Shown here: piece by piece, positions 1 to 64,000 of the stretch
How positions within the stretch are numbered: position 1 is the stretch's first letter
Layout: every line of letters begins with the position of its first letter
NCBI GenBank assembly: GCA_965644315.1
Contig: CBFFRQ010000149.1
Location: forward strand, 48,941-112,940
Direction: 5' to 3'
DNA from: Caecitellus pseudoparvulus
Taxonomy: Eukaryota; Protista; Bigyra: Bicosoecida
DNA length: 64,000 bases
Made by a program: the position numbers and the translations under genes
Notes under the pieces: generated by a model
Told to the model about the DNA's origin: nothing
Database searches by the model: none
What the model saw: only the letters and a program-made list of their open reading frames with translations

Positions 1-1544
1 TCACCATCGCGGAACATATCTAATATTTCAGGTTGAACATCCCCCTTTTTTCTACCTTTTCGCCCTCTTGTTCGGTCTGCTACTGGTTGGGCTTGTCCTG
101 CTGTGTCGTCTTCGCCTTCTTCTTCGCTTTCTAATTCCTTTAATTCTGCTTCATTCCTTATTAATTTTTGCCTTAAATCTTCCATTGTCTTCTCTAATTT
201 ATTAATTTGTTGTTCAATTTTATTTTGTTCTTTCAATATGATTTTTTCCCTTTCTCTTTCTAATTTATTTAATTGCATTTGATTTAGTCGCACTGTCTGC
301 GCATCTAGTGTGCCTGTTTCTAATATTTCGTTAATTCTTCTTGCTTCATCTACAATTTTAAAATATCTTGTGCGTTCTTTTTCATTTTGAATATCTGGAT
401 TATCTGTGTTTAAACTGTTTAGCCTTGTTGTTAATTGTTCGTATTCTTCTAATAATCTTTCCCTTAGTTGTTCTTGTTCTTGAATTAATTTTTCTAATTT
501 CTGCATTTTTTCGGCTCTATCTTTTGCTCTTTTATATTTTTCTTCGGTTTCTTTAATTTCTTGTAATCTCTTTTTAACGTCTTTTCTATCTGTTAAATTG
601 GCGGTGCGTTGGTCGCTGTCCTTATCGTCTTTATATTGTCTTACGAATCGTTCAATTTCTTGATATGCACTTCTTGGGAGTAAATCTTTTAAATTATCAA
701 CTCCTTTTTTAACCTCTTCATTAATTCGCCTCATATCTTCATTAAATAAATCATTCTTTTTAGCTTTTATTATTTGGTTAAAATCACCGTTAAATTTTTG
801 TAGTCTGTCGGATGGGTTCATATTATAGCTATTTATTAAGGATTGTAAAACTAAATATATTTTAAAAATAACCTCATAATAATCCACACGCTCCAAATAA
901 TCGATATAAGTAGAAGATATTTTATTTTCGGTTCGTCCTTGTCCTGAGCCTTTTTCAGTGATAAATTTGCCGAATAAATCACGACCTATAAATAATTTCT
1001 CCATATTTCCCAAATAATTATCTATATGTGTTTCTGTTATTTGGGCGTATCTTTCTAATGAACTTATTGATAATCCTAAACCGTAGGCTTTTAAATTCCC
1101 TAGCACTTGTTTTGCTTCTTTGGCGTTATTTGTTACTTCTTTTAAAGAAAAATCAACGTTTGAAAGCTCACTAAAAAATAATTCAAATGAAGTTTTTACA
1201 GTTTCAGGCGTTTCAATATCCTCACGTTTTGGAGGTGGAAGCCCTAAATTTAGCGTTTTTAGTTGTTCTGCTCGTCGTTTTAATTGCTCTCTTACTTTCG
1301 TATTATCACTAAGAACACCACCTCGTATATTTCCTAATACCATATTATAATTTAATTGATTACTGTTTCCGCTGAAGCTATCAAGCCTATTAAATGAGCC
1401 CTGAGGTTGTGGTTTAGGTAATTTATATAAACCTTTTAAAAATCGTTCTTCATTTTTAGCGGTTTGTTTTAATCTATTTAATACGTTTCTTTTTGAATAA
1501 TTCGCATATTTCAAATGAAATAAATCTCTTTCTTTATTACTCAT
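1..1544 (-). CDS. Viral hypothetical protein, >510 aa, coiled-coil-rich C-terminal half; appears to run off the window edge (absent from the ORF track)
   Basis: ATG at 1544-1542. Manual translation gives MSNKERDLFHLKYANYSKRNVLNRLKQ...NIRGGVLSDNTKVREQLKRRAEQL...EKMQKLEKLIQEQEQLRERLLEEYEQL with no stop down to ~420; the remainder was not checked codon by codon. Confidence 0.8.
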   Translation of the reverse strand, partial: MSNKERDLFHLKYANYSKRNVLNRLKQTAKNEERFLKGLYKLPKPQPQGSFNRLDSFSGNSNQLNYNMVLGNIRGGVLSDNTKVREQLKRRAEQLKTLNLGLPPPKREDIETPETVKTSFELFFSELSNVDFSLKEVTNNAKEAKQVLGNLKAYGLGLSISSLERYAQITETHIDNYLGNMEKLFIGRDLFGKFITEKGSGQGRTENKISSTYIDYLERVDYYEVIFKIYLVLQSLINSYNMNPSDRLQKFNGDFNQIIKAKKNDLFNEDMRRINEEVKKGVDNLKDLLPRSAYQEIERFVRQYKDDKDSDQRTANLTDRKDVKKRLQEIKETEEKYKRAKDRAEKMQKLEKLIQEQEQLRERLLEEYEQLTTRLNSLNTDNPDIQNEKERTRYFKIVDEARRINEILETGTLDAQTVRLNQMQLNKLEREREKIILKEQNKIEQQINKLEKTMEDLRQKLIRNEAELKELESEEEGEDDTAGQAQPVADRTRGRKGRKKGDVQPEILDMFRDG

Positions 1545-1561
1545 ATATATTAAATAAGGAT

Positions 1562-1607
1562 ATTTTATTTTTATTGTTATATTAATTAATTAACGATAAA
1601 ATAAAAT
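1562..1607 (-). terminator. AT-rich palindrome/hairpin directly after the stop codon of the 213-aa gene
   Basis: Arms attttatttttattgtta (1562-1579) and taacgataaaataaaat (1591-1607) are near-complementary around a self-palindromic attaattaat core. The stop codon is at 1608-1610. Confidence 0.55.
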
Positions 1608-2249
1608 TTAATCTAATAAATGATTTTGTTTTATGTATTTTGAAGCTTCCCCAAGGCTCATATTATGCTCTTTCATCAGTTGTGAAACTAATTTATTCCG
1701 TTTTTTTTGTTTCTCTGATAATTTACGAGGCTTCTTAGCTTTTTTCATTTTACCATATCCAACAGCCTCTAAACCTGCCTTAATATGTTGTCCATATGGA
1801 AGAGCTGGAGAAATGGCTTTTATTACCTTTCCTGCGGGCTTCCACACCATATCGAACCCTTTCTTAAAATCCTTCCAGAAGCTACCACCCTTAATATGTC
1901 CGAGGTGTTTCTGTAATTCTTCCGCATATTTTTCGCCTAATTTCTGACCCCCTAAAAATTCACCCTGCTCACGGTCTGGAATTTTTGCCTTTTTAGCTCG
2001 TTTTCCTCCTACGGTTCTTTTTGTGCTTCCTAATAGACCCTCGAGGCGTTTATCTGTATATGGTTCGGTGTTTAATTCGCCATAACTTCGTCCTCCGTAA
2101 GTGCGGTTATGTTGTGATGGTAAGTGAATAAGTTGCGGAAAATATACTGTATGACCTTTACCCCCTTCAACTGTTGAATTTTCAAGGGTTCTTGATTGTT
2201 CCATATTTAATAATAAATCCCTTAGTTCTTGGTTTTCTACTTGTGACAT
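1608..2249 (-). CDS. Basic putative viral core/membrane-active protein (adenovirus protein VI-like amphipathic helix after a GG site)
   Basis: 213 aa with five GG motifs. IKGG|SFWKDFKKGFDMVWKPAGKVIKAI is an amphipathic segment, followed by a Lys-rich C-terminus ending LMKEHNMSLGEASKYIKQNHL. Confidence 0.7.
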   Translation of the reverse strand: MSQVENQELRDLLLNMEQSRTLENSTVEGGKGHTVYFPQLIHLPSQHNRTYGGRSYGELNTEPYTDKRLEGLLGSTKRTVGGKRAKKAKIPDREQGEFLGGQKLGEKYAEELQKHLGHIKGGSFWKDFKKGFDMVWKPAGKVIKAISPALPYGQHIKAGLEAVGYGKMKKAKKPRKLSEKQKKRNKLVSQLMKEHNMSLGEASKYIKQNHLLD

Positions 2250-2278
2250 ATAATATATATAACTATATTTTTTTTTCC

Positions 2279-4261
2279 TTAGCGTAAAATAAATTTTTTA
2301 GTGTGAATATTTAAAATATTTTTTAGTATATCTTTTAATTTATTTAGGTTTTGCTCCATTGTTTGAGGTTGTTTTAATATTGTTCTTATAGTTTGTAAAA
2401 TATTATTTTCCTTTTTTAAATAGGAATTTACACTGTATATATTAGATAACCTATAAATAAAACTTTCTATCGTATTTTTTATTTTATCGTTATTTGTTTT
2501 TGTTTCTAAATTTATTAACGTTAAAATAGCTACAATATCATTTATTACACTGTATAATATGCCAACTTCACCATTAAAAAAATTTGTTAATTCTTGTAGT
2601 CTTTTTAAAGTTTTTTCTTTTATTTTATCGCTTTTATTGTAAGTGTAAATATGTTTTAGTTTGGAATATTCACGTTTTAAAGCCTTGTAATATTCACCCT
2701 TCATTATATACGTTTTTATTTGGTCGTTTAATGTGTCCTTAATATTTACTCTATAATTATTTATTCTTTTATTTTGCTTATCCCTTAATTCGTATATTAT
2801 GGAAAAATCCATATATTTATTTCTTGTGAATCCTAAAGCGTCTATTTTTATTAATCCATCCGTTTTAAATGCTTGTTTTAGTGTGATTGTCTCGCCGTTT
2901 AATAGTGTTTTTTTTCCGTTTAATACTTCATCAGCAGTCCAACGCATAATATGAAATCTTAAAGCGTCTTTTATTTCTGCTAATTCTGCAGGTGTTGGAT
3001 TTTCCTTAATTAATTTATATAATTTGGCTTTTTCTATTTCGCTTAAAAATGATAACTTATTTTTTATATCTTCCTTTATTTGGCTTGGTTTGTATCCTAT
3101 TAATTTATTATTTTTTTTATAAATATTGGGTAAAATTTCAAATGGTCTATATTCACCGATTTTTATATCATCATAAATTAAATATATATTTTGTGCTTTT
3201 ATTAATTGTTTTACTTTATTTTGAAATTCTTTAACAAATTTATTTAAATTATCAACTTTAACGACTTCATATAAATCAAAATCTGAGGGGTAAATAGTCG
3301 CTTTTATTGCAGACGAGCCCATAACCTCAACATTATTTATATTAAATGAAAGAGCTTTTATTATTTCTATTGTATCGATTCCGTAATTTTGAGGCTTTTT
3401 TTTTGTTAATACTGACCCAGCACCCGTTATTTTATTCCACCAAGCCCCAAGGCGTGTGGCTACCTTTGACACTGGCGATAAATAAGAAGCGTTTTTTTTT
3501 AAATTATCGTAAATCTCGGATATATCCTGATATATAAATTTTGTTGTTCTGTCACTGCTTAAATTATTAGCTTCTAAAATTGATAATATGAAATTTTGGC
3601 AATTATTACTAAATGCATCATAATCAAAATATTTTTTATCGCCCATAAATTCCCTTGTTTTTTTTAACATTTGATTTAAATTTAAGCCTCCTTGATATTT
3701 TTCAACTGGTGTGCTTTCGCTGTGTTTATTTTGTTTTACATTAAAAGACACGTTTATTTCTGCGTTTTTCTCAACCACTACATAACGCCCATTAATAGAA
3801 CAAATTAAAGATAAATGAAAAAAATTATCAAATCCGTAATTATGCATAAGTTCCTTAAAATAACCAAAAGAAAGCGTATTTAATATATTAATTAAAGTTT
3901 TTTGAACTGGTGTGCGAACTATCATAATATTAGTTATTGGTTTATCGCCTACTTCTTTTAATGTGCGTTTTGTTTCGTTCGTGTAATCTGTGCGGTAATT
4001 AAAAGGCTTTGTTATGTTATCTTCAATCCTATCTATTGGTTTAAATTTATCTTTTACTTTATTATAACCTTTCTTTAAAAATGAAAATGTTGAACTTGCA
4101 CCTTTACGGAAAAAATCACCGATTCCTGAGCCGTGGAAGCTACTTAATATAATTTGTTTTAATTCTGCTTTTTTTATTTGTTTTGGTGGATATTCTCCAT
4201 AAAGCTCTTTATATAATCCTTTTAATTCCGCTTTTGTTAAATTATACGCTTGAGCTTTCAT
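2279..4261 (-). CDS. Viral fusion protein: permuted papain-like (NlpC/P60, PPPDE/LRAT-type) Cys hydrolase plus Pol-beta-superfamily nucleotidyltransferase
   Basis: FFH149L...EKN...YDAFSNNC221QNF gives His-before-Cys order with an NC motif. VMG315S-x10-D327FD329LY matches the hG[GS]x9-13DhD NTase signature, with a later IKID. Helical C-terminus. Confidence 0.7.
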   Translation of the reverse strand: MKAQAYNLTKAELKGLYKELYGEYPPKQIKKAELKQIILSSFHGSGIGDFFRKGASSTFSFLKKGYNKVKDKFKPIDRIEDNITKPFNYRTDYTNETKRTLKEVGDKPITNIMIVRTPVQKTLINILNTLSFGYFKELMHNYGFDNFFHLSLICSINGRYVVVEKNAEINVSFNVKQNKHSESTPVEKYQGGLNLNQMLKKTREFMGDKKYFDYDAFSNNCQNFILSILEANNLSSDRTTKFIYQDISEIYDNLKKNASYLSPVSKVATRLGAWWNKITGAGSVLTKKKPQNYGIDTIEIIKALSFNINNVEVMGSSAIKATIYPSDFDLYEVVKVDNLNKFVKEFQNKVKQLIKAQNIYLIYDDIKIGEYRPFEILPNIYKKNNKLIGYKPSQIKEDIKNKLSFLSEIEKAKLYKLIKENPTPAELAEIKDALRFHIMRWTADEVLNGKKTLLNGETITLKQAFKTDGLIKIDALGFTRNKYMDFSIIYELRDKQNKRINNYRVNIKDTLNDQIKTYIMKGEYYKALKREYSKLKHIYTYNKSDKIKEKTLKRLQELTNFFNGEVGILYSVINDIVAILTLINLETKTNNDKIKNTIESFIYRLSNIYSVNSYLKKENNILQTIRTILKQPQTMEQNLNKLKDILKNILNIHTKKFILR

Positions 4262-4315
4262 AATGTATATATATAATAGGTTGATAATTTATTTAAATAA
4301 AATATTTATTAATAC

Positions 4316-4519
4316 TTAATTTAAATTATTGTATTCTTTTAATAGTTCTACATATTCATTTATCTCGTGAGGTAAAAAATATATTGAAATTTGAGAATAA
4401 AAAAACGGACGGTTAATATCCATAAATCCACTAATGCTCTCATTAAATCGCTCTTTTAATGAAACAGTTTTTAAATATTGTTGATTGGTTTTTGAGATGA
4501 ACTCCATATAATATAACAT
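4316..4519 (-). CDS. Small viral hypothetical protein (67 aa)
   Basis: ATG-started ORF preceded by the same 60-bp upstream/N-terminal block as the 209-aa gene. Confidence 0.5.
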   Translation of the reverse strand: MLYYMEFISKTNQQYLKTVSLKERFNESISGFMDINRPFFYSQISIYFLPHEINEYVELLKEYNNLN

Positions 4520-4561
4520 ATAATTAAATCTTTAAGTGGTTTTGTTTAAGTATAAAAATAA
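4502..4561 (-). promoter_or_regulatory. Duplicated promoter/start block, copy 1
   Basis: ctccatataatataacatataattaaatctttaagtggttttgtttaagtataaaaataa is 57/60 identical to 5179-5238. Confidence 0.7.
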
Positions 4562-4566
4562 CATAT

Positions 4567-5196
4567 TTAAAAAATTTCAGGTGGATTAAATGCAAAAAAA
4601 ATATGCTCTTGTGTTATATTTTCAATTTTTGCATAAAATTTAACCAGTTCTTTATCAATATAATAATGGGTATTACAATATCTATTATCCGATTTTTTAA
4701 TATGTTTATATTCTTCGTGTAACGTATTTTTTAATTTATTATAAATAATATCATAATTTAAACAATCTATATATTTATATATTGAGCGTATATTATATTT
4801 AAATCCAAAATTAATTAAATCAATTTTTTTATTATTATCACTAATCTCTAATTTAACGCCAATAAAAATTTTTTCATTTCGAAACTTTTGAAAGTATGGT
4901 TCGTTATCTACTTGTATTAATTTTACCGTTTTTTTTAATTCTTCATAATTTTTTAATCGTTTTCTAAATATACAATATCCAAAATAATTTTTTATGGATT
5001 TATGATTTAAATCGTATCTCATTAAAATATATTCAGAATCCCATAATTTAGTTTCATAATAATTATTTATTAATGTGCTTATTTTTGTTGCATAAAATAA
5101 TTGATCTTTAAATATATCTTTGATAGTAATATTATTATGTTCATTTGTAAAATTAAATAAATAAAATTTAATATCAACCTCCATATAATATCCCAT
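4567..5196 (-). CDS. Viral hypothetical protein (209 aa, Y/K/I/N-rich)
   Basis: Long ORF in very AT-rich DNA; no recognisable motif. Confidence 0.65.
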   Translation of the reverse strand: MGYYMEVDIKFYLFNFTNEHNNITIKDIFKDQLFYATKISTLINNYYETKLWDSEYILMRYDLNHKSIKNYFGYCIFRKRLKNYEELKKTVKLIQVDNEPYFQKFRNEKIFIGVKLEISDNNKKIDLINFGFKYNIRSIYKYIDCLNYDIIYNKLKNTLHEEYKHIKKSDNRYCNTHYYIDKELVKFYAKIENITQEHIFFAFNPPEIF

Positions 5197-5238
5197 ATAA
5201 ATAAATCTTTAAGTGGTTTTGTTTAAGTATAAAAATAA
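5179..5238 (-). promoter_or_regulatory. Duplicated promoter/start block, copy 2
   Basis: Same 60-bp block. On the - strand it reads tatACTTAAAcaaaaccACTTAAAgattta just upstream of the ATG. Confidence 0.7.
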
Positions 5239-5239
5239 T

Positions 5240-5885
5240 AAAAAAATAACAATTGAAGAGGCTTTTATTATATACTCTATTATTTATTTTATTGGTGATG
5301 CCTTTTAATATCTCATTTGATGAAGCCTATTTTATTGATTGATTGACTGATTAATAAAATAATTAATTGACTGATTGAATAAATATATATTTTCCCTAGC
5401 ACTTTTTATATCCCTAACTATTTTTATTTATTTTTTAAAAATTTATTGATTGAGCGAATGTATGAAGGTTTTATATGCTTTTAGAAGGTTATACTGTTTT
5501 AGGGTAAAAATAAGGGTTAAATCCCTAAAAAAAAAAAACTTTTTTTATTTTATTATTTCTGAAAGATATTATTTTTTTTTGGGGTAATTTTAAAATTTTA
5601 ACCCTAAAAACTTTAATTATTTATATTTTTATTATTAGGGACTAAATAAGGGATAAATCCCTAAAAAAGAAAAACTATTTTTATTTTATTATTTATAAAA
5701 AATATTATTTTTTTTTGGGGACTTTATATTATAATATTTTCTTACGAAAATCCTTTTAATTTCCCATATGAGAAATACCATAAAATATAATTTCGCAGAA
5801 ATTAAATGCGGAGCAAGGAGGAGGAATGAGAAATAAGCGGAGCGAAATAATCTCCTTCCTCCTTTGTTGTTCTATTATGCTTATC
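5240..5885. repeat. Non-coding terminal region of the viral element (candidate TIR) with ~85-bp imperfect direct repeats and a terminal stem-loop
   Basis: Repeats taggg..aataaggg.taaatccctaaaaaa...tattatttttttt.gggg at ~5499-5585 and ~5636-5722. ttgactgatt occurs twice near 5340-5376. Purine/pyrimidine inverted arms caaggaggagga...tccttcctcctttg at ~5815-5866. Confidence 0.65.
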
Positions 5886-8800
5886 GCGTGACGACTGCAC
5901 CCCTCATCCAAACTCAGCCCGGAGCATTTGTGGTGGGGGTGTCCGCTGGCTGGCATCATGCGTGTGCGCTGTTCACCGGCGGGCGTGTGGCCTGCTGGGG
6001 CCAGCCCGCGGAGGAAGACGAGTACAATTATGGCGGTCGAGGGCGGCTCGGGTATGGCAACTTGGACTGGGTGGGGCTGGCCAACAGGACTTCAGTTGCC
6101 GAGGCTGGGTATGTGAATACGTCTGCAGCCGTGGTGGAAGTGTTTGCCGGCGCCCGCACCACATGTGTGACGCTGGTGGACGGGGGTGCCCAGTGCTGGG
6201 GTGAGGGTGCAGGGGGCCTGTTGGGGTACGGCAATGTGGATGACATCGGAGATGATGAGGTGCCAGCCTCGGTGGGGCCACTGCCGCTGACCAAGAATGT
6301 GCGCAGCATGATTGTGGGTGCGCGATTCACCTGTGCGATCTTCGACTCCGGCGACTTGCACTGCTGGGGAAGCGCAGCGTACGGGCAGCGCGGCGACGGC
6401 GGGGGCGGTGACCGTGCCGCAGATGGCGTGCCCATGTTCCTCATGGCGCCAGTGCGGTATGCCTTGGATCTGGGCATGATGGTGACTCTGGGGGGCATTG
6501 ATACAAACCTGGCAGTGGTCGGCAGTCGTGGCGCGTGGGGCAGCGTCGCGGAAGTGTTCAGCGGGGGGGACACAAACCTGGGCGGGCTGGTGGCAGTGCC
6601 CCCTTGGCTGCTGCAAATCATGCAGGGGGCGTACTGGGTGGACATTCCCACGCCCACTGCGGTGTTCGGCTCAGCATGCTCGGGGTCTGGCATGCCGACC
6701 ACTGAAGCCAACGGCATTTGCGCCGCTGACAGCAGCTGCTCGGTAGTGGCAGGGGGAACGGCTGTGCAGCCTTGGTCCATGTCCTGTGTGTGGCCAGAGG
6801 ATTGGGCAACCTCCCCTGTGCTGCGCGTTGACGCCGTCCGCTCTGCAGCAGACGTGTCCACCCGCCCCCGTGTGCCCAGCACGGGGGGCGTGCCGCTGGC
6901 TCTGATCGGCTCCTTCTGGCCTCTCGTGCTGCAAACGCCGGATCCATCTGCGTTGTTGCCGTCTGGGGCTGCCTTTTGGGTTCAAGTCGGGGAAGCACAG
7001 TGCACGGGAGCTCGAGTCCTGTCAGCGACGCTCATTTCTTGCACGGCCCCTGCTCTGCCAGACGCAGACGTGTCTGGGGGCGTGGGAGTGACGCTGCACC
7101 ACGTCTTCGATTCTCCTGCCGGCTCTGTGGGTGCACAAGAGGTGCTGCTGTATGCACAACCCTCCCTCACGGTGGCCCTTCCCAGCAGCGGCTTTCCTCA
7201 GGGTGGTGGGGCTGTCGTGTTGCGTGGGGAGCACTTGGCCCAGCGGGCTGTCAATGGCTCTAACTTGCAGTATGAGCTGCCGCCAGCAGCCAGTGAAGTC
7301 TTCGTCGCGAATACCAGCGAGCCTGGCGCAGTTCCCATGACATCATGCCCACTACTTCTCCCCCTCCTGGCAGGTGAAGTGCGGTGCTTGCTTGGGCCTG
7401 GTACAGGCAGCGTGTGGCTGCGCATGACAGTGGCAGGGCAAACGACACAGTCCGTGCGGGTGGACTACGCTGTGCCGGAGCTCCTGAGCGTGGAGCCCGC
7501 CGAGCTGCTGACGACCAACGACTCCTCCGCTGCCAACTTGGTGTTTGCCGGCCAGAACTTCGGCACGCCCGGGACGCCGCTGCATGCATCTGTGGCCGGC
7601 ATTCCTTGCACAACGACAACTCGGCTGAGTGCTACTGCAGTACAATGCGGTGGCCTGCCGACTGACGCGCTCTACGGGGTGTCAGAGACAGTTGGTGCCG
7701 AGGTGCAGGTGGGCGAGGCTTCAGCTGCCCTTCCACAGGCAGTGCGGGTTGTCGGCAGCATGAGCCTGGTGTCCCTGGAACCGGTGCCGCTGCCTGCTTC
7801 TGGCGGCCTCGTGACTATGTACGGAGTCGGCCTTGGGCGGTCACCAGCATCCGCAGGTGCAGGTGGTGACGTGGCAGACGTTGTCTTCGGCTCAGGCACC
7901 AACAGTGTGCGGTGTACCAACATCTCCGCAGATGCCAGCCAGCTCACTTGCCAGCTTCCTGCTGGGGCGGGCCCACTGGGAGTCGTTCGCGCTGTGCGTG
8001 TGGGGGAGTGGTGGCCACACTGCAAGGCGAGTACATCCAGTATAGCCCCACATCAGCCACGGGCGTGTCTGTGGCACGCTTGGTCGTGTCTGCGCCAGAC
8101 ATGGCATATGCTCAGTCCTTCAGCATCACGGGGAGGAATTTCGCCTCCCGCAGCGGTGCTCCAGAAGTGTCCAGCGCTTTGGTCGTAACTGTGAATGGTA
8201 TCAGCTGTCCTTCTGTAGAATGGGTGTCGCTTGAGCGGGTGAACTGCTCAGGGCTCGTTGTCCCGCACACCACAAGTACCCCCCTCCAGCTACAGGTCTC
8301 GCTGCCCGGGCTATGGAGTACCACGCCACTGGTTCTTCCTGTACAAACTCAGCCCCTCGTGGCAGCCGTGTTGCCGCCCCTCGTCTCGGCGGGCGGCGGG
8401 CGCACCATCCGCATTGTCGGCAGCGGCTTCGTGCCAGGTGGGGGCATGGGGCCAGGCCCCACCTCCTTCGTGAACGTCACAGTCGGAAAGGCGGCTTGTG
8501 GGGCGGTGCACGTTCTGAGCGATGGGGAGATCGCCTGTCAGTCTCCGTCCTTGGACGCCGCCGGCGCAAGCTCCAGCGAGGTGCGCGTGCATACAGCAGC
8601 TGGGTGGGACAGCGGGCCCGGCCCCGAGTTGCTGTTTTCCACGCCCGAGGTCTTGCGGGTTCAAGGCCTTGCCGTGCAGCATGCTGTCCTTGGCGCACCT
8701 GGCGATGTTGCCACGCTGACCCTGGACGGGCTGGCCCTGGGCGACCCTGCGGCAGGGGCTGGAAACGGCTCGCTCATGCTGGGCGACATGGAGTGCAGGG

Positions 8801-11697
8801 CGGCAGGGGGGCGCGTGGCCCTGGATAGTGCAGGAAGGCAGGTCAAGTGTGCAGGGTACCGCCCAAGTGCTCTTCCGCGACCTCCGCCGGGCGGCAGTCT
8901 CAGTCTGCAGCTGTCCTTCCGGACCAACGAAGGCGTGCTGGCAGCCATGCCAGCTGGGGCACTGCTCGTTGCAGGCCCACCGGCCCTTACACGCGCAACT
9001 CCGTCTGAAGCACAACCAGGCGCCCCACTCTCCGTGCTGGGTATGAATCTGGGGCTGTCTGACGCAGACGTGGTGGCTGTCATGGTTGGGCGCGTGCAAG
9101 TGCCACGCAGCCAATGGAGCCGGGCGGGGGATGCGGGCATTCGCATTGACAGCCTCCCCCCTCCAGCATCGTTGATGCTCCAAGATCTCATTGACGTCCG
9201 CTTCACAGTTGCCCTGCGCAGCGGGTACAATGCTTCGACGCCCGCCTCGCAGGGTGGCGGCTTTCGGTACCTGTTACCGCCGCAAGCTCCCCTCACTGCG
9301 CCACGTCAAGTGTGTGGGTATCGAGAGGGGCCAGGGGGGGCCACTCGAGTGGTGTTCCGGTGGACAGACGACGCCATCACTGCTGTGTCCCCTGTCCAGG
9401 CATGGGTGGTTAACTTTGCCGAGCGGCCGCCACGCACAACGGCGGGTGTCGGAAACGAGACGGCTGCCATGTCAAGGCGTGTCGTGCCGGTGGGAGGGGC
9501 AACTTCCGGAGATGTGCTGGAGCTTGACGGTGTGCCCGCTGACTGCGCGCACATTCTGCCACCCACCGGGCCGGGCCAGTTGCTGGATGTGCGAGTGTTG
9601 GACACGCCTGCAGCGCCGTTGTGGCTGGCTGTGCGTGCAGCGACTGGCGTCAGCGACGATGCCTTGCTCGGCCCTGCATCCCCCCCTGCTGGCCCCGTCT
9701 TTTCTGTGTGCAGCTCCTCACAATACCTGGCGACGCACGCGCTGTCGGGAGAGGACTGGAGCGCCGTTCTCTGCCAGCCATGCCCTGCTGGGGCGCTGTG
9801 TGATGGCTTGCCGTGGGAGGGCATGCGCAACGCGGCTGGCTTCTACCGTGTGCCGTGGTCGGAGGCTGGTCTGGCCTTCTTGCCCTGTGTGCAGGAGGTG
9901 GTGTGCCCCAGTCCTTCTCGGGTGCTTGTGAAGCGCAGCGACTTGGCGTACTTGCAGCATGACACCTGTCGACCGGGCTGCCCCCTGCCTGCTCCGTTCG
10001 TCGGCAGTGGCACGCTCATGGTCGCCAACGCGTCGCAAGAAACCGGCCATGCACAGGGTAGCTCGTCAGTGGCACCGACACAGGGGTTTTCCGAGTCCCC
10101 CACCAGCGCGCCGATCTCTCAGTGCCTGGAAGGACACACGGGCCCTCTGTGTGAGCAGTGCACAGCAGGGTACGGCCGTGTCGGCGCGGGGACCTGTTCA
10201 AAGTGCTCGGGTGGGCGTGCTGGGGCGGCAGGGCTCATCGTCTTGTTTGCCCTGGGTGTGACCTTGGTCGTGGCGTGGTTGCTGCAGGGGCAGGTGCGCA
10301 CTCGTGCCCTGGAGCGTAAAACGCACAGTGTCGTGAAGAAGGTGCTGCTGAGTCACCTGCAGCAGTGTGCACTAATGCTGTCGTTCGACCTGAAGTGGCC
10401 CAACCCCTTCCGCAGCCTGCTGCAGATCTCGGACATGGCCGGCTCGGCAGCGTCCACGTTCGCCAGCGTGGACTGTGTGCGGGCAACGGATGGTGCCGGC
10501 CTGGACTCGACGTTCCGTGTCACCGTCGTGGCCACCCTAGTAACTCCCGTGCTGCTGGGCATCGGTGCTGTCGCAGTGTTCTGGGCACTGTGGCTGTGCC
10601 GCCGGGCCGACGCAGAGGAGACGCGGCGCCGCTGCCTCGTAGCACTGGTGGTGCTGACGTACCTGTTCTACACGCCCATAAGCCGCGCCACCATGCAGCT
10701 GTTCACATGTGTCGATGTAGGGGGCCAAACCCGCTTGCTGGAAGACCTCAGCATTGAGTGTGACTCCACGGAGAACCGCATTTGGTCCCTGGGGCTGGGC
10801 GTTCCCCTCCTGCTGCTGTTTGTGCTGGGCTACCCTGCCCTGGCAGCAGTTCACCTCTGGCGGGAGCGGGAGGTGTTGCAGACCAGCACGTGGCATCGCC
10901 GTACACTGGGCCTGCTGTACCTAGGATACAAAGATCAGTACTTCTGGTACGAGGTTGCAATTATGGCACGCAAGGCTCTGTTTGCGCTGGTGCTCGTGGC
11001 GCTGCGCCCCGTGGGGCTGCTGTGGCAGATTGGCTTTGGGCTGCTGGTGCTGTGTGCTGCGTGCATGTTGTCTGCTGCCCTGCAGCCGTACGAGGCGCCG
11101 CTGTTCAACAAGCTGGACATGGCCAGCATGGCCCTCTCAATTACAACCCTGGCCGGCGGCGCGCTGCTGTTTCAAGACCGTGTGGACGATCTGCGTGCAG
11201 CCTCCAGTGCAACGCACAGGCGGTGGCAGCACCTGGATGCCGCTGCGCAGTCCATCTCCACTGTACTGTGCGTGGCCAATGCTGCGTTCCTGGGCTTCGT
11301 CCTCGTGTGGTGGCTGCGCGAGTGGTACGGGTCAGAGGTAGCGCCTGTTCTGCGCAGGCGTGCTGGAAAAGCAAAAGATCCCTCCAGCCCCTGCCAAGCA
11401 GCTGAGCCGCAGACAGTGCAGGGTGCTGCTGGTCCAGCTCAGAAGCGACAAGTAGACCTTCCCGACTTCCAGCTAAAGGACGCAAAGCAAGGACCATTTC
11501 CAGGGAGTGGCAAGCAGCCTCTGGCGAGCGCGCAGACACCCTCGGGCCTTTCTGGACAGTGTGCTTTCCTCGCACAGACAGAGAACCCGTTGCGGGCATC
11601 CATCACAGCGGGCATGGGGGGCGGGAAGAGACCCATGCCGCCTCGAAGAGTGCTGCAGCAGCGACGTGCCTCGAAGGCCTCCGCCAGCAAAGTGTGA
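5886..11697 (+). CDS. 5'-truncated host surface protein: RCC1/BLIP-II repeats + multiple IPT/TIG domains + Cys-rich region + multi-pass (7-9 TM) C-terminus
   Basis: RCC1-like VSAGWHHACAL..GRVACWG and GxLGYG repeats; IPT motifs (GG..vtl.G.NF, ..C..P.G.G); CxPCPxGAxC and CxxGHTGPLCxxC; hydrophobic helices with LYLGYK...YFWYE. ORFs 5864-8188 and 7912-11697 join by one missing G in the run at 8002-8006. No ATG or signal peptide on the host side of the junction. Confidence 0.8.
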
Positions 11698-12006
11698 TCG
11701 TGTGGAGCGTGTGTGTTCAGTGCGGCTGCTCATGGCGAGTGCAGCTGCGCAACGTACCAATGCATTGTGGTTTGTGGTGAACAACAGCACTCTGAGCTGC
11801 CGGGCTTGAAGCTGGGATGCTCGCTCGTGGGCCGACTTGGATGCGGCCCAGCGTCAGCCCGAATAGGCTGCTTCTCGAGACTGTGCGGTCTCGCTTGCCT
11901 TCACCAAGGACGAGCAGCGACCTCCGCGCAACCTGCTGGCCAGCGCAGCGTGCACGGGGGCTGTTCCACGCAGGCGGCTCTGACAAAGCACACCCAGTCC
12001 CCCCAC

Positions 12007-13564
12007 TCACTGCTGGCTTGCCTCAAACTCCTCCCTTGTGACGAGGTCGGGCACTGCAAGGCAGGGAAACTCGGTCGCCTTCATGGCCCGCAGCGTCTCC
12101 TTGCGCCAAGCGGCGTACCAAGGCGTGCCCTTGCCCACGACGTAAATGACAGGAATGGTGGGCACAACGTGGTCGGGCTGCACCAGCGGCAGCAACAGCG
12201 GCGCGGCGAGTGGAATCTGCACCCACACATGAGGCCCCTGGGGAGCAGGCTGCTCTGCGGCAGAGGCTGCGGAAGCGGTGGGGGCGGCTTGGTCACTTGG
12301 TTGGTCTGGGGTGGCGGGGGCTGGCAACCACTCGCTCCAAGCCTGTTCCAGGGGTTTGGCAGGCACGATGTTCCGCACGTAGAAGGCATCGACGTTGTCC
12401 AGGGTGTACGCGCCCGCTCGATCCCACGGGAGAGGGGGCAGCCCCCTTCGTCTTGGGCAGCATGGCGCCCAGAAGGGACTGCAGTGTGTCCACCTCAGGC
12501 CACGTCTGCACGTAGTCGCTCTGCCCCGTTTCTGGGTACAGCACCACCAGGGGCCAGTGCATGCATCCGTCCTCCGTGATGTGGGGCTCGCCAGGTGTCC
12601 GACGCATGTCTTCGAACAGAGGCTTGCCCACGCGAATGCCCCGATCTGCACAGGCCTCTGCCGCGACGGCCAGGCGGTCTTTCGTCGCCTGCACTTTCGC
12701 CGCCTCTGCTTCCGCCATGCGCTGCACCTTGTCCAGGCCTGCCTGGGCTCGGCCAGCCAGGGTCTGCAGAGCCTTGCTCTCGGGGTCGCCTGCGAGGCCC
12801 TTGTTTGCGAGCTCTAGAGCCTTGCTGTAGCGCCCGAGGAGCACGGCGCACTTTGCGCCCCGCTGCACGGCACGGGCATTGTCAGGGTTCAGGCTCAGCG
12901 CCTCGAGGCACTCATCCAAGGCCATGCCCAGCTTCTTGCGGGACTGGAGAGGGGGCAGCGGGTGTGAGGGGTGTCGGTCTGCTGCTTCCCTTGCTGCGCC
13001 GTCGCCACGCACCATGAAAATTGCCGCCAAGTTGCTGTGCACGACGCTCTCCAGTGCTGTCATCTCAGACGATGGGGGGGCATTGCCGATGTGTCGCAGG
13101 GCATCCTGTGCAGGCGCGCTAGCGAGGCAGGTGAGGCGCCGCCAGGGGTGCAGCTCCAGCCACGGCACCGCACGTTGTAGAACTTCAGCGCGTTGCCATA
13201 GAACGCCTTGCCGCGCTTGAAAGCGACGTTGCCTCGCTCTTTGCAGTCGACGGCCAGCTCTGCAGGGCCATGGTCGTCGCTGTAGTCCAGATCTCGCAGG
13301 GCTTTCAAGTACGGGTTCTTCTCATAGTCCTCCTCCTGCGCAGCACGCGCGATCGAGCGAGTGACCAGGGCGGGGGACAAGGACGTGGAAAGCCACAGCA
13401 CGAACTGTGGGCAGGTGGTCCATGAAAAAGGGATGGTTCTCGAAGTCGTCGTCCAAAGAATCTAGATGGCCCGAGGCTTTCATCTTCTTGTACTCCTCGA
13501 TAAGCTGGTCCAGCTGCTCCTCATCCAGCTCAGAAGGGGGCTGTGTGCCTGGCGCTGCTGCCAT
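12007..13564 (-). CDS. TTC4: TPR co-chaperone CNS1/TTC4 family (3 introns, one homopolymer frameshift near 12434-12446)
   Basis: HPFFM..LP / NPYLKALRDL..D / KERGNVAFK TPR motifs and the C-terminal wheel domain MHWPLVVLYPETGQSDYVQ...PWD. GT-AG introns (gttcgt/gtgcgg/gtgcgt...cag). Confidence 0.85.
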
Positions 13565-13918
13565 GTCGAACCAATTTCCGCACAGCGAGACAAGAACGGG
13601 CAATGGAGTGGGCAAGGAACCAGAGCAAGGATAAAACCATCAAGGGACGTAATTGGGACGATTTTTGTGTGCATCACAACCTGCCCCGTGGCAGGAAGCT
13701 TGCCGCTGCGTGGCCTCACCGTCCGGCTGGGCCGAGCGTTGGTTTGAGACGCATCATTTCATCATTCGCGCACCGCAAAAATCAAGCCCCCCACACCAGC
13801 ACCTTCAGCAGTGCAAATGCGCCGCATGCCAGCACTTTTCCCCACCCAGTACCCACGACAAACCAGTAGATGTGGCAAGAGCCTCCTTTGTGCTGTGCTT
13901 CTCCACCCAACTCTCACC

Positions 13919-14672
13919 ATGGGAAAGACTCGCCCCGCATCCACCCCCGTTGACAGTGCGTGCCAGTTTCCGCACTCGGGCAGCGCTACGTCGCGCTGGC
14001 CTGAGCGTCAAGGGGGCGCCAGGGCAGACCTTTGATGGCAGCCGCGCACTGTGCTTTTGTCCCGCTTCGCAGCCCCTGTGGTGAAGGAGGCCACGATCAA
14101 CCTCCACAAGCGCCTGCACGGCATGTGAGTCTCGGCGCCTGGTCAGCTGCGGAACTAGCACCAGCCTCCTTGGCCGGCTGCTCAGAGCACAGCCGAGGTG
14201 GTGGCGGCCAAGAGCAGTGTGCAGGAAGTCCGCACTGTGCACTTCCTCACCCCCCTTGCTGTGTGCAGTGGCTTCAAGAAGCGTGCCCCCCGCGCTGTGC
14301 GTGAGATCAAGAAGTTCGTCGGCAAGGAGATGAAGACCACCGACGTGCGCCTGGACACCTCTGTCAACAAGTATGTCTGGCACAAGGGCATCCGCAACGT
14401 CCCCACTCGCATCCGCGTGCTCATGGAGCGCAAGCGCAACGAGGACGAGGACGCCAAGGAGACTGTGAGTGCAGCGCCTGGCACGGCGAAACGCTGCGGT
14501 GAAACTCCAGCTCACCTGCACCTGCCATTTGCGCTCGCCTCACCCGCAGATGTACACCCTGGTCAAGTACGTCGATGTGGCTGTGGACCCCAACACCGGC
14601 AAGAAGGTGAAGGGCGGCTTCAAGAACTTGCAGACCGGCAAGACCACCGTCGCCGCTGAGGAGGAGGAGTAA
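13919..14672 (+). CDS. RPL31: 60S ribosomal protein eL31 (4 exons)
   Basis: Spliced product [46 protein letters not shown]...[26 protein letters not shown]...MYTLV; three GT-AG introns. Confidence 0.95.
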
Positions 14673-14758
14673 ACCCCCCCCCCAGACACACACCACAATG
14701 CAGCTGAGGAGGACACCACAGCGCCCCGCCCGTGCTCTACATTGCAATTTAGCTTGCC

Positions 14759-15645
14759 TCAGCCTGTCCCTGGCAGGCGGGTCGTCACGCCTTTGTCTGT
14801 TTCGTGGTACAGCAGCTCCTCACAAGCTACGCCGCGCCCTCGAAGCACCTTCACTTTCATGTGCCCAGACACTGCGGTGCTGTAGCCACTGGTCAGCGGC
14901 GCCAGGTTGAACTGCCAGTCGCAGTTCTCACACGCAGAGTGCAGGTGCCACCCCGGCACGTCAGAGTGCACCAGCGCACCTGCGACTCCAACCTCACCCG
15001 TTCCCACACCACCAACGCACCAGTCCCACGCGTCTGCCACACCCCCTGCATCTCCACCAATCGAACTCGCCAAGGCAGCCTCAGGCAGGTCCACAAACCA
15101 CACGGCTGGCGGTGGGGCGCCCTGGCCTGTACACTCCGCCACAGCCCGCTGCACGGCGCCTAGCGGGCTCAGAGCCTCACTATCCCCTGCAGGCCGCAGG
15201 GCAGACAACTGCACGATGTGTAGCGTTGGCTCTTGCACGGCCAGCGGGCCGACCCCCTGCGAGGTGCGGGGGTGACTTCGGGTGTGGGTACGGGGAGGCA
15301 CGGAGCATGTGACGGACCTGCAGCCCGAGCTGTCGAGCACGCACCAGACGCTTCAGCTTGGCCTGCAAGCCCTTGACAGCATGCACAGCTGTGACAATCA
15401 CGCAGTGCTGGCCTGCAGGTGGGAGGGCCCCACGTGCTGGTGCGAGAAGAGGGCAAGGCGTTGGAGGGCGAAGCAGTTTCCGCACCTCCTCGCAACGCCA
15501 TGGCCAAGCACTGCAGCGCCAGCAGCAGCCCTGGAGCGGCGCTGCAGTCACATATGGAAATGACGGTGTTTTCGAACGGCTTCCGGCTGGAGATATCCCC
15601 CACACTGCCCAGGGCAAGGCCCAGAGATGCAGAGCCGGCAGCCAT
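14759..15645 (-). CDS. ELP6: Elongator complex subunit 6-like (spliced)
   Basis: N-terminal strand-helix segment VISICDCSAAPGLLLALQCL and the C-terminal ELP6-like LAPLTSGYSTAVSGHM...LLYHETDKGV...PG. Confidence 0.65.
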
Positions 15646-16289
15646 GGTGCACCAGTCCTCGCCCGAATTGGAAGGAAGGCGCAGAGCACGTGCCTGTAGG
15701 GTGGGGGGAAAATAAGCGGCCGGATAGGTGAGTGTGTGATTAATGTGGCCGCTGTGGTGTGTCGCTCGCGTGGATTTCGTGGTTCTTACATGTTGGGGGA
15801 GCAGGTCACAGTTGCCAACCTCATTGCAACAGGATCAGCCTGCTCGGCCTGTGTGAGCTAGGCGAAGACCCCACGCCATGCCAGTGAGCTAGTGTGCATG
15901 GCATTGGCTTTGATGTACCTGCGCTCGTGTCACTGCGCGGGCCAGAGCGCAGGCTGCCTCACGCCTGCGCTCGCCGCACCTACATTTGCAAGCTGGCTGA
16001 TCAGGGTGGAGTGGCTCCGAGTCGGCGCAAGACATGACAATTTCTTCTTTGGAATGCTTTGTCTACCTGTTATGGTCAGGAATGCGGTACCTGCAGCGGT
16101 TCCCCACCTGGCAAGGCGCGAGCCCAACCTCCATAATCCCCCAGCCAAGCCCACATTCCATCTACACTGCCACCCACTGGACAGAGGAAGCTGATGACAA
16201 GTGCAGGCAGACGAGCAGAACCTTTCTCGTGACTGGCCACACCCTCGCTCAGTTTTGACAGTGCAGTCTGGTCAACACCAAAGTGAGAG

Positions 16290-19113
16290 ATGGTGCAGCA
16301 ACGCCATGGCACACGGCGGCAGCGAAGCCACAGCATGGCAGGAGCACCGACTGGCAGTGGACAGGCCCCAAGAAGTACAGCAGGCGAGACACACTCGGCA
16401 GCTTGTCTGTGCTTCCTGCTGCTGGTTGTGATGGCGCTCGCTGCGTGGGGCGTTCGAAACGTGTCTGTCGGGTACTTGTGCCAGAACCAGGTCGACGCAC
16501 TTACCCGCACCAACGCTGTTGCAAGTGGCGACCCCAAGAGTGCCGAGCGTGCAGCAGCCATCATGTCTTGCATTGAAGCTTCTGGCGGGCGAGGCGACGA
16601 TGAGGGTTCCCTGCAGGGTGTCATTCTTGCCAACCTTTTTCTTGTGGCAGCCGCATCGCTGTGCGGCGTGTGCTGCAGCGTGTACCCTGGCGTGACGGCC
16701 AAGACAGCCTGCCGCCGAGGGGTGGCGAACATGGGGGTGGGCTTGCTCTTGATACTGACAGGGGGCGGCTTCGTCGGGCTCCTGGTGCAGGACCTGCCCT
16801 GCCTCATGTCGAACAGCTGTCTTGACGCGCAGCACTCGACGTTTCGCGCCGTGACAGCCCTGACCACCACCGCCATTGTGCACTGGGTTGCGTTCCTGAC
16901 AATTTCATCAGACCCAAAGGGAGAAAGCAGCCCGAATCGCACAAGGTCGGGGTTTTGCGGCGTGCGCCTCAAGGTCCTGTGCTTGATTGCCATGGTTGCA
17001 GTTCTCATTGGCGCGATAGCACTCGAAGGAGTCGTGCTGACCTGCGCAGCAACAGGTGTTGCTGGGGGTCCTTGCGTTGCGGAGGAGCAGGTGGCTCCCC
17101 TCAAATCGCTGTAGCCATGGTGCTGCCGACGTCCTTGTCACTTCTGCTCGCTGCCATGACGCTGTATGGGAACAGCGTTGACGTACACAACCAACGCACT
17201 GCTCTAAGGAGATCGGAGAACGGATGCTGTATGGGCGGCCGTGCAACGCACGTCTCTCTCATGAGTCTGCTGGTGATCCTTTTCCTGGCCCTTTTCATCT
17301 TAGCAGGCTGTGTCGTGGGTGGGGCGAATCTGCTCCTTTTCGCAATGCCAAGCACAGAGGCGTTCGGCATCCGCGCCGAGGAGGTCATCGTGCTGCCCTT
17401 CATCGCGGCCCTGCCGGCCCTTACAGGCATGTACAAGCTCTTAAGCTTCGCCATGAATCGGATGGGGGCACTCGGCTCGCGTTTCAATGCTTGCGCCAGG
17501 TGCTGTGGTCGGGGGCAAGAGCTTGCCTTCCTGGAGGCGGTGCTGAAGGGGAAGCTGGAGGAGGTATACCAGAAGCTTGTGGAAAGCTCGAGCGCCGGAG
17601 AAGCTGGACGAATCGAACTGGCCCGAACAGGCGTCGTTGATGAGCATGAAACGGATGAAGTCGACAAGGACCCGAAACAGCGCGGCAATCGCTTCTGCAC
17701 CTGCTGCCTTGGGAGCACCCCTCCAACCGGAGGACCGCCAGAATTATGGCCGATGCCATGGGTGGCCGAGCAGACACCAAGGCTATGTCTATGGTGGACG
17801 TTTCGTTTGTCCTAAGCGTGCAGCCAAGTCCCTCCATGCTGGACTCGGCCGTCAACATTGCGAACCTAGCAGCTCAGTGTGACACGACGGACAAAGCACG
17901 CGTTGGGCTGAATATGATGGAAAAGAACATTCTTGCCATTGCCATTGATGGCCACCTTCAGAACCAAAAACTGAAACATTCGTGCATTTGCCCGCTGCAC
18001 TGCTGCCAACCACATCGAGGACGGTGCAACTGCGCCTGCATCGGTTGCTACGATCGCAACCTGCGCATTCCAGGGGACGACCACTCTGTAGTGTGTCGCC
18101 CGTGGATGCTGTGGCTCATCATGCTCATGCTCGTGTGCTGCTTTGTTGCCCCGGGCCTTCACCGGCTCGTGCATGGCGGGTCGTTCACCGGCAACCCCTC
18201 ACGCGACGGGCAGTACATTGTGTACTCTGGCCTTGTCCTCTCGACGCTCGCCGCTCTGCGCACAGTGACGACCATGGACAACTCTCTCAGCACTCTCGCA
18301 CGACTTCATGAGCTTGCCAAACAACTGCTTGACGTTTCTAGAGTCAACGTCACGGAGCCTGCTGAAGTGGCGCAGTGGTCTGCCTCCCTCTGGTTCCTCG
18401 TGGAGGTCATCAAGCGAGAAGTAGGGGGGCACCATGGGGCTGTGGTGTTTGCCTACAGTTTGGCCAGTCTGGGAACTGGGGGCTTTCTGACTCTCTGGGT
18501 CATTCTAAACCGCACCTTGGAAGAGAACGCAGCCGGCAACCTTCTGGAAAACCCCGCGCTTTGGACGTTAGCCATCATCACAGTGCTTTACTTTTGGGTT
18601 TCGGGTATGCTCTTCGTGCCGCTGTTGAGCCTAGACAACGTCATTTCGAGGGCCATCGAGCTCATGCGCACACGGGCACTGGCAGGCCGCGACGTGCATG
18701 CTCTGTCAGGATTCCTGCTCCGCACGTCGCAAGATGCCGTGGCAGAGTTTCGCAAGTTGAAACACAACCTTGTACGTATTGGGGAACTAGTAGCACACCA
18801 TGCGAACCCACTTCATGCCGCGTCCGGCCAAGCTGCAAGTCCTGCCACGGCAGCAAGCAGCAATGGATGGGAACTTACCCGCCAAGAGCGCCAGCAAGCA
18901 GGGCACCGCATGCAGGCCATCCTGTACGCGGCTGCCGTCGCAGAGTCGTGGGGTTCCCGCTACAAGGGTATTAAGTTGCCCCTCTTTGATTCCTCAGCAA
19001 TTACCATCACCCTCTCCGCGACGTATGCCTACAGTTTGATGGGAGCCGCTGCGCTGCCGGTGCTCACATTCGTGGGGAGACTGGCGCTGAACTCGGTCCG
19101 AGCATCTGATTAA
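16290..19113 (+). CDS. Uncharacterised multi-pass membrane protein (~940 aa once two homopolymer frameshifts are corrected)
   Basis: ORFs 16290-17114, 16955-17815 and 17746-19113 join if one C is added in the runs at ~17097-17100 and ~17718-17721. About 12 hydrophobic segments. Confidence 0.65.
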
Positions 19114-19574
19114 ACAAATATTGAGTGTGTAAAGGACTATTACCCTGCATGCCACTGGGTGGGCACAGACAGTGGCTTTGTAGGGTGAAAGTGGTTCCCG
19201 CGCCCACAGCCTCGGGTGAAGTTGGTGGCAGGTGCTGCTATCTCCGTGATGGATGGTTGCGAATTCGGAGCCAGGCACGCACGAGAGACTGAGTAGCTCT
19301 TTTCGCTCGAAGTGCGCGTTCTTTGGAAGACCCCACTGTCATGCCCTGTTCACTTGAGAGCCAAGCAGCAAACCCGGCACTCCGAGCACGTTGAAGGAAT
19401 TCACCAATTATCCTCTCGCCCCGACTTGAAACCCTAATGTGACCTTCCAGGCTCGGTTGTTCATCGCAGTGTATATCAACGTTTTAGAGTTGTAAGCTTT
19501 CTCTGCACCCCTTCCCCCCAACTGGGGCACGCGCCTGTGACTGTGCGGCGCTGCGGAATCTGAGCCACCACGCC

Positions 19575-21140
19575 ATGGCATCAGGAGCCGCAGCCACCGT
19601 TAAATTAGCGAAGTGGCAGGCAGCATGTGAAGAGATGGATGTTTATTCTCTCATGGACATGCTCCATCCTGGTGGTCAGCGTTGTGGAAGTGCTTTGGCC
19701 GGCCTGTCACGTGCAGAGACGACGGCTGGCTTTGTGGTGGCTTGTCGGATTGGCCATGTTGGGCTAGTGCGTGAACTACTGGCACTGGAGGGGGGCCATG
19801 AAGTGGATGTACATGCAAAGGACATCTTAGGCACCGAGGCTGGGTTCCGCGAGGCGTGTCGGTACGGGCACCTGAGCGTGGTACGTGAGTTGTTGTTGTT
19901 GACTGATCATCGCGCTGTTGACGTCAACGCGGGAGACGCGTACGGGCCTGAAGCGAGCTTCCGGTGCGCCTGCGCGAACGGCCACCTCGAAATCGTGCGT
20001 GAGATGCTCAGTTTGGATGGTGACCGGTGGGTGGATGTGCATGCAAAGTGTGAGGGGGCCTTCTTCTGGGCATGCGCCCACGGGCACATTGCTGTGGTGC
20101 GAGAGCTGCTAGCCCTGGAGGGCTGCCGTCGAGTGGATGTGCATGCACCTTCTATTGGTGGGCCCGAGGCTGCATTTCGGGGAGCATGCGCATCCGGAAG
20201 CGTACCTGTCGTCCTCACCCTGCTTGCCCTTGAAGGCGACCGGGAGATGAACGTACATGCCGAAGACAAAGATGGCCCGGAGGCCGCTTTTCGAAAAGCG
20301 TGCGAGCATGGCCACGCAGATGTTGTGGCAGCCTTGCTTGCACACAAGGGGGGGCGGTATGTGGATGTGAATGCCGTGGACGGGTATGCTTTGCGGAGCG
20401 CGTGTTCCCGTGGCCATGTTCCTGTCGTCCGACTGCTTCTGGGACTTGAGGGGCACCAGGAGGTGAATGTGAGTGCGCGCGACTGGCTGGGCCCCGGGGC
20501 GGCCTTTCGGCTGGCATGTCGCAACGGGAAGGTGGGTGTTGTGCGTGAGTTGTTGGCGCTCCCGCCTGAGAGGGGGCTGGATGTACACCGAAGTGATGTT
20601 AGCGGTCCGGAGGCTGCATTCCGCTTGGCTTGTCAAAAAGGGCACATTCACGTGGTGCGCGAGCTCCTGGCGCTGAGCGGTGACAGAGCGGTAGATGTAA
20701 ATGCCACTGAAATCTCAGGGTTTGTAGAGGCATGCTTTGAAGGTCACGGAGACATTGTGCGGGAGCTGTTGCGTCTTTCCGGGGAGAGAGCAGTGGATGT
20801 GCATGCGGCAGACGAAACAGCCTTTATCGCCGCATGCTGGGCAGGTCATGTGGACGTGGTGCGTGACTTGCTGGCCCTCACTGGTCCTCGCGCCATTGAT
20901 GTGCACGCCGACGATGGAAGTGGACCCGATGCTGCCTTCCAGGGAGCGTGCATGCAGCCCAATGCTGCCGTGCTGTGCGAGCTGCTGGGCCTCACTGGCC
21001 ATCGGGCCATTCCCCTACAGGCACGCGTTGATGCTGGACAGGTGGCCGTGCAGCCAGCCAAGGATGCCGCGTGGGCCGGCACCAGCACACGGCGGGGGCG
21101 GAGGGGGGTGGTGATGCTGCGGAGTGCACATCGTGGATGA
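19575..21140 (+). CDS. Ankyrin-repeat protein, array gene 1
   Basis: Repeats F..AC..GH..VVRELL.L.G.R.VDVHA; shared N-cap (W.AACE) and C-terminal W.GTSTR.GRR motif. Confidence 0.85.
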   Translation: MASGAAATVKLAKWQAACEEMDVYSLMDMLHPGGQRCGSALAGLSRAETTAGFVVACRIGHVGLVRELLALEGGHEVDVHAKDILGTEAGFREACRYGHLSVVRELLLLTDHRAVDVNAGDAYGPEASFRCACANGHLEIVREMLSLDGDRWVDVHAKCEGAFFWACAHGHIAVVRELLALEGCRRVDVHAPSIGGPEAAFRGACASGSVPVVLTLLALEGDREMNVHAEDKDGPEAAFRKACEHGHADVVAALLAHKGGRYVDVNAVDGYALRSACSRGHVPVVRLLLGLEGHQEVNVSARDWLGPGAAFRLACRNGKVGVVRELLALPPERGLDVHRSDVSGPEAAFRLACQKGHIHVVRELLALSGDRAVDVNATEISGFVEACFEGHGDIVRELLRLSGERAVDVHAADETAFIAACWAGHVDVVRDLLALTGPRAIDVHADDGSGPDAAFQGACMQPNAAVLCELLGLTGHRAIPLQARVDAGQVAVQPAKDAAWAGTSTRRGRRGVVMLRSAHRG

Positions 21141-21305
21141 AGGGGGGTGGCTTGGCGTGGTGTGAGGGGGGCATTGACAGCGGCACAATTCAGTTGCATC
21201 TAGCATTGTGTGGTGGAAGGCATGCTGGGTGTGCAGGTTTCGGCCTTGCTGGTGCGGTTGGCGTCGCAGAGGGAGGGGTGGGTGCGGAATCTGAGCCACC
21301 ACGCC

Positions 21306-22781
21306 ATGGCGGCTGAGGCAGGTGCGGCCGGGTATGCGGCTCGCTGGCGTGCTGCGTGTGAGGGTGATGATGCTGAAGCACTGATGCACATGCTGTGTGG
21401 CGACGGAGTAAGCTGCGGGAGTGCTGTGGAGGTGCTGTCAGGTGCAGAGACGACTGCTGGCTTTGTGGTGGCGTGTCGTGTTGGGCACGAGGCGCTCGTG
21501 CGTGAGCTGCTCGCGCTGGGCGGCAGTCAGGCAGTGGATGTTCATAGTCAAGGTGATTTCAACCCGGTAGCTGCTTTTGGGTGGGCGTGCGCCAATGGTC
21601 ACGTGGGTGTGGTGCGGGAGCTGCTTTCGTTGCGGGGCCCGCGCACCATCGATGTGCACGCGCCAGATGGGGATGGGCCTGAGGCTGGCTTTCGTTGGGC
21701 CTGTGCCAATGGACATGTGGAAGTTGTGCGCGAGTTGCTTGCTCTGACTGGTGACCGTGCGGTGGATGTTCATGCCAAGAGTGGGGACGTACCTGAGGCT
21801 GGGCTTGTGGTTGCTTGCCAGCAAGGCCACTTGGGTGTCGTCCGTGTGCTTCTAGCGCTGGACGGTGACCGTGCACTGAATGTGCACGCACAGTGTGAAG
21901 TTGCTCTGCGAGTGGCATGTCGCAGAGGGCGTGAGGAAGTTGTGCGAGAGCTGCTGGCGCTTGAGGGGCAGAGGAGAGTAGATGTCCACGCGCACGACGG
22001 GGCCGACGATACGCCTGCCTTTGTCTTGGCTTGTGAAAGTGGGCATACCGGTACTGTGCGCATGTTGTTATCACTGTCAGGTGATCGGGAAGTTGATGTG
22101 CACGTTGCTGTCGGCGGTTGGCCGGAGGCAGCGCTTCGGGCCGCCTGCAAACAAGGCCACTTGGAGGTTGTGCGCGAGCTACTGACCCTCTCGGGTGCAC
22201 GATCAGTGGATGTCCATGCTGCGGATGCAGGCGGCACTGAGTCTGGCTTTCGATGGGCTTGTTCGCGTGGTCACGTGGATGTGGCGCGAGAAATGCTAGC
22301 GCTGGTCGGTGACAGGGCAGTGGATGTGCATGCAGGCGGCGAGCATGCCTTCAGACTGGCCTGTGCGTGTGGCCATAGGGAAGTCGTGCGTGAGCTCTTG
22401 CAATTGGCAGGAGACCGGACAGTGGATGTTCACGCCCGAGACGCCTTAGGGCCTGAGGCTGGCTTTCGGTATGCCTGCAGCAACGGTCATGTGGACGTGG
22501 TGCGTGACCTACTGGCCCTCACTGGTCCTCGCGCCATTGACGTGCACGCCGACGATGGAAGTGGACCCGATGCTGCTTTTCGAGGAGCGTGCATGCAGCC
22601 CAATGCTGCCGTGCTGTGCGAGCTGCTGGGCCTCACTGGCCATCGGGCCATCCCTCTGCAGGCACGCGTTGATGCTGGACAGGTGGCCGTGCAGCCAGCC
22701 AAGGATGCCGTGTGGGCCGGCACCAGCACACGGCGGGGGCGGAGGGGGGTGGTGATGCTGCGGAGTGCACATCGTGGATGA
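21306..22781 (+). CDS. Ankyrin-repeat protein, array gene 2
   Basis: ATG context gcggaatctgagccaccacgccATG is shared with gene 1; about 11 repeats. Confidence 0.85.
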   Translation: MAAEAGAAGYAARWRAACEGDDAEALMHMLCGDGVSCGSAVEVLSGAETTAGFVVACRVGHEALVRELLALGGSQAVDVHSQGDFNPVAAFGWACANGHVGVVRELLSLRGPRTIDVHAPDGDGPEAGFRWACANGHVEVVRELLALTGDRAVDVHAKSGDVPEAGLVVACQQGHLGVVRVLLALDGDRALNVHAQCEVALRVACRRGREEVVRELLALEGQRRVDVHAHDGADDTPAFVLACESGHTGTVRMLLSLSGDREVDVHVAVGGWPEAALRAACKQGHLEVVRELLTLSGARSVDVHAADAGGTESGFRWACSRGHVDVAREMLALVGDRAVDVHAGGEHAFRLACACGHREVVRELLQLAGDRTVDVHARDALGPEAGFRYACSNGHVDVVRDLLALTGPRAIDVHADDGSGPDAAFRGACMQPNAAVLCELLGLTGHRAIPLQARVDAGQVAVQPAKDAVWAGTSTRRGRRGVVMLRSAHRG

Positions 22782-22946
22782 AGGGGGGTGGCTTGGCGTG
22801 GTGTGAGGGGGGCATTGACAGCGGCACAATTCAGTTGCATCTAGCATTGTGTGGTGGAAGGCATGCTGGGTGTGCAGGTTTCGGCCTTGCTGGTGCGGTT
22901 GGCGTCGCAGAGGGAGGGGTGGGTGCGGAATCTGAGCCACCACGCT

Positions 22947-24422
22947 ATGGCGGCTGAGGCAGGTGCGGCCGGGTATGCGGCTCGCTGGCGTGCTGCGTGT
23001 GAGGGTGATGATGCTGAAGCACTGGTGCATATGCTGTGTGGCGACGGAGTATGCCGCGGGAGTGCTGTGGAGGTGCTATCAAGTGCAGAGACGACTGCTG
23101 GCTTTGTGGTGGCGTGTCGTGTTGGGCACGAGGCGCTCGTGCGTGAGCTGCTCGCGCTGGGCGGCAGCCAGGCAGTGGATGTTCATAGTCAAGGTGATTT
23201 CAGCCCGGTAGCTGCTTTTGGGTGGGCGTGCGCCAATGGTCACGTGGGTGTGGTGCGGGAGCTGCTTTCGTTGCGGGGCTCGCGCACCATCGATGTGCAC
23301 GCGCCAGATGGGGATGGGCCTGAGGCTGGCTTTCGTTGGGCCTGTGCCAATGGACATGTGGAAGTTGTGCGCGAGTTGCTTGCTCTGACTGGTGACCGTG
23401 CGGTGGATGTTCATGCCAAGAGTGGGGACGTACCTGAGGCTGGGCTTGTGGTTGCTTGCCAGCAAGGCCACTTGGGTGTCGTCCGTGTGCTTCTAGCGCT
23501 GGACGGTGACCGTGCACTGAATGTGCACGCACAGTGTGAAGTTGCTCTGCGAGCGGCATGTCGCAGAGGGCGTGAGGAAGTTGTGCGAGAGCTGCTGGCG
23601 CTTGAGGGGCAGAGGAGAGTAGATGTCCACGCGCACGACGGGGCCGACGATACGCCTGCCTTTGTCTTGGCTTGTGAAAGTGGGCATACCGGTACTGTGC
23701 GCATGTTGTTATCACTGTCAGGTGATCGGGAAGTTGATGTGCACGTTGCTGTCGGCGGTTGGCCGGAGGCTGCGCTTCGGGCCGCCTGCAAACAAGGCCA
23801 CTTGGAGGTTGTGCGCGAGCTACTGACCCTCTCGGGTGCACGATCAGTGGATGTCCATGCTGCGGATGCAGGCGGCACTGAGTCTGGCTTCCGATGGGCT
23901 TGTTCGCGAGGTCATGTGGATGTGGTGCGCGAGCTCCTGGCGCTGGTCGGTGACAGGGCAGTGGATGTGCATGCAGGCGGCGAGCATGCCTTCAGACTGG
24001 CCTGCGCGTGTGGCCATAGGGAAGTCGTGCGTGAGCTCTTGCAATTGGCAGGAGACCGGACAGTGGATGTTCACGCCCGAGACGCCTTAGGGCCTGAGGC
24101 CGGCCTTCGGTATGCCTGCAGCAACGGCCATGTGGACGTAGTGCGTGACCTGCTGGCCCTCACTGGTCCTCGCGCCATTGACGTGCACGCCGACGATGGA
24201 AGTGGACCCGATGCTGCCTTCCAAGGAGCGTGCATGCAGCCCAATGCTGCCGTGCTGTGCGAGCTGCTGGGCCTCACTGGCCATCGGGCCATTCCCCTGC
24301 AGGCACGCGTTGATGCTGGACAGGTGGCCGTGCAGCCAGCCAAGGATGCCGTGTGGGCCGGCACCAGCACACGGCGGGGGCGGAGGGGGGTGGTGATGCT
24401 GCGGAGTGCACATCGTGGATGA
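22947..24422 (+). CDS. Ankyrin-repeat protein, array gene 3
   Basis: Near-identical to gene 2 with scattered substitutions. Confidence 0.85.
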   Translation: MAAEAGAAGYAARWRAACEGDDAEALVHMLCGDGVCRGSAVEVLSSAETTAGFVVACRVGHEALVRELLALGGSQAVDVHSQGDFSPVAAFGWACANGHVGVVRELLSLRGSRTIDVHAPDGDGPEAGFRWACANGHVEVVRELLALTGDRAVDVHAKSGDVPEAGLVVACQQGHLGVVRVLLALDGDRALNVHAQCEVALRAACRRGREEVVRELLALEGQRRVDVHAHDGADDTPAFVLACESGHTGTVRMLLSLSGDREVDVHVAVGGWPEAALRAACKQGHLEVVRELLTLSGARSVDVHAADAGGTESGFRWACSRGHVDVVRELLALVGDRAVDVHAGGEHAFRLACACGHREVVRELLQLAGDRTVDVHARDALGPEAGLRYACSNGHVDVVRDLLALTGPRAIDVHADDGSGPDAAFQGACMQPNAAVLCELLGLTGHRAIPLQARVDAGQVAVQPAKDAVWAGTSTRRGRRGVVMLRSAHRG

Positions 24423-24587
24423 AGGGGGGTGGCTTGGCGTGGTGTGAGGGGGGCATTGACAGCGGCACAATTCAGTTGCATCTAGCATTGTGTGGTGGAA
24501 GGCATGCTGGGTGTGCAGGTTTCGGCCTTGCTGGTGCGGTTGGCGTCGCAGAGGGAGGGGTGGGTGCGGAATCTGAGCCACCACGCC

Positions 24588-25508
24588 ATGGCGGCTGAGG
24601 CAGGTGCGGCCGGGTATGCGGCTCGCTGGCGTGCTGCGTGTGAGGGTGATGATGCTGAAGCACTGATGCACATGCTGTGTGGCGACGGAGTAAGCTGCGG
24701 GAGTGCTGTGGAGGTGCTATCAAGTGCAGAGACGACTGCTGGCTTTGTGGTGGCGTGTCGTGTTGGGCACGAGGCGCTCGTGCGTGAGCTGCTCGCGCTG
24801 GGCGGCAGCCAGGCAGTGGACGTACACGAGGGCGGCAAAGACGAAAAAGAGGCAGCCTTCCGTGGGGCTTGCCACAATGGTCACGTGGGTGTGGTGCGGG
24901 AGCTGCTTTCGTTGCGGGGCCCGCGCACCATCGACGTGCACGTTCATGATTGGCAGGGACCTGAAGTTTGCTTCCGTTACGCATGCTCACAAGGCCATGT
25001 CGACATTGTGAGTGAGCTTTTGGCTCTGACGGGTGACCGGTCAGTAGATGTGCATGCCGGGGGGGAGGCTGCGTTTCGAAGTGCTTGTGCACGTGGACAT
25101 GTTGCACTTGTGAAGGTGTTGCTGGCCCAGACGGGAGACAGGGCAGTGAACGTACACGCTGTGGACTGGGCTGGACCTGAGGCTGGCTTCAGAGGAGCCT
25201 GCCTGTGCGGCCGTGTTGCTGTGGTTCGCGAGCTACTGGCTCTGTCGGGCGATCGAGAGGTTGACGTTCATGCGAGTGGGTTCGGCGGGCCTGAAAACGG
25301 CTTCAGAGTTGCGTGTAGGAAGCAGCACCACGGCGTTTTGCGGGAATTGATGGCGTTGACAGGCCGCCGAGCTATACCCGCGCAGACTTGGCGAGCGGCA
25401 GGGGGCATTGCCGTGCAGGCAGCCAAGGACGCTGCCTGGAGCGGCACGAGCACGCGCAATGGGCGGAGGTCACTATTGCTCCTCAGATTATCGACTGCTA
25501 TTGCATGA
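24588..25508 (+). CDS. Ankyrin-repeat protein, array gene 4 (shorter)
   Basis: N-terminus nearly identical to genes 2/3, divergent downstream repeats, C-terminal AAKDAAWSGTSTRNGRRSLLLLR. Confidence 0.85.
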   Translation: MAAEAGAAGYAARWRAACEGDDAEALMHMLCGDGVSCGSAVEVLSSAETTAGFVVACRVGHEALVRELLALGGSQAVDVHEGGKDEKEAAFRGACHNGHVGVVRELLSLRGPRTIDVHVHDWQGPEVCFRYACSQGHVDIVSELLALTGDRSVDVHAGGEAAFRSACARGHVALVKVLLAQTGDRAVNVHAVDWAGPEAGFRGACLCGRVAVVRELLALSGDREVDVHASGFGGPENGFRVACRKQHHGVLRELMALTGRRAIPAQTWRAAGGIAVQAAKDAAWSGTSTRNGRRSLLLLRLSTAIA

Positions 25509-26438
25509 GGAAGCAGTTTGCACTGGTTTGCGTGCTTCTCTCGCTACAAAGTGCAGGGTGCACTGGAGATTTGTTGTTGATTTCTGCCGTCCACCTCATC
25601 GTCAACTTGCAGCGCCGTCCGTGCCAGCTTCACGAGCCATTTTCTTTTCAGTGTAGCTGACGCTGATTGGTGGTAGTTTAATTCGATTTCGGCAGTTTCA
25701 GCATCTTGCACCCCAAACCGTGGAGTATTTCCACATCGGAAGGGGGGGGTGCTCCAAGTCTGCACAGGGTCCGTATCTACCTAGGAAGCAAGACAATCAG
25801 GATAAAAGTGACATCAGGGTGATACTGCACTCGACAGTGTGCTGTCTCACCCCCTCCTCCCCCCGACAGCCCTGGGTTTGCCAGCTCCACCTCTCAGCAC
25901 CTGCCGTGTTGTTGAGACAGAGCCAGCCAATGAGGGACTGCAGTGTTGCAGCCAAGCAGGCAGGAATCGCAGGTGCTAGTGGCCAAAAATGAGTATATGA
26001 ACACTTTTAGTGATAGTTTTGTTTGTGTTCCTGGTAGCACTCATCAATAGGCCTCCAAGACGCTCCGCGACATGCAGGTGGGCGAGAACGTTTCAATTGA
26101 ACCGTATCCATCAAATGTGCATTGGCTTGGACAGAGATACCTTGCTGAGTTGCCAGAACGTGTAACTTGAAAGGAACTCAATGCCGTGATTGGAATCGGA
26201 ACTTCGACCTCGAGGGCCAAGTCTGTGAATCTTTTCGGCAGCCTGCACAAGACGTCAACTCGTCAAGCGCGAAGCCAGGGTGGTCAAAGGCTTGCTCAGT
26301 CAGACAAGGCACCGTACCGCAGAATCTCGCACATTTATGTGCGCTTTCGTGAGCTTTTCATCGCCCTCACTTGCTCTCTGGGCACACCATCGCCCAAGCA
26401 AGCGATGGTCCTTGGCATCTCAGGCGGCGGCCAGCTCA

Positions 26439-28718
26439 CTACGCACTGTGCCACCAAGACAACGCCCAAGCTCGCCTGACCATGTCCTTGAATGGGCCTT
26501 CGCTAACGTGCATCGTAGAGCTCGTGCCTGGGGCCATGAGCACAAAGTACGCACTCCCCATCCCCCGGGTCAGCTGCGAGTACACTGCCGGCCACGGAGA
26601 GAGGTTCGGTTCCTTCTCTGACTGTCCGGTGTGCACTTCTACAACAGGCGTATCAGCCTTGCAAAATATCACATTGATGAGCCCTGCCCCGTGCGGTGCC
26701 ACGATCAGTGCCGCCATGCGGAAAGCCATGGCTTGCTGTCCCAACGGCAGTGACTTATATAGCAGCACATCAGCATCGGGCAGCACATCGTGGATCCACT
26801 CCAAAACCTCACCTTCATTTCCCAGAAGCCGCTTGGCAGTGCGATGAATGACGAGCACCAAAGGACGTGGGAGGGCCGTCACTGCGGCGTCGAATGACCG
26901 CACGGCCGCAGTTCGGCTGGCATCGCGAGGAATGACACGACCGGGCACCGGGCCAGCAGGCAGCAAATCGTCGGGAAGCATAACTCTCAGCTGCTCTGGA
27001 ATGCGTAAGTAGCTGCGATTGTAGTCGTGCATGGTATGTTCCGAAATATTCCACACGTGCTGCATGCTCGGCATCGCCTCCCGCGGGGGCGGCGAACCCC
27101 TTGACAGAACCGAAGGCTGCGGAAGGGGAGACGACTTGCTCTGCACCATCCCATCAATCAAACTCTTTACAACAGTTGCATAGGGTGCGTTCGTGTTTTG
27201 TGCCTCCTTCTGCAGAGCACTAGAGAGGATATAGTCTCCCATCGTGGACAGCTCTTGCAAAGCTGGTGACGTTGTGGTGCACCCCGATCCAGAAGGTACC
27301 ACGGCCCAATCTGACGTGAAAGGGGACGTCATGATACGTAGGCGGCTTGGAGAGACGCCAAACAGATCCATAGCTTCTCGAAGCGTGCCTGAAATGGCGC
27401 TCCCTGTTGTTATGACAATTGAAGTATCCTTCAGCAACAGTGCCCTCGAGATCCAGATGCGCGGCAAGAGCTCAGACATGTAGTGGTAGTGGCCAGACTG
27501 CCACAGCATGTTCACATGCAGAACAGTCCCGTTGATGTGTGGGATTCTTTCTTGCTTGAGCCCTTTGACAGTGATGGGCTGACCCTCAGGTTTTGCCTGG
27601 GCAGGTGGCCCCAAGCCGGCGATGAAGTCCCCTTCCTTCTGGAAGTAGGACCACTCCCGACAGCCTCCCCCGCCAAGCGTGGCCGCTCTGCTGAAAGCGA
27701 AGCCTTCAGGCCACAGCAGGGGGTTACGCAAGACCACAATGCTTGCATGGGAGCGGCGCGTAAGGGGCTCGGTCAGCACCATGCGGCCTGGTAGAGATTG
27801 AGACTTGAGGTACTCTGCCCAGACCGCACGGGTTGTAGCCCAAGAGTCCCAGGGGTCCACAGGGGCCCACCAATCGTTGTGGGGGAATCGTATAGTCTCT
27901 GCAGGCATAGCTTCGCCTGAGGGTAGTGTTGTGGACGGGTGCTGCAGCAACACAACACACAACCCTCGCGCCATCTGACGATACAGCTCATGGGGTTCAC
28001 CGGAGAAGTGGCTTCCTTGCCTGATCCGAACACCGCCGTCCACAGGCTCGGTAGGGTGAGTTGTAGAGTGATCAGCAGCTGTACCTTTGCACACGGAGTG
28101 CCAGTCTAGTCTGGCCGGCGCACTGGCAGGTGTCAGGGTGGGTGTCAGTGCTTCCGCGAGCCAAGGAGGCTGCACCACAGACCATGTGCCAACCTCAGTT
28201 CGTCTCATCGAAAAATTCAGCATGGAGATGAAGTCTGCTTCTCTCCCCTCGGGAGGTGGAGTCGGCGACATCGTTGAGCCGCTGTCCAAAGCTATGCCCG
28301 GGCGTAGGTTTTCCATTGTCTCCACTTCTTGCCCAACCTCGCAGCAGCCATCCCGCCCTCTCAGTGACCCAATCGAAGCGGAGCCGCATGACTCAGTAGC
28401 ATTCGGTGGGTGTTGGCCGCCTGGTTCTGTGCAAGGCTGCGCCTCGCTCCGTGCTCGGGGCCAAACGGAGATCCTCTCCAGCGTCCCGGCCAGACCTCCA
28501 CTTGGCCCGCTTGCGTACGAAACCACAAAAGACGAGCCCAGAAGCATAACAACAATCCCAGCCGCAATGCACGCGACTCCATACCGAGGCCGCTTTCTAG
28601 CCTCCGTGCTGGTCTTCGAAGGACGTCCAACTTCCTGCAAAGGGGATTCACGTGGCCCTGCCTCGCCAACAGCCTGAGGCGATGCCACACCAGCCGCCCC
28701 GAGCGGCACACCGCTCAT
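26439..28718 (-). CDS. Type II membrane glycosyltransferase family 61 (DUF563/EOGT-like)
   Basis: N-terminal TM (YGVACIAAGIVVMLLGSSFVV), HYHYMSELLPR, and the signature LVIHR..KRLLGNE...QAMAFRMAALIVAPHGAGLINVIFC...VVEV. Confidence 0.85.
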   Translation of the reverse strand: MSGVPLGAAGVASPQAVGEAGPRESPLQEVGRPSKTSTEARKRPRYGVACIAAGIVVMLLGSSFVVSYASGPSGGLAGTLERISVWPRARSEAQPCTEPGGQHPPNATESCGSASIGSLRGRDGCCEVGQEVETMENLRPGIALDSGSTMSPTPPPEGREADFISMLNFSMRRTEVGTWSVVQPPWLAEALTPTLTPASAPARLDWHSVCKGTAADHSTTHPTEPVDGGVRIRQGSHFSGEPHELYRQMARGLCVVLLQHPSTTLPSGEAMPAETIRFPHNDWWAPVDPWDSWATTRAVWAEYLKSQSLPGRMVLTEPLTRRSHASIVVLRNPLLWPEGFAFSRAATLGGGGCREWSYFQKEGDFIAGLGPPAQAKPEGQPITVKGLKQERIPHINGTVLHVNMLWQSGHYHYMSELLPRIWISRALLLKDTSIVITTGSAISGTLREAMDLFGVSPSRLRIMTSPFTSDWAVVPSGSGCTTTSPALQELSTMGDYILSSALQKEAQNTNAPYATVVKSLIDGMVQSKSSPLPQPSVLSRGSPPPREAMPSMQHVWNISEHTMHDYNRSYLRIPEQLRVMLPDDLLPAGPVPGRVIPRDASRTAAVRSFDAAVTALPRPLVLVIHRTAKRLLGNEGEVLEWIHDVLPDADVLLYKSLPLGQQAMAFRMAALIVAPHGAGLINVIFCKADTPVVEVHTGQSEKEPNLSPWPAVYSQLTRGMGSAYFVLMAPGTSSTMHVSEGPFKDMVRRAWALSWWHSA

Positions 28719-28968
28719 GTTTAGCATACACGCTCGAAAGTTGATCCCGGCGTGCAAGCTCCAACACTAATCCATGTGTTTCTGTTTTTTGCTTGGGCTT
28801 GGTGAGCACGTTGGAGCTCAGTATCGCTGGTGATGGCCCTCGACACGCCCACATAAAGGAGCTGGCACAGACAAGCCACGCAGCATGGTGGTGCTCGGGG
28901 CTGTGAAGTGCCGTCCACTTCGACATGGACGCCACATGCACGTGGGAGGCTGTGGGTGAGTAACGGAG

Positions 28969-29553
28969 ATGGTCTTTGTTTGCTCACAGAATCCTGTGGG
29001 ACAGCCTTGCGCCAAGCTTCACGGCCGACAGTCACAGCCTGGGGAAGAGCCCGTGGAGCCCGATGCGCAACGTGCTGCCCGAGCAGAAGCTGCGCGTCAA
29101 TCGGCGCTGGTGGGGATGGGCATTTCTTCGGCAGTAAATGCTTTTGCTCGTGATGCGATTGCCCTTCTTGCACCATTCGAGAAAATGGCAGAGATGCTCG
29201 TGCTGCTCGTGGACAAAGTGGACCAGGGCCGGGCAGATCAGAGGAGAGCTGTGGAGCTCCTCAGTGTCATAGCTTCTTCACAAACTGGGCACATTCCCGC
29301 TGACACTGCAAGTGCTTCGAGGTCACCATCTTCTTCTCGTGCCCCACCGAGCTCTTCTGGTGCGATGCGGCAAGAAGGATTAGGTGGTCCCGCCCCAACT
29401 CCTTCACCCGAGGCTTCGGACCGCCCCACCATTGGCGGTCACAAGAGAACTCGCCCAAACTTCACTGACAACGTGCCAAGCACAGGAGATGCATTTCTCC
29501 AAGACGTAGCGAGATACAACAGACGCCGCCGAGGGCACTCTGACTCCCCGTGA
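28969..29553 (+). CDS. Probable C-terminal remnant of a Harbinger accessory protein, convergent with the transposase
   Basis: Coiled-coil-like FEKMAEMLVLLVDKVDQ. Same convergent position as the accessory gene at 59935-61272. No clear start. Confidence 0.4.
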   Translation: MVFVCSQNPVGQPCAKLHGRQSQPGEEPVEPDAQRAARAEAARQSALVGMGISSAVNAFARDAIALLAPFEKMAEMLVLLVDKVDQGRADQRRAVELLSVIASSQTGHIPADTASASRSPSSSRAPPSSSGAMRQEGLGGPAPTPSPEASDRPTIGGHKRTRPNFTDNVPSTGDAFLQDVARYNRRRRGHSDSP

Positions 29554-29558
29554 TTGTT

Positions 29559-31702
29559 TCACTCGTTCACGTAGCCGTAGTTGTAGGACTGACAATCCAT
29601 CATGTACGCGACAAGCTGACTCCCGTCAAAGTCCTCCTTGAAGTGCTCTGGTGGGAGCCACGTGTAGTCTTTCTTTGCCACGTCGCGGGTCTCTGCTTCA
29701 AGGAGGGATGTGAGCAAGTGCCCTCCGGTCTGCCCATCAGGGAGGGTCTCGAGGAGTTCATCTCCGTACTTGTCATAGTACCACACATCATACGCCTCTT
29801 CTGACTCCTCAAAAGTGGCGGTGTCTCGAGTGGGTTCAATAAGAGCGTAGACGATCCCACGAGGGTAGGACAGCTCAGGATCATGATTGTACTTGCCGAC
29901 TACAACTGGCTTGCCGGCAAGAGCAGCCTTGTCTGCTGCAGCACCCCACAGCTTTTCAAGATCCATGACTTCCTGTGGGCGTACCTTGTCGTCGTCAGTC
30001 TTGGCGGGGCGGCAGTATCCAGGTGGAGAGTGTGGCGATGTCATGATGCCAGGAGAGGAGGCCCCCCAGGGGATGCGACACCAGAGCGTGGCGAGACAGC
30101 TACCTGCCTGCGCTGCTTTTTCAGCCTGCCAAGTTCTGTGAGACCACCGCACAAAATGCCACTTACAAGAGGAGACAAGTTCCCTTGTTCCGACCAGGCG
30201 AGCACTTGCTGCAGCTGAGTAGCAGCCTCAATATCGCTTCGTTCCAGTGAAGGCCTCCCGGCCGTACCCAACTCGGCCCCGCGAAGCAGCCGTAAGACGT
30301 CATGAAGAAAAGATACGCTCCTTCGTTTCGCGATGCCGCTCGGAAGGCTTGCGTCAAGTTCACTGTCACGGCGATTAGAAGCAGGACAATCTCCAGCCAA
30401 GGATGCAAACAGCTCAAACAGGACGAGTGCTGGCTGACGCGAACCGCGGATGTGGAGCCACTGCTCTGACCGAGGAACCCGGTGCCCCTCTGCTTGTTGG
30501 AAAGCGAGCATCCCAGCAGTAATGTACCCCATGTCTCTGATCTCTTTTTCCTTGGTTTGCGCTTGCAATGGTCTGACACTGGACGATCGGACGAGACCAC
30601 ACACCGTCTTGAACTCCTTCACACAGTTCTCGACAACCTGGCGACCTGACACGAAGATCTTACGCTGCACAGTTTTGTGTGCCAGGGCGGAAGCCGTTGC
30701 TCTTGCCAAGTCCCGTGGAGAATGCAGAGAGCCAGGGGCTGGCGAGGAGACCCACAGAGACTGAACTCGGGCCGCCATCTTCTCCAACGCCTTGTTGCCC
30801 GGAAGGTGCCGCACAGCAGGCCTGACTCCCTGGAATACACCGTCACCGACAAAGTACTCGCCTTGCTTGATGGCGCCTGAGCGCAGCATGCGCTCGGTTG
30901 CTCGTCGCGCGGCTGCAATCTCAGACACTGTGTTGCCCTTGCCCATGGGTTCGATCCATATAACCCTCCCCGAAACACTGCAGAACAACAGAAAGTTGTA
31001 CCCGTACATCGAGTGGTGGTTGCTGTACCAGATGCGGTTCTCTTTGTCTGAAGAAGTTGCTTTCGTCTCCCATGTCAGGCCGTCTACGAACCCTACCAGC
31101 CCTGGAGCCAGTCCACCATGGAAGGAAAGCGCCTCTCTGCGGTGCTCTGGAAGCACTGCCCAGGGCAGCGCTTTGTAAAAGAAGGTCTTCAGCACTGGAA
31201 TCAACCGAGGAATGCTGTCTTGGAGAGTAGTAGCGGCAATGCTCAGCCTAGACGTGATCTCTTGGCGGTTGCGCCCGGCACACACCATCATCACCCCGAG
31301 CAAGAGGTCGGCTTCACGCCCATTCTGGATGTCCCTGAGGGCGTTCCACCTCAAGAAGCTGTCCGATATCAAGCCAGAGAGGGCTTTGGCTAAATTTCTT
31401 GCTCTCATGCGCATGAAGGTGAGGCACTCGCCCGATGTGAGGAATTCGTAGGTGGGTGTCCCCTTGCGGATTTTGGGGTGCAGCCTGGCCCCCTCCATCG
31501 AGTCGTTGCGGTCGATGTTGCGACGTTTCGTGCCCCGCAGCTTTTGTGTTTTATGGTATACCCTTTTGATCAACTTGTGACCGACATGTTGAATCACGCA
31601 ACATGCAGAATGTGGCGCAGAGGCCCGTCGCTCAACGGATGCTGCCGTTGTCGGGGTGACAGAAACGCTCGGCTGCACCAAGCGTGATTGGGTGGACTCC
31701 AT
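29559..31702 (-). CDS. PIF/Harbinger (IS5-like, DDE_Tnp_4) transposase with C-terminal extension; one homopolymer frameshift at ~30062-30067
   Basis: GFVDG...YSNHHSMYGYNFLLFCSVSG...YFVGDGVF...RQVVEN forms the D-D-E triad; HTH-like region upstream. ORFs 30041-31741 and 29559-30152 join by adding one G on the - strand. Confidence 0.85.
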
Positions 31703-32279
31703 TGCCTCGAAAATGCCACAACACCCGAATAATTGTACCAATGCTTGATTTCCAGAGTCCTAATCGCCGCTCTTGCAGTGCTGACTCTCTCAGGGTTGAT
31801 TTCCTGTCTCGACAGCGTGCGACCCCTTTCTCACTAACGCCTGGGGCAAAAAATCAAGGTTCGGCTCGTTGATCTCGCCAAAATGGCTAAAACAGTTCCT
31901 CAGGCATGGTACATTCTCTTTTTCCCGACAGTCAACTAGCGCAAACATAGAAAGATTCTAAGTCGATGTGTTGATCTCACAGGATTGACACAAGCCGTTG
32001 GTATCTCGCCTTGATCCACCAATCCGTGACGCACCTGAGCGAGGCAGGTTTTTGGATCTGCCTGCTGATTCGGGATGGATCTTTGCTGAAATTCACCAAT
32101 TTATGTGTTCAATCGAACCACGCATGTATCCAGCCATCCGATGGGTAAAGCAACTCAATCTGTCCACGCGGGAGCGCCCTGCAGCTGAGGAACCCTGCAT
32201 TTTACTTCGCCCACACCACACTCTCCACTGCAGTTGAACGTTTTCGCCGGCGCTACATGGCAGGGTGAGGTTCCTCAGT

Positions 32280-32900
32280 GCTGAAGGGCGAGAGAGGTTA
32301 AGATCTGTGCAAGGTGTGCTACACGTGTGAACTGCCTCCAGCATGTTTCAGGCCGAGCAGCAAGCAGCTTGGGATCTCCGCGGTTCAGGATGAAACGCTC
32401 GTCACCCCAGCCAGCACACACCAGCCCTGCCCTAGTGCACAAAGCTGCAACAGATTGCTCCCCAGCTGATGAGAAGTTCTTGGATTTTCCCAACTTCTCC
32501 ACCTGGGCACTGATGTGATGCACTCCCAGCAGTTCTTCGTGATGGCGTGTGCCATGCATGCCTGCCTGCCTGCCTGTCTTTCTTGACCTCCATGTTCTCA
32601 CACGGCACGATGTACCTGTACAGCATGTTGCCTTGTGTCTCAGTCGCATCCTCCTTCAGTGTGGCGTCCACGGAGCCTTGCCCATCTCGCAGCGCTGACA
32701 CGATGTCCAGCTCAGCAGGGTTGTCAGGGAAGGCCATCAGCACCCCTTCTCCATGCTGGGGCGGCAGCCTAGCCCGGCTCAGCGCTGCACGGGTGGTCAT
32801 GACATTTCCACCAGGCAGTCCCAAAGTCACAGGCTGCGCAGGGGACACCATGAGCATGCCCAGCACTGAACCCTCCGAGCCAGCCAAGGCAGCCGCGCTG
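32280..32900 (-). repeat. Decayed dispersed repeat family R, copy 1 (truncated, internally deleted)
   Basis: Homologous to 42695-43650 and 58385-59290 (QPVTLG..G..VMT.R.ALSRARLPPQHGEGVL.AFP..PAE). Confidence 0.8.
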
Positions 32901-33591
32901 CCGTCACCGATCCTCTGCAGGGGTACTAGAGGGGTACTAGACGCTACTAGGCTGAGTGTGCGAGTACGCAACCTCAAAACGAGGCTTGGAGGGTGCTTGA
33001 GTTTAACGAAATGTCTAGTATCGGTCTCTAGGAGCCATACTGATTGTCTTCTGTGCTGGGGGGGAGTGGAATTCTTGACAATGCAGGCGTGCCTTTTCCA
33101 GATGTGTCCCCTCACCCACCCCCACCGGTTCGTGGACTGGGGTGCAAAAATAGATGCGCGTTATTTTTATACAAATTGATTCATCAGCGGGTACTCATAC
33201 TGCATGCCGAGTTTTACATCGCTGAGAACTGATTCTGCATCAGCAGGTGTGTCTCAACACGTGGACCCTTGGTGCGGAAATTGCTTGTTCACGGCGAGGC
33301 ACCCAAGCTCAGCGTGGAATGTAAGTGGTTGGCTCCCTTCACAAAAATGGCCGTCAGGATGTCATAGCATAGTCGTTTGGTGCGTTCTACATGCGAGTGG
33401 AACTGCTTCTTTCTACTTGAGCGCTGGGCTTGGCTACGCGGGCTGACTGGCTCTCGGGCTATTTGGCGAACTCGTCGTCCGGTCGTAAAGTAACTTGCTT
33501 AGCTCGTGTGCCCGAGAAAGCGGCTGCTTGAACCCACGTCAAGTATCTCAGCCTTTCAACGGATGTTTACAAGTTGCACCTGTTGCGGCTT

Positions 33592-34946
33592 GGGTGCACT
33601 TATCGAGTCATGCATTGAACCCGCATCACCTAGCGGCAGCACCACTGCCAGAGTCTTCGGTCATCATACGCTGCGCAGCTGCTACGCCAGCGTTGGCTGT
33701 AGATGCTAGAGGCTGATCCGCATGTTGGTTGCGCTCTGCGCCAGGGCCAGCTGCACGGCGGGGCCCAACGCCACGCCATCCGCCTGCCCCATGTGCAGCA
33801 GGAACGCCGCTGCGGCAGGGGACCCCCCCGTGGCCGGCGTCAGGCATCGCAGCATGAGGGCCAGGGTGGTGAGGGAGGGCGGGACGCCGCTGCCCTTCAT
33901 GGCGCGCCAGGTGCGTGCCAGCCAGTCTAGGGTGAGGCCCCCCCTCCCTGGGATCTCATGTGCCTGGCGCACAGCTGTGTGGGGCGGCTGGCGGTGCCTC
34001 TGGTGGCGCTTGTCATGGGGGGCCGTGCCTAGTCCAGTGGCCGCCCGGGGCGTGTCCGCTGAGGGTGTGTACCCCCGAGGCGTGCCGGCCACAGGGATGC
34101 TTGACAGCTGTGGCGGCACGAGGGAGATGCCAGGGGGTGTGGCGGCAGCCACAGATGCCATCGCGGCGCCAAAACCGAACGGGTCCCCTGCAGCGGGGGA
34201 TGGGCCCCCCTCTCCGCCCTGCAGCGCGTCGCCCAGCCGCGTCGCCCCCCTCCCGCCAGCTGTTCCAGGAGACCGGCACATCGCTGGAGAAGGTGGGCGG
34301 GCCAGGTGGCGAGAGTGTGTGGGTCCCGAGGCTGCATGAGCCCTCCCCGCCTCTACCAGGGAGTGGCAGGCACTTCTCGACTGCCAGTCGTCACGCGGCG
34401 ACTGGCTTGGCCGGGGTGGGAGGCAGTGGCAAGGTGGTGACCCCCTGCACCCCCCCTCCCTCCTCCTGCACATCCACCACCACACGCCTGGTGAGCTTGC
34501 GGGGAGGGAAGGACGACTCACGCAGGGGGGGTCTTGCCCTGGAGGGGGGGCTGTGCCCCACGGCTCTGTGCTGGCGGGCACGCCGTGCCGCGACACGCAG
34601 CGCAACAGAGCGTGCCAGGTGCTGCGCGAGGCAGGGGCAGCGGAGGCCCCCTGCGCCGTGGACATGAGGCACACTGCTTCGCGGGTGTGCTGGGCAGCTG
34701 GCGACAGCGGGGCCAGCGCTTCCAGCACCTCGCGTGTCAGGTGTGGCGATGCGGTGACCTGCCGGCGCAGCAGCGTGTCCCGCAGGAAGGCGGCAGCCTG
34801 CGGAGTGGAACTCTGGCGCACCATGGCGCGAAGGACATGCCCCAGCGGCCACGTCACATTGGCACCAGGCTCTGCGCTGCGAAGGAAGGTCTCCACCTCG
34901 GCTCGCCCGGCAGCCATTGCCCCGTCAGCATAGGCAGCGTGCACCC
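33592..34946. mobile_element. Non-autonomous mini-element (1355 bp) with 8-bp TIR GGGTGCAC/GTGCACCC and 4-bp TSD GCTT, carrying a PPR-like gene fragment
   Basis: gctt|gggtgcac at 33588-33599 and gtgcaccc|gctt at 34939-34950. Removing it restores a transposase-like end ...GPSGKPQQVQLVNIR*. Confidence 0.6.
33736..34946 (-). pseudogene. Captured fragment of a host PPR-like helical-repeat gene
   Basis: WRAMKGSGVPPSLTTLALMLRCL and SRSTWHALLRC resemble PPR motifs. Markedly higher GC than the flanking transposon DNA; no own start. Confidence 0.55.
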
Positions 34947-35127
34947 GCTTGCCGGAGGGCCCAGCGCGCAGCCAGTGGGGTGTGAGATTCTCGTCTGTGG
35001 TGCCCTGCGTGGCCATGTGCTGGGCGAGACGGGTACAGGTCTGACCGGCGAAGCGAGACCCGTTCACGACGCGCTAGCCTTGTGCCTCGGAAGGGGTGCA
35101 CTTATCGAGTCATGCATTGAACCCGCA

Positions 35128-38100
35128 TCACCTAGCGGCAGCACCACTGCCAGAGTCTTCGGTCATCATACGCTGCGCAGCTGCTACGCCAGCGTTGGCT
35201 GTAGATGCTAGAGGCTGACCCGCATGTTGGTTGCGCTGCTTGCCGGAGGGCCCAGCGCGCAGCCAGTGGGGTGTGAGATTCTCGTCTGTGGTGTCCTGCG
35301 TGGCCATGTGCTGGGCGAGATGGGTACAGGCCTGGCCGGCGAAGCAAGACCCGTTCACGACGCGCCAGCCTTGCGTCTCGGAAGGGATGGGCTTCACGCT
35401 GTGCCAGCCACTGACGCCGTCAAACGCGGTGTCCACTGCAATGCATAGGAACCACAAGTGCCGTGGGTCGGGCAACTCTGAACGCCGTTGGGGGGGACAA
35501 AGGCACAGCACTACGTCCAACAGCTCCCGCTGCATACTGGGGCGGGCTGTTCCTTCTTCGTACTCCGGAAGCACGAGATTGTCTACGTAAGCCGGTAGCT
35601 GGACGGCGTTCGTGATGCCAGAGGAGAAAGTGAGGCGCACCTTGTCGCACTGCACCAGCGGACGCAAGCTTGTGCCTTCTGGTACGTCCTCCGTGTGCAA
35701 CATCCACCCAGAGCCGATATCGCGAAGATCAAGCCAGGCTTGGATGGTCTTCTTGCAAGGGTGTCTGGAGATGTCCGGGGCCTGGCCAACGTGGCTCTTG
35801 ATGGGCACGCACACCGTCGGCCAGGCCATGCCGTCCGGATTCACCGGCGCCAAGAGATCGCCGCCTTCCCGCCGAGCGAGGGCTGTCCACCCGCCTGGTG
35901 AGGCCTTGAATCCGGCCAAAGGCTCCCACTCGGTTTTTTGAAAAGATGAAAGATATGCTGCACGTTTCAGCACCCGAAGCTTGGCCCCCCCCACACCCAG
36001 GTTCGTGGATCGGTGGAGACGGTTCACAACGGTGTGAAACGTCTCCCCGATGTCGGTGTCCACAGCCTCAAGGCTCCCGAACCACCACATGCACCACCCC
36101 ATGTGCGTCATGGCATGGGCCTTGGGGTACGCGACGTCCGATGCGTCGCGGTCAGCAGAGGCCAGGCTGGCCTCCACCACCTGAAAGGCGACCATGGCCC
36201 GAGCGCACCACTGCGCCAAGCGGCAAGGGTCTCCCGCTCCTGCCACGGCCCTGCCATAGATAAAATGCACAAGCACCTCCAGCACGCCACACGCCGCCTG
36301 CAAGGCATTCCGCAGCCGGGGATCCCCCACGATCGCATCATCCCTGCCGAGCAGGAGCGGCAACCAAGGCAGGGCTGCAAGGCGCTCTTCTGCCGTCAAC
36401 TTCGCTGTACCGGAGAGGATCGATCCCGCCAATCCTTCCCGTAGACCCATCAGTCGTACCCCATCAACATTGCGGGGCTTGCAGGTCGCAGCGCGGGACT
36501 CAAACTCCTCCTTGCGACTCGCTTGACTCCCTGGCCCGCGAGCCTCCCAGGCTCGTCGGAAGTGACCCCAGACCTTCTCACCTGTCACGGCAGAGGCCAC
36601 CACATGGGTACGGTCGGTTGGACGAGCCGCGTAGGGGGATCCACCGGGGAACAACGCACTGTACCTTTCACAAGCACACACGTGCTGGGGGTACTTGCGC
36701 TGGTTTAGCACGGCTTTCACGTTGTCTGGCAAGCCCATCCCTTTCCTGCGGGCCTCCTCTGCTGCATCAAGGGCGTCCTGGTGCTCCCGAGGTGCCCGAT
36801 GTGTGCAGGCTTCCAGGCAGGCGACGCATGGGGGGACGACGAAGGCCGGCTTGGGCAAGCCGGCGGCAGAGTCTTGCTTCTTCGGGGGGAGGCATGTACA
36901 GTGGGTGCTTCGGAGCTGTTTGAGGTTAAGAAGAACCCACGCCTCCTTGAAGTCCAGTGACAGGACAGCGATGAAGACCCGCACCTTGCAGTGGTACACG
37001 GGGCGGCCGCCTCGCTGTCTCCGGACTATGCTCACCCCCAGCGCCTCCAGCCGCGCTGCTGCCTCTGCATCCTCGGTGGATGCGAAGAAGTCCTCGGCAA
37101 CATTGCCCTCCTGGATGGGCTTGAGGAGGAGCTCCTCGAGCTCGGCCTGCCTCGCCAGGTGGCGCTGCAGGCCACCATCCTCGTCCTTGGAGGGCAGGTC
37201 AGCATCCCCTGACAGCAAGCCCACAAGAGTCGATGCGGACGTACTCCTGGCCTGCGCCGTGCCAATGCAGAGCGGGCCGACGGACAGGGGGCGCACCATC
37301 GTCTTGGAGCGCCTGTCCAGCACAGCGTCATCCAGGAAGACGCGGATGGGCATGGGCAGGGCGTGGTCAGCCAGCGCCTCCCTCCAGCACACCCGCATGC
37401 ACTCGCCGGATGCAAATCCGGAGTACGTGCGGGTGCTCGGGTCCATGCCACCCGCGCTTGTGGGCGCCTGCAGGCCTGCCCCCGCCTTCCACGTCGTGTC
37501 AGGGAGGCGTGTCAGGGTGGCCCCTGGGCAGTTGCGTACAAAGTGGCGATATGCTAGCTCGTCTGCCTGCTTAAACAAGGAGATGCTCGTCTCCGCCTCT
37601 GCACGGGTGCTGGGAACCTGCACGTCAGGCACTTGCATGGGATCTGGGACCGTACCTGCCCCCTTGACAGGCATCATGGTTGACACGTCATGGTTGGCGG
37701 CCATATCCTGGAGCACTGCCTTGACGTTCAAACTCGGCACTCGAAGTGGTGGCCTTTCCTGGCAATACTGCACTTCAACTTCCTCTGGCTTTTCCACCCC
37801 AGGCTGCTTTGCCTGCATACGCTCATGCCTGGCAAGCTCCTTTGTTGGATGGCGTGGTTTGTTTGCCTCGATGAGTTGCAGTGCGTCGTCTAGCGAGTCT
37901 GCCGATTTCAGGATGCTGATAGTCCAAGCCCAGTCAAAGGTTCGAACAGCATGAATGCCTGATCCAGTGCATGCGGTGCGAAGCATGACTTTCACCGCGT
38001 GGGAGTTGGGGGTGTCCTGGATCGTTGGCGTCTCCTCCCGCAGGGATGGCTCGGGCTCCCTGCCCATGTCCTCATGCTCTGTGCCGACGATGTCGCTTTG

Positions 38101-38565
38101 GCCATCCAAGTCCTCAAGACCTGCTCCACGGTCGGAATCATCTGAGGCCTCGTCACTCCACACATGTGGACCGGGTCCACACGCGTCGGGGTGGCTCGCT
38201 GTGCCTTCCTCAGCGGAGGGCTGTCCGAGCGTGGATGTCGTGGGTGAGGCTTGACTGGCTTGTTGGGATCCAGCGCCACTCGATTCAAGTGAACCAGGGA
38301 CCCCCGGAGCAAAGTCCCACACCTCCCCGCTCTCCAATCTTCCACTTTGCTGGGGTGCAGTTTGCCCAGCATCAGTGCGGGGTACTTTACGTGTTGGAAT
38401 ATCCCCTGCATCCAACAAGTTCGCCGGCAAGATCCTGCGGTGTCTCCCAGCGCCAACCACATGGGGGTTGGCGCTACAGAACCTTTGGTGCTGGAGAATA
38501 TGTCCTGCTAAGGGCGCTGTCTTCCCACAGAATGGACAGTAGGGGACTTCGTGGCCGCCTTCCAT
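35128..38565 (-). CDS. Plavaka transposase with N-terminal C2H2/C2HC zinc finger
   Basis: ATG at 38565 (MEGGHEVPYCPFCGK...HQRFC). Motifs YSGFASGE..., PIRVFLDD, LSLDFKE..CTC, DRTH, and YPKAHAMTH...FGSL...TDIGETFH...RSTN match the Plavaka/CACTA-like pattern. The last ~35 aa derive from the rearranged segment. Confidence 0.8.
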   Translation of the reverse strand: MEGGHEVPYCPFCGKTAPLAGHILQHQRFCSANPHVVGAGRHRRILPANLLDAGDIPTRKVPRTDAGQTAPQQSGRLESGEVWDFAPGVPGSLESSGAGSQQASQASPTTSTLGQPSAEEGTASHPDACGPGPHVWSDEASDDSDRGAGLEDLDGQSDIVGTEHEDMGREPEPSLREETPTIQDTPNSHAVKVMLRTACTGSGIHAVRTFDWAWTISILKSADSLDDALQLIEANKPRHPTKELARHERMQAKQPGVEKPEEVEVQYCQERPPLRVPSLNVKAVLQDMAANHDVSTMMPVKGAGTVPDPMQVPDVQVPSTRAEAETSISLFKQADELAYRHFVRNCPGATLTRLPDTTWKAGAGLQAPTSAGGMDPSTRTYSGFASGECMRVCWREALADHALPMPIRVFLDDAVLDRRSKTMVRPLSVGPLCIGTAQARSTSASTLVGLLSGDADLPSKDEDGGLQRHLARQAELEELLLKPIQEGNVAEDFFASTEDAEAAARLEALGVSIVRRQRGGRPVYHCKVRVFIAVLSLDFKEAWVLLNLKQLRSTHCTCLPPKKQDSAAGLPKPAFVVPPCVACLEACTHRAPREHQDALDAAEEARRKGMGLPDNVKAVLNQRKYPQHVCACERYSALFPGGSPYAARPTDRTHVVASAVTGEKVWGHFRRAWEARGPGSQASRKEEFESRAATCKPRNVDGVRLMGLREGLAGSILSGTAKLTAEERLAALPWLPLLLGRDDAIVGDPRLRNALQAACGVLEVLVHFIYGRAVAGAGDPCRLAQWCARAMVAFQVVEASLASADRDASDVAYPKAHAMTHMGWCMWWFGSLEAVDTDIGETFHTVVNRLHRSTNLGVGGAKLRVLKRAAYLSSFQKTEWEPLAGFKASPGGWTALARREGGDLLAPVNPDGMAWPTVCVPIKSHVGQAPDISRHPCKKTIQAWLDLRDIGSGWMLHTEDVPEGTSLRPLVQCDKVRLTFSSGITNAVQLPAYVDNLVLPEYEEGTARPSMQRELLDVVLCLCPPQRRSELPDPRHLWFLCIAVDTAFDGVSGWHSVKPIPSETQGWRVVNGSCFAGQACTHLAQHMATQDTTDENLTPHWLRAGPSGKQRNQHAGQPLASTANAGVAAAQRMMTEDSGSGAAAR

Positions 38566-38720
38566 GTCTCGGGCTGTCGCTGTGAAGTCCCAATATCCGC
38601 ACGGGAGGGGTGCTGACAATTCCTTAGTGCTGCAACTTTCAGACAAATACAAAACGCTCAAGCAACAATTTAAAGCCTGGTGAATTTGTTCCCCGTGACA
38701 GGCGAAGCCACCTTTTTCCC

Positions 38721-40523
38721 ATGAGCGACCCAGGTGAGGGGGCGAGGGCGGGTGCCGACCCACGCCAGTCCCGAGTGGCTGACAGACTCGCATCCGCAAC
38801 AGCCTTCGATGAAGCGGCACTCGAGATCGTCCAGCGGTTCTTGGAGGCTTCTAATGAACAGCTGCAAGAATCTAGCTCCCATGGGCGCCAGCCACCACGA
38901 GGTGAGCACGCAGCAGTTGGAGTGCGCGTTTCAAAGTTTGGCCACCCCGCCGTTCACTCGTGCAGAAACCCGCCTGCTTCGCTCACTACTTGCAAGTGCC
39001 ACTCGTTCGATCACACCAAGTATGTCCCAATTGTCACAAGAAGCTGGTGAGTTTGTTTGCATTTCTTGAGCATGCCAAGCATACAGCCAAGCGAAGGTGG
39101 TCGGACTCGAGCCATTTCAGGTGGCGCTGGCTCTCAATTCGACATGGACAACTCGCTGGCCCAAGCATCATTTCCCCCAAGAATCAAGTCGTGGTTCCAG
39201 CCAGACTGTACTGTCACTGGCAAGGAAATGAACCTGCTGGTAGGTTTCATGTTCGGCTGCTTGAGGAACGCGTACTCGCTCGCTTCCATCGCTTTATGTG
39301 CCAAGGCTGACGCCAAGGCATCCCAGAAGCATTCATGCACGAAGAAAAAGGCTGCAGCCGAAAAGGCGGCTAAGCGACGAAAGCAAGCCGTGGAAAGTGG
39401 CTTTTTCTTGATGTACACCAGCCAATCTGTGGCTGGCACCGCACTTCGCCGTCTGTGGAGCATCGCTGTGATGAAGAGTGGGAGCGGCATATTTTGCTCT
39501 GAACTTCTGGCGATGGTCAGAGAGCTTGCAAAAACTAGGGGGGGCGTATTGCCACCTTGGATGCGTCGCCTGGGGTTGAAGTCTCCCCTCGAGGGGGTGG
39601 ACGTGGAGGAACATGATGGTATCTGGGCCAAAGTCTCACAGGCTATCCAGCAGCTGGACACAACGTCGAATGGCATCGATGCCGGTATTCACAAAGCTCG
39701 CATGCGGGCAAGGACACGAATTGAAAGGCTTGGCGGCGGACTTGGTTTCAGGAAGTACATAGGCTCCGATCTTGTGCAGCGATCTCGCCAAGTCGCTGAT
39801 GGATTTGGCATGGAGGTCACAGTACTCGTGGGTCATACGCATATCAAACAAAGAGCCGCTTGGCGAAGACGGGCGAAAAGCGGCCAGCCGCTAGAGGACT
39901 TCAGCGTTGCTGAGATCCAGCGCTTTCATGTAGAAAACTTTCGCCGCATATCAGTGCTTGGGACCGAACTCACCCCACCGAAGCTGACTGAACTTCTTCT
40001 CGTGTCAATGGATGCCGAGGGACCCGACGAACGCTACACGAAAATCAGGAAGCTGTACGAACTTGTGTGTGCGATGTACCACGGAGCTGTGCGTAGCGGT
40101 AACCCTATGGACAGCGGATGGGGGGACATGGAACCGCCGGACATGCCCGAGTCGGGGAGCTTTCACACACTGTCGTGGGAGTACATTCACCTCCTCCTTC
40201 CATTCCTTGCCCTTGCATGGTTGGAAGCGCGGCGAGAGGCGGTACGGCCGGGGAGGGTTGAGTGGGTGTTGGAGGCGATGGTTGACCTGCACTCTGAGGA
40301 GGAGCTGGCCGAGTTTCTGGAGGACTACCGACGCAACAGTGGAAGTGACGCGTCTTTGAGCCATGAAAGCTGCGATGCAGTTGACATGACGACGCTTGGT
40401 GGGGCAAAGCGTGGTCGCAGTCGCGGAGGGTGTCGAACAACCCGCAGGCAAAAGGTTCGCAGATTGGCCGCAGACGCAAGCTCCGACTCCGAAGATGAGT
40501 GGGACTTCGATCAACCCTTTTAA
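38721..40523 (+). CDS. Orphan accessory gene of the Plavaka element (probably spliced)
   Basis: Head-to-head with the transposase (155-bp spacer). ATG ORF 38721-39050 has gtgag donor candidates, then a 488-codon ORF with a basic NLS-like and acidic tail. Confidence 0.6.
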
Positions 40524-42289
40524 ATTCAAGTTGGCGGAATGCAAGCAAAGCTCGATTGTTTTGGTCACGTTCATCTTGCTTTGTTTGCCTTGCTCAATTC
40601 CACCGCTGAAACAGTTGGAGCGCGGTGCTCGGCGTTGTCGCTCAGAAGTCGCATGCTCAATGCACCACTTTCCCATTTTATCTTCCGTTGGAGCTTGCTG
40701 AGTGATTGGATGTCGAGGTCTTATGTTTCCGCATCTGCGCTCAGTTAAGAAAGGCCACATTGTCAAGTTCGAAGCGCCATTTGGGTGTGCACCAGCCGGC
40801 ACTTCCCACACGAGGGAGCAAATTCGCACACGCAAGGAAGTGTTGCCGCTTCAACCTTCAAGGCAGCATTCGCATGCCCCATGCCTCTTCAGGCCGTAAC
40901 CACCCGGCGCCGAAGAAGCAGTCCTGAACCAGCCGTTTGTGTGCGCCTCCAACAATTTCCGCAACCAAACCACCCGAGCACTACTCCCCTCCCCTCAGCA
41001 CAGTATGCCATATACTCTCGTCGTGCGTGAAAATATATGCACTCAAAACACGTCTTCGTTGGTATGGCCTCGCTCTGCTTGACTTTGCACTTGCGGACGT
41101 GTCGCTAACGGCACCCTCGTTTCTACGCGCGAAACGGCAGCTGCGAGCTCACTGATTAATCTGCCCTTTCCCTTGCTCGCAACCATACCAGGCATGTACA
41201 ATAACAGGGAATTCAAGACAGGTGAGGATGCATAAGCCAGCACAGTACACAGCCGCCAGAGCCAAGGGTAGGCACCTACACACTGAAGTCGACTTGGGCA
41301 AGTACCACCTCACAACCCGACCACAAGCCCCCTGCCCCGACACAGGAAAATCACGCCTCGCAAGAGATCCGTATCACCCTAGTACACAATACGAAAGGCC
41401 TTGTGTCCAGCCATATTCCCTGCAGCCAGGTACGTTACGTGGCTGACGCATCATTCGCCCAGGTGGGCGAAGTCCACGCTTATGCCAAGCTCCAACGCAC
41501 CCCAAGGGCTGCACGCGGCAAAATACATTGACAAACAAACCCACATTGCATTGAGGTTCATTTCATGTAGTTTTAGCGCCGGAAAAGCCACTTTCATTCT
41601 GGCAATATCTAGTAACATCTTGTACGCGCACAAGAACAGTATGGCATCTAGTACCCCCCTTGCCTTGTAGCGTCTAGTACCCCTCTAGTACCCCTGCGGT
41701 GGAACGGTGACGGGGCGCCCAACTGCCAGCGAGCTTTCCGAGCCAAGGGCGTACGCCCAGGCGGTTTGGGGCATCTTACGACCTCAGTAAGCATACTCTG
41801 ATGAAGTCAATGCACTCCAAAGTTTGTCCGTGACCCATAGCCCTGCCACTGAGACACGGCCCAGCCAAGCTCACGCAAGCCAACCGCGCCCACGCACTTT
41901 CCATCTCGTTCCGAGGGCCGGACTCCAGAGTCCCTGGCTACCACGTTCCCCACATCAAAGGCGCCCAACTGCCCGCAGAGAGCTCGTAGTTCACTAGCGG
42001 GTGCTGGGAGTCGCTCCTCTTCCAAACCAGGTGCCACAATCACGACCCCGATACCGAGCTTCAACGTCAGTGTCCCAACCCAGGAGTGTTCCTGAAAGAG
42101 ATGCACAACATGGAGTCCCAAGCATACCAGTGTGAGCCTGTACAGTCCTTGGCACGAATCACAGCTGCATGGCGCGGTGCTGCTCTCGAGCCTGCGTTTC
42201 GCCTTGCCCGACTTGCTCGCAGCAATCTCGCACTTACCGTCACTGGAGTGGCAGGCAGGGCCCGTGGTGCCTGCCTCTTACCACACCCA

Positions 42290-43650
42290 AGACGCACATT
42301 CCAGCCTTGGAGGGCTTTGGATGCCTTCAGCCACCTCTGTCATACGCCACAGCAACGGTGATGCCTCCCCACACAAGAGCTGGCTCTGGCACTGGAGGCG
42401 CTGGCAGCCCTGACGGACCCCCCAGCCCCGGTGGCAAGTGGCTGCTGTCCCCATATCCTCTCTGAGACACAGCCAAACAGCACCTGCACCATACCCTTCC
42501 AAACGGCCACAGCACCACTTCGTGCAGCCAAGCTTTCGCCAGCGCAAGAGCCAAGGTGCGTGCCAGAGCTGCTGCGGCCAGCTGGTTGCTGCTGGGTGCC
42601 GCCCCTGTCGGCGACGAGCTCACCCAGCAGTGCTCCAAGGACGACGTGGCTCCTGAATGCCTTCCCAAGGCTACCTTGGGCACAATCATGCCTCCCAGCG
42701 CCGCTGCCTTTGCTGGCACAGTGGGTTCAGTGCTGGGCATGCTCATGGCGGTCCCTGTGCAGCCTGTGACCCTGGGCATGCTTGGAGCAACTGTCATGAC
42801 CTCCCGTACAGCACTGAGCCGGGCTAGGCTACCGCCCCAGCATGGCGAAGGGGTGCTGGTGGCCTTCCCACACGACCCTGCTGAGATAGGCTTTGTCGGC
42901 GCTGCAGGATGAGCAAGGCTTCGTGGACGCCGCGCTGAAGAAATATGCGACTAAGAAACGAGGCAACATGTTGTGCACGTCCGTCGAGCCATTTGATGTC
43001 ATGGAAGGCATGCCAGGCACCCTGGCAGGCACGGCATGTGCCGTCACGAAGGAACTATGGTCCGCACAGCTCGCCGCGAACGCCGCCCTGGCCGACTCCG
43101 CACACACCTTGCAGGACCAATGTCAGTCCATAGGAGCGCCATATCTTCTTGGCGATGTACTCGGCTCACCCCACTGCCAGGCCATGCCAGCGGAGCGAAC
43201 CAGTCCCGGTTTGTTGCTGCCACATACTGGGCTGTCTGAGGCGACACCCACAGCAACACGGCCAACTCACTCCACACAGATTCGGCACAATGGACACTAG
43301 AAAGATCCTGCAACACTCCTCAAGCCTCACTGATGGTGCCCCCAGCTCACTTCGAGGTGGCCGGCACAGCGCCAGGTTCGAACGCCAATACCGCTCAGGC
43401 CAAACGCCTAGCTCTCCCCATGCAATGTGCAGCACAACAGTGCACAGGTGGACAAGGAAGGGTAGCTCAAAGTCCCTCCGATCAGCTGGGGGACAACCTG
43501 CGGCAGCGCTGAGTGTTGGAGCAGGGCTAGTATTGTGCTGGGTGGGGTGGAGGGAGTTTCATCCTGAACGGCGCAGATTGAAAAGCCGCTTGCTGCAAAG
43601 TCTGGAGCACGCTGGAGGTACTGCCCGCGTGAGGCATGTCCTGCACATGT
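42290..43650 (+). repeat. Decayed dispersed repeat family R, copy 2
   Basis: Frameshifted, stop-containing homolog of copies 1 and 3. Confidence 0.8.
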
Positions 43651-44166
43651 CTGGATCCATTTCACTCTTCGGCACCGGGAAGCGTCACCTTGCCGGCGGC
43701 GAGAGTGCCCAGCCACTGTGGAGCTGGCGCTGGGCGGTGAAAAACGCGAGGCCACACCGTTGCAAGGCCAAGCTGGACACACTCCCTGCCTTGGCACAAC
43801 TCAAACCAAACATTGCTGTGGGCGACAGAAATCCAGCCTGGAAACAAAAATGCAATGAAGTCCACCAGCTCGCTTTCGTTGTGAGCCTATCTATCCGTGC
43901 ACTGTGCCAGGAGGTGGTGCGTGTCGCGCTGGCGTGTCGCCTTCCGTAGCGATTTCCGCACAAGCAACCCGGCCGCATTCTTCGCACAAACATGGACACA
44001 GCCACAGCATCTGCATGTTAACAGTCTTGACATTGACATTGTTCCACTGCTTCCTCTACTGCGCAGCTGTTGCTCTTCTCCGCAACATTACGGAGCTTCA
44101 CGTGCAGGAGCTCGTCTATACCTATCTTCAACTTCAGCTTCGGCCACTGGCATCCAGGCGTCATTC

Positions 44167-45216
44167 ATGGCAACCATTGATGATGCAGCCTGTATCAAGA
44201 CCCGATGGGAAGCCGCTTGCGAGGGAGAGGATGCAGATCAGCTGTGGCAGATGTTGCAGCAAGCCAGCGGCCACACTGCCACTTTCTTTGAGGCACTGGG
44301 CAGTTCAGACACAACAGCAGGGTTTCAGGTTGCGTGCCGAAAGGGGCATCTGGAATTGATGCGTGAGTTGCTGGGCCTGATTGGGACGTGGGCAGTCGAT
44401 GTGCACGCAGCGGATTGGGCTGGACCTGAGGCCGGCTTTCGAGATGCATGTGCCAATGGCCACACAGACATCGTGCGTGAATTGCTGGGCCTTGCTGGGG
44501 TGCGGGAGGTGGACGTACACGCGGCTGCTTGGGGAAGATCCGAGGCCGCATTCCGAACGGCATGCCGTCGAGGCCACCTCGGCATCATGCGTGAGTTGCT
44601 CGGCCTCACGGGGGCGCGGGAAGTAGATGTGCATGCAGCGGATGGGGAAGGACCTCACGCTTCTTTCCGATGGGCATGCGCCAATGGACACACACTCATA
44701 TTACGAGAGTTGCTGGGCCTCACTGGGGTGCGGGAGGTGGATGTACATGCGAGGGATGGGGGTGGACCTGAGGCTGCCTTCCGATTGGCATGCCGGTATG
44801 GACGTGCAGACATCGTGCGTGAGCTGTTGGGCCTCACTGGGGCGCGGGAGGTTGATGTGCATGTGGCAGATGCCGTTGGACCTGATGCTGCATTTCGACA
44901 GGCATGCGCTAGTGGCCACACAGGCATCGTGCGTGAGCTGCTGGGTCTGACTGGGTCGCGGGAGGTGGATGTGCATGCGGCGGATGGGGTTGGGCCTGAG
45001 GCCGCCTTCCGATGTGCATGCGACAGTGGCCACATAGACATCGTGCGTGAGCTCCTGGCACTCACAGGTCACCGAGCCATCCCAGTTCAAGTCTGGCGAG
45101 GAAAAGGGAAGTCTACCTCGCAAGCTGCGCGTCATGCGGTGTGGGCTGGCACCAGCACACGGCATGGGCGGCGAGACATGCTCTTGCTGAGATCTTGTGG
45201 CGCAGAGCAAGCATGA
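44167..45216 (+). CDS. Ankyrin-repeat protein, dispersed paralog with regular 40-aa (120-bp) repeats
   Basis: MATIDDAACIKTRWEAACEGED...; seven units of GPEAAFR.AC..GH.DIVRELLGLTG.REVDVHA; C-terminal AARHAVWAGTSTRHGRRDMLLLR. Confidence 0.85.
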   Translation: MATIDDAACIKTRWEAACEGEDADQLWQMLQQASGHTATFFEALGSSDTTAGFQVACRKGHLELMRELLGLIGTWAVDVHAADWAGPEAGFRDACANGHTDIVRELLGLAGVREVDVHAAAWGRSEAAFRTACRRGHLGIMRELLGLTGAREVDVHAADGEGPHASFRWACANGHTLILRELLGLTGVREVDVHARDGGGPEAAFRLACRYGRADIVRELLGLTGAREVDVHVADAVGPDAAFRQACASGHTGIVRELLGLTGSREVDVHAADGVGPEAAFRCACDSGHIDIVRELLALTGHRAIPVQVWRGKGKSTSQAARHAVWAGTSTRHGRRDMLLLRSCGAEQA

Positions 45217-45340
45217 TGAAGATGCCCCAATGCATTGAGCGTGGCTTGCGCGGTGCCAACTGCAAAGACCGGGAGCCGGTGAATTGATAGAACACACGCA
45301 AGCAGCAACACACATACACTTGCTAAACACGACATGAGGT

Positions 45341-48300
45341 TCACGCTTGGGATCTCTTCGGTTTGGTTGACTTGCGAAAGATCTTGGGGACTGCTGCCAC
45401 GGACTTGGCCCGCTGTTTTATCTTGTCTGCCTGAGTTTTGATACCGAGTTCTTTGAGGGCAATGGAGCTCCAGACCTTGTAGATGACAGCAAACAGTAGC
45501 TCCACCACGACGGTAGGCATGATGCCAACCGTAAAGAGCAGCACAACCGCTGCGAACTCGACGTACAAGTCTGTGCCAGAGATGGATGTGATGAGCGAGC
45601 CGAAGACAGCAAAAAACAAGAAGGCATTCATGAGGATAGAGATTTGGTTGTATGAAAGCGCCATACGGATGTACCCCGAACAAAAAAGACGGGCGCCCGT
45701 GCGCAGGCAGCCAATGGCTGAGCGCTTCCATTGGCCCAGAGCATCAATGAGCGTCAAGGTATCGGACGGGCGGCTGGCAGAAAGCGCCTTTTCAAAGCAT
45801 GGTAGGCTGTCCACGCCCTCTTCTTCCATGATTTCTTTGATTTGATCTTTGGTGAACTTTTGCCGCCGCCCACACGACTTGAAGGCAGCCCAGTGAAACT
45901 TGTGCTCCAGAGCGACATCCACTGCCACGGCTGGGTCAACTGCGCAATACTTGAGAAAGCGTGTCGGCCAGGAGTTGTCCTTGCTCTCCATTCCTCTCTG
46001 AACTTGTCGCCGCGCCAACTTCATGGTTCTCTTTGCCTTCTTGATGTTGGAGCTACTTTGTTTCTTCAGTGGGCCGGGTTGCGTTTTCCCACGAGCCTTG
46101 AGCCCAGCTTCTGTGCCAGGCACAGTCTGTTCAGACCCAGACGCGTGATGAGAAGTCTTTGACACAGAGGGAGCTTGTTTGGACGACGAAACTGCTGTGA
46201 ATGGCGCGACGGCCTTTGCAGCAGCTGTGGGGGCCGAGCCTCCCTTGTCAAGAAGCGGCGGGTATGGCCGAGGTGGTGGAGATGGCGACCTGGATAGCGG
46301 TGATCTCCTGCCAGGCGGGGCACTTGGTGGTGATTTGGGCCTCGGGGGTGGCGGAGGTGGGCTGGAAGCCTTCGCAGGAGCTGGTTCAGTTGCATCGTCG
46401 CTGCCCGTAGAAACATGCGCTCCTGAACATGCTTCCAATTCGTCCAAGTCCACCGGCAAGGGTTGTGGATGTTGTGTGGTGGTTTGCATCAGCGGTGGTG
46501 TTCTTGCTGCGGTGCCCACTTGAGTTGCTGGTGCTTTCAAAAGGACCTTGGCATGTGTGGGGCGGAAGCTGCTTCGACTTGAGGCTGAGCTGTCGGAGAG
46601 GTCTGAGCTCGAGCCAGAGCCGAAAAACCCTCCAGGCTCTGAATCGCTGCTGCTGCTTCTGTCGGTGCTGCTTTCTGTGTCCGCTTGCTTGGAGAAGCGC
46701 ATTGGGAGCTCGTGCGAGGACGATGGCGCGACAAAACCTGCACCTGTTGACTCAAGTCTCGATTCACGACTGATGGTCGACTCAGTCGAAAGCGACTGGG
46801 ATCCTGACAAAACTGGCGATCTCTTGATTGGCAATTCTGCTTCCGAATGCTGTGAGGAAACGCTTCGAGCTGCTGCTGATGAAGGAAGATGCGATGATGA
46901 CCTCGTGAGCTTGTGCGCTCCAGCTGTAGCTTCTTCACCCTTGGGTGCTCTTGATCCTCTATGGCGTCGCCTTGTGGTTGCAAGGATGGCAGATGGGCTG
47001 AAAAAGGACGCAGCAGCGAGAGCCGAACCCGAGGTGTGGAGGCATGAGGCAGTGCGCGGTGCATGCAGGGGGTTCTCAGCCACTATTGATCGTTCCCATC
47101 CGACACCCTGTGCAGCTGCCTTTGCACTTGGGCTTGCCTCAGAGTAGCGCTTTCGTCTCAACCGTTCGGCGGACATCATTGCTTCCCTCGCGGAGGCCAG
47201 CTTTGGCGTGGCACCGCCCAGGTTCTGACGAGCCAGTAGCAACGGATTACTTGTGTTCTGTGTGTCCGATCCTTCTGCGGCACTACACAAGCTCTCAGCA
47301 AGCGAATCAGGGATAAGATGGTCGTCCTCGAGGCCGGCTCGTTGCTCACGCATCGACTGACGTTTCCGGATGCAGGGTGCTGAGACGCTTTGTCTTCCAC
47401 CCTGACTGGAACGGGAAATGCTTGCACGCGCGCGAGCACTTCTGCCAAAGGCAGCAAGTGGGTTGACTCGGAACAGGGGATCCTCGTCCGGGCATCGCGA
47501 TCCGGAGTCAGCAGACTTGGGTGCTTGATCTCCCCCACCCAGACCCAAGGCCTTTCCGACAACGGACAACCCAAAGACAAACTTATGAGAAGGTGACTTC
47601 GATTCAACAGCCTGAGTTTCGTCAGGGAGCATCCCCTCCTCATGCCGCTTGGTTTTGCCTCGGTCAAGCACAGAAGTGCTGCAAGATGCAGTCTGGTGCA
47701 CAGCGGGCGCTGAAGCACCGCGCTTTGAATCAGTGCCTGGAACATGCAGCTCACTTGACAAAACTGCAGCTTTCGGCCCAATCTGCCTTTGCCGACTTTC
47801 TTCACGTTTGGAGTTGTAAACTTCCCTTGCGCCACTTCGCGCGCCCTTGGACGCCATACCGCCGGGGAAAGCTTTCGGCATTGCGATGCTCGTTCGCTTG
47901 AGAAGCGAATTACAGGACGCATCCTGGTGTTTGAGCCTGGCTGTGTGAAGGGGGTTTTGAAGGTGCACTTGAGGCGGCAGTTCACGGTGCAATTTGCGTG
48001 GCGGGGGTTGGAGCTTGGGTTGGGTCGGTGTGCCTCCAGGTAGCCCCGCCAGAGGCTGCTGCAACTCGTGCACAAGAGGCGTACCTTGATCCTCTGCGCT
48101 GGCAGACTGCTGCTTTCTAAGAGCTTGCGTTGAGTGAGGCCTCAAGGACCGCCTCCTGTACGTGCTTCTCCTTCGGGGTCTCTGAGTCACCTCAGTCTCT
48201 CCTTCGGACGAGCAGCTATCGTCACCCTTGGATTGGGCATTACACCCTTGCAAGAACTCAGTGCTTTTCTGAAGTTCTTTGGAAGCTTCTTTCACGCGCG

Positions 48301-51300
48301 CTGCAAGTTTTTTCTTCGGCTTGTCACCAAAACGCCCGGACTTCACGGCCCGTACCCAGTTCAAAGAGACACTCACATCGCCATGTGGCCGCACCAAGGC
48401 CAGCAGGAATGCATAGAAAGAAAGGGCAAGGCAGAGGAGCAGCGCTGAAAACGTCGGTCGGTCCCTGAACACAGTCGCTAGCGCTGCGACTGCCATGCGC
48501 TGCGCAAAGTGCAGAACGGCCCAAAAGTACATGGAACGGGTGTACGGCTTGTACAGCTTGCCAATCAGAGTGTGGACGAAAGCTGCGTACTTGTGCAACT
48601 TGAGCAGTGCCAAACTGTGAGTATTTTCTTCTTCAGAGTTCTTTGCTTTGTCTTTAGTACGGGTTTTGCCCAGCTGCTCGTCAGTCGGCTCTTCAATGGT
48701 GTGTGGCTTCCCGCTGCTGATCTTCTCAATGTTCAGTTTCACTGCTTGCCGGTTCCACACGAGAACGCAAAAGAAAAGTACTGGCACCCCAACACCGTAC
48801 CCGAATAAAGACGCATATGCGAGCGCTGTGAGCTGCTCGTACTCCTCCCCGAAGCAGTCCACGCTCACGTCTGCACTCAGCACACGCTTGCCGCCAAGTG
48901 GAATGCAGGAGAACACCTCCAGTGCAGATGATACAATGCCGACGTACATGAATGAGATGATGCTGACTGAGAACTCCAGGAACTTTCGCAAGGCTTCCGA
49001 GCTCTTTGCTGTAGAGTCCCGCTTGAACAAGTGGACCAGCCAAGGTAGCCCCGTGGCCAGAGCCATAAACCCAATCAAAATGAAAGGAGTCAGCTGGTAC
49101 ATCCTCCATGAATCAAAGAAAGTCAGTCGGTAGCCCGACTCCATGAGGGCACAGGGCAAGTTGATGCTGGAGATGTCTAGCTGGAGCGTGCTGCCTATGG
49201 ACCCGGCAGTCTGAGCACCAGACCCCCACCGCATTCTGAGCTTGACCGCTTGACTGAGCAGCTGCAGAGAAGAAACTGCCATGCCAAAGCCGATGAGGGA
49301 GGGGGCGTGTCTAAGGAACTCGAAAGTAATCGCTAGGAAGGGCAGAGCCACTACGCAAAAGAGAACAATCAGCAAGGGATGCACGGCTGGTGCGTCACAA
49401 GGAGCACAAACCCTGGTTGCCCCAGGCTGCCGGCTGCTATTCTCGTCACAAAGCTGGCAGGCAACACCAGTGTAGCCTTCAGCGCACGTGTTGTTGCCAA
49501 GACATGCTTCTGCTGGCACACAAGGCGTCAGCAGGAAACGGGAGGCAGAGGTAAAATTGGCGCTGGAGGCGTTGAACCTCGGGCTCGCCAGGCGCCGGGA
49601 AAAGGTAGACGACAGCTCACCCACGATTGAGCTGGCCGAATCTTCAGCGCCAGCGAGGAAGGATTCCAGTGGGGTGCTGTCCAAGTGAGCCCAGTTGTCA
49701 GAAAGGGCCGTGGTGAGGTCGTGTTGCCAGAACCCTGGCCGCGACACGGGCGGCGCCGTGCCTCCGCCACACTCTGTCGGAGCTTCCGCCCCTGCTGGGC
49801 AGTCATCTGTGGCGCACCTTGGGCAGGGCAGGCAAATGTCAGTGTCTTCCAGCATGGCGAAGTAGCCAGTGTCACAGATGGCGCGAATGCCGGACTGCTG
49901 CGCTGTCAAGGTTGTCGTTTGGCCTGCGACGGCGACCTTCACGCCCTTGCGGCCGATCACCATGCCGTCGAGCTGGCACTGCAGCTCAGAGTCGCTGCTC
50001 CAGACGGTGCGGGCGCCGACCCTGCGCTGGCAGAGTACTCCTCCGATGGAGACTGCTTCGTCCTCAGGGGAAGGCTCGAACAGGCCAAAGTTCCAGCCGT
50101 GCAGCACCACAACTCCACCACGAGCATCGACAAACAAGTCCTCCACCCGCTGTGACGACCCCAGCACAACTTGATTCAGCTGTGTGCCGAGTATTTCAAT
50201 TCCTGGGCTGTTCGAACGCACGAACTGCACCGTCGGGCCTTCCAAAGTTGTGAAGTTGCTGTCTTGACTGTTGTGTCGCTGCTGCCCCAAGGCATGTAGC
50301 CGAGATGGCTGGCCGCCAGTGGCGACGAATTGCAGCAGAGCGATCACAGGCGGGTCATACGAAAAAACGACACCGTTGGACTCATCCCCGAGAATCGATA
50401 CATGCAGGGTCAGGTTGGCGCCAGATCCAGGTGGCGTGCGCACCAGCAGCTCGTCGTGTGTGTGGTGAACAATGTCCCCCGAGTCGATGAGCGCATTTCC
50501 CAGGTGCACCTGGGGAGCAACGAGTGAGGGGATTCCGAATGACGATCCAATAATGCGTACAAGGTCTCCCCCCACTGTCCGAGAGTGCGTAGGCCATGGC
50601 ACTTCATACGGCCGGCGTGCCCCAGCGTACTCGAGCTGGAAAATGGACGGCGCTGCATACTCGTACGCTCTGCTCGCAATGACGCTGGAGAATTCGCTCA
50701 GTCCCTCGGCTTGTCCTGCCGTGAGTCGGTCATGCACGTAGACTGTAATAGCGACGTCTTTCAGGCCATGCGGAGGCAGGCACTCGATGAGCGTGTCATT
50801 CCATGACAAAATTGCACACTGCTGCCCCCCAATGAGAACGGCATTCTCGTAGGATTCGCTTGGGCTGATGCACAAGGTGGCATTCAGAGGGCAAGTTCGG
50901 ACTGCTGCCACACCACGGGATTCGCGGCTGGTGGACCAAGTGGACTTGGCCCGCAGCAGCCCCGGGCCAAAGTTGTCACCGTGGATCCGCACCCAGTGAC
51001 TCGCATTCGTGACAACACTGCGATCGTAGTCCCAAGCACCCGAGCTTGTCGACTGGAAGCCCTCCACGTTGGTAATTGTGGGCTGCATGTATCTAAGAAC
51101 GGAAGCAGGGTATGCGAGTTCAGGAGCGCCTGGCAAGTACGGCCTGAGCTCGAAGCGGCCCTGGCCTGGAAGTGTCGCAAACGTAATGCTCGTGTCGGTC
51201 CAGTTCACTATCTGGCCATCTGGCATGTCGTTCCAGACGAGGCCTCCTGATACATCCCTCTCGCCTGTGCGCACTTGCAGTCGGCCTTGGACAATGCCAA

Positions 51301-54300
51301 AGTAGCGCCCCTGCAAAGTGACAAGGCTGCCGCCCTGGGTCGAAATGCTATCCTTGCCGAGCACTTGCGAGACTTCAGGAACACGAAGGAGCTCTTGGTA
51401 ATGGAACGGTGCACTTGCCACTTGGTACGCCACAGACACCCACAGCGTGCTCGGGATGGAGATGGACTCCTCAGTGTACCCACGCAAGGTGCACTCGATG
51501 CGGGTGTCGCCAAGGAAAACGGTGGGATCCACACAAGGACTAACGGGCCCGCTCCCTGCGTCGGCTTGCAGCCATACAACTGTCGCATTGTCGCCAGACA
51601 CTTCGCAGCGGCAGGAGCTGGACCCTTGCGATGCCCCGCTCAAGCAGCACGCGCCAAAGTTGCTCCCAGTCACTTGAATCGTCATCTCGGCCGTTGTGCC
51701 ACTCCCAGCCAGAACAAGGACGGTGCTGATGGTTGGAGGCTGGTAGTCAAAAGCTGCGAGGCCCGTCTCCTGGCCCCCAACCTCGAGGAACAGGGGTATG
51801 CCCTGTCCATTCCCTGGGGGGGCGACAAACGTCTGCTCAGCGTGTGCCCCGGAAGTGGAGATGGGCTCAGGAAAGACAGACGCATTCCCGACGATCAAGA
51901 TGGGTTGGAAATCTTCAGGTCCGAAGTTTTTGCCGAGCACGGTGACAGTGACGCCTCCGAAAGTTGGGACGGGGTCCCCAATGCCCCCGCCTGCTGGTCG
52001 AATGCCATGAATGATGGGAGGTGCGTATGAGACAGTATCTTGGGATGGCAAAGACACTTCGCCCCCCATTTGTGTCACCACATGATGAGCTGTCCCCACG
52101 CCTTCTGCAAGTCTACAGAGCAAGGCCCCAGCTTGAGGACCCGGACGGCAGCCGGGCGACTCCAGCTCGCCGCCTTCAATCGGCTCGCCCACGTCGTCCA
52201 GTCGCCCGTATCGCACCCAGCCAAAGGAACCTTTTTCGGCAGTCAACCCGCTCCCGAATACGAGCATGCTCACGCCAGTTGCGTTGGTGGGGGCTGCATC
52301 CACAGGTGCCATGGTGCTGTCGAGCACGAGGGAGACATTGAACAAAGAGGGCTGTGAGTACGCAGAGGTAGGGATGGAGCTCCACTGACCACCCACACGA
52401 ACGCGCCACAGCAGGTCACCCCCTGATCCCACTGAGGTCAGGCACCTGATCTCGAAGTGAGGTACTGAAACGCTGCAGTTTTGTGCTTCCAGGGCGTCTC
52501 CGTACACGACATCCCCTGCACTCAGGGGCAGCGTCCCGAAATTCACACCACTGATGAAGACTTCTTGGCCGCCAAGGCTGCTCGCATCTTGTGCGCCCTC
52601 CCCAGCCAAAGCAAGGACGGAGGGCGGAGCGTAATTGAAACTGGGCAAGTCTGAGTGGACTTCCACGCCGTTGACGAACACGCTCCAGTTGAAGCCTGTC
52701 CCTTGCCCGGGAACTGATACACACTGGATCTCAACAAACGCCTCAGACACTCTGCAGTCAGCGGCGATGTGGTGTTCTATGCCGTTCGAGTATGACACAG
52801 TCACGTTGGCTGATGCGCCGGGTAAGAACGGAGGCAGTGGTGGGAGGTTTCGTCCACGAAATACAAGGGCCTCTCCTCCTGCTGTGCTGAGGCCAGAGAG
52901 TTGTGGGAAGGAGACCGAGTCAATCACTCTCGTGTCGTTGATGTCCACAACAGATACGTCAACGGTGTGGTGGACAGTGTGCGGGCCGCACCCAGACTTT
53001 TCAACGTATGCATCTCCAATCGTGTCCAACAGCACTGCGGTGTCCGTGACAGCGACGGTCAACTGGAAAGACGTCGCCGGGAGCAGCAACTCTGCATCCA
53101 GGCAGTCCCTGGGCAGCGTCAGGTTGGCGGACCGCGCATACTCCCCGGCACTGCAGCCTGCGACCGGCAGCGCGCCGCTGGGTGCGGGCTCACAAATGGG
53201 AACTGCCTCGAAAAACTCGGCAAAGGGGGGTTCGACTTGAAAGGTGAGGTGCTGGTACATGTCCAGGTCTGTCGCGCGGAGAACCCCCAGCACGTGGCCT
53301 GCAGGAGCTCGCTCAGCGACAGAGAAGGAGGCTGGCTCGATCAGGGCTGGGGCCTCGTTCACATCCTGCACCACAACCCACAGGTGCACGACCGTGAACA
53401 GCTCCGGAAAGTCCAAGTTGCTCAGCAAGAGTACACATTCGTACACGCCGGGAGGCGTGTGGCCGTGTAGGGGCTGCACGAGAACAGTCGGAGCTGGTCC
53501 GCTGCCCACAGCAGGATTCAGCGGGCTGGCCTCGGATAGGGTAAATGTAGTGGATAGCGGGAGGTCTCCTGGTCTCACGTTCCAGGCCCGCGGGTCGGTC
53601 CCGTTCACATCCCTCAGGGAAATGGCCACCAAGCTGCCCTCCGCTTGCGTCACCTGAACGCTTGAAGCCAAAATAGGCTCCCCTGCCGGATGGCTGGACG
53701 TCATTTGCAAAATGTGCCGTGTAGCTTGCGCTTGGGGCGCCTCTGGGCTGTTGAGAATGAACACTGTTCCCATTGCTGTGCTTGTGAGGTTGCTGGGGTC
53801 GGTCACACGGACTTGGAAGCTGACGACTGTCGCGCTCTCAAAGTCCAGCAGCGGCCCCAAGAACTTGTCCGGTCTGACCAGCGTCACAATTCCATGCACT
53901 GGATCAATGTGCAGTCGGTCGAAATACTCCGGGTGCGCCATAGAGGCCTGGGAAATGGCATATGTGCACTGACCCTCGCAGTCCGGCCCAGTGCCACTCT
54001 CAGGGTCAAAGGTGTTGAAGTCCAGCAGCACAGTGCTATCCGAAGCATTTTCTGGAACTCGCATAGACTCAGCATGAATGATTGGCGGCTCAGGCCCGTC
54101 CAAAGTGTGTACCTGGACGCTGGTGGCGGCCCGCAGGCCTGTCACATCCTGCACTTCGATGCCAAGCGTCACGTTGGGGATGGTCTCAAAGTCCAGCACG
54201 CCAGTGACGAAGATGAGACCGGAGTCAGGGTACACGTCAAACACCCTTGTGGCCTCCACGGGGTCGACAGAGACCAGAGAGTAGTTGCAGTGGTGGTGCC

Positions 54301-56683
54301 CAGTCAGCCCACAGTCGCCCCCCAGCACAACGTTAGGGTCCTCGGCATCAACATCAAGCAGCACCAGCCCTGGGAAGTCTACCTCTGTTCCTTCCGACAC
54401 AGAGACTGAGTATTCTGGGGAGGTAAAAGTAGGTGGGAGTGGTGTAGGGTCAATCCACAACTGCAGTGTGCTCTGCCCTGTCAAGGAACCTGGCCCCGGC
54501 TCCTGCACTTCGGCAGTTACGGTCAGATTGAAGTTGCCAGGCGCGCTCTGTGTGAAGTCGCGTGCCACTCAGATCGTAGCTGGAGGTGGAAGGAATGTAG
54601 CGTTCTGTGTGCAGGAACTGGTAAACTGCGACTGCAAGTCGAGCGTGGTGATGGGCGCACTGCCGCTTGTAAACAGCAGCCCTGTCGCGGGATTCATCGA
54701 GAACCAATCACACATTCCGTGGCGTGTGGCGGTGCCTGTCTCAGTGCAGTTCGAGATGGAAAACGTGCAAGCCCCTGCGCAATCCACGCCCGGCGTCTCA
54801 GGATCGCGGCCAGTGAAGTCAGCAACGGAAGCAGGCACAGCCTCATCGACCCGCAAAGGGCCCGATACAGGCTCCAAGAAGGGTGGCTCGTTGATGTTTG
54901 TCACAGAAATATTTACAGTTGTCTGCACCACTTGCACGGCTGGGTTCGTGTGCCGCGCTGCCACCTGCACGAGTACCTCCGATAGCACTTCGTAATCCAA
55001 CGGGTGCCCGGCCAAGATGGTTAAGTTCCCGCCCGTGCTCAAGCCAATGGAGGCGTTGGCAGCAGGGGGGGAAACGGAGACCAGCTCCAGTGCGCATGAC
55101 ACACCAGGTGCACCACATGCGTACCCGTACAAGCTGTCTGCATCTGCGGAAGGGATGGTTCCCACGGCCCCCACAGCATTCTCTGGAAACGGGAAGATAA
55201 CCTCAAGATCAGCAGGCAGCACGGCAGGCTCGTCAACGTTGCGAAGCTGCACGTCAAGGTTGACCACCTGGCTCAGCCCAATCGTGGAGGCCACACGGAC
55301 CCGCACAGTTCCCAGGCGGCTCTGGCTGCCCCCGACAAAGGGCACTGCTTCAAAGTCCAGCAAAGTGTTGTTCGCCACGAGGACGGCGCCAGTGATGTTG
55401 ACCTCCATGGACCCCGCCACGTGTGTGTGGGAGAAGTTGCCAACAGGCAGCAGGGTCGCGTTGCAGCGGCCACAACAAGGAAGAAGAGCCCCCCCCCCGC
55501 TGCTGTAGGATGCCACTTGCTCCACGAAAGTGCCAACAGGCGCCAGCTCGTTGACTTCAGCGAACATGGACGCTTCTGGAAGCTCGGCAGGGACCACCTG
55601 AATGTCAACGGCCAGTGTGTCGCAGACGTCGGCCACGTTGCAACGAGGCACAACGAATGCTGTGACAACCGGCGTGCCAACGGCATCCCATGGCGAAGCA
55701 CACTCAGGCCCTGCTACAGTGCTCAGGAGCCCTGTCTCTGGCTCCAGCTGCAGCCAGCTGGCAAAGGCAGCCGGCTGCACGTCCACTATCTCGACATTAC
55801 AGTCGTCCCAGAACTCCTGCGCCGTGCCTGGGGTGCCGAACTCGTCAATAAAGTTGCCTTGCACCACTCCAACTTGCACACTGTCCGCTTCTCCAGCCCT
55901 TACATTTGAAGCGCTGACAAGGGTCAGGCTCACGGAGGGGCTGGCGACTTCAACGGAAATGGTCGCGTTCAACGGACTGGTGTCTGGCCCACACGAGTCG
56001 CAGGTAGCACCAAGCAGCACATGCACTTGAGGGTGCTCGGCCTCTACCCAAGGGCTGTCGCATTGCCCTGACGTTGCCCCGGCAGTGGCCACAGTGGACA
56101 GCACTCCTGAGCTGGCGTTGACCTGCACACGAGTCTGGAAGCTCGGCGGCTCCGTGGACAGCACAGAGAAGGTACACGCCGAGTTGGAGTTCCAGATGGT
56201 CGCAGAGACACTGCCAAAAGAGATTGCTCTGCGGGTGCCATCTGGAATGATCAGCGCGCTCGTGCTCAGTGTCGTCGGGAAGGGCGGAGCATTCACTGAA
56301 ACGGAAGTTGACGTTGTGGTTTCGTCCAAGGGGCAGGAGTAGCACTCCACCGACACATCCACCAGCACAGGGGAGGCGTCCGATACCCAAGGGCTGCCAC
56401 AATTCCCTTCGCAGCAGCCAGGGCTGGAGGCGACAGTTGACAAGTTGCCACTGAATCGGCCGATGGTCAGAAACGCTGCCATGCTCGGCGGCTGCACATC
56501 CTCCAGAGAATACCTGCACAGGCCTGCGCCTGCTCCCGGAGACAGAGTCCCCAAGGTGATTGCGTCAGATGATGCATATGGCACAGAGAAGCCCACGTGA
56601 GAGGTATGCGTTGTCGAGGGGCAGCTTCCCTCCACGCCCAGCGGAACTGTCAGAAGTGCAAGAAGAAGGAGTACAGCGCCCAC
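45341..56683 (-). CDS. Giant cadherin-repeat + IPT/TIG + Cys-rich + multi-pass TM surface protein (~3780 codons) with an in-frame TGA at 54569-54571
   Basis: Signal peptide MGAVLLLLALLTVPLGVEG; cadherin motifs LDFE/LDYE, DVNEAP, NINEPP; many IPT repeats; CxxGYTGVACxxC; multi-TM region. The 704-aa and 3075-aa ORFs abut in the same frame. Confidence 0.85.
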
Positions 56684-57949
56684 TCCTCGATGAAGCCTGC
56701 AAAGCAGCGACAGAGCAAGTGTGTGCGGACATCTATTACCTGCACGTGTTTGAGTTGCTTGGCATGTCAGGGTGCCGCTCTATATGAGCGTTTGCTGCTG
56801 TCAGAAATACATGGCGCAAAACGCGGCCCGGCCGACCACAAAAGGGCACGGCAGCTCTACGATGACCAGGCAAGCAAAGCAGGCCAGAGATAGGCTGAAG
56901 ATCAAGGAAACAAGTGCTTCACGGCTGTCTCTTTTCGGGCGGTGGTCTTGTAAGCTCCTGGCACATGCAGCAGTCCGCACCAGTTCTCCCGCGCCGCTCT
57001 GCCCTCCATTTCACTCTTGCGTCAGTGCCAGGGGCTGCTCACGCTATGCTTGGCGGCACGTACCGGTAAAAAAGTGGGGTACAATCAGGTTGAGCGAGAC
57101 CCATGCTGCACACAGGCGTGGGTGGGTACCCTTGCTCCACGTAGTGCGCAGACCACAGAGCTCAACAGCGCCGATGGCGGAAGCTGAACCACGGATCGAA
57201 CCAGCACTGTGCCCTGCTGCCAAGTTAAAGAGAGCACAACAAGCACGGAATGACTCTACACAAGCATTTCATGGATCAACAGTGAGCACTACTTGTTTTG
57301 CGGCAGCAGCTCTGACCGCAACTGTGGCGCCAATAGTTGTCAGGCACATAACCAGGATTGCCAAGGAGGCCGGCAGGGCGCGTGGACAGCTCAGTTTGCG
57401 GGCCAAGCTGCCTTGAACCAGCCTCCATAGTGGCGACAGGGACGCATCACAAACTTTTAACTTTTCTGTGCGTCACGAACTAGCCCAAGCTGGGCGGGCA
57501 GACGTGCGAGTTCCGTGTCCTCGGCCGAGTGAAAATGGCGAGATGCCGCAGCACGAAAGAGCACAACAAAGCTGTTGAAGCGAATGCACGCTAATCTAGT
57601 ACCCCACTCGGTTGCTTTGACTTGCGTATCCATAGAGCCTGCTCAGGTCCTAATCTGGCTATCCCAGGGCTCGAGCGGAAGATGGACACTCGCAACACAG
57701 CCGGAATGCTGCTGGAGATTACCAAAAGTGTCCCGCCTCCAAGGCCCGAGTGTGCATCCGGCACTACAGAGAGGCTCTTAACTCCAGTCGCGGGACTTCA
57801 ATTTCCCCGGGCAGGTTTGGGCTGCTTGGACACCTGAAACCCTTGAGCTTGCGTTTCGCCGTGCTTGCTTTCTCATACCACCTCGGCCATTCGTAGCACA
57901 AGGGGTGCTTTCAAGTCAAGTAGAGGCTCCCACTAGCCAGGAGCATGGT

Positions 57950-59290
57950 ACACATGCCAGCTCTGGTGCACTGTGGACCCTTCGAACCTCCCTCAGCCAC
58001 CCGGCACGGTACGGTTGCTACCTCCACACACGCATGGCTCTGGTTTTGGAGGCTGCCAACCCCATGATGGACCCCCCCCGCCCCAGCTTCGAGTGGATGT
58101 TTCCGCCTCGTGCCATCACAGACGCGGCTGAACAGTTCTTGCGCTGATGCTCCACGTGGCCAGGGCAGCACTTTGTTTGGCCAACTGTACAACAGCGCCT
58201 GAGCCAAGCTGCGGGCCAGCCCTGCTTCGGCCACGTGGGCACTACTGGGCGCCGCCCCCGTCAGCGACAAGCTCAATCTCAGCGGCGCTCCGAAGATGAC
58301 GTGGTTCCCGAGTACCTCCCTGAGGCTCCCTGGGAAATGATCTTGCCTCACAGCGCAGCAGCCTTGGCAGGCTCACGATAATTAGTGCTGGGCATACCCA
58401 TGGCGTCCCCTGCGCAGCCTGTGGCCCTGGGACTGCATGGGGCAAATTTCATGACCACCCGTGCAGCGCTGAGCTGGGCTTGGCTTCCGCTTCAGCAAGG
58501 AGAAAGGGTGCTGGTGGCGTCCCACACAACCCTGCTGAGCTGGACATTGTGTCGGCGCTGCCGGACGGGGAGGGCTCTATGGATGCTGCACTGAAGGTGG
58601 ATGCGACTGAGTAACAGGGCAACATGCTGTACAAGTATTTCGAGCCGTGTAAATGTGAGGGACACAAGCCAGGCACCCTGGTAGGCACGGCACACGTGGT
58701 CACAAAGGACTGCTGGGTTGCACAGCCTGCTGCGAACGCTGCCCTGGCCTGCTCCACCCACACCGTGTAGGTCAAATGCCAGTCTATGAGATTAGCCACC
58801 TTTCCCCGTAATGTTCCCCGGCCCCCACATTGCCAGGCCATGGCAACGGGGTGAGCCTGGCCCGCTTCATGGCTTCCACATGCGGCCCTGGCTCTAGCAT
58901 CCCCCACGGCAACACGGCCCAGCCGCACCACACAGCGTGGCCATAACTAGCACCATTCACAACCAGCGCTACACTCCCCAAGTACCCGCCCAAGGAGTCC
59001 CGGTCTCCCCATCAAGGTGGCCGGCACCGCATCTCCTTTTCGAAGCCAGTGCCGCTCAGGCCAATGCCTTGCCCGCCCCGTGCAACATGTAGCACAACCA
59101 TGCACAGATGAAGAAGGAAAGAAACCCCACCATACCTTTCGCCAGCTGGCGGGTAGCCCGTCGCAGCGCTGTGCGCTGGAGTAAGGCTGGCCTTATGGTG
59201 GTTTGGTCAAGGGAGTTTCATCCTGCTGGCGTTGGAGGCGTGAAACGCGGAACGAACCTGTTTCAGAGCACCCTGCTTGAACAGTGGAAG
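57950..59290 (+). repeat. Decayed dispersed repeat family R, copy 3
   Basis: Aligns by eye with 42290-43650 over >1.3 kb, with stops and indels. Confidence 0.8.
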
Positions 59291-59934
59291 TTGATGGAAG
59301 TTTGAGGGGCTTTCTCGTGAAGTGAGTCAATTTATCCCGGGAAGCAATGATTTGCGACAAGTTTCTTTCTCCGTGCACGTCCTTGAACCGATTCAGATGG
59401 AAGTGGATGCTGTGGGGGGACCATCGTCGCCAGCCTTTTAGACTGCCGTTTAGCGTCTGATGCTAACGCCCTGCACCTGCTTCCACGCTTCGAGCATGGA
59501 CAACTTGTCCGAAGCTAGCGGCACTTGCTCCTTCCGTGCCACCTGTCAGCCACTTCTACGGCGTCTGGCGTAGGTGTGCTGTGAGACACCCACTTTGGTA
59601 GGTCTCGTGAAACCTTACAGTAAGAAATTGCTGATTGACTACTGTAGGAGTTCAGGCTTATATCAGAAATGGCGAAATGAGGATTCTTGGGATATTTGAG
59701 TTGGGAACCCCACCAAAAACTGATCGATATGTACTTCATGCGGAATCAATCGCTTGCACTCGCCAGCCTGATGCAGGTTTTGCTGTAGGTCGTAGTGATT
59801 GGCAAGTGAGAATTGCGGAAATCGGTTTGCAGGAATAAAATGATACTTCACTCAAATCCAACTCAGAGCATACTAAAAGCTGCACAACTTATCCCAGTAC
59901 TACGGACTTTAGTTTTGGCTTGGATTCTTTCCAG

Positions 59935-61272
59935 ATGGCCGCCCATCCGGCTGGCGGGAGCCAGCATGGTTCCCAACCCCACTCAACAACCCCGAATGGC
60001 CAACAGGATGCCGTACAACGCGGAATCGTAAAACCCAGAGGAGTCCCAGTCCCAGATGACGTTGTACTGACCCTTTTCGCAGTGAGTTTTGGCGCTGGAT
60101 CTTGCTGCTGTAGGTGTGGTACCCCACAAACCCGTTTCAAATGAAACGCCTAGATTGCCTCAAGCTGGCTGGAGAAGAAAATGGACGAAGGTGGGTCCCT
60201 TGTCGATGCTCTTCCGCATAAAGCTGCAGAAAAGACCCAGTTTATCAAGTTCTTGGAGCGATTGATCAGCGCGGGAGCCGGAACCGTGGACGTCCCCGGT
60301 GGCGTTTCATGGCTGGTGCGGCCTGAGCATGCAGCTGCATACCTTGGCGTTCCAACAGAGGGAAACGTGGGCCCTGCAGGGCTGTACTGGTCTGCTGCAC
60401 ATGCCCAAGCAAAGTTGTCAGCTTTCTTGGCAGACCGCAAGAACGGGAAGTCTGTACAGAGGACTTTCCACAACCTGCAATTGAAGGGCAGACTGCGACG
60501 GGGACTCAAGGAAGCCATCCAGGCCCTTGAGCTTCTTGCAGAGCATGCAGTGGAAAATCCAGCCGTGGCATTCCCAGAGGATCCAACTAAATGCCCTTCT
60601 GATCCAGCATTGCTCCCATTTTCAGCCTTGCTGCGGGTACATGTTCACAACCAGGAGGCTCACTCAGGTCCGTGCCTTGGCCCCACCCTGACTCCGGGAA
60701 GTGAAGAAGTTGCACGCTTCGCAGCAGCTTTCGGGTACATTCGTTACCATTCAGTGGTGCGCATGGCTGTTCGCGTGAACCCAAAGCTTGAGCGAAGCCG
60801 ACGGAAGCGTCAGCGTACGTCCCCGGCCCTCGATCGACCACGGTCCAAATCGGTTCGAGGAGCTCAGACCCCAAGCCCGGGACAGGCGGGTACCCCTAGC
60901 AACATTGCTGATACGCTGGTTGATGAACTTACTGAGGCGGCATGTCAGATCGACCCCGCGGCAGTCCCCTTCTTGTCTGTCGAGACCGCTCTGTCTCTTG
61001 AGGAGCAAGACGCTGCAATCGCAGCAGTAGCACAAGCAACTGAGGCTTCAGCATCAAGACGCAATGCTGGAAACCGCGGCAGTGACCCAAGCGGTCTGTT
61101 TCACAGCGCTGCAGTGCTTCGAAAGGCTGCCCAACAAGCAAAAGAGTGCTTCGATGTGTCAAGGGACTCTCAACGCATGCACGACACTCTGAAGGAGGCT
61201 CTTGTCCAGCTCTTGGACAGGATGACGTCGATCGAGCAAGCAGTGACACGGATAGAGGCTCGTCTTGCATGA
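59935..61272 (+). CDS. Harbinger accessory protein (putative Myb/SANT/trihelix-like), two exons
   Basis: Exon 1 59935-60081; phase-0 intron gtgagt...ctag (60082-60153) joins in frame to the 363-aa ORF. WSAAHAQAKL helix, RRKRQR NLS-like motif, C-terminal coiled coil; convergent with the transposase. Confidence 0.55.
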
Positions 61273-61441
61273 TCCAGGGGACACACCTTTCACTCCTTCC
61301 GTCCCGAGTGTAAAGTCATTGTATTTGTTGTGTATGGTGATCAGAGGAGGGAACAGGAGCGAGACACGGCTTTGCTGATCAATGCACGCTGCCGGGTGGG
61401 CCAGGGGGAAGACACCATTGAGAGGGGTGGTGTCCTCGAGC

Positions 61442-63646
61442 TCACTTCGGTAGGGCAGATCCCGCTGCCGTGGCTGTGCCTTGCGAAGCGCAGGAAAGTG
61501 TCAGCCGGTGAACGAGGTCGCCCCTCGTACCAATGCAAGACAACCCCGTTTCTTCACATCGTTGGCGAAGCTGGTCGATGGTCATCCGCGCTATCGAGTC
61601 CGGGTCCAGACAAGGGTCACCCTCAAGGAGAAGTCCAGACGCAAACTCCACGAGCGGGCTGTCCTCCAAACCAGATCCCGGACACTGCAACAGGCTAAGC
61701 TCCACTGGAGTGCAGTTCTTGTCCAATGCCAACCTCTCTGCGATCAGAGGGAGTGTGTTGTACAAGTGCGTCGCTGCTCCCGAGGAGTGCAGCTCTTGTT
61801 CCTCGGTTCCATCCTCGTGGTAGTAGTACACCTCCCACATTGCGGTGTAGGGGTGGACCAACACTGCGTAGCCTCGCTCGGGTTGTGACCCCCCCGAGTA
61901 CATGAGAGGTTCGTTTTGCCGAAGGACCATCCCGTGAAACCACTTTCGCAGTCGTGGCATGACTTCCTGTTGTGCACTGCCTCGACTCCGTGTATGACGG
62001 GGTTGACCCGGCACAGCAGATGCTGTGCCGGGCTTCTTGCTCCTCTTCTTCAAGGATGACAAGCCCCCTTGGTCCAGGTCCTGCAGCACCTCGCGATCAA
62101 GTCCATGGAGCAGCGTCGTCATGGTTTGGATCTGCTCCCAAAGCTCTGACGAGGCCCCGCGAGGGGGCTGGGCTTCAACCTCAGGCGCAGATTCCCCTTG
62201 TGCATCACGCACAGCTTTGGCAACGGCCTGATAAGCCACCTTCATGGGTCGCTTGTTGCGCCGGACTTGCATCAGTCGGGGCAGGTCTTCAAATGTGCGA
62301 TCTGCTGCCTCCCCTAATGCACGGTCGGCCTTTACAGTGAGATGGAGCAAGCTCAACGAGTGATTCTTTCGAAGCAGCCATGACTCGCTTCGGAGGCTGC
62401 GACGAGTGTAAAGCATCCGAAATGCAACAAGACCTGTGACCGCCTTGACCGTCAAGAGCAGAAGTGCCTTTTGGTCTGCGAGGAACGGCATCTGTGAGTG
62501 TCTTTCGCTCAACCTACCATTGAACGACTTGATGACGTTGTTGCAGTTCTCCACTACAAGCCTTGCGCTGCTTATCATCTCCGTTCGCAGATCCAAGCTA
62601 AGCAGCATCCCAGACGCCATGCGCAGCCTCTCGAGCTCTTCGGCATCCTCCCACCCAGCCTCAATGTGCTGGGTGATCTTGTCGGCCCACTGTTTGAGGT
62701 GGGATGGCTTGTCTCCCGCTACAATGTGCTTGTTGGAGTGCCAGTACAATGCATCTCCTAGCAGCAGATCGCCTGGCTCCATGACTCCATGGCGGCGCAG
62801 GGTTCGCACCGCGTCTGACGCCGCCGCAACTTCAGACTGTGATCCAGGCCCCATCTCAAAAATAGCCAAGGGAACTCCAGTGAGGTCTGTCACAAGCAGG
62901 AAGTCGTAACCTGGAATCTTGTGGTGGACGTTGTAGTGGGATTGGGGTCGGCCCGGCATCGCTTGCATCGGGATGGTTACCCCATCCACTGCCCCGACAA
63001 CACGGCCAAGTGCGCCGCCAAAAATCCCGTGAGACACGTCCCGCTGATCTTCGGGTATCTTGAGCATCAAATTTCTGGTGGCAACAGAGAGGACGAAGGG
63101 AATCACCTCCCGGAAGATCCCATGCATAGATCCTTCCGGCATCTTCGTAATGATCGCCAGAGCGGCAGGAGGGTGCCCACGGAGCTGGGAAATGCAAATG
63201 AAAATCCGTACAAAGGCTGAGTGCTGCTTGGTTTGCATGTTTTTGGCCTTTACGAGAGCTCTCTGGACTTCGTCAGAGAAGTGCCTGTACATCTCTGCGT
63301 TCATCCCCGTTAACCTCCAACAGTGCCTCGGGTTCTGCAGCGTCGCTTCAATAGACTGGCGAATGACAAGTGGCTTGATCCTACGAAGCCTACCTCTGCC
63401 TTTTGCTGCTCCGAACTTCGCTTCCCGCTGATCCCTGCGGGTGTAGCCTTCGGCTCGAAGCTGGCCTGCCAAGGCATGCACCGAGTGTACAAGCAACGAC
63501 TGCCCTGTGACAAGTGAGGCCGCACCAAGGTTCATCATGTGGGCACTTGCTTCAAGAATTCCTTGAGCTATTCCGCGTGACGACCTTTCCGGGACAGCTG
63601 TGGCCGTTCGCAACGGGGCGCCGGATCGGTCTCGTTTCGTCGCCAT
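61442..63646 (-). CDS. PIF/Harbinger (DDE_Tnp_4) transposase with novel C-terminal domain and SAP domain
   Basis: GAVDG...YNVHHKIPGYDFLLVTDLTG...LLLGDALY...RLVVEN triad; N-terminal CWRLTGM...Y HTH region; C-terminal MTIDQLRQRCEETGLSCIGTRGDLVHRL is a SAP motif. Confidence 0.88.
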   Translation of the reverse strand: MATKRDRSGAPLRTATAVPERSSRGIAQGILEASAHMMNLGAASLVTGQSLLVHSVHALAGQLRAEGYTRRDQREAKFGAAKGRGRLRRIKPLVIRQSIEATLQNPRHCWRLTGMNAEMYRHFSDEVQRALVKAKNMQTKQHSAFVRIFICISQLRGHPPAALAIITKMPEGSMHGIFREVIPFVLSVATRNLMLKIPEDQRDVSHGIFGGALGRVVGAVDGVTIPMQAMPGRPQSHYNVHHKIPGYDFLLVTDLTGVPLAIFEMGPGSQSEVAAASDAVRTLRRHGVMEPGDLLLGDALYWHSNKHIVAGDKPSHLKQWADKITQHIEAGWEDAEELERLRMASGMLLSLDLRTEMISSARLVVENCNNVIKSFNGRLSERHSQMPFLADQKALLLLTVKAVTGLVAFRMLYTRRSLRSESWLLRKNHSLSLLHLTVKADRALGEAADRTFEDLPRLMQVRRNKRPMKVAYQAVAKAVRDAQGESAPEVEAQPPRGASSELWEQIQTMTTLLHGLDREVLQDLDQGGLSSLKKRSKKPGTASAVPGQPRHTRSRGSAQQEVMPRLRKWFHGMVLRQNEPLMYSGGSQPERGYAVLVHPYTAMWEVYYYHEDGTEEQELHSSGAATHLYNTLPLIAERLALDKNCTPVELSLLQCPGSGLEDSPLVEFASGLLLEGDPCLDPDSIARMTIDQLRQRCEETGLSCIGTRGDLVHRLTLSCASQGTATAAGSALPK

Positions 63647-64000
63647 CACCACTGGGTGAGAATTCGGCTTGGAAGAGGAAACCGGGCGAACAAATGGCGG
63701 AAGTTATGAGAAAGCTTGAGGTTGGCCATGAATTGCGTGAAATTTTTGAGCCAGCGCTTATTCTGAAAGAGGTAGACGGCCTTGGGTGATTGGCCGTTTT
63801 CTTTCGGTGCCCGTAACGCCAACGGCCAACGGCACCATCAAACAAAAAACTCAAATTTGAAGTATTTGAATTTTGGCGAAGCCCCCCCGCCGGGTCTTGT
63901 TGCGCAAAACCTCCAAGAACGCAAAATTGCTCTAAGAATGTTGAGCATAGTGCTAGACCTTATATCAGTTTGTCCTACATTTGCCCTTATTGCAGGGTTT

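Follow-up and report, generated by a model that had tools for sequence, protein, structure and literature searches.

Virophages are small viruses that parasitise giant viruses; there are precedents for endogenous virophages within the exons of protists, and a low-GC virophage in such a place is already well described. The EMALEs of Cafeteria burkhardae, related to mavirus (Maviroviridae), are likewise low-GC and intronless, and their protist host is GC-rich; 13 of the sites where they are integrated are exonic, as is the site described here, and they are polymorphic between strains (accessible text of PMC8547959). Their rve integrase and chromodomain are matched by relatives of the element analysed here, whereas the C. 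burkhardae elements covered in that text are all mavirus-like and the relatives of our element have a Sputnik-like major capsid protein (MCP). The endogenous virophages of the bicosoecid Halocafeteria seosinensis are non-mavirus, with terminal inverted repeats (TIRs) that average 808 bp, and where the replicase is of a non-pPolB kind and the integrase of the rve kind, terminal palindromes adjoin the TSD (10.64898/2026.07.28.741278, accessible part); the likeness to our locus is one of description, and the host GC is 47%, compared with 60% here. Most non-mavirus virophages are known from metagenomes only, without a host (PMC9952930, accessible part). The same source places one element from Caecitellus in Burtonviroviridae and leaves one that is Adriamonas-like unclassified, and beyond the Caecitellus row we found no endogenous Burtonviroviridae in the open-access literature.

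We assign positions 1-5871 of the analysed DNA (the window, 64,000 nt), with a probability of roughly 85%, to the end of an endogenous virophage, kin of Burtonviroviridae and of unclassified Priklausovirales-like metagenomic virophages rather than of mavirus, lodged within the coding region of a host RCC1-IPT-transmembrane gene. The earlier note had proposed an endogenous virophage or Polinton-like virus (PLV) in a host surface-protein gene; this is supported, and the genes of syntenic relatives narrow it to a virophage that is neither a PLV nor mavirus/EMALE-like. The locus would link one non-mavirus virophage lineage, so far mainly environmental DNA, to a protist genome. We rate it somewhat more likely than not that this host is a marine bicosoecid-like heterotroph.

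The element portion is 26.5% GC and the remainder (5872-64000) 59.6%, with GC3 values of 0.10-0.28 across the five element ORFs against 0.69-0.71 in the host gene; EMALEs have 30-53% GC in a host of 70% GC (PMC8547959, in part). An abrupt AT-to-GC step had been reported at ~5885. The step stands, but the junction itself falls at 5871/5872, between codons 424 and 425 of the intact host protein P0042, to within about 3 bases: the window frame aligns with P0042 starting at residue 425 (base 5873), the host contig of public run X1 has 5872 as its first base, and a variant terminal contig carries 64 loose letters behind 5807 and so ends at 5871. A change-point computed from GC alone falls at 5808, the final 64 bases of the element being higher in GC, and was rejected as the junction.

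The 3' part of the intronless host gene (RCC1 repeats, IPT, Cys-rich and multiple transmembrane segments) occupies 5872-11697 on the plus strand, about 1940 codons. Since P0042, an uninterrupted host protein of 2365 aa on a 44-kb contig, is 98% identical to it, the comparison places the element, at the protein level, within the RCC1-IPT-transmembrane gene, where it separates at least 424 N-terminal residues from the rest; the host frame does begin mid-RCC1, as described earlier. Of the earlier statement that the gene was knocked out or truncated, the interruption is borne out and the knock-out is no more than a possibility: the start of the X1 contig suggests that an empty allele is present. 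Integration can be called recent in a relative sense only: of 1940 residues compared, 39 differ in the uninterrupted allele, and low GC alone cannot date the insertion, because EMALE loci common to several strains are also low-GC (PMC8547959, in part). The host frame is also split near 8001, probably by a one-base assembly error, since three of four runs show an additional G at that place and P0042 runs through it without a break.

Five ORFs, O1 to O5, fill the element portion, all on the minus strand, in keeping with the co-oriented, intronless ORFs noted before. O1 (<3-1544, 514+ aa) is open at the window edge, with a conserved N-domain predicted to be all-helical and a low-complexity, coiled C-part; it is nearly complete, because its alignment reaches the C-terminus of the homologue in metagenomic contig L001. 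O2 (1608-2249) encodes 213 aa, Gly-Gly-rich and basic, and O3 (2279-4261, 660 aa) what is predicted to be a PPPDE-like peptidase fused to an Mg662/V21-like nucleotidyltransferase. O4 (4316-4519, 67 aa) is an ORFan behind a promoter-like repeat, without a match in the 183 loci compared, Pfam or NCBIfam; O5 (4567-5196, 209 aa, 18% GC) is an ORFan accessory cassette flanked by two repeats, without a match in those sources or the ESM Atlas. The two minus-strand copies of the promoter-like repeat, which carries a doubled ACTTAAA motif, span the starts of O4 (4502-4561) and O5 (5179-5238) and are identical at 41 of 42 bases. The TCTA promoter motif of type 4 EMALEs was found in the 70 bases upstream of none of the five ORFs; what O4 and O5 have in common is the doubled ACTTAAA motif. 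The 64-kb window holds no capsid, packaging ATPase, protease or integrase gene of the element's own. A comparison with Rfam gave no match.

The order O3-O2-O1 recurs without interruption in metagenomic contigs L001, L002, L029, L030, L032 and L033, followed by the ATPase in all of these except L029, and in L001, L030 and L033 by protease, penton and MCP further along. L117 and L059 have the order O2-O1-ATPase-protease-penton, and the packaging ATPase comes after O1 in most relatives. An O1 homologue is present in 17 of the 183 loci, together with ATPase in 15, MCP in 10 and an rve integrase match in 9; these 17 are partly redundant, three pairs being the same contig twice and several near-identical. 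Identity to the closest relatives with gene context is 42-47% for O3 and about 30% for O1; the closest proteins of all, P0001 (61%) and P0082 (41%), come without gene context. A metagenome scan (52 of 64 parts) gave nothing closer than 48% among the matches listed, none of 30 pattern matches to O3 alone in viral_contigs was confirmed as a relative, and an alignment search confirmed 0 of 495 in genome_contigs and none in phages. Upstream of O3, relatives have replication and integration genes (PrimPol, integrase and a 627-aa gene in L001, L002, L029 and L030, the last gene also in L027, L028, L032 and L034). In the window element, O4 and O5 are all that stands between O3 and the terminus, which is a point against the main reading.

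The relatives' genes support, by proxy, a virophage that is not mavirus-like. Virophages (class Maveriviricetes/Virophaviricetes) are defined by an MCP of virophage type together with an ATPase and a cysteine protease, with a penton and a genome of 15-45 kb expected (Roux 2023). That gene set is present in the syntenic relatives L001, L030, L033, L059 and L115, and the relatives' contigs reach 19-29 kb, with penton matches; the element portion in the window is 5.9 kb. L001 gives profile matches to Sputnik_MCP (4e-49), penton V18-19 (3e-16) and rve (6e-12) plus chromo, and at E<=1 its MCP matches only Sputnik V20 (3j26) in the PDB. By proxy this speaks against a mavirus-type MCP in the element, whose own capsid gene would lie outside the window, and no pPolB is annotated in L001, unlike mavirus and EMALEs. 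According to Table S1 of PMC9952930 (accessible part), the contigs of L003, L004 and L059 are Burtonviroviridae, the cluster seed of L001 is 'Unclassified' with all four markers present, and none of our relatives found there is listed as Maviroviridae or as a PLV; in its naming, IMG_VR_1165 is L059, IMG_VR_1426 is L003/L115, and the unclassified vOTU IMG_VR_1427 is L001. A rapidly built MCP tree of 33 rows, with SH-aLRT as its only support measure, places L001, L030 and L033 in a 99-supported, internally unsettled group with L059, L004 and several long branches. Homologues of all three genes O1-O3 occur in Burtonviroviridae (YSLV5, L059, L003/L115) and L001, for the most part arranged as here and adjoining the morphogenesis module. 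These relatives are known from metagenomic contigs, whereas the window element sits beside host DNA: among the loci examined none has a host flank, and none of the 183 has a GC step above 0.25 (L059 has 0.24). Virophage genes are mosaic, which bears on any assignment by relatives.

O3 consists of a predicted PPPDE/DeSI-like permuted papain domain (residues ~107-266), a linker motif at 278 and a nucleotidyltransferase (289-660). In the predicted structure the C-domain resembles Megavirus Mg662 (PDB 4XUL/4AMS, Z 22.7-25.1; for 4XUL, Z 25.1, rmsd 3.5, 327 aligned), and it has the fold, the Pol-beta-type Gly-Ser and the three aspartates of a predicted Mg662/V21-like nucleotidyltransferase: D329 and D474 are kept in 14/14 rows and D327 in 13/14. 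We take these three to be the catalytic positions from their likeness to the superfamily. The N-domain, compared within the whole-protein model rather than as a separate fold, resembles PPPDE1 (Z 8.7, rmsd 4.5, 138 aligned); over ~140 residues, Z is 8.7 for 3EBQ and 8.6 for 2WP7, barely above the tool's range for common arrangements; its putative peptidase residues H149 (11/11 aligned rows) and C221 (12/12) stand in the order His then Cys, as in a permuted papain peptidase. The best BFVD rows for O3 are YSLV5 (top), Zamilon and 'V21 virophage-like' proteins. O3 shares fold, Gly-Ser and aspartates with Mg662 and the Sputnik V21/Zamilon family but, unlike them, is placed behind a PPPDE-like domain via a conserved protease-type motif. 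Of the 114 loci found by O3, 12 have this fusion, and in L003 and YSLV5 the nucleotidyltransferase and the peptidase domain are encoded separately. Sputnik V21 is described as having no detectable domain (PMC3671162, accessible part), and among the open-access literature matches listed, none links virophages with PPPDE, L544 or Mg662. Mavirus MV19 was rejected as a homologue of the O3 peptidase, being an S74 peptidase.

Adenain-type cleavage motifs, as defined in PMC6048507, are conserved once each in O1 (residue 73; 18/22 aligned rows covering the site), O2 (residue 119; 9/9) and O3 (residue 278; 12/12), and an alignment scan at >=80% found the motif at these sites and, beyond them, only near residue 41 of O3. 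In O2 it is followed by a likely amphipathic helix (judged by eye), a basic stretch and a conserved C-terminal helical motif. This layout presumably resembles that of adenovirus protein VI, and O2 is likely a protease-processed core or entry protein. O1 is likely a core protein of the virophage clade; a comparison of its model (pLDDT 67) with BFVD gave nothing at E<=0.001, the second-ranked row being a YSLV5 protein at E 5e-3.

We infer that the genes for ATPase, protease, penton and capsid are located just past the left edge of the window, and that the genome was inserted, without sequence preference, by an rve integrase like that of its relatives. The copy would be one of a multi-copy family whose empty allele persists, and the provirus, by analogy with mavirus, may stay silent until a giant virus infects and then be transcribed from the promoter-like repeats. 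O1, O2 and O3 are putative virion core proteins cleaved by the viral adenain protease; cleavage of O3 would free the PPPDE-like peptidase and the Mg662/V21-like nucleotidyltransferase. Much more tentatively, the locus could represent a host-resolved, multi-copy, segregating, rve-bearing lineage outside the seven described families, in which a protease-matured polyprotein carried by the virion would deliver an active deSUMOylase-like peptidase and an active Mg662-like nucleotidyltransferase to the cell or the giant-virus factory, and accessory genes at the end of the genome would be exchanged as cassettes behind a promoter that is repeated there; if so, the role of the V21 family and the lineage's giant-virus partner could be tested directly in a culture of the host. 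O3 offers a handle on that long-unassigned family, as a predicted active nucleotidyltransferase joined to a peptidase via a conserved protease motif. With the interrupted and the uninterrupted gene both on record, integration, reactivation and host cost are open to culture tests.

Beyond O5, the last 675 bp of the element (5197-5871) are non-coding and form a candidate TIR, with no second copy in the window. The earlier note's 650-bp structured end is right in being non-coding and nearly so in length, and its 'structured' character is only weakly supported: for three stretches the observed folding energy was reached by 18, 126 and 21 of 300 shuffles. The last 64 bases form a weak, imperfect hairpin (18/300), in contrast to the distinct 52-nt palindromes of H. 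seosinensis subtype 5 (10.64898/2026.07.28.741278, accessible part). A direct repeat of 86 nt (5499-5584/5635-5720, 90% identity) was rejected as telomeric, with few telomere-like hexamers and folding no better than shuffles. That only two ORFans separate O3 from this end, where relatives have PrimPol, integrase and the 627-aa gene, is what one would expect of a real but shortened, non-autonomous derivative that lacks a replication/integration module and relies on complete copies. Some EMALEs are truncated and have regenerated their TIRs (PMC8547959, in part), and an extra base at 6211 of the host remnant in X1 and X3 hints at locus decay; we nevertheless consider this explanation unlikely, as O1-O3 are intact with predicted catalytic residues kept, variant copies cover O1-O3 in 4/4 runs, and gene order varies in the clade (in L115/L116 the integrase lies downstream of O2-O1). 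It agrees with the virophage reading on origin and differs on activity.

An assembly or library chimera of an intact host gene with a virophage, free or integrated elsewhere, is improbable. In the four public runs examined, no bin out of the 30 that make up 1-12000 is left uncovered, and many 90-99% variants are present within the AT-rich part; runs X12-X21, with small word shares, were left out, and X1 may be the window's source sample and hence not independent. No contig among those listed, a list that leaves out 711 pieces, bridges 5871/5872 with 31 bases on both sides, the probable homopolymer error near 8001 marks the window as coming from error-prone data, and an intact allele is present in public data; these are points in favour of a chimera. 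The join, however, coincides exactly with the end of the variant terminal contig and the start of the X1 host contig, and the host part has no second copy of the element end able to mislead an assembler. Depth, which we rejected as a measure of copy number or allele share, points both ways: in X1 it is 9.9 for the O5 cassette against 81.7 for the host contig, and in X3 30.5 against the host contigs' 29-37. The contig ends fit a real, polymorphic insertion. Judging by how k-mer graphs behave, the X1 host contig start suggests that a filled and an empty path meet at 5872, an empty allele lying beside the filled one; such an allele is borne out by P0042 and P0074, which both run uninterrupted across the site, and by contigs of X5 and X7, which match the host from 5879 and diverge upstream, with 56 and 84 more letters that do not fit the window.

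Least credible of all is that the AT-rich DNA is a PLV or giant-virus fragment with genes common to virophages: the V21/Mg662 fold is also present in Megavirus, Fadolivirus, Klosneuvirus and others, and PLV-virophage gene exchange is described in Halocafeteria (10.64898/2026.07.28.741278, accessible part), but three adjacent genes stand in an order common to virophage contigs, 71 of the 114 loci found by O3 match a virophage core gene (L001 queries), and identity to the giant-virus matches is 15-21%, as opposed to 42-47% for virophage contigs. A PLV would be marked by a PLV-type MCP/ATPase and no virophage MCP; the relatives carry a virophage MCP, and the element's own would lie outside the window. 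In a FastTree phylogeny the nucleotidyltransferase domain of the window falls in a 99-supported clade of 18 of the 35 rows, which includes all five integrase-bearing loci then known.

The first 5871 bases of the window have a GC content of 26.5%, against 59.6% in the remainder, so the abrupt transition described in the earlier note is real, but the AT-rich element itself ends at 5871 and not at ~5885. As that note had also seen, five ORFs in this block are co-oriented, all on the minus strand: O1 (<3-1544, open at the window edge), O2 (1608-2249), O3 (2279-4261), O4 (4316-4519) and O5 (4567-5196), with a GC3 of 0.10-0.28 vs ~0.7 in the host gene. Because the final residues of O1 line up with the C-terminal end of the homologous protein from L001, an environmental virophage locus, little of O1 is missing beyond the window edge. 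None of O1-O5 scored above Pfam or NCBIfam cut-offs, which explains why the gene set could not initially be assigned. The element end, thought to be 650 bp and structured, is indeed non-coding, over 675 bp, but its folding exceeds that of dinucleotide shuffles at best marginally, the observed energy being reached by 18/300, 126/300 and 21/300 of them. It contains an 86-nt direct repeat (5499-5720), both copies of which begin with TTAGGG and contain CCCTAA, and a second repeat of ~60 bases lies ahead of O4 and again ahead of O5.

The sequence that follows (5872-11697, plus strand) is the 3' part of an intronless gene encoding RCC1 repeats, IPT domains, a Cys-rich region and multiple TM segments. 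With the host frame as query we found P0042, an uninterrupted 2365-aa protein from a 44-kb ENA contig that is 98% identical (15/709 and 24/1231 residue differences in two compared stretches) and has the 2421-aa P0074 as cluster mate. The match begins only at P0042 residue 425, corresponding to base 5873, with nothing before it; at least 424 RCC1-repeat residues are therefore separated from the rest of the gene, which bears out the earlier view of a truncated frame starting mid-domain. By comparison with P0074, whose own first residues seem to fall within a repeat, the separated part comes to at least 480 residues. The separated residues are absent elsewhere in the window, which is gene-dense. 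A frame break near 8001 is probably an error in the window sequence, since an extra G is present in three of four sequencing runs and P0042 is continuous. At 6211, the contigs of the two 'organism A' runs, X1 and X3, show one extra G in a G-run, absent from X5, X7, the window and P0042; this base would put the host remnant out of frame, and could mean either that the interrupted allele is decaying or that a variant was collapsed. A protein 96% identical to the host frame is filed under Symbiodinium sp. KB8. A 5.8-kb gene without introns is not typical of dinoflagellates, so the host is somewhat more likely than not a bicosoecid-like flagellate that was co-cultured. The KB8 assembly also has four mavirus-type MCPs (PMC10120064).

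Eleven public runs contain at least a fifth of the words of 2000-8000, five of them marine metagenomes (X5, X6, X9, X10 and X11, with X5 the only one of these covered by our contig comparison). Contigs of four runs, out of 21, were compared with window 1-12000, and 30/30 bins were covered in each. Among the matches listed for these runs, the AT-rich part is represented by many variant contigs, 90-99% identical, which suggests a family of copies; that the one in the window is a shortened, non-autonomous copy is unlikely, though the most probable of the alternatives. The X1 host contig begins exactly at 5872, and a variant terminal contig of the same run has 64 loose letters past 5807, which take it to the equivalent of 5871. 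Contigs of a k-mer graph begin where two paths join, and a repeated end halts where its flanks diverge; both contig ends are therefore compatible with an element that stops at 5871 and with filled and empty alleles side by side in X1, perhaps the source sample. The host contigs of X5 and X7 match from 5879, and their upstream 56 and 84 letters differ from the window, as would be expected of an empty site. Among the matches listed for the four runs there is no record bridging the junction, and the join at 5871/5872 appears to be supported by contig ends rather than by direct bridging; with these ends in place, a chimeric join seems highly improbable.

Homologues of O3 number 14 at E<=0.001 (best 61% identical), and alignment-based scans gave 26, 31, 59 and 69 loci (183 in total, duplicates included). 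The first part of L001 (21,279 bp) carries methylases, PrimPol, an rve integrase with chromodomain and two more genes, and its second part the O3, O2 and O1 homologues, then ATPase, protease, penton and an MCP that matches Sputnik_MCP_1st (4e-49) and, in the PDB, Sputnik V20 alone. Several relatives share with L001 a 627-aa gene upstream of O3 (7169-9049 in L001), for which Pfam, NCBIfam and the PDB gave no sequence match. The O3-O2-O1 run is uninterrupted in L001, L002, L029, L030, L032 and L033; in L059 O3 is followed by a gap of 2.6 kb, the order in L117 is O2-O1-ATPase-protease-penton, and L115/L116 have O2-O1-integrase and a divergent capsid module. Among 17 O1-bearing loci, partly redundant and many cut short, 15 have the ATPase, 10 the MCP and nine the integrase. 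In a FastTree of the nucleotidyltransferase domain (35 rows, all from loci covering the domain), the window clusters with database proteins P0001-P0003 within a 99-supported clade that also includes L001, L002, L003, L029, L030, L032 and L033. Table S1 of PMC9952930 assigns the contigs of L003, L004 and L059 to Burtonviroviridae, the L001 cluster seed, with all four markers, to Maveriviricetes;Unclassified, and L015 and L022, remoter from the window, to Sputniviroviridae; a quick MCP tree places L001/L030/L033 without resolution beside Burtonviroviridae rows. By proxy of these relatives, whose MCPs supply the capsid evidence, the AT-rich DNA probably belongs to a virophage close to Burtonviroviridae. 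The earlier note had left a Polinton-like virus open; that, or a giant-virus piece, is a very unlikely source of the AT-rich DNA.

In the O3 structure model (pLDDT 75, from 14 sequences), residues 289-660 resemble the nucleotidyltransferase Mg662 of Megavirus (Foldseek 7.5e-11, Z 25.1) and residues ~107-266 resemble PPPDE1/deSUMOylase (Z 8.7 and 8.6); H149, C221, D327, D329 and D474 are conserved. Proteins of YSLV5 and Zamilon and V21-like proteins rank highest in BFVD. A 271-aa mavirus protein there, A0A1L4BK94, matches the V21/Mg662 fold of the model (E 3e-8). Its length would fit the mavirus virion protein MV14; if it is MV14, then V21 and MV14 would form one family. The predicted peptidase-nucleotidyltransferase fusion occurs in 12/114 loci, the domains being separate in other virophages. 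An adenain-type motif occurs exactly once in each of O1, O2 and O3 (residues 73-77, 119-123 and 278-282), conserved in 18/22, 9/9 and 12/12 covering rows, with no comparable conservation elsewhere in these alignments except around residue 41 of O3, where the window's own copy lacks a strict match. The O3 motif lies between its two domains and the O2 motif precedes a likely amphipathic helix. The mavirus protease, which acts on a non-capsid virion protein, cleaves GG|X and GX|G, sites similar to (M/I/L/N/Q)XGG|X and XGX|G of the adenovirus protease (PMC6048507). From the conserved motifs we infer that O1, O2 and O3 may be protease-matured core proteins.

The linear genome most likely entered an exon through the action of an rve integrase without sequence preference, as for EMALEs, of which 13 integration sites are exonic and TSDs are mostly 3-5 bp (PMC8547959). 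The provirus would stay silent until a giant virus brings transcription, shared promoters having been proposed as a switch for virophage activation (PMC8547959); a doubled ACTTAAA motif ahead of O4 and O5, absent from the host part of the window and from the 183 loci, is a candidate for this switch. If the empty allele persists, the host gene would be disrupted in one copy only. At 4507, an X1 and X3 contig shares the promoter-like repeat and then runs into a different AT-rich ORF start, either an alternative accessory gene behind the same repeat or the element's far end. Near-identical virophages (L001 5-1033, 2751-2825 and 6533-6579; L002/L030 1-3220) differ in terminal accessory genes, several with an upstream repeated motif containing TCTA; such an end is cassette-like and resembles the O4/O5 arrangement. 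Published work already describes endogenous virophages within exons of protists, as well as bicosoecid ones that are not mavirus-like (PMC8547959; PMC9952930; PMC10120064; bioRxiv 10.64898/2026.07.28.741278). New here are the link between this virophage lineage and one host locus, for which the empty allele is also on record, and the model-based reading of O3 as a fusion; our search of the accessible literature found no account of that link or of that reading, and preprint supplements may list related elements.

Elsewhere in the window, an ankyrin-repeat gene family (19575-25508 and 44167-45216) has four members in tandem and one distant, two being near-identical; in the ESM Atlas, most of their neighbours are ankyrin clusters of giant viruses, weakly recognized. 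Two DDE_Tnp_4 transposase-like genes lie at 30041-31702 and 61442-63646. The region 33706-38793 holds a 1221-aa ORF without a Pfam match, whose terminal peptide nearly repeats the start of the adjoining next ORF, 33706-35016, which suggests a putative transposon with a duplicated flank. Finally, another large gene for a surface protein, IPT/cadherin-like and multi-TM (45341-56482), has a Cys-rich/TM part distantly similar to that of the interrupted host gene.
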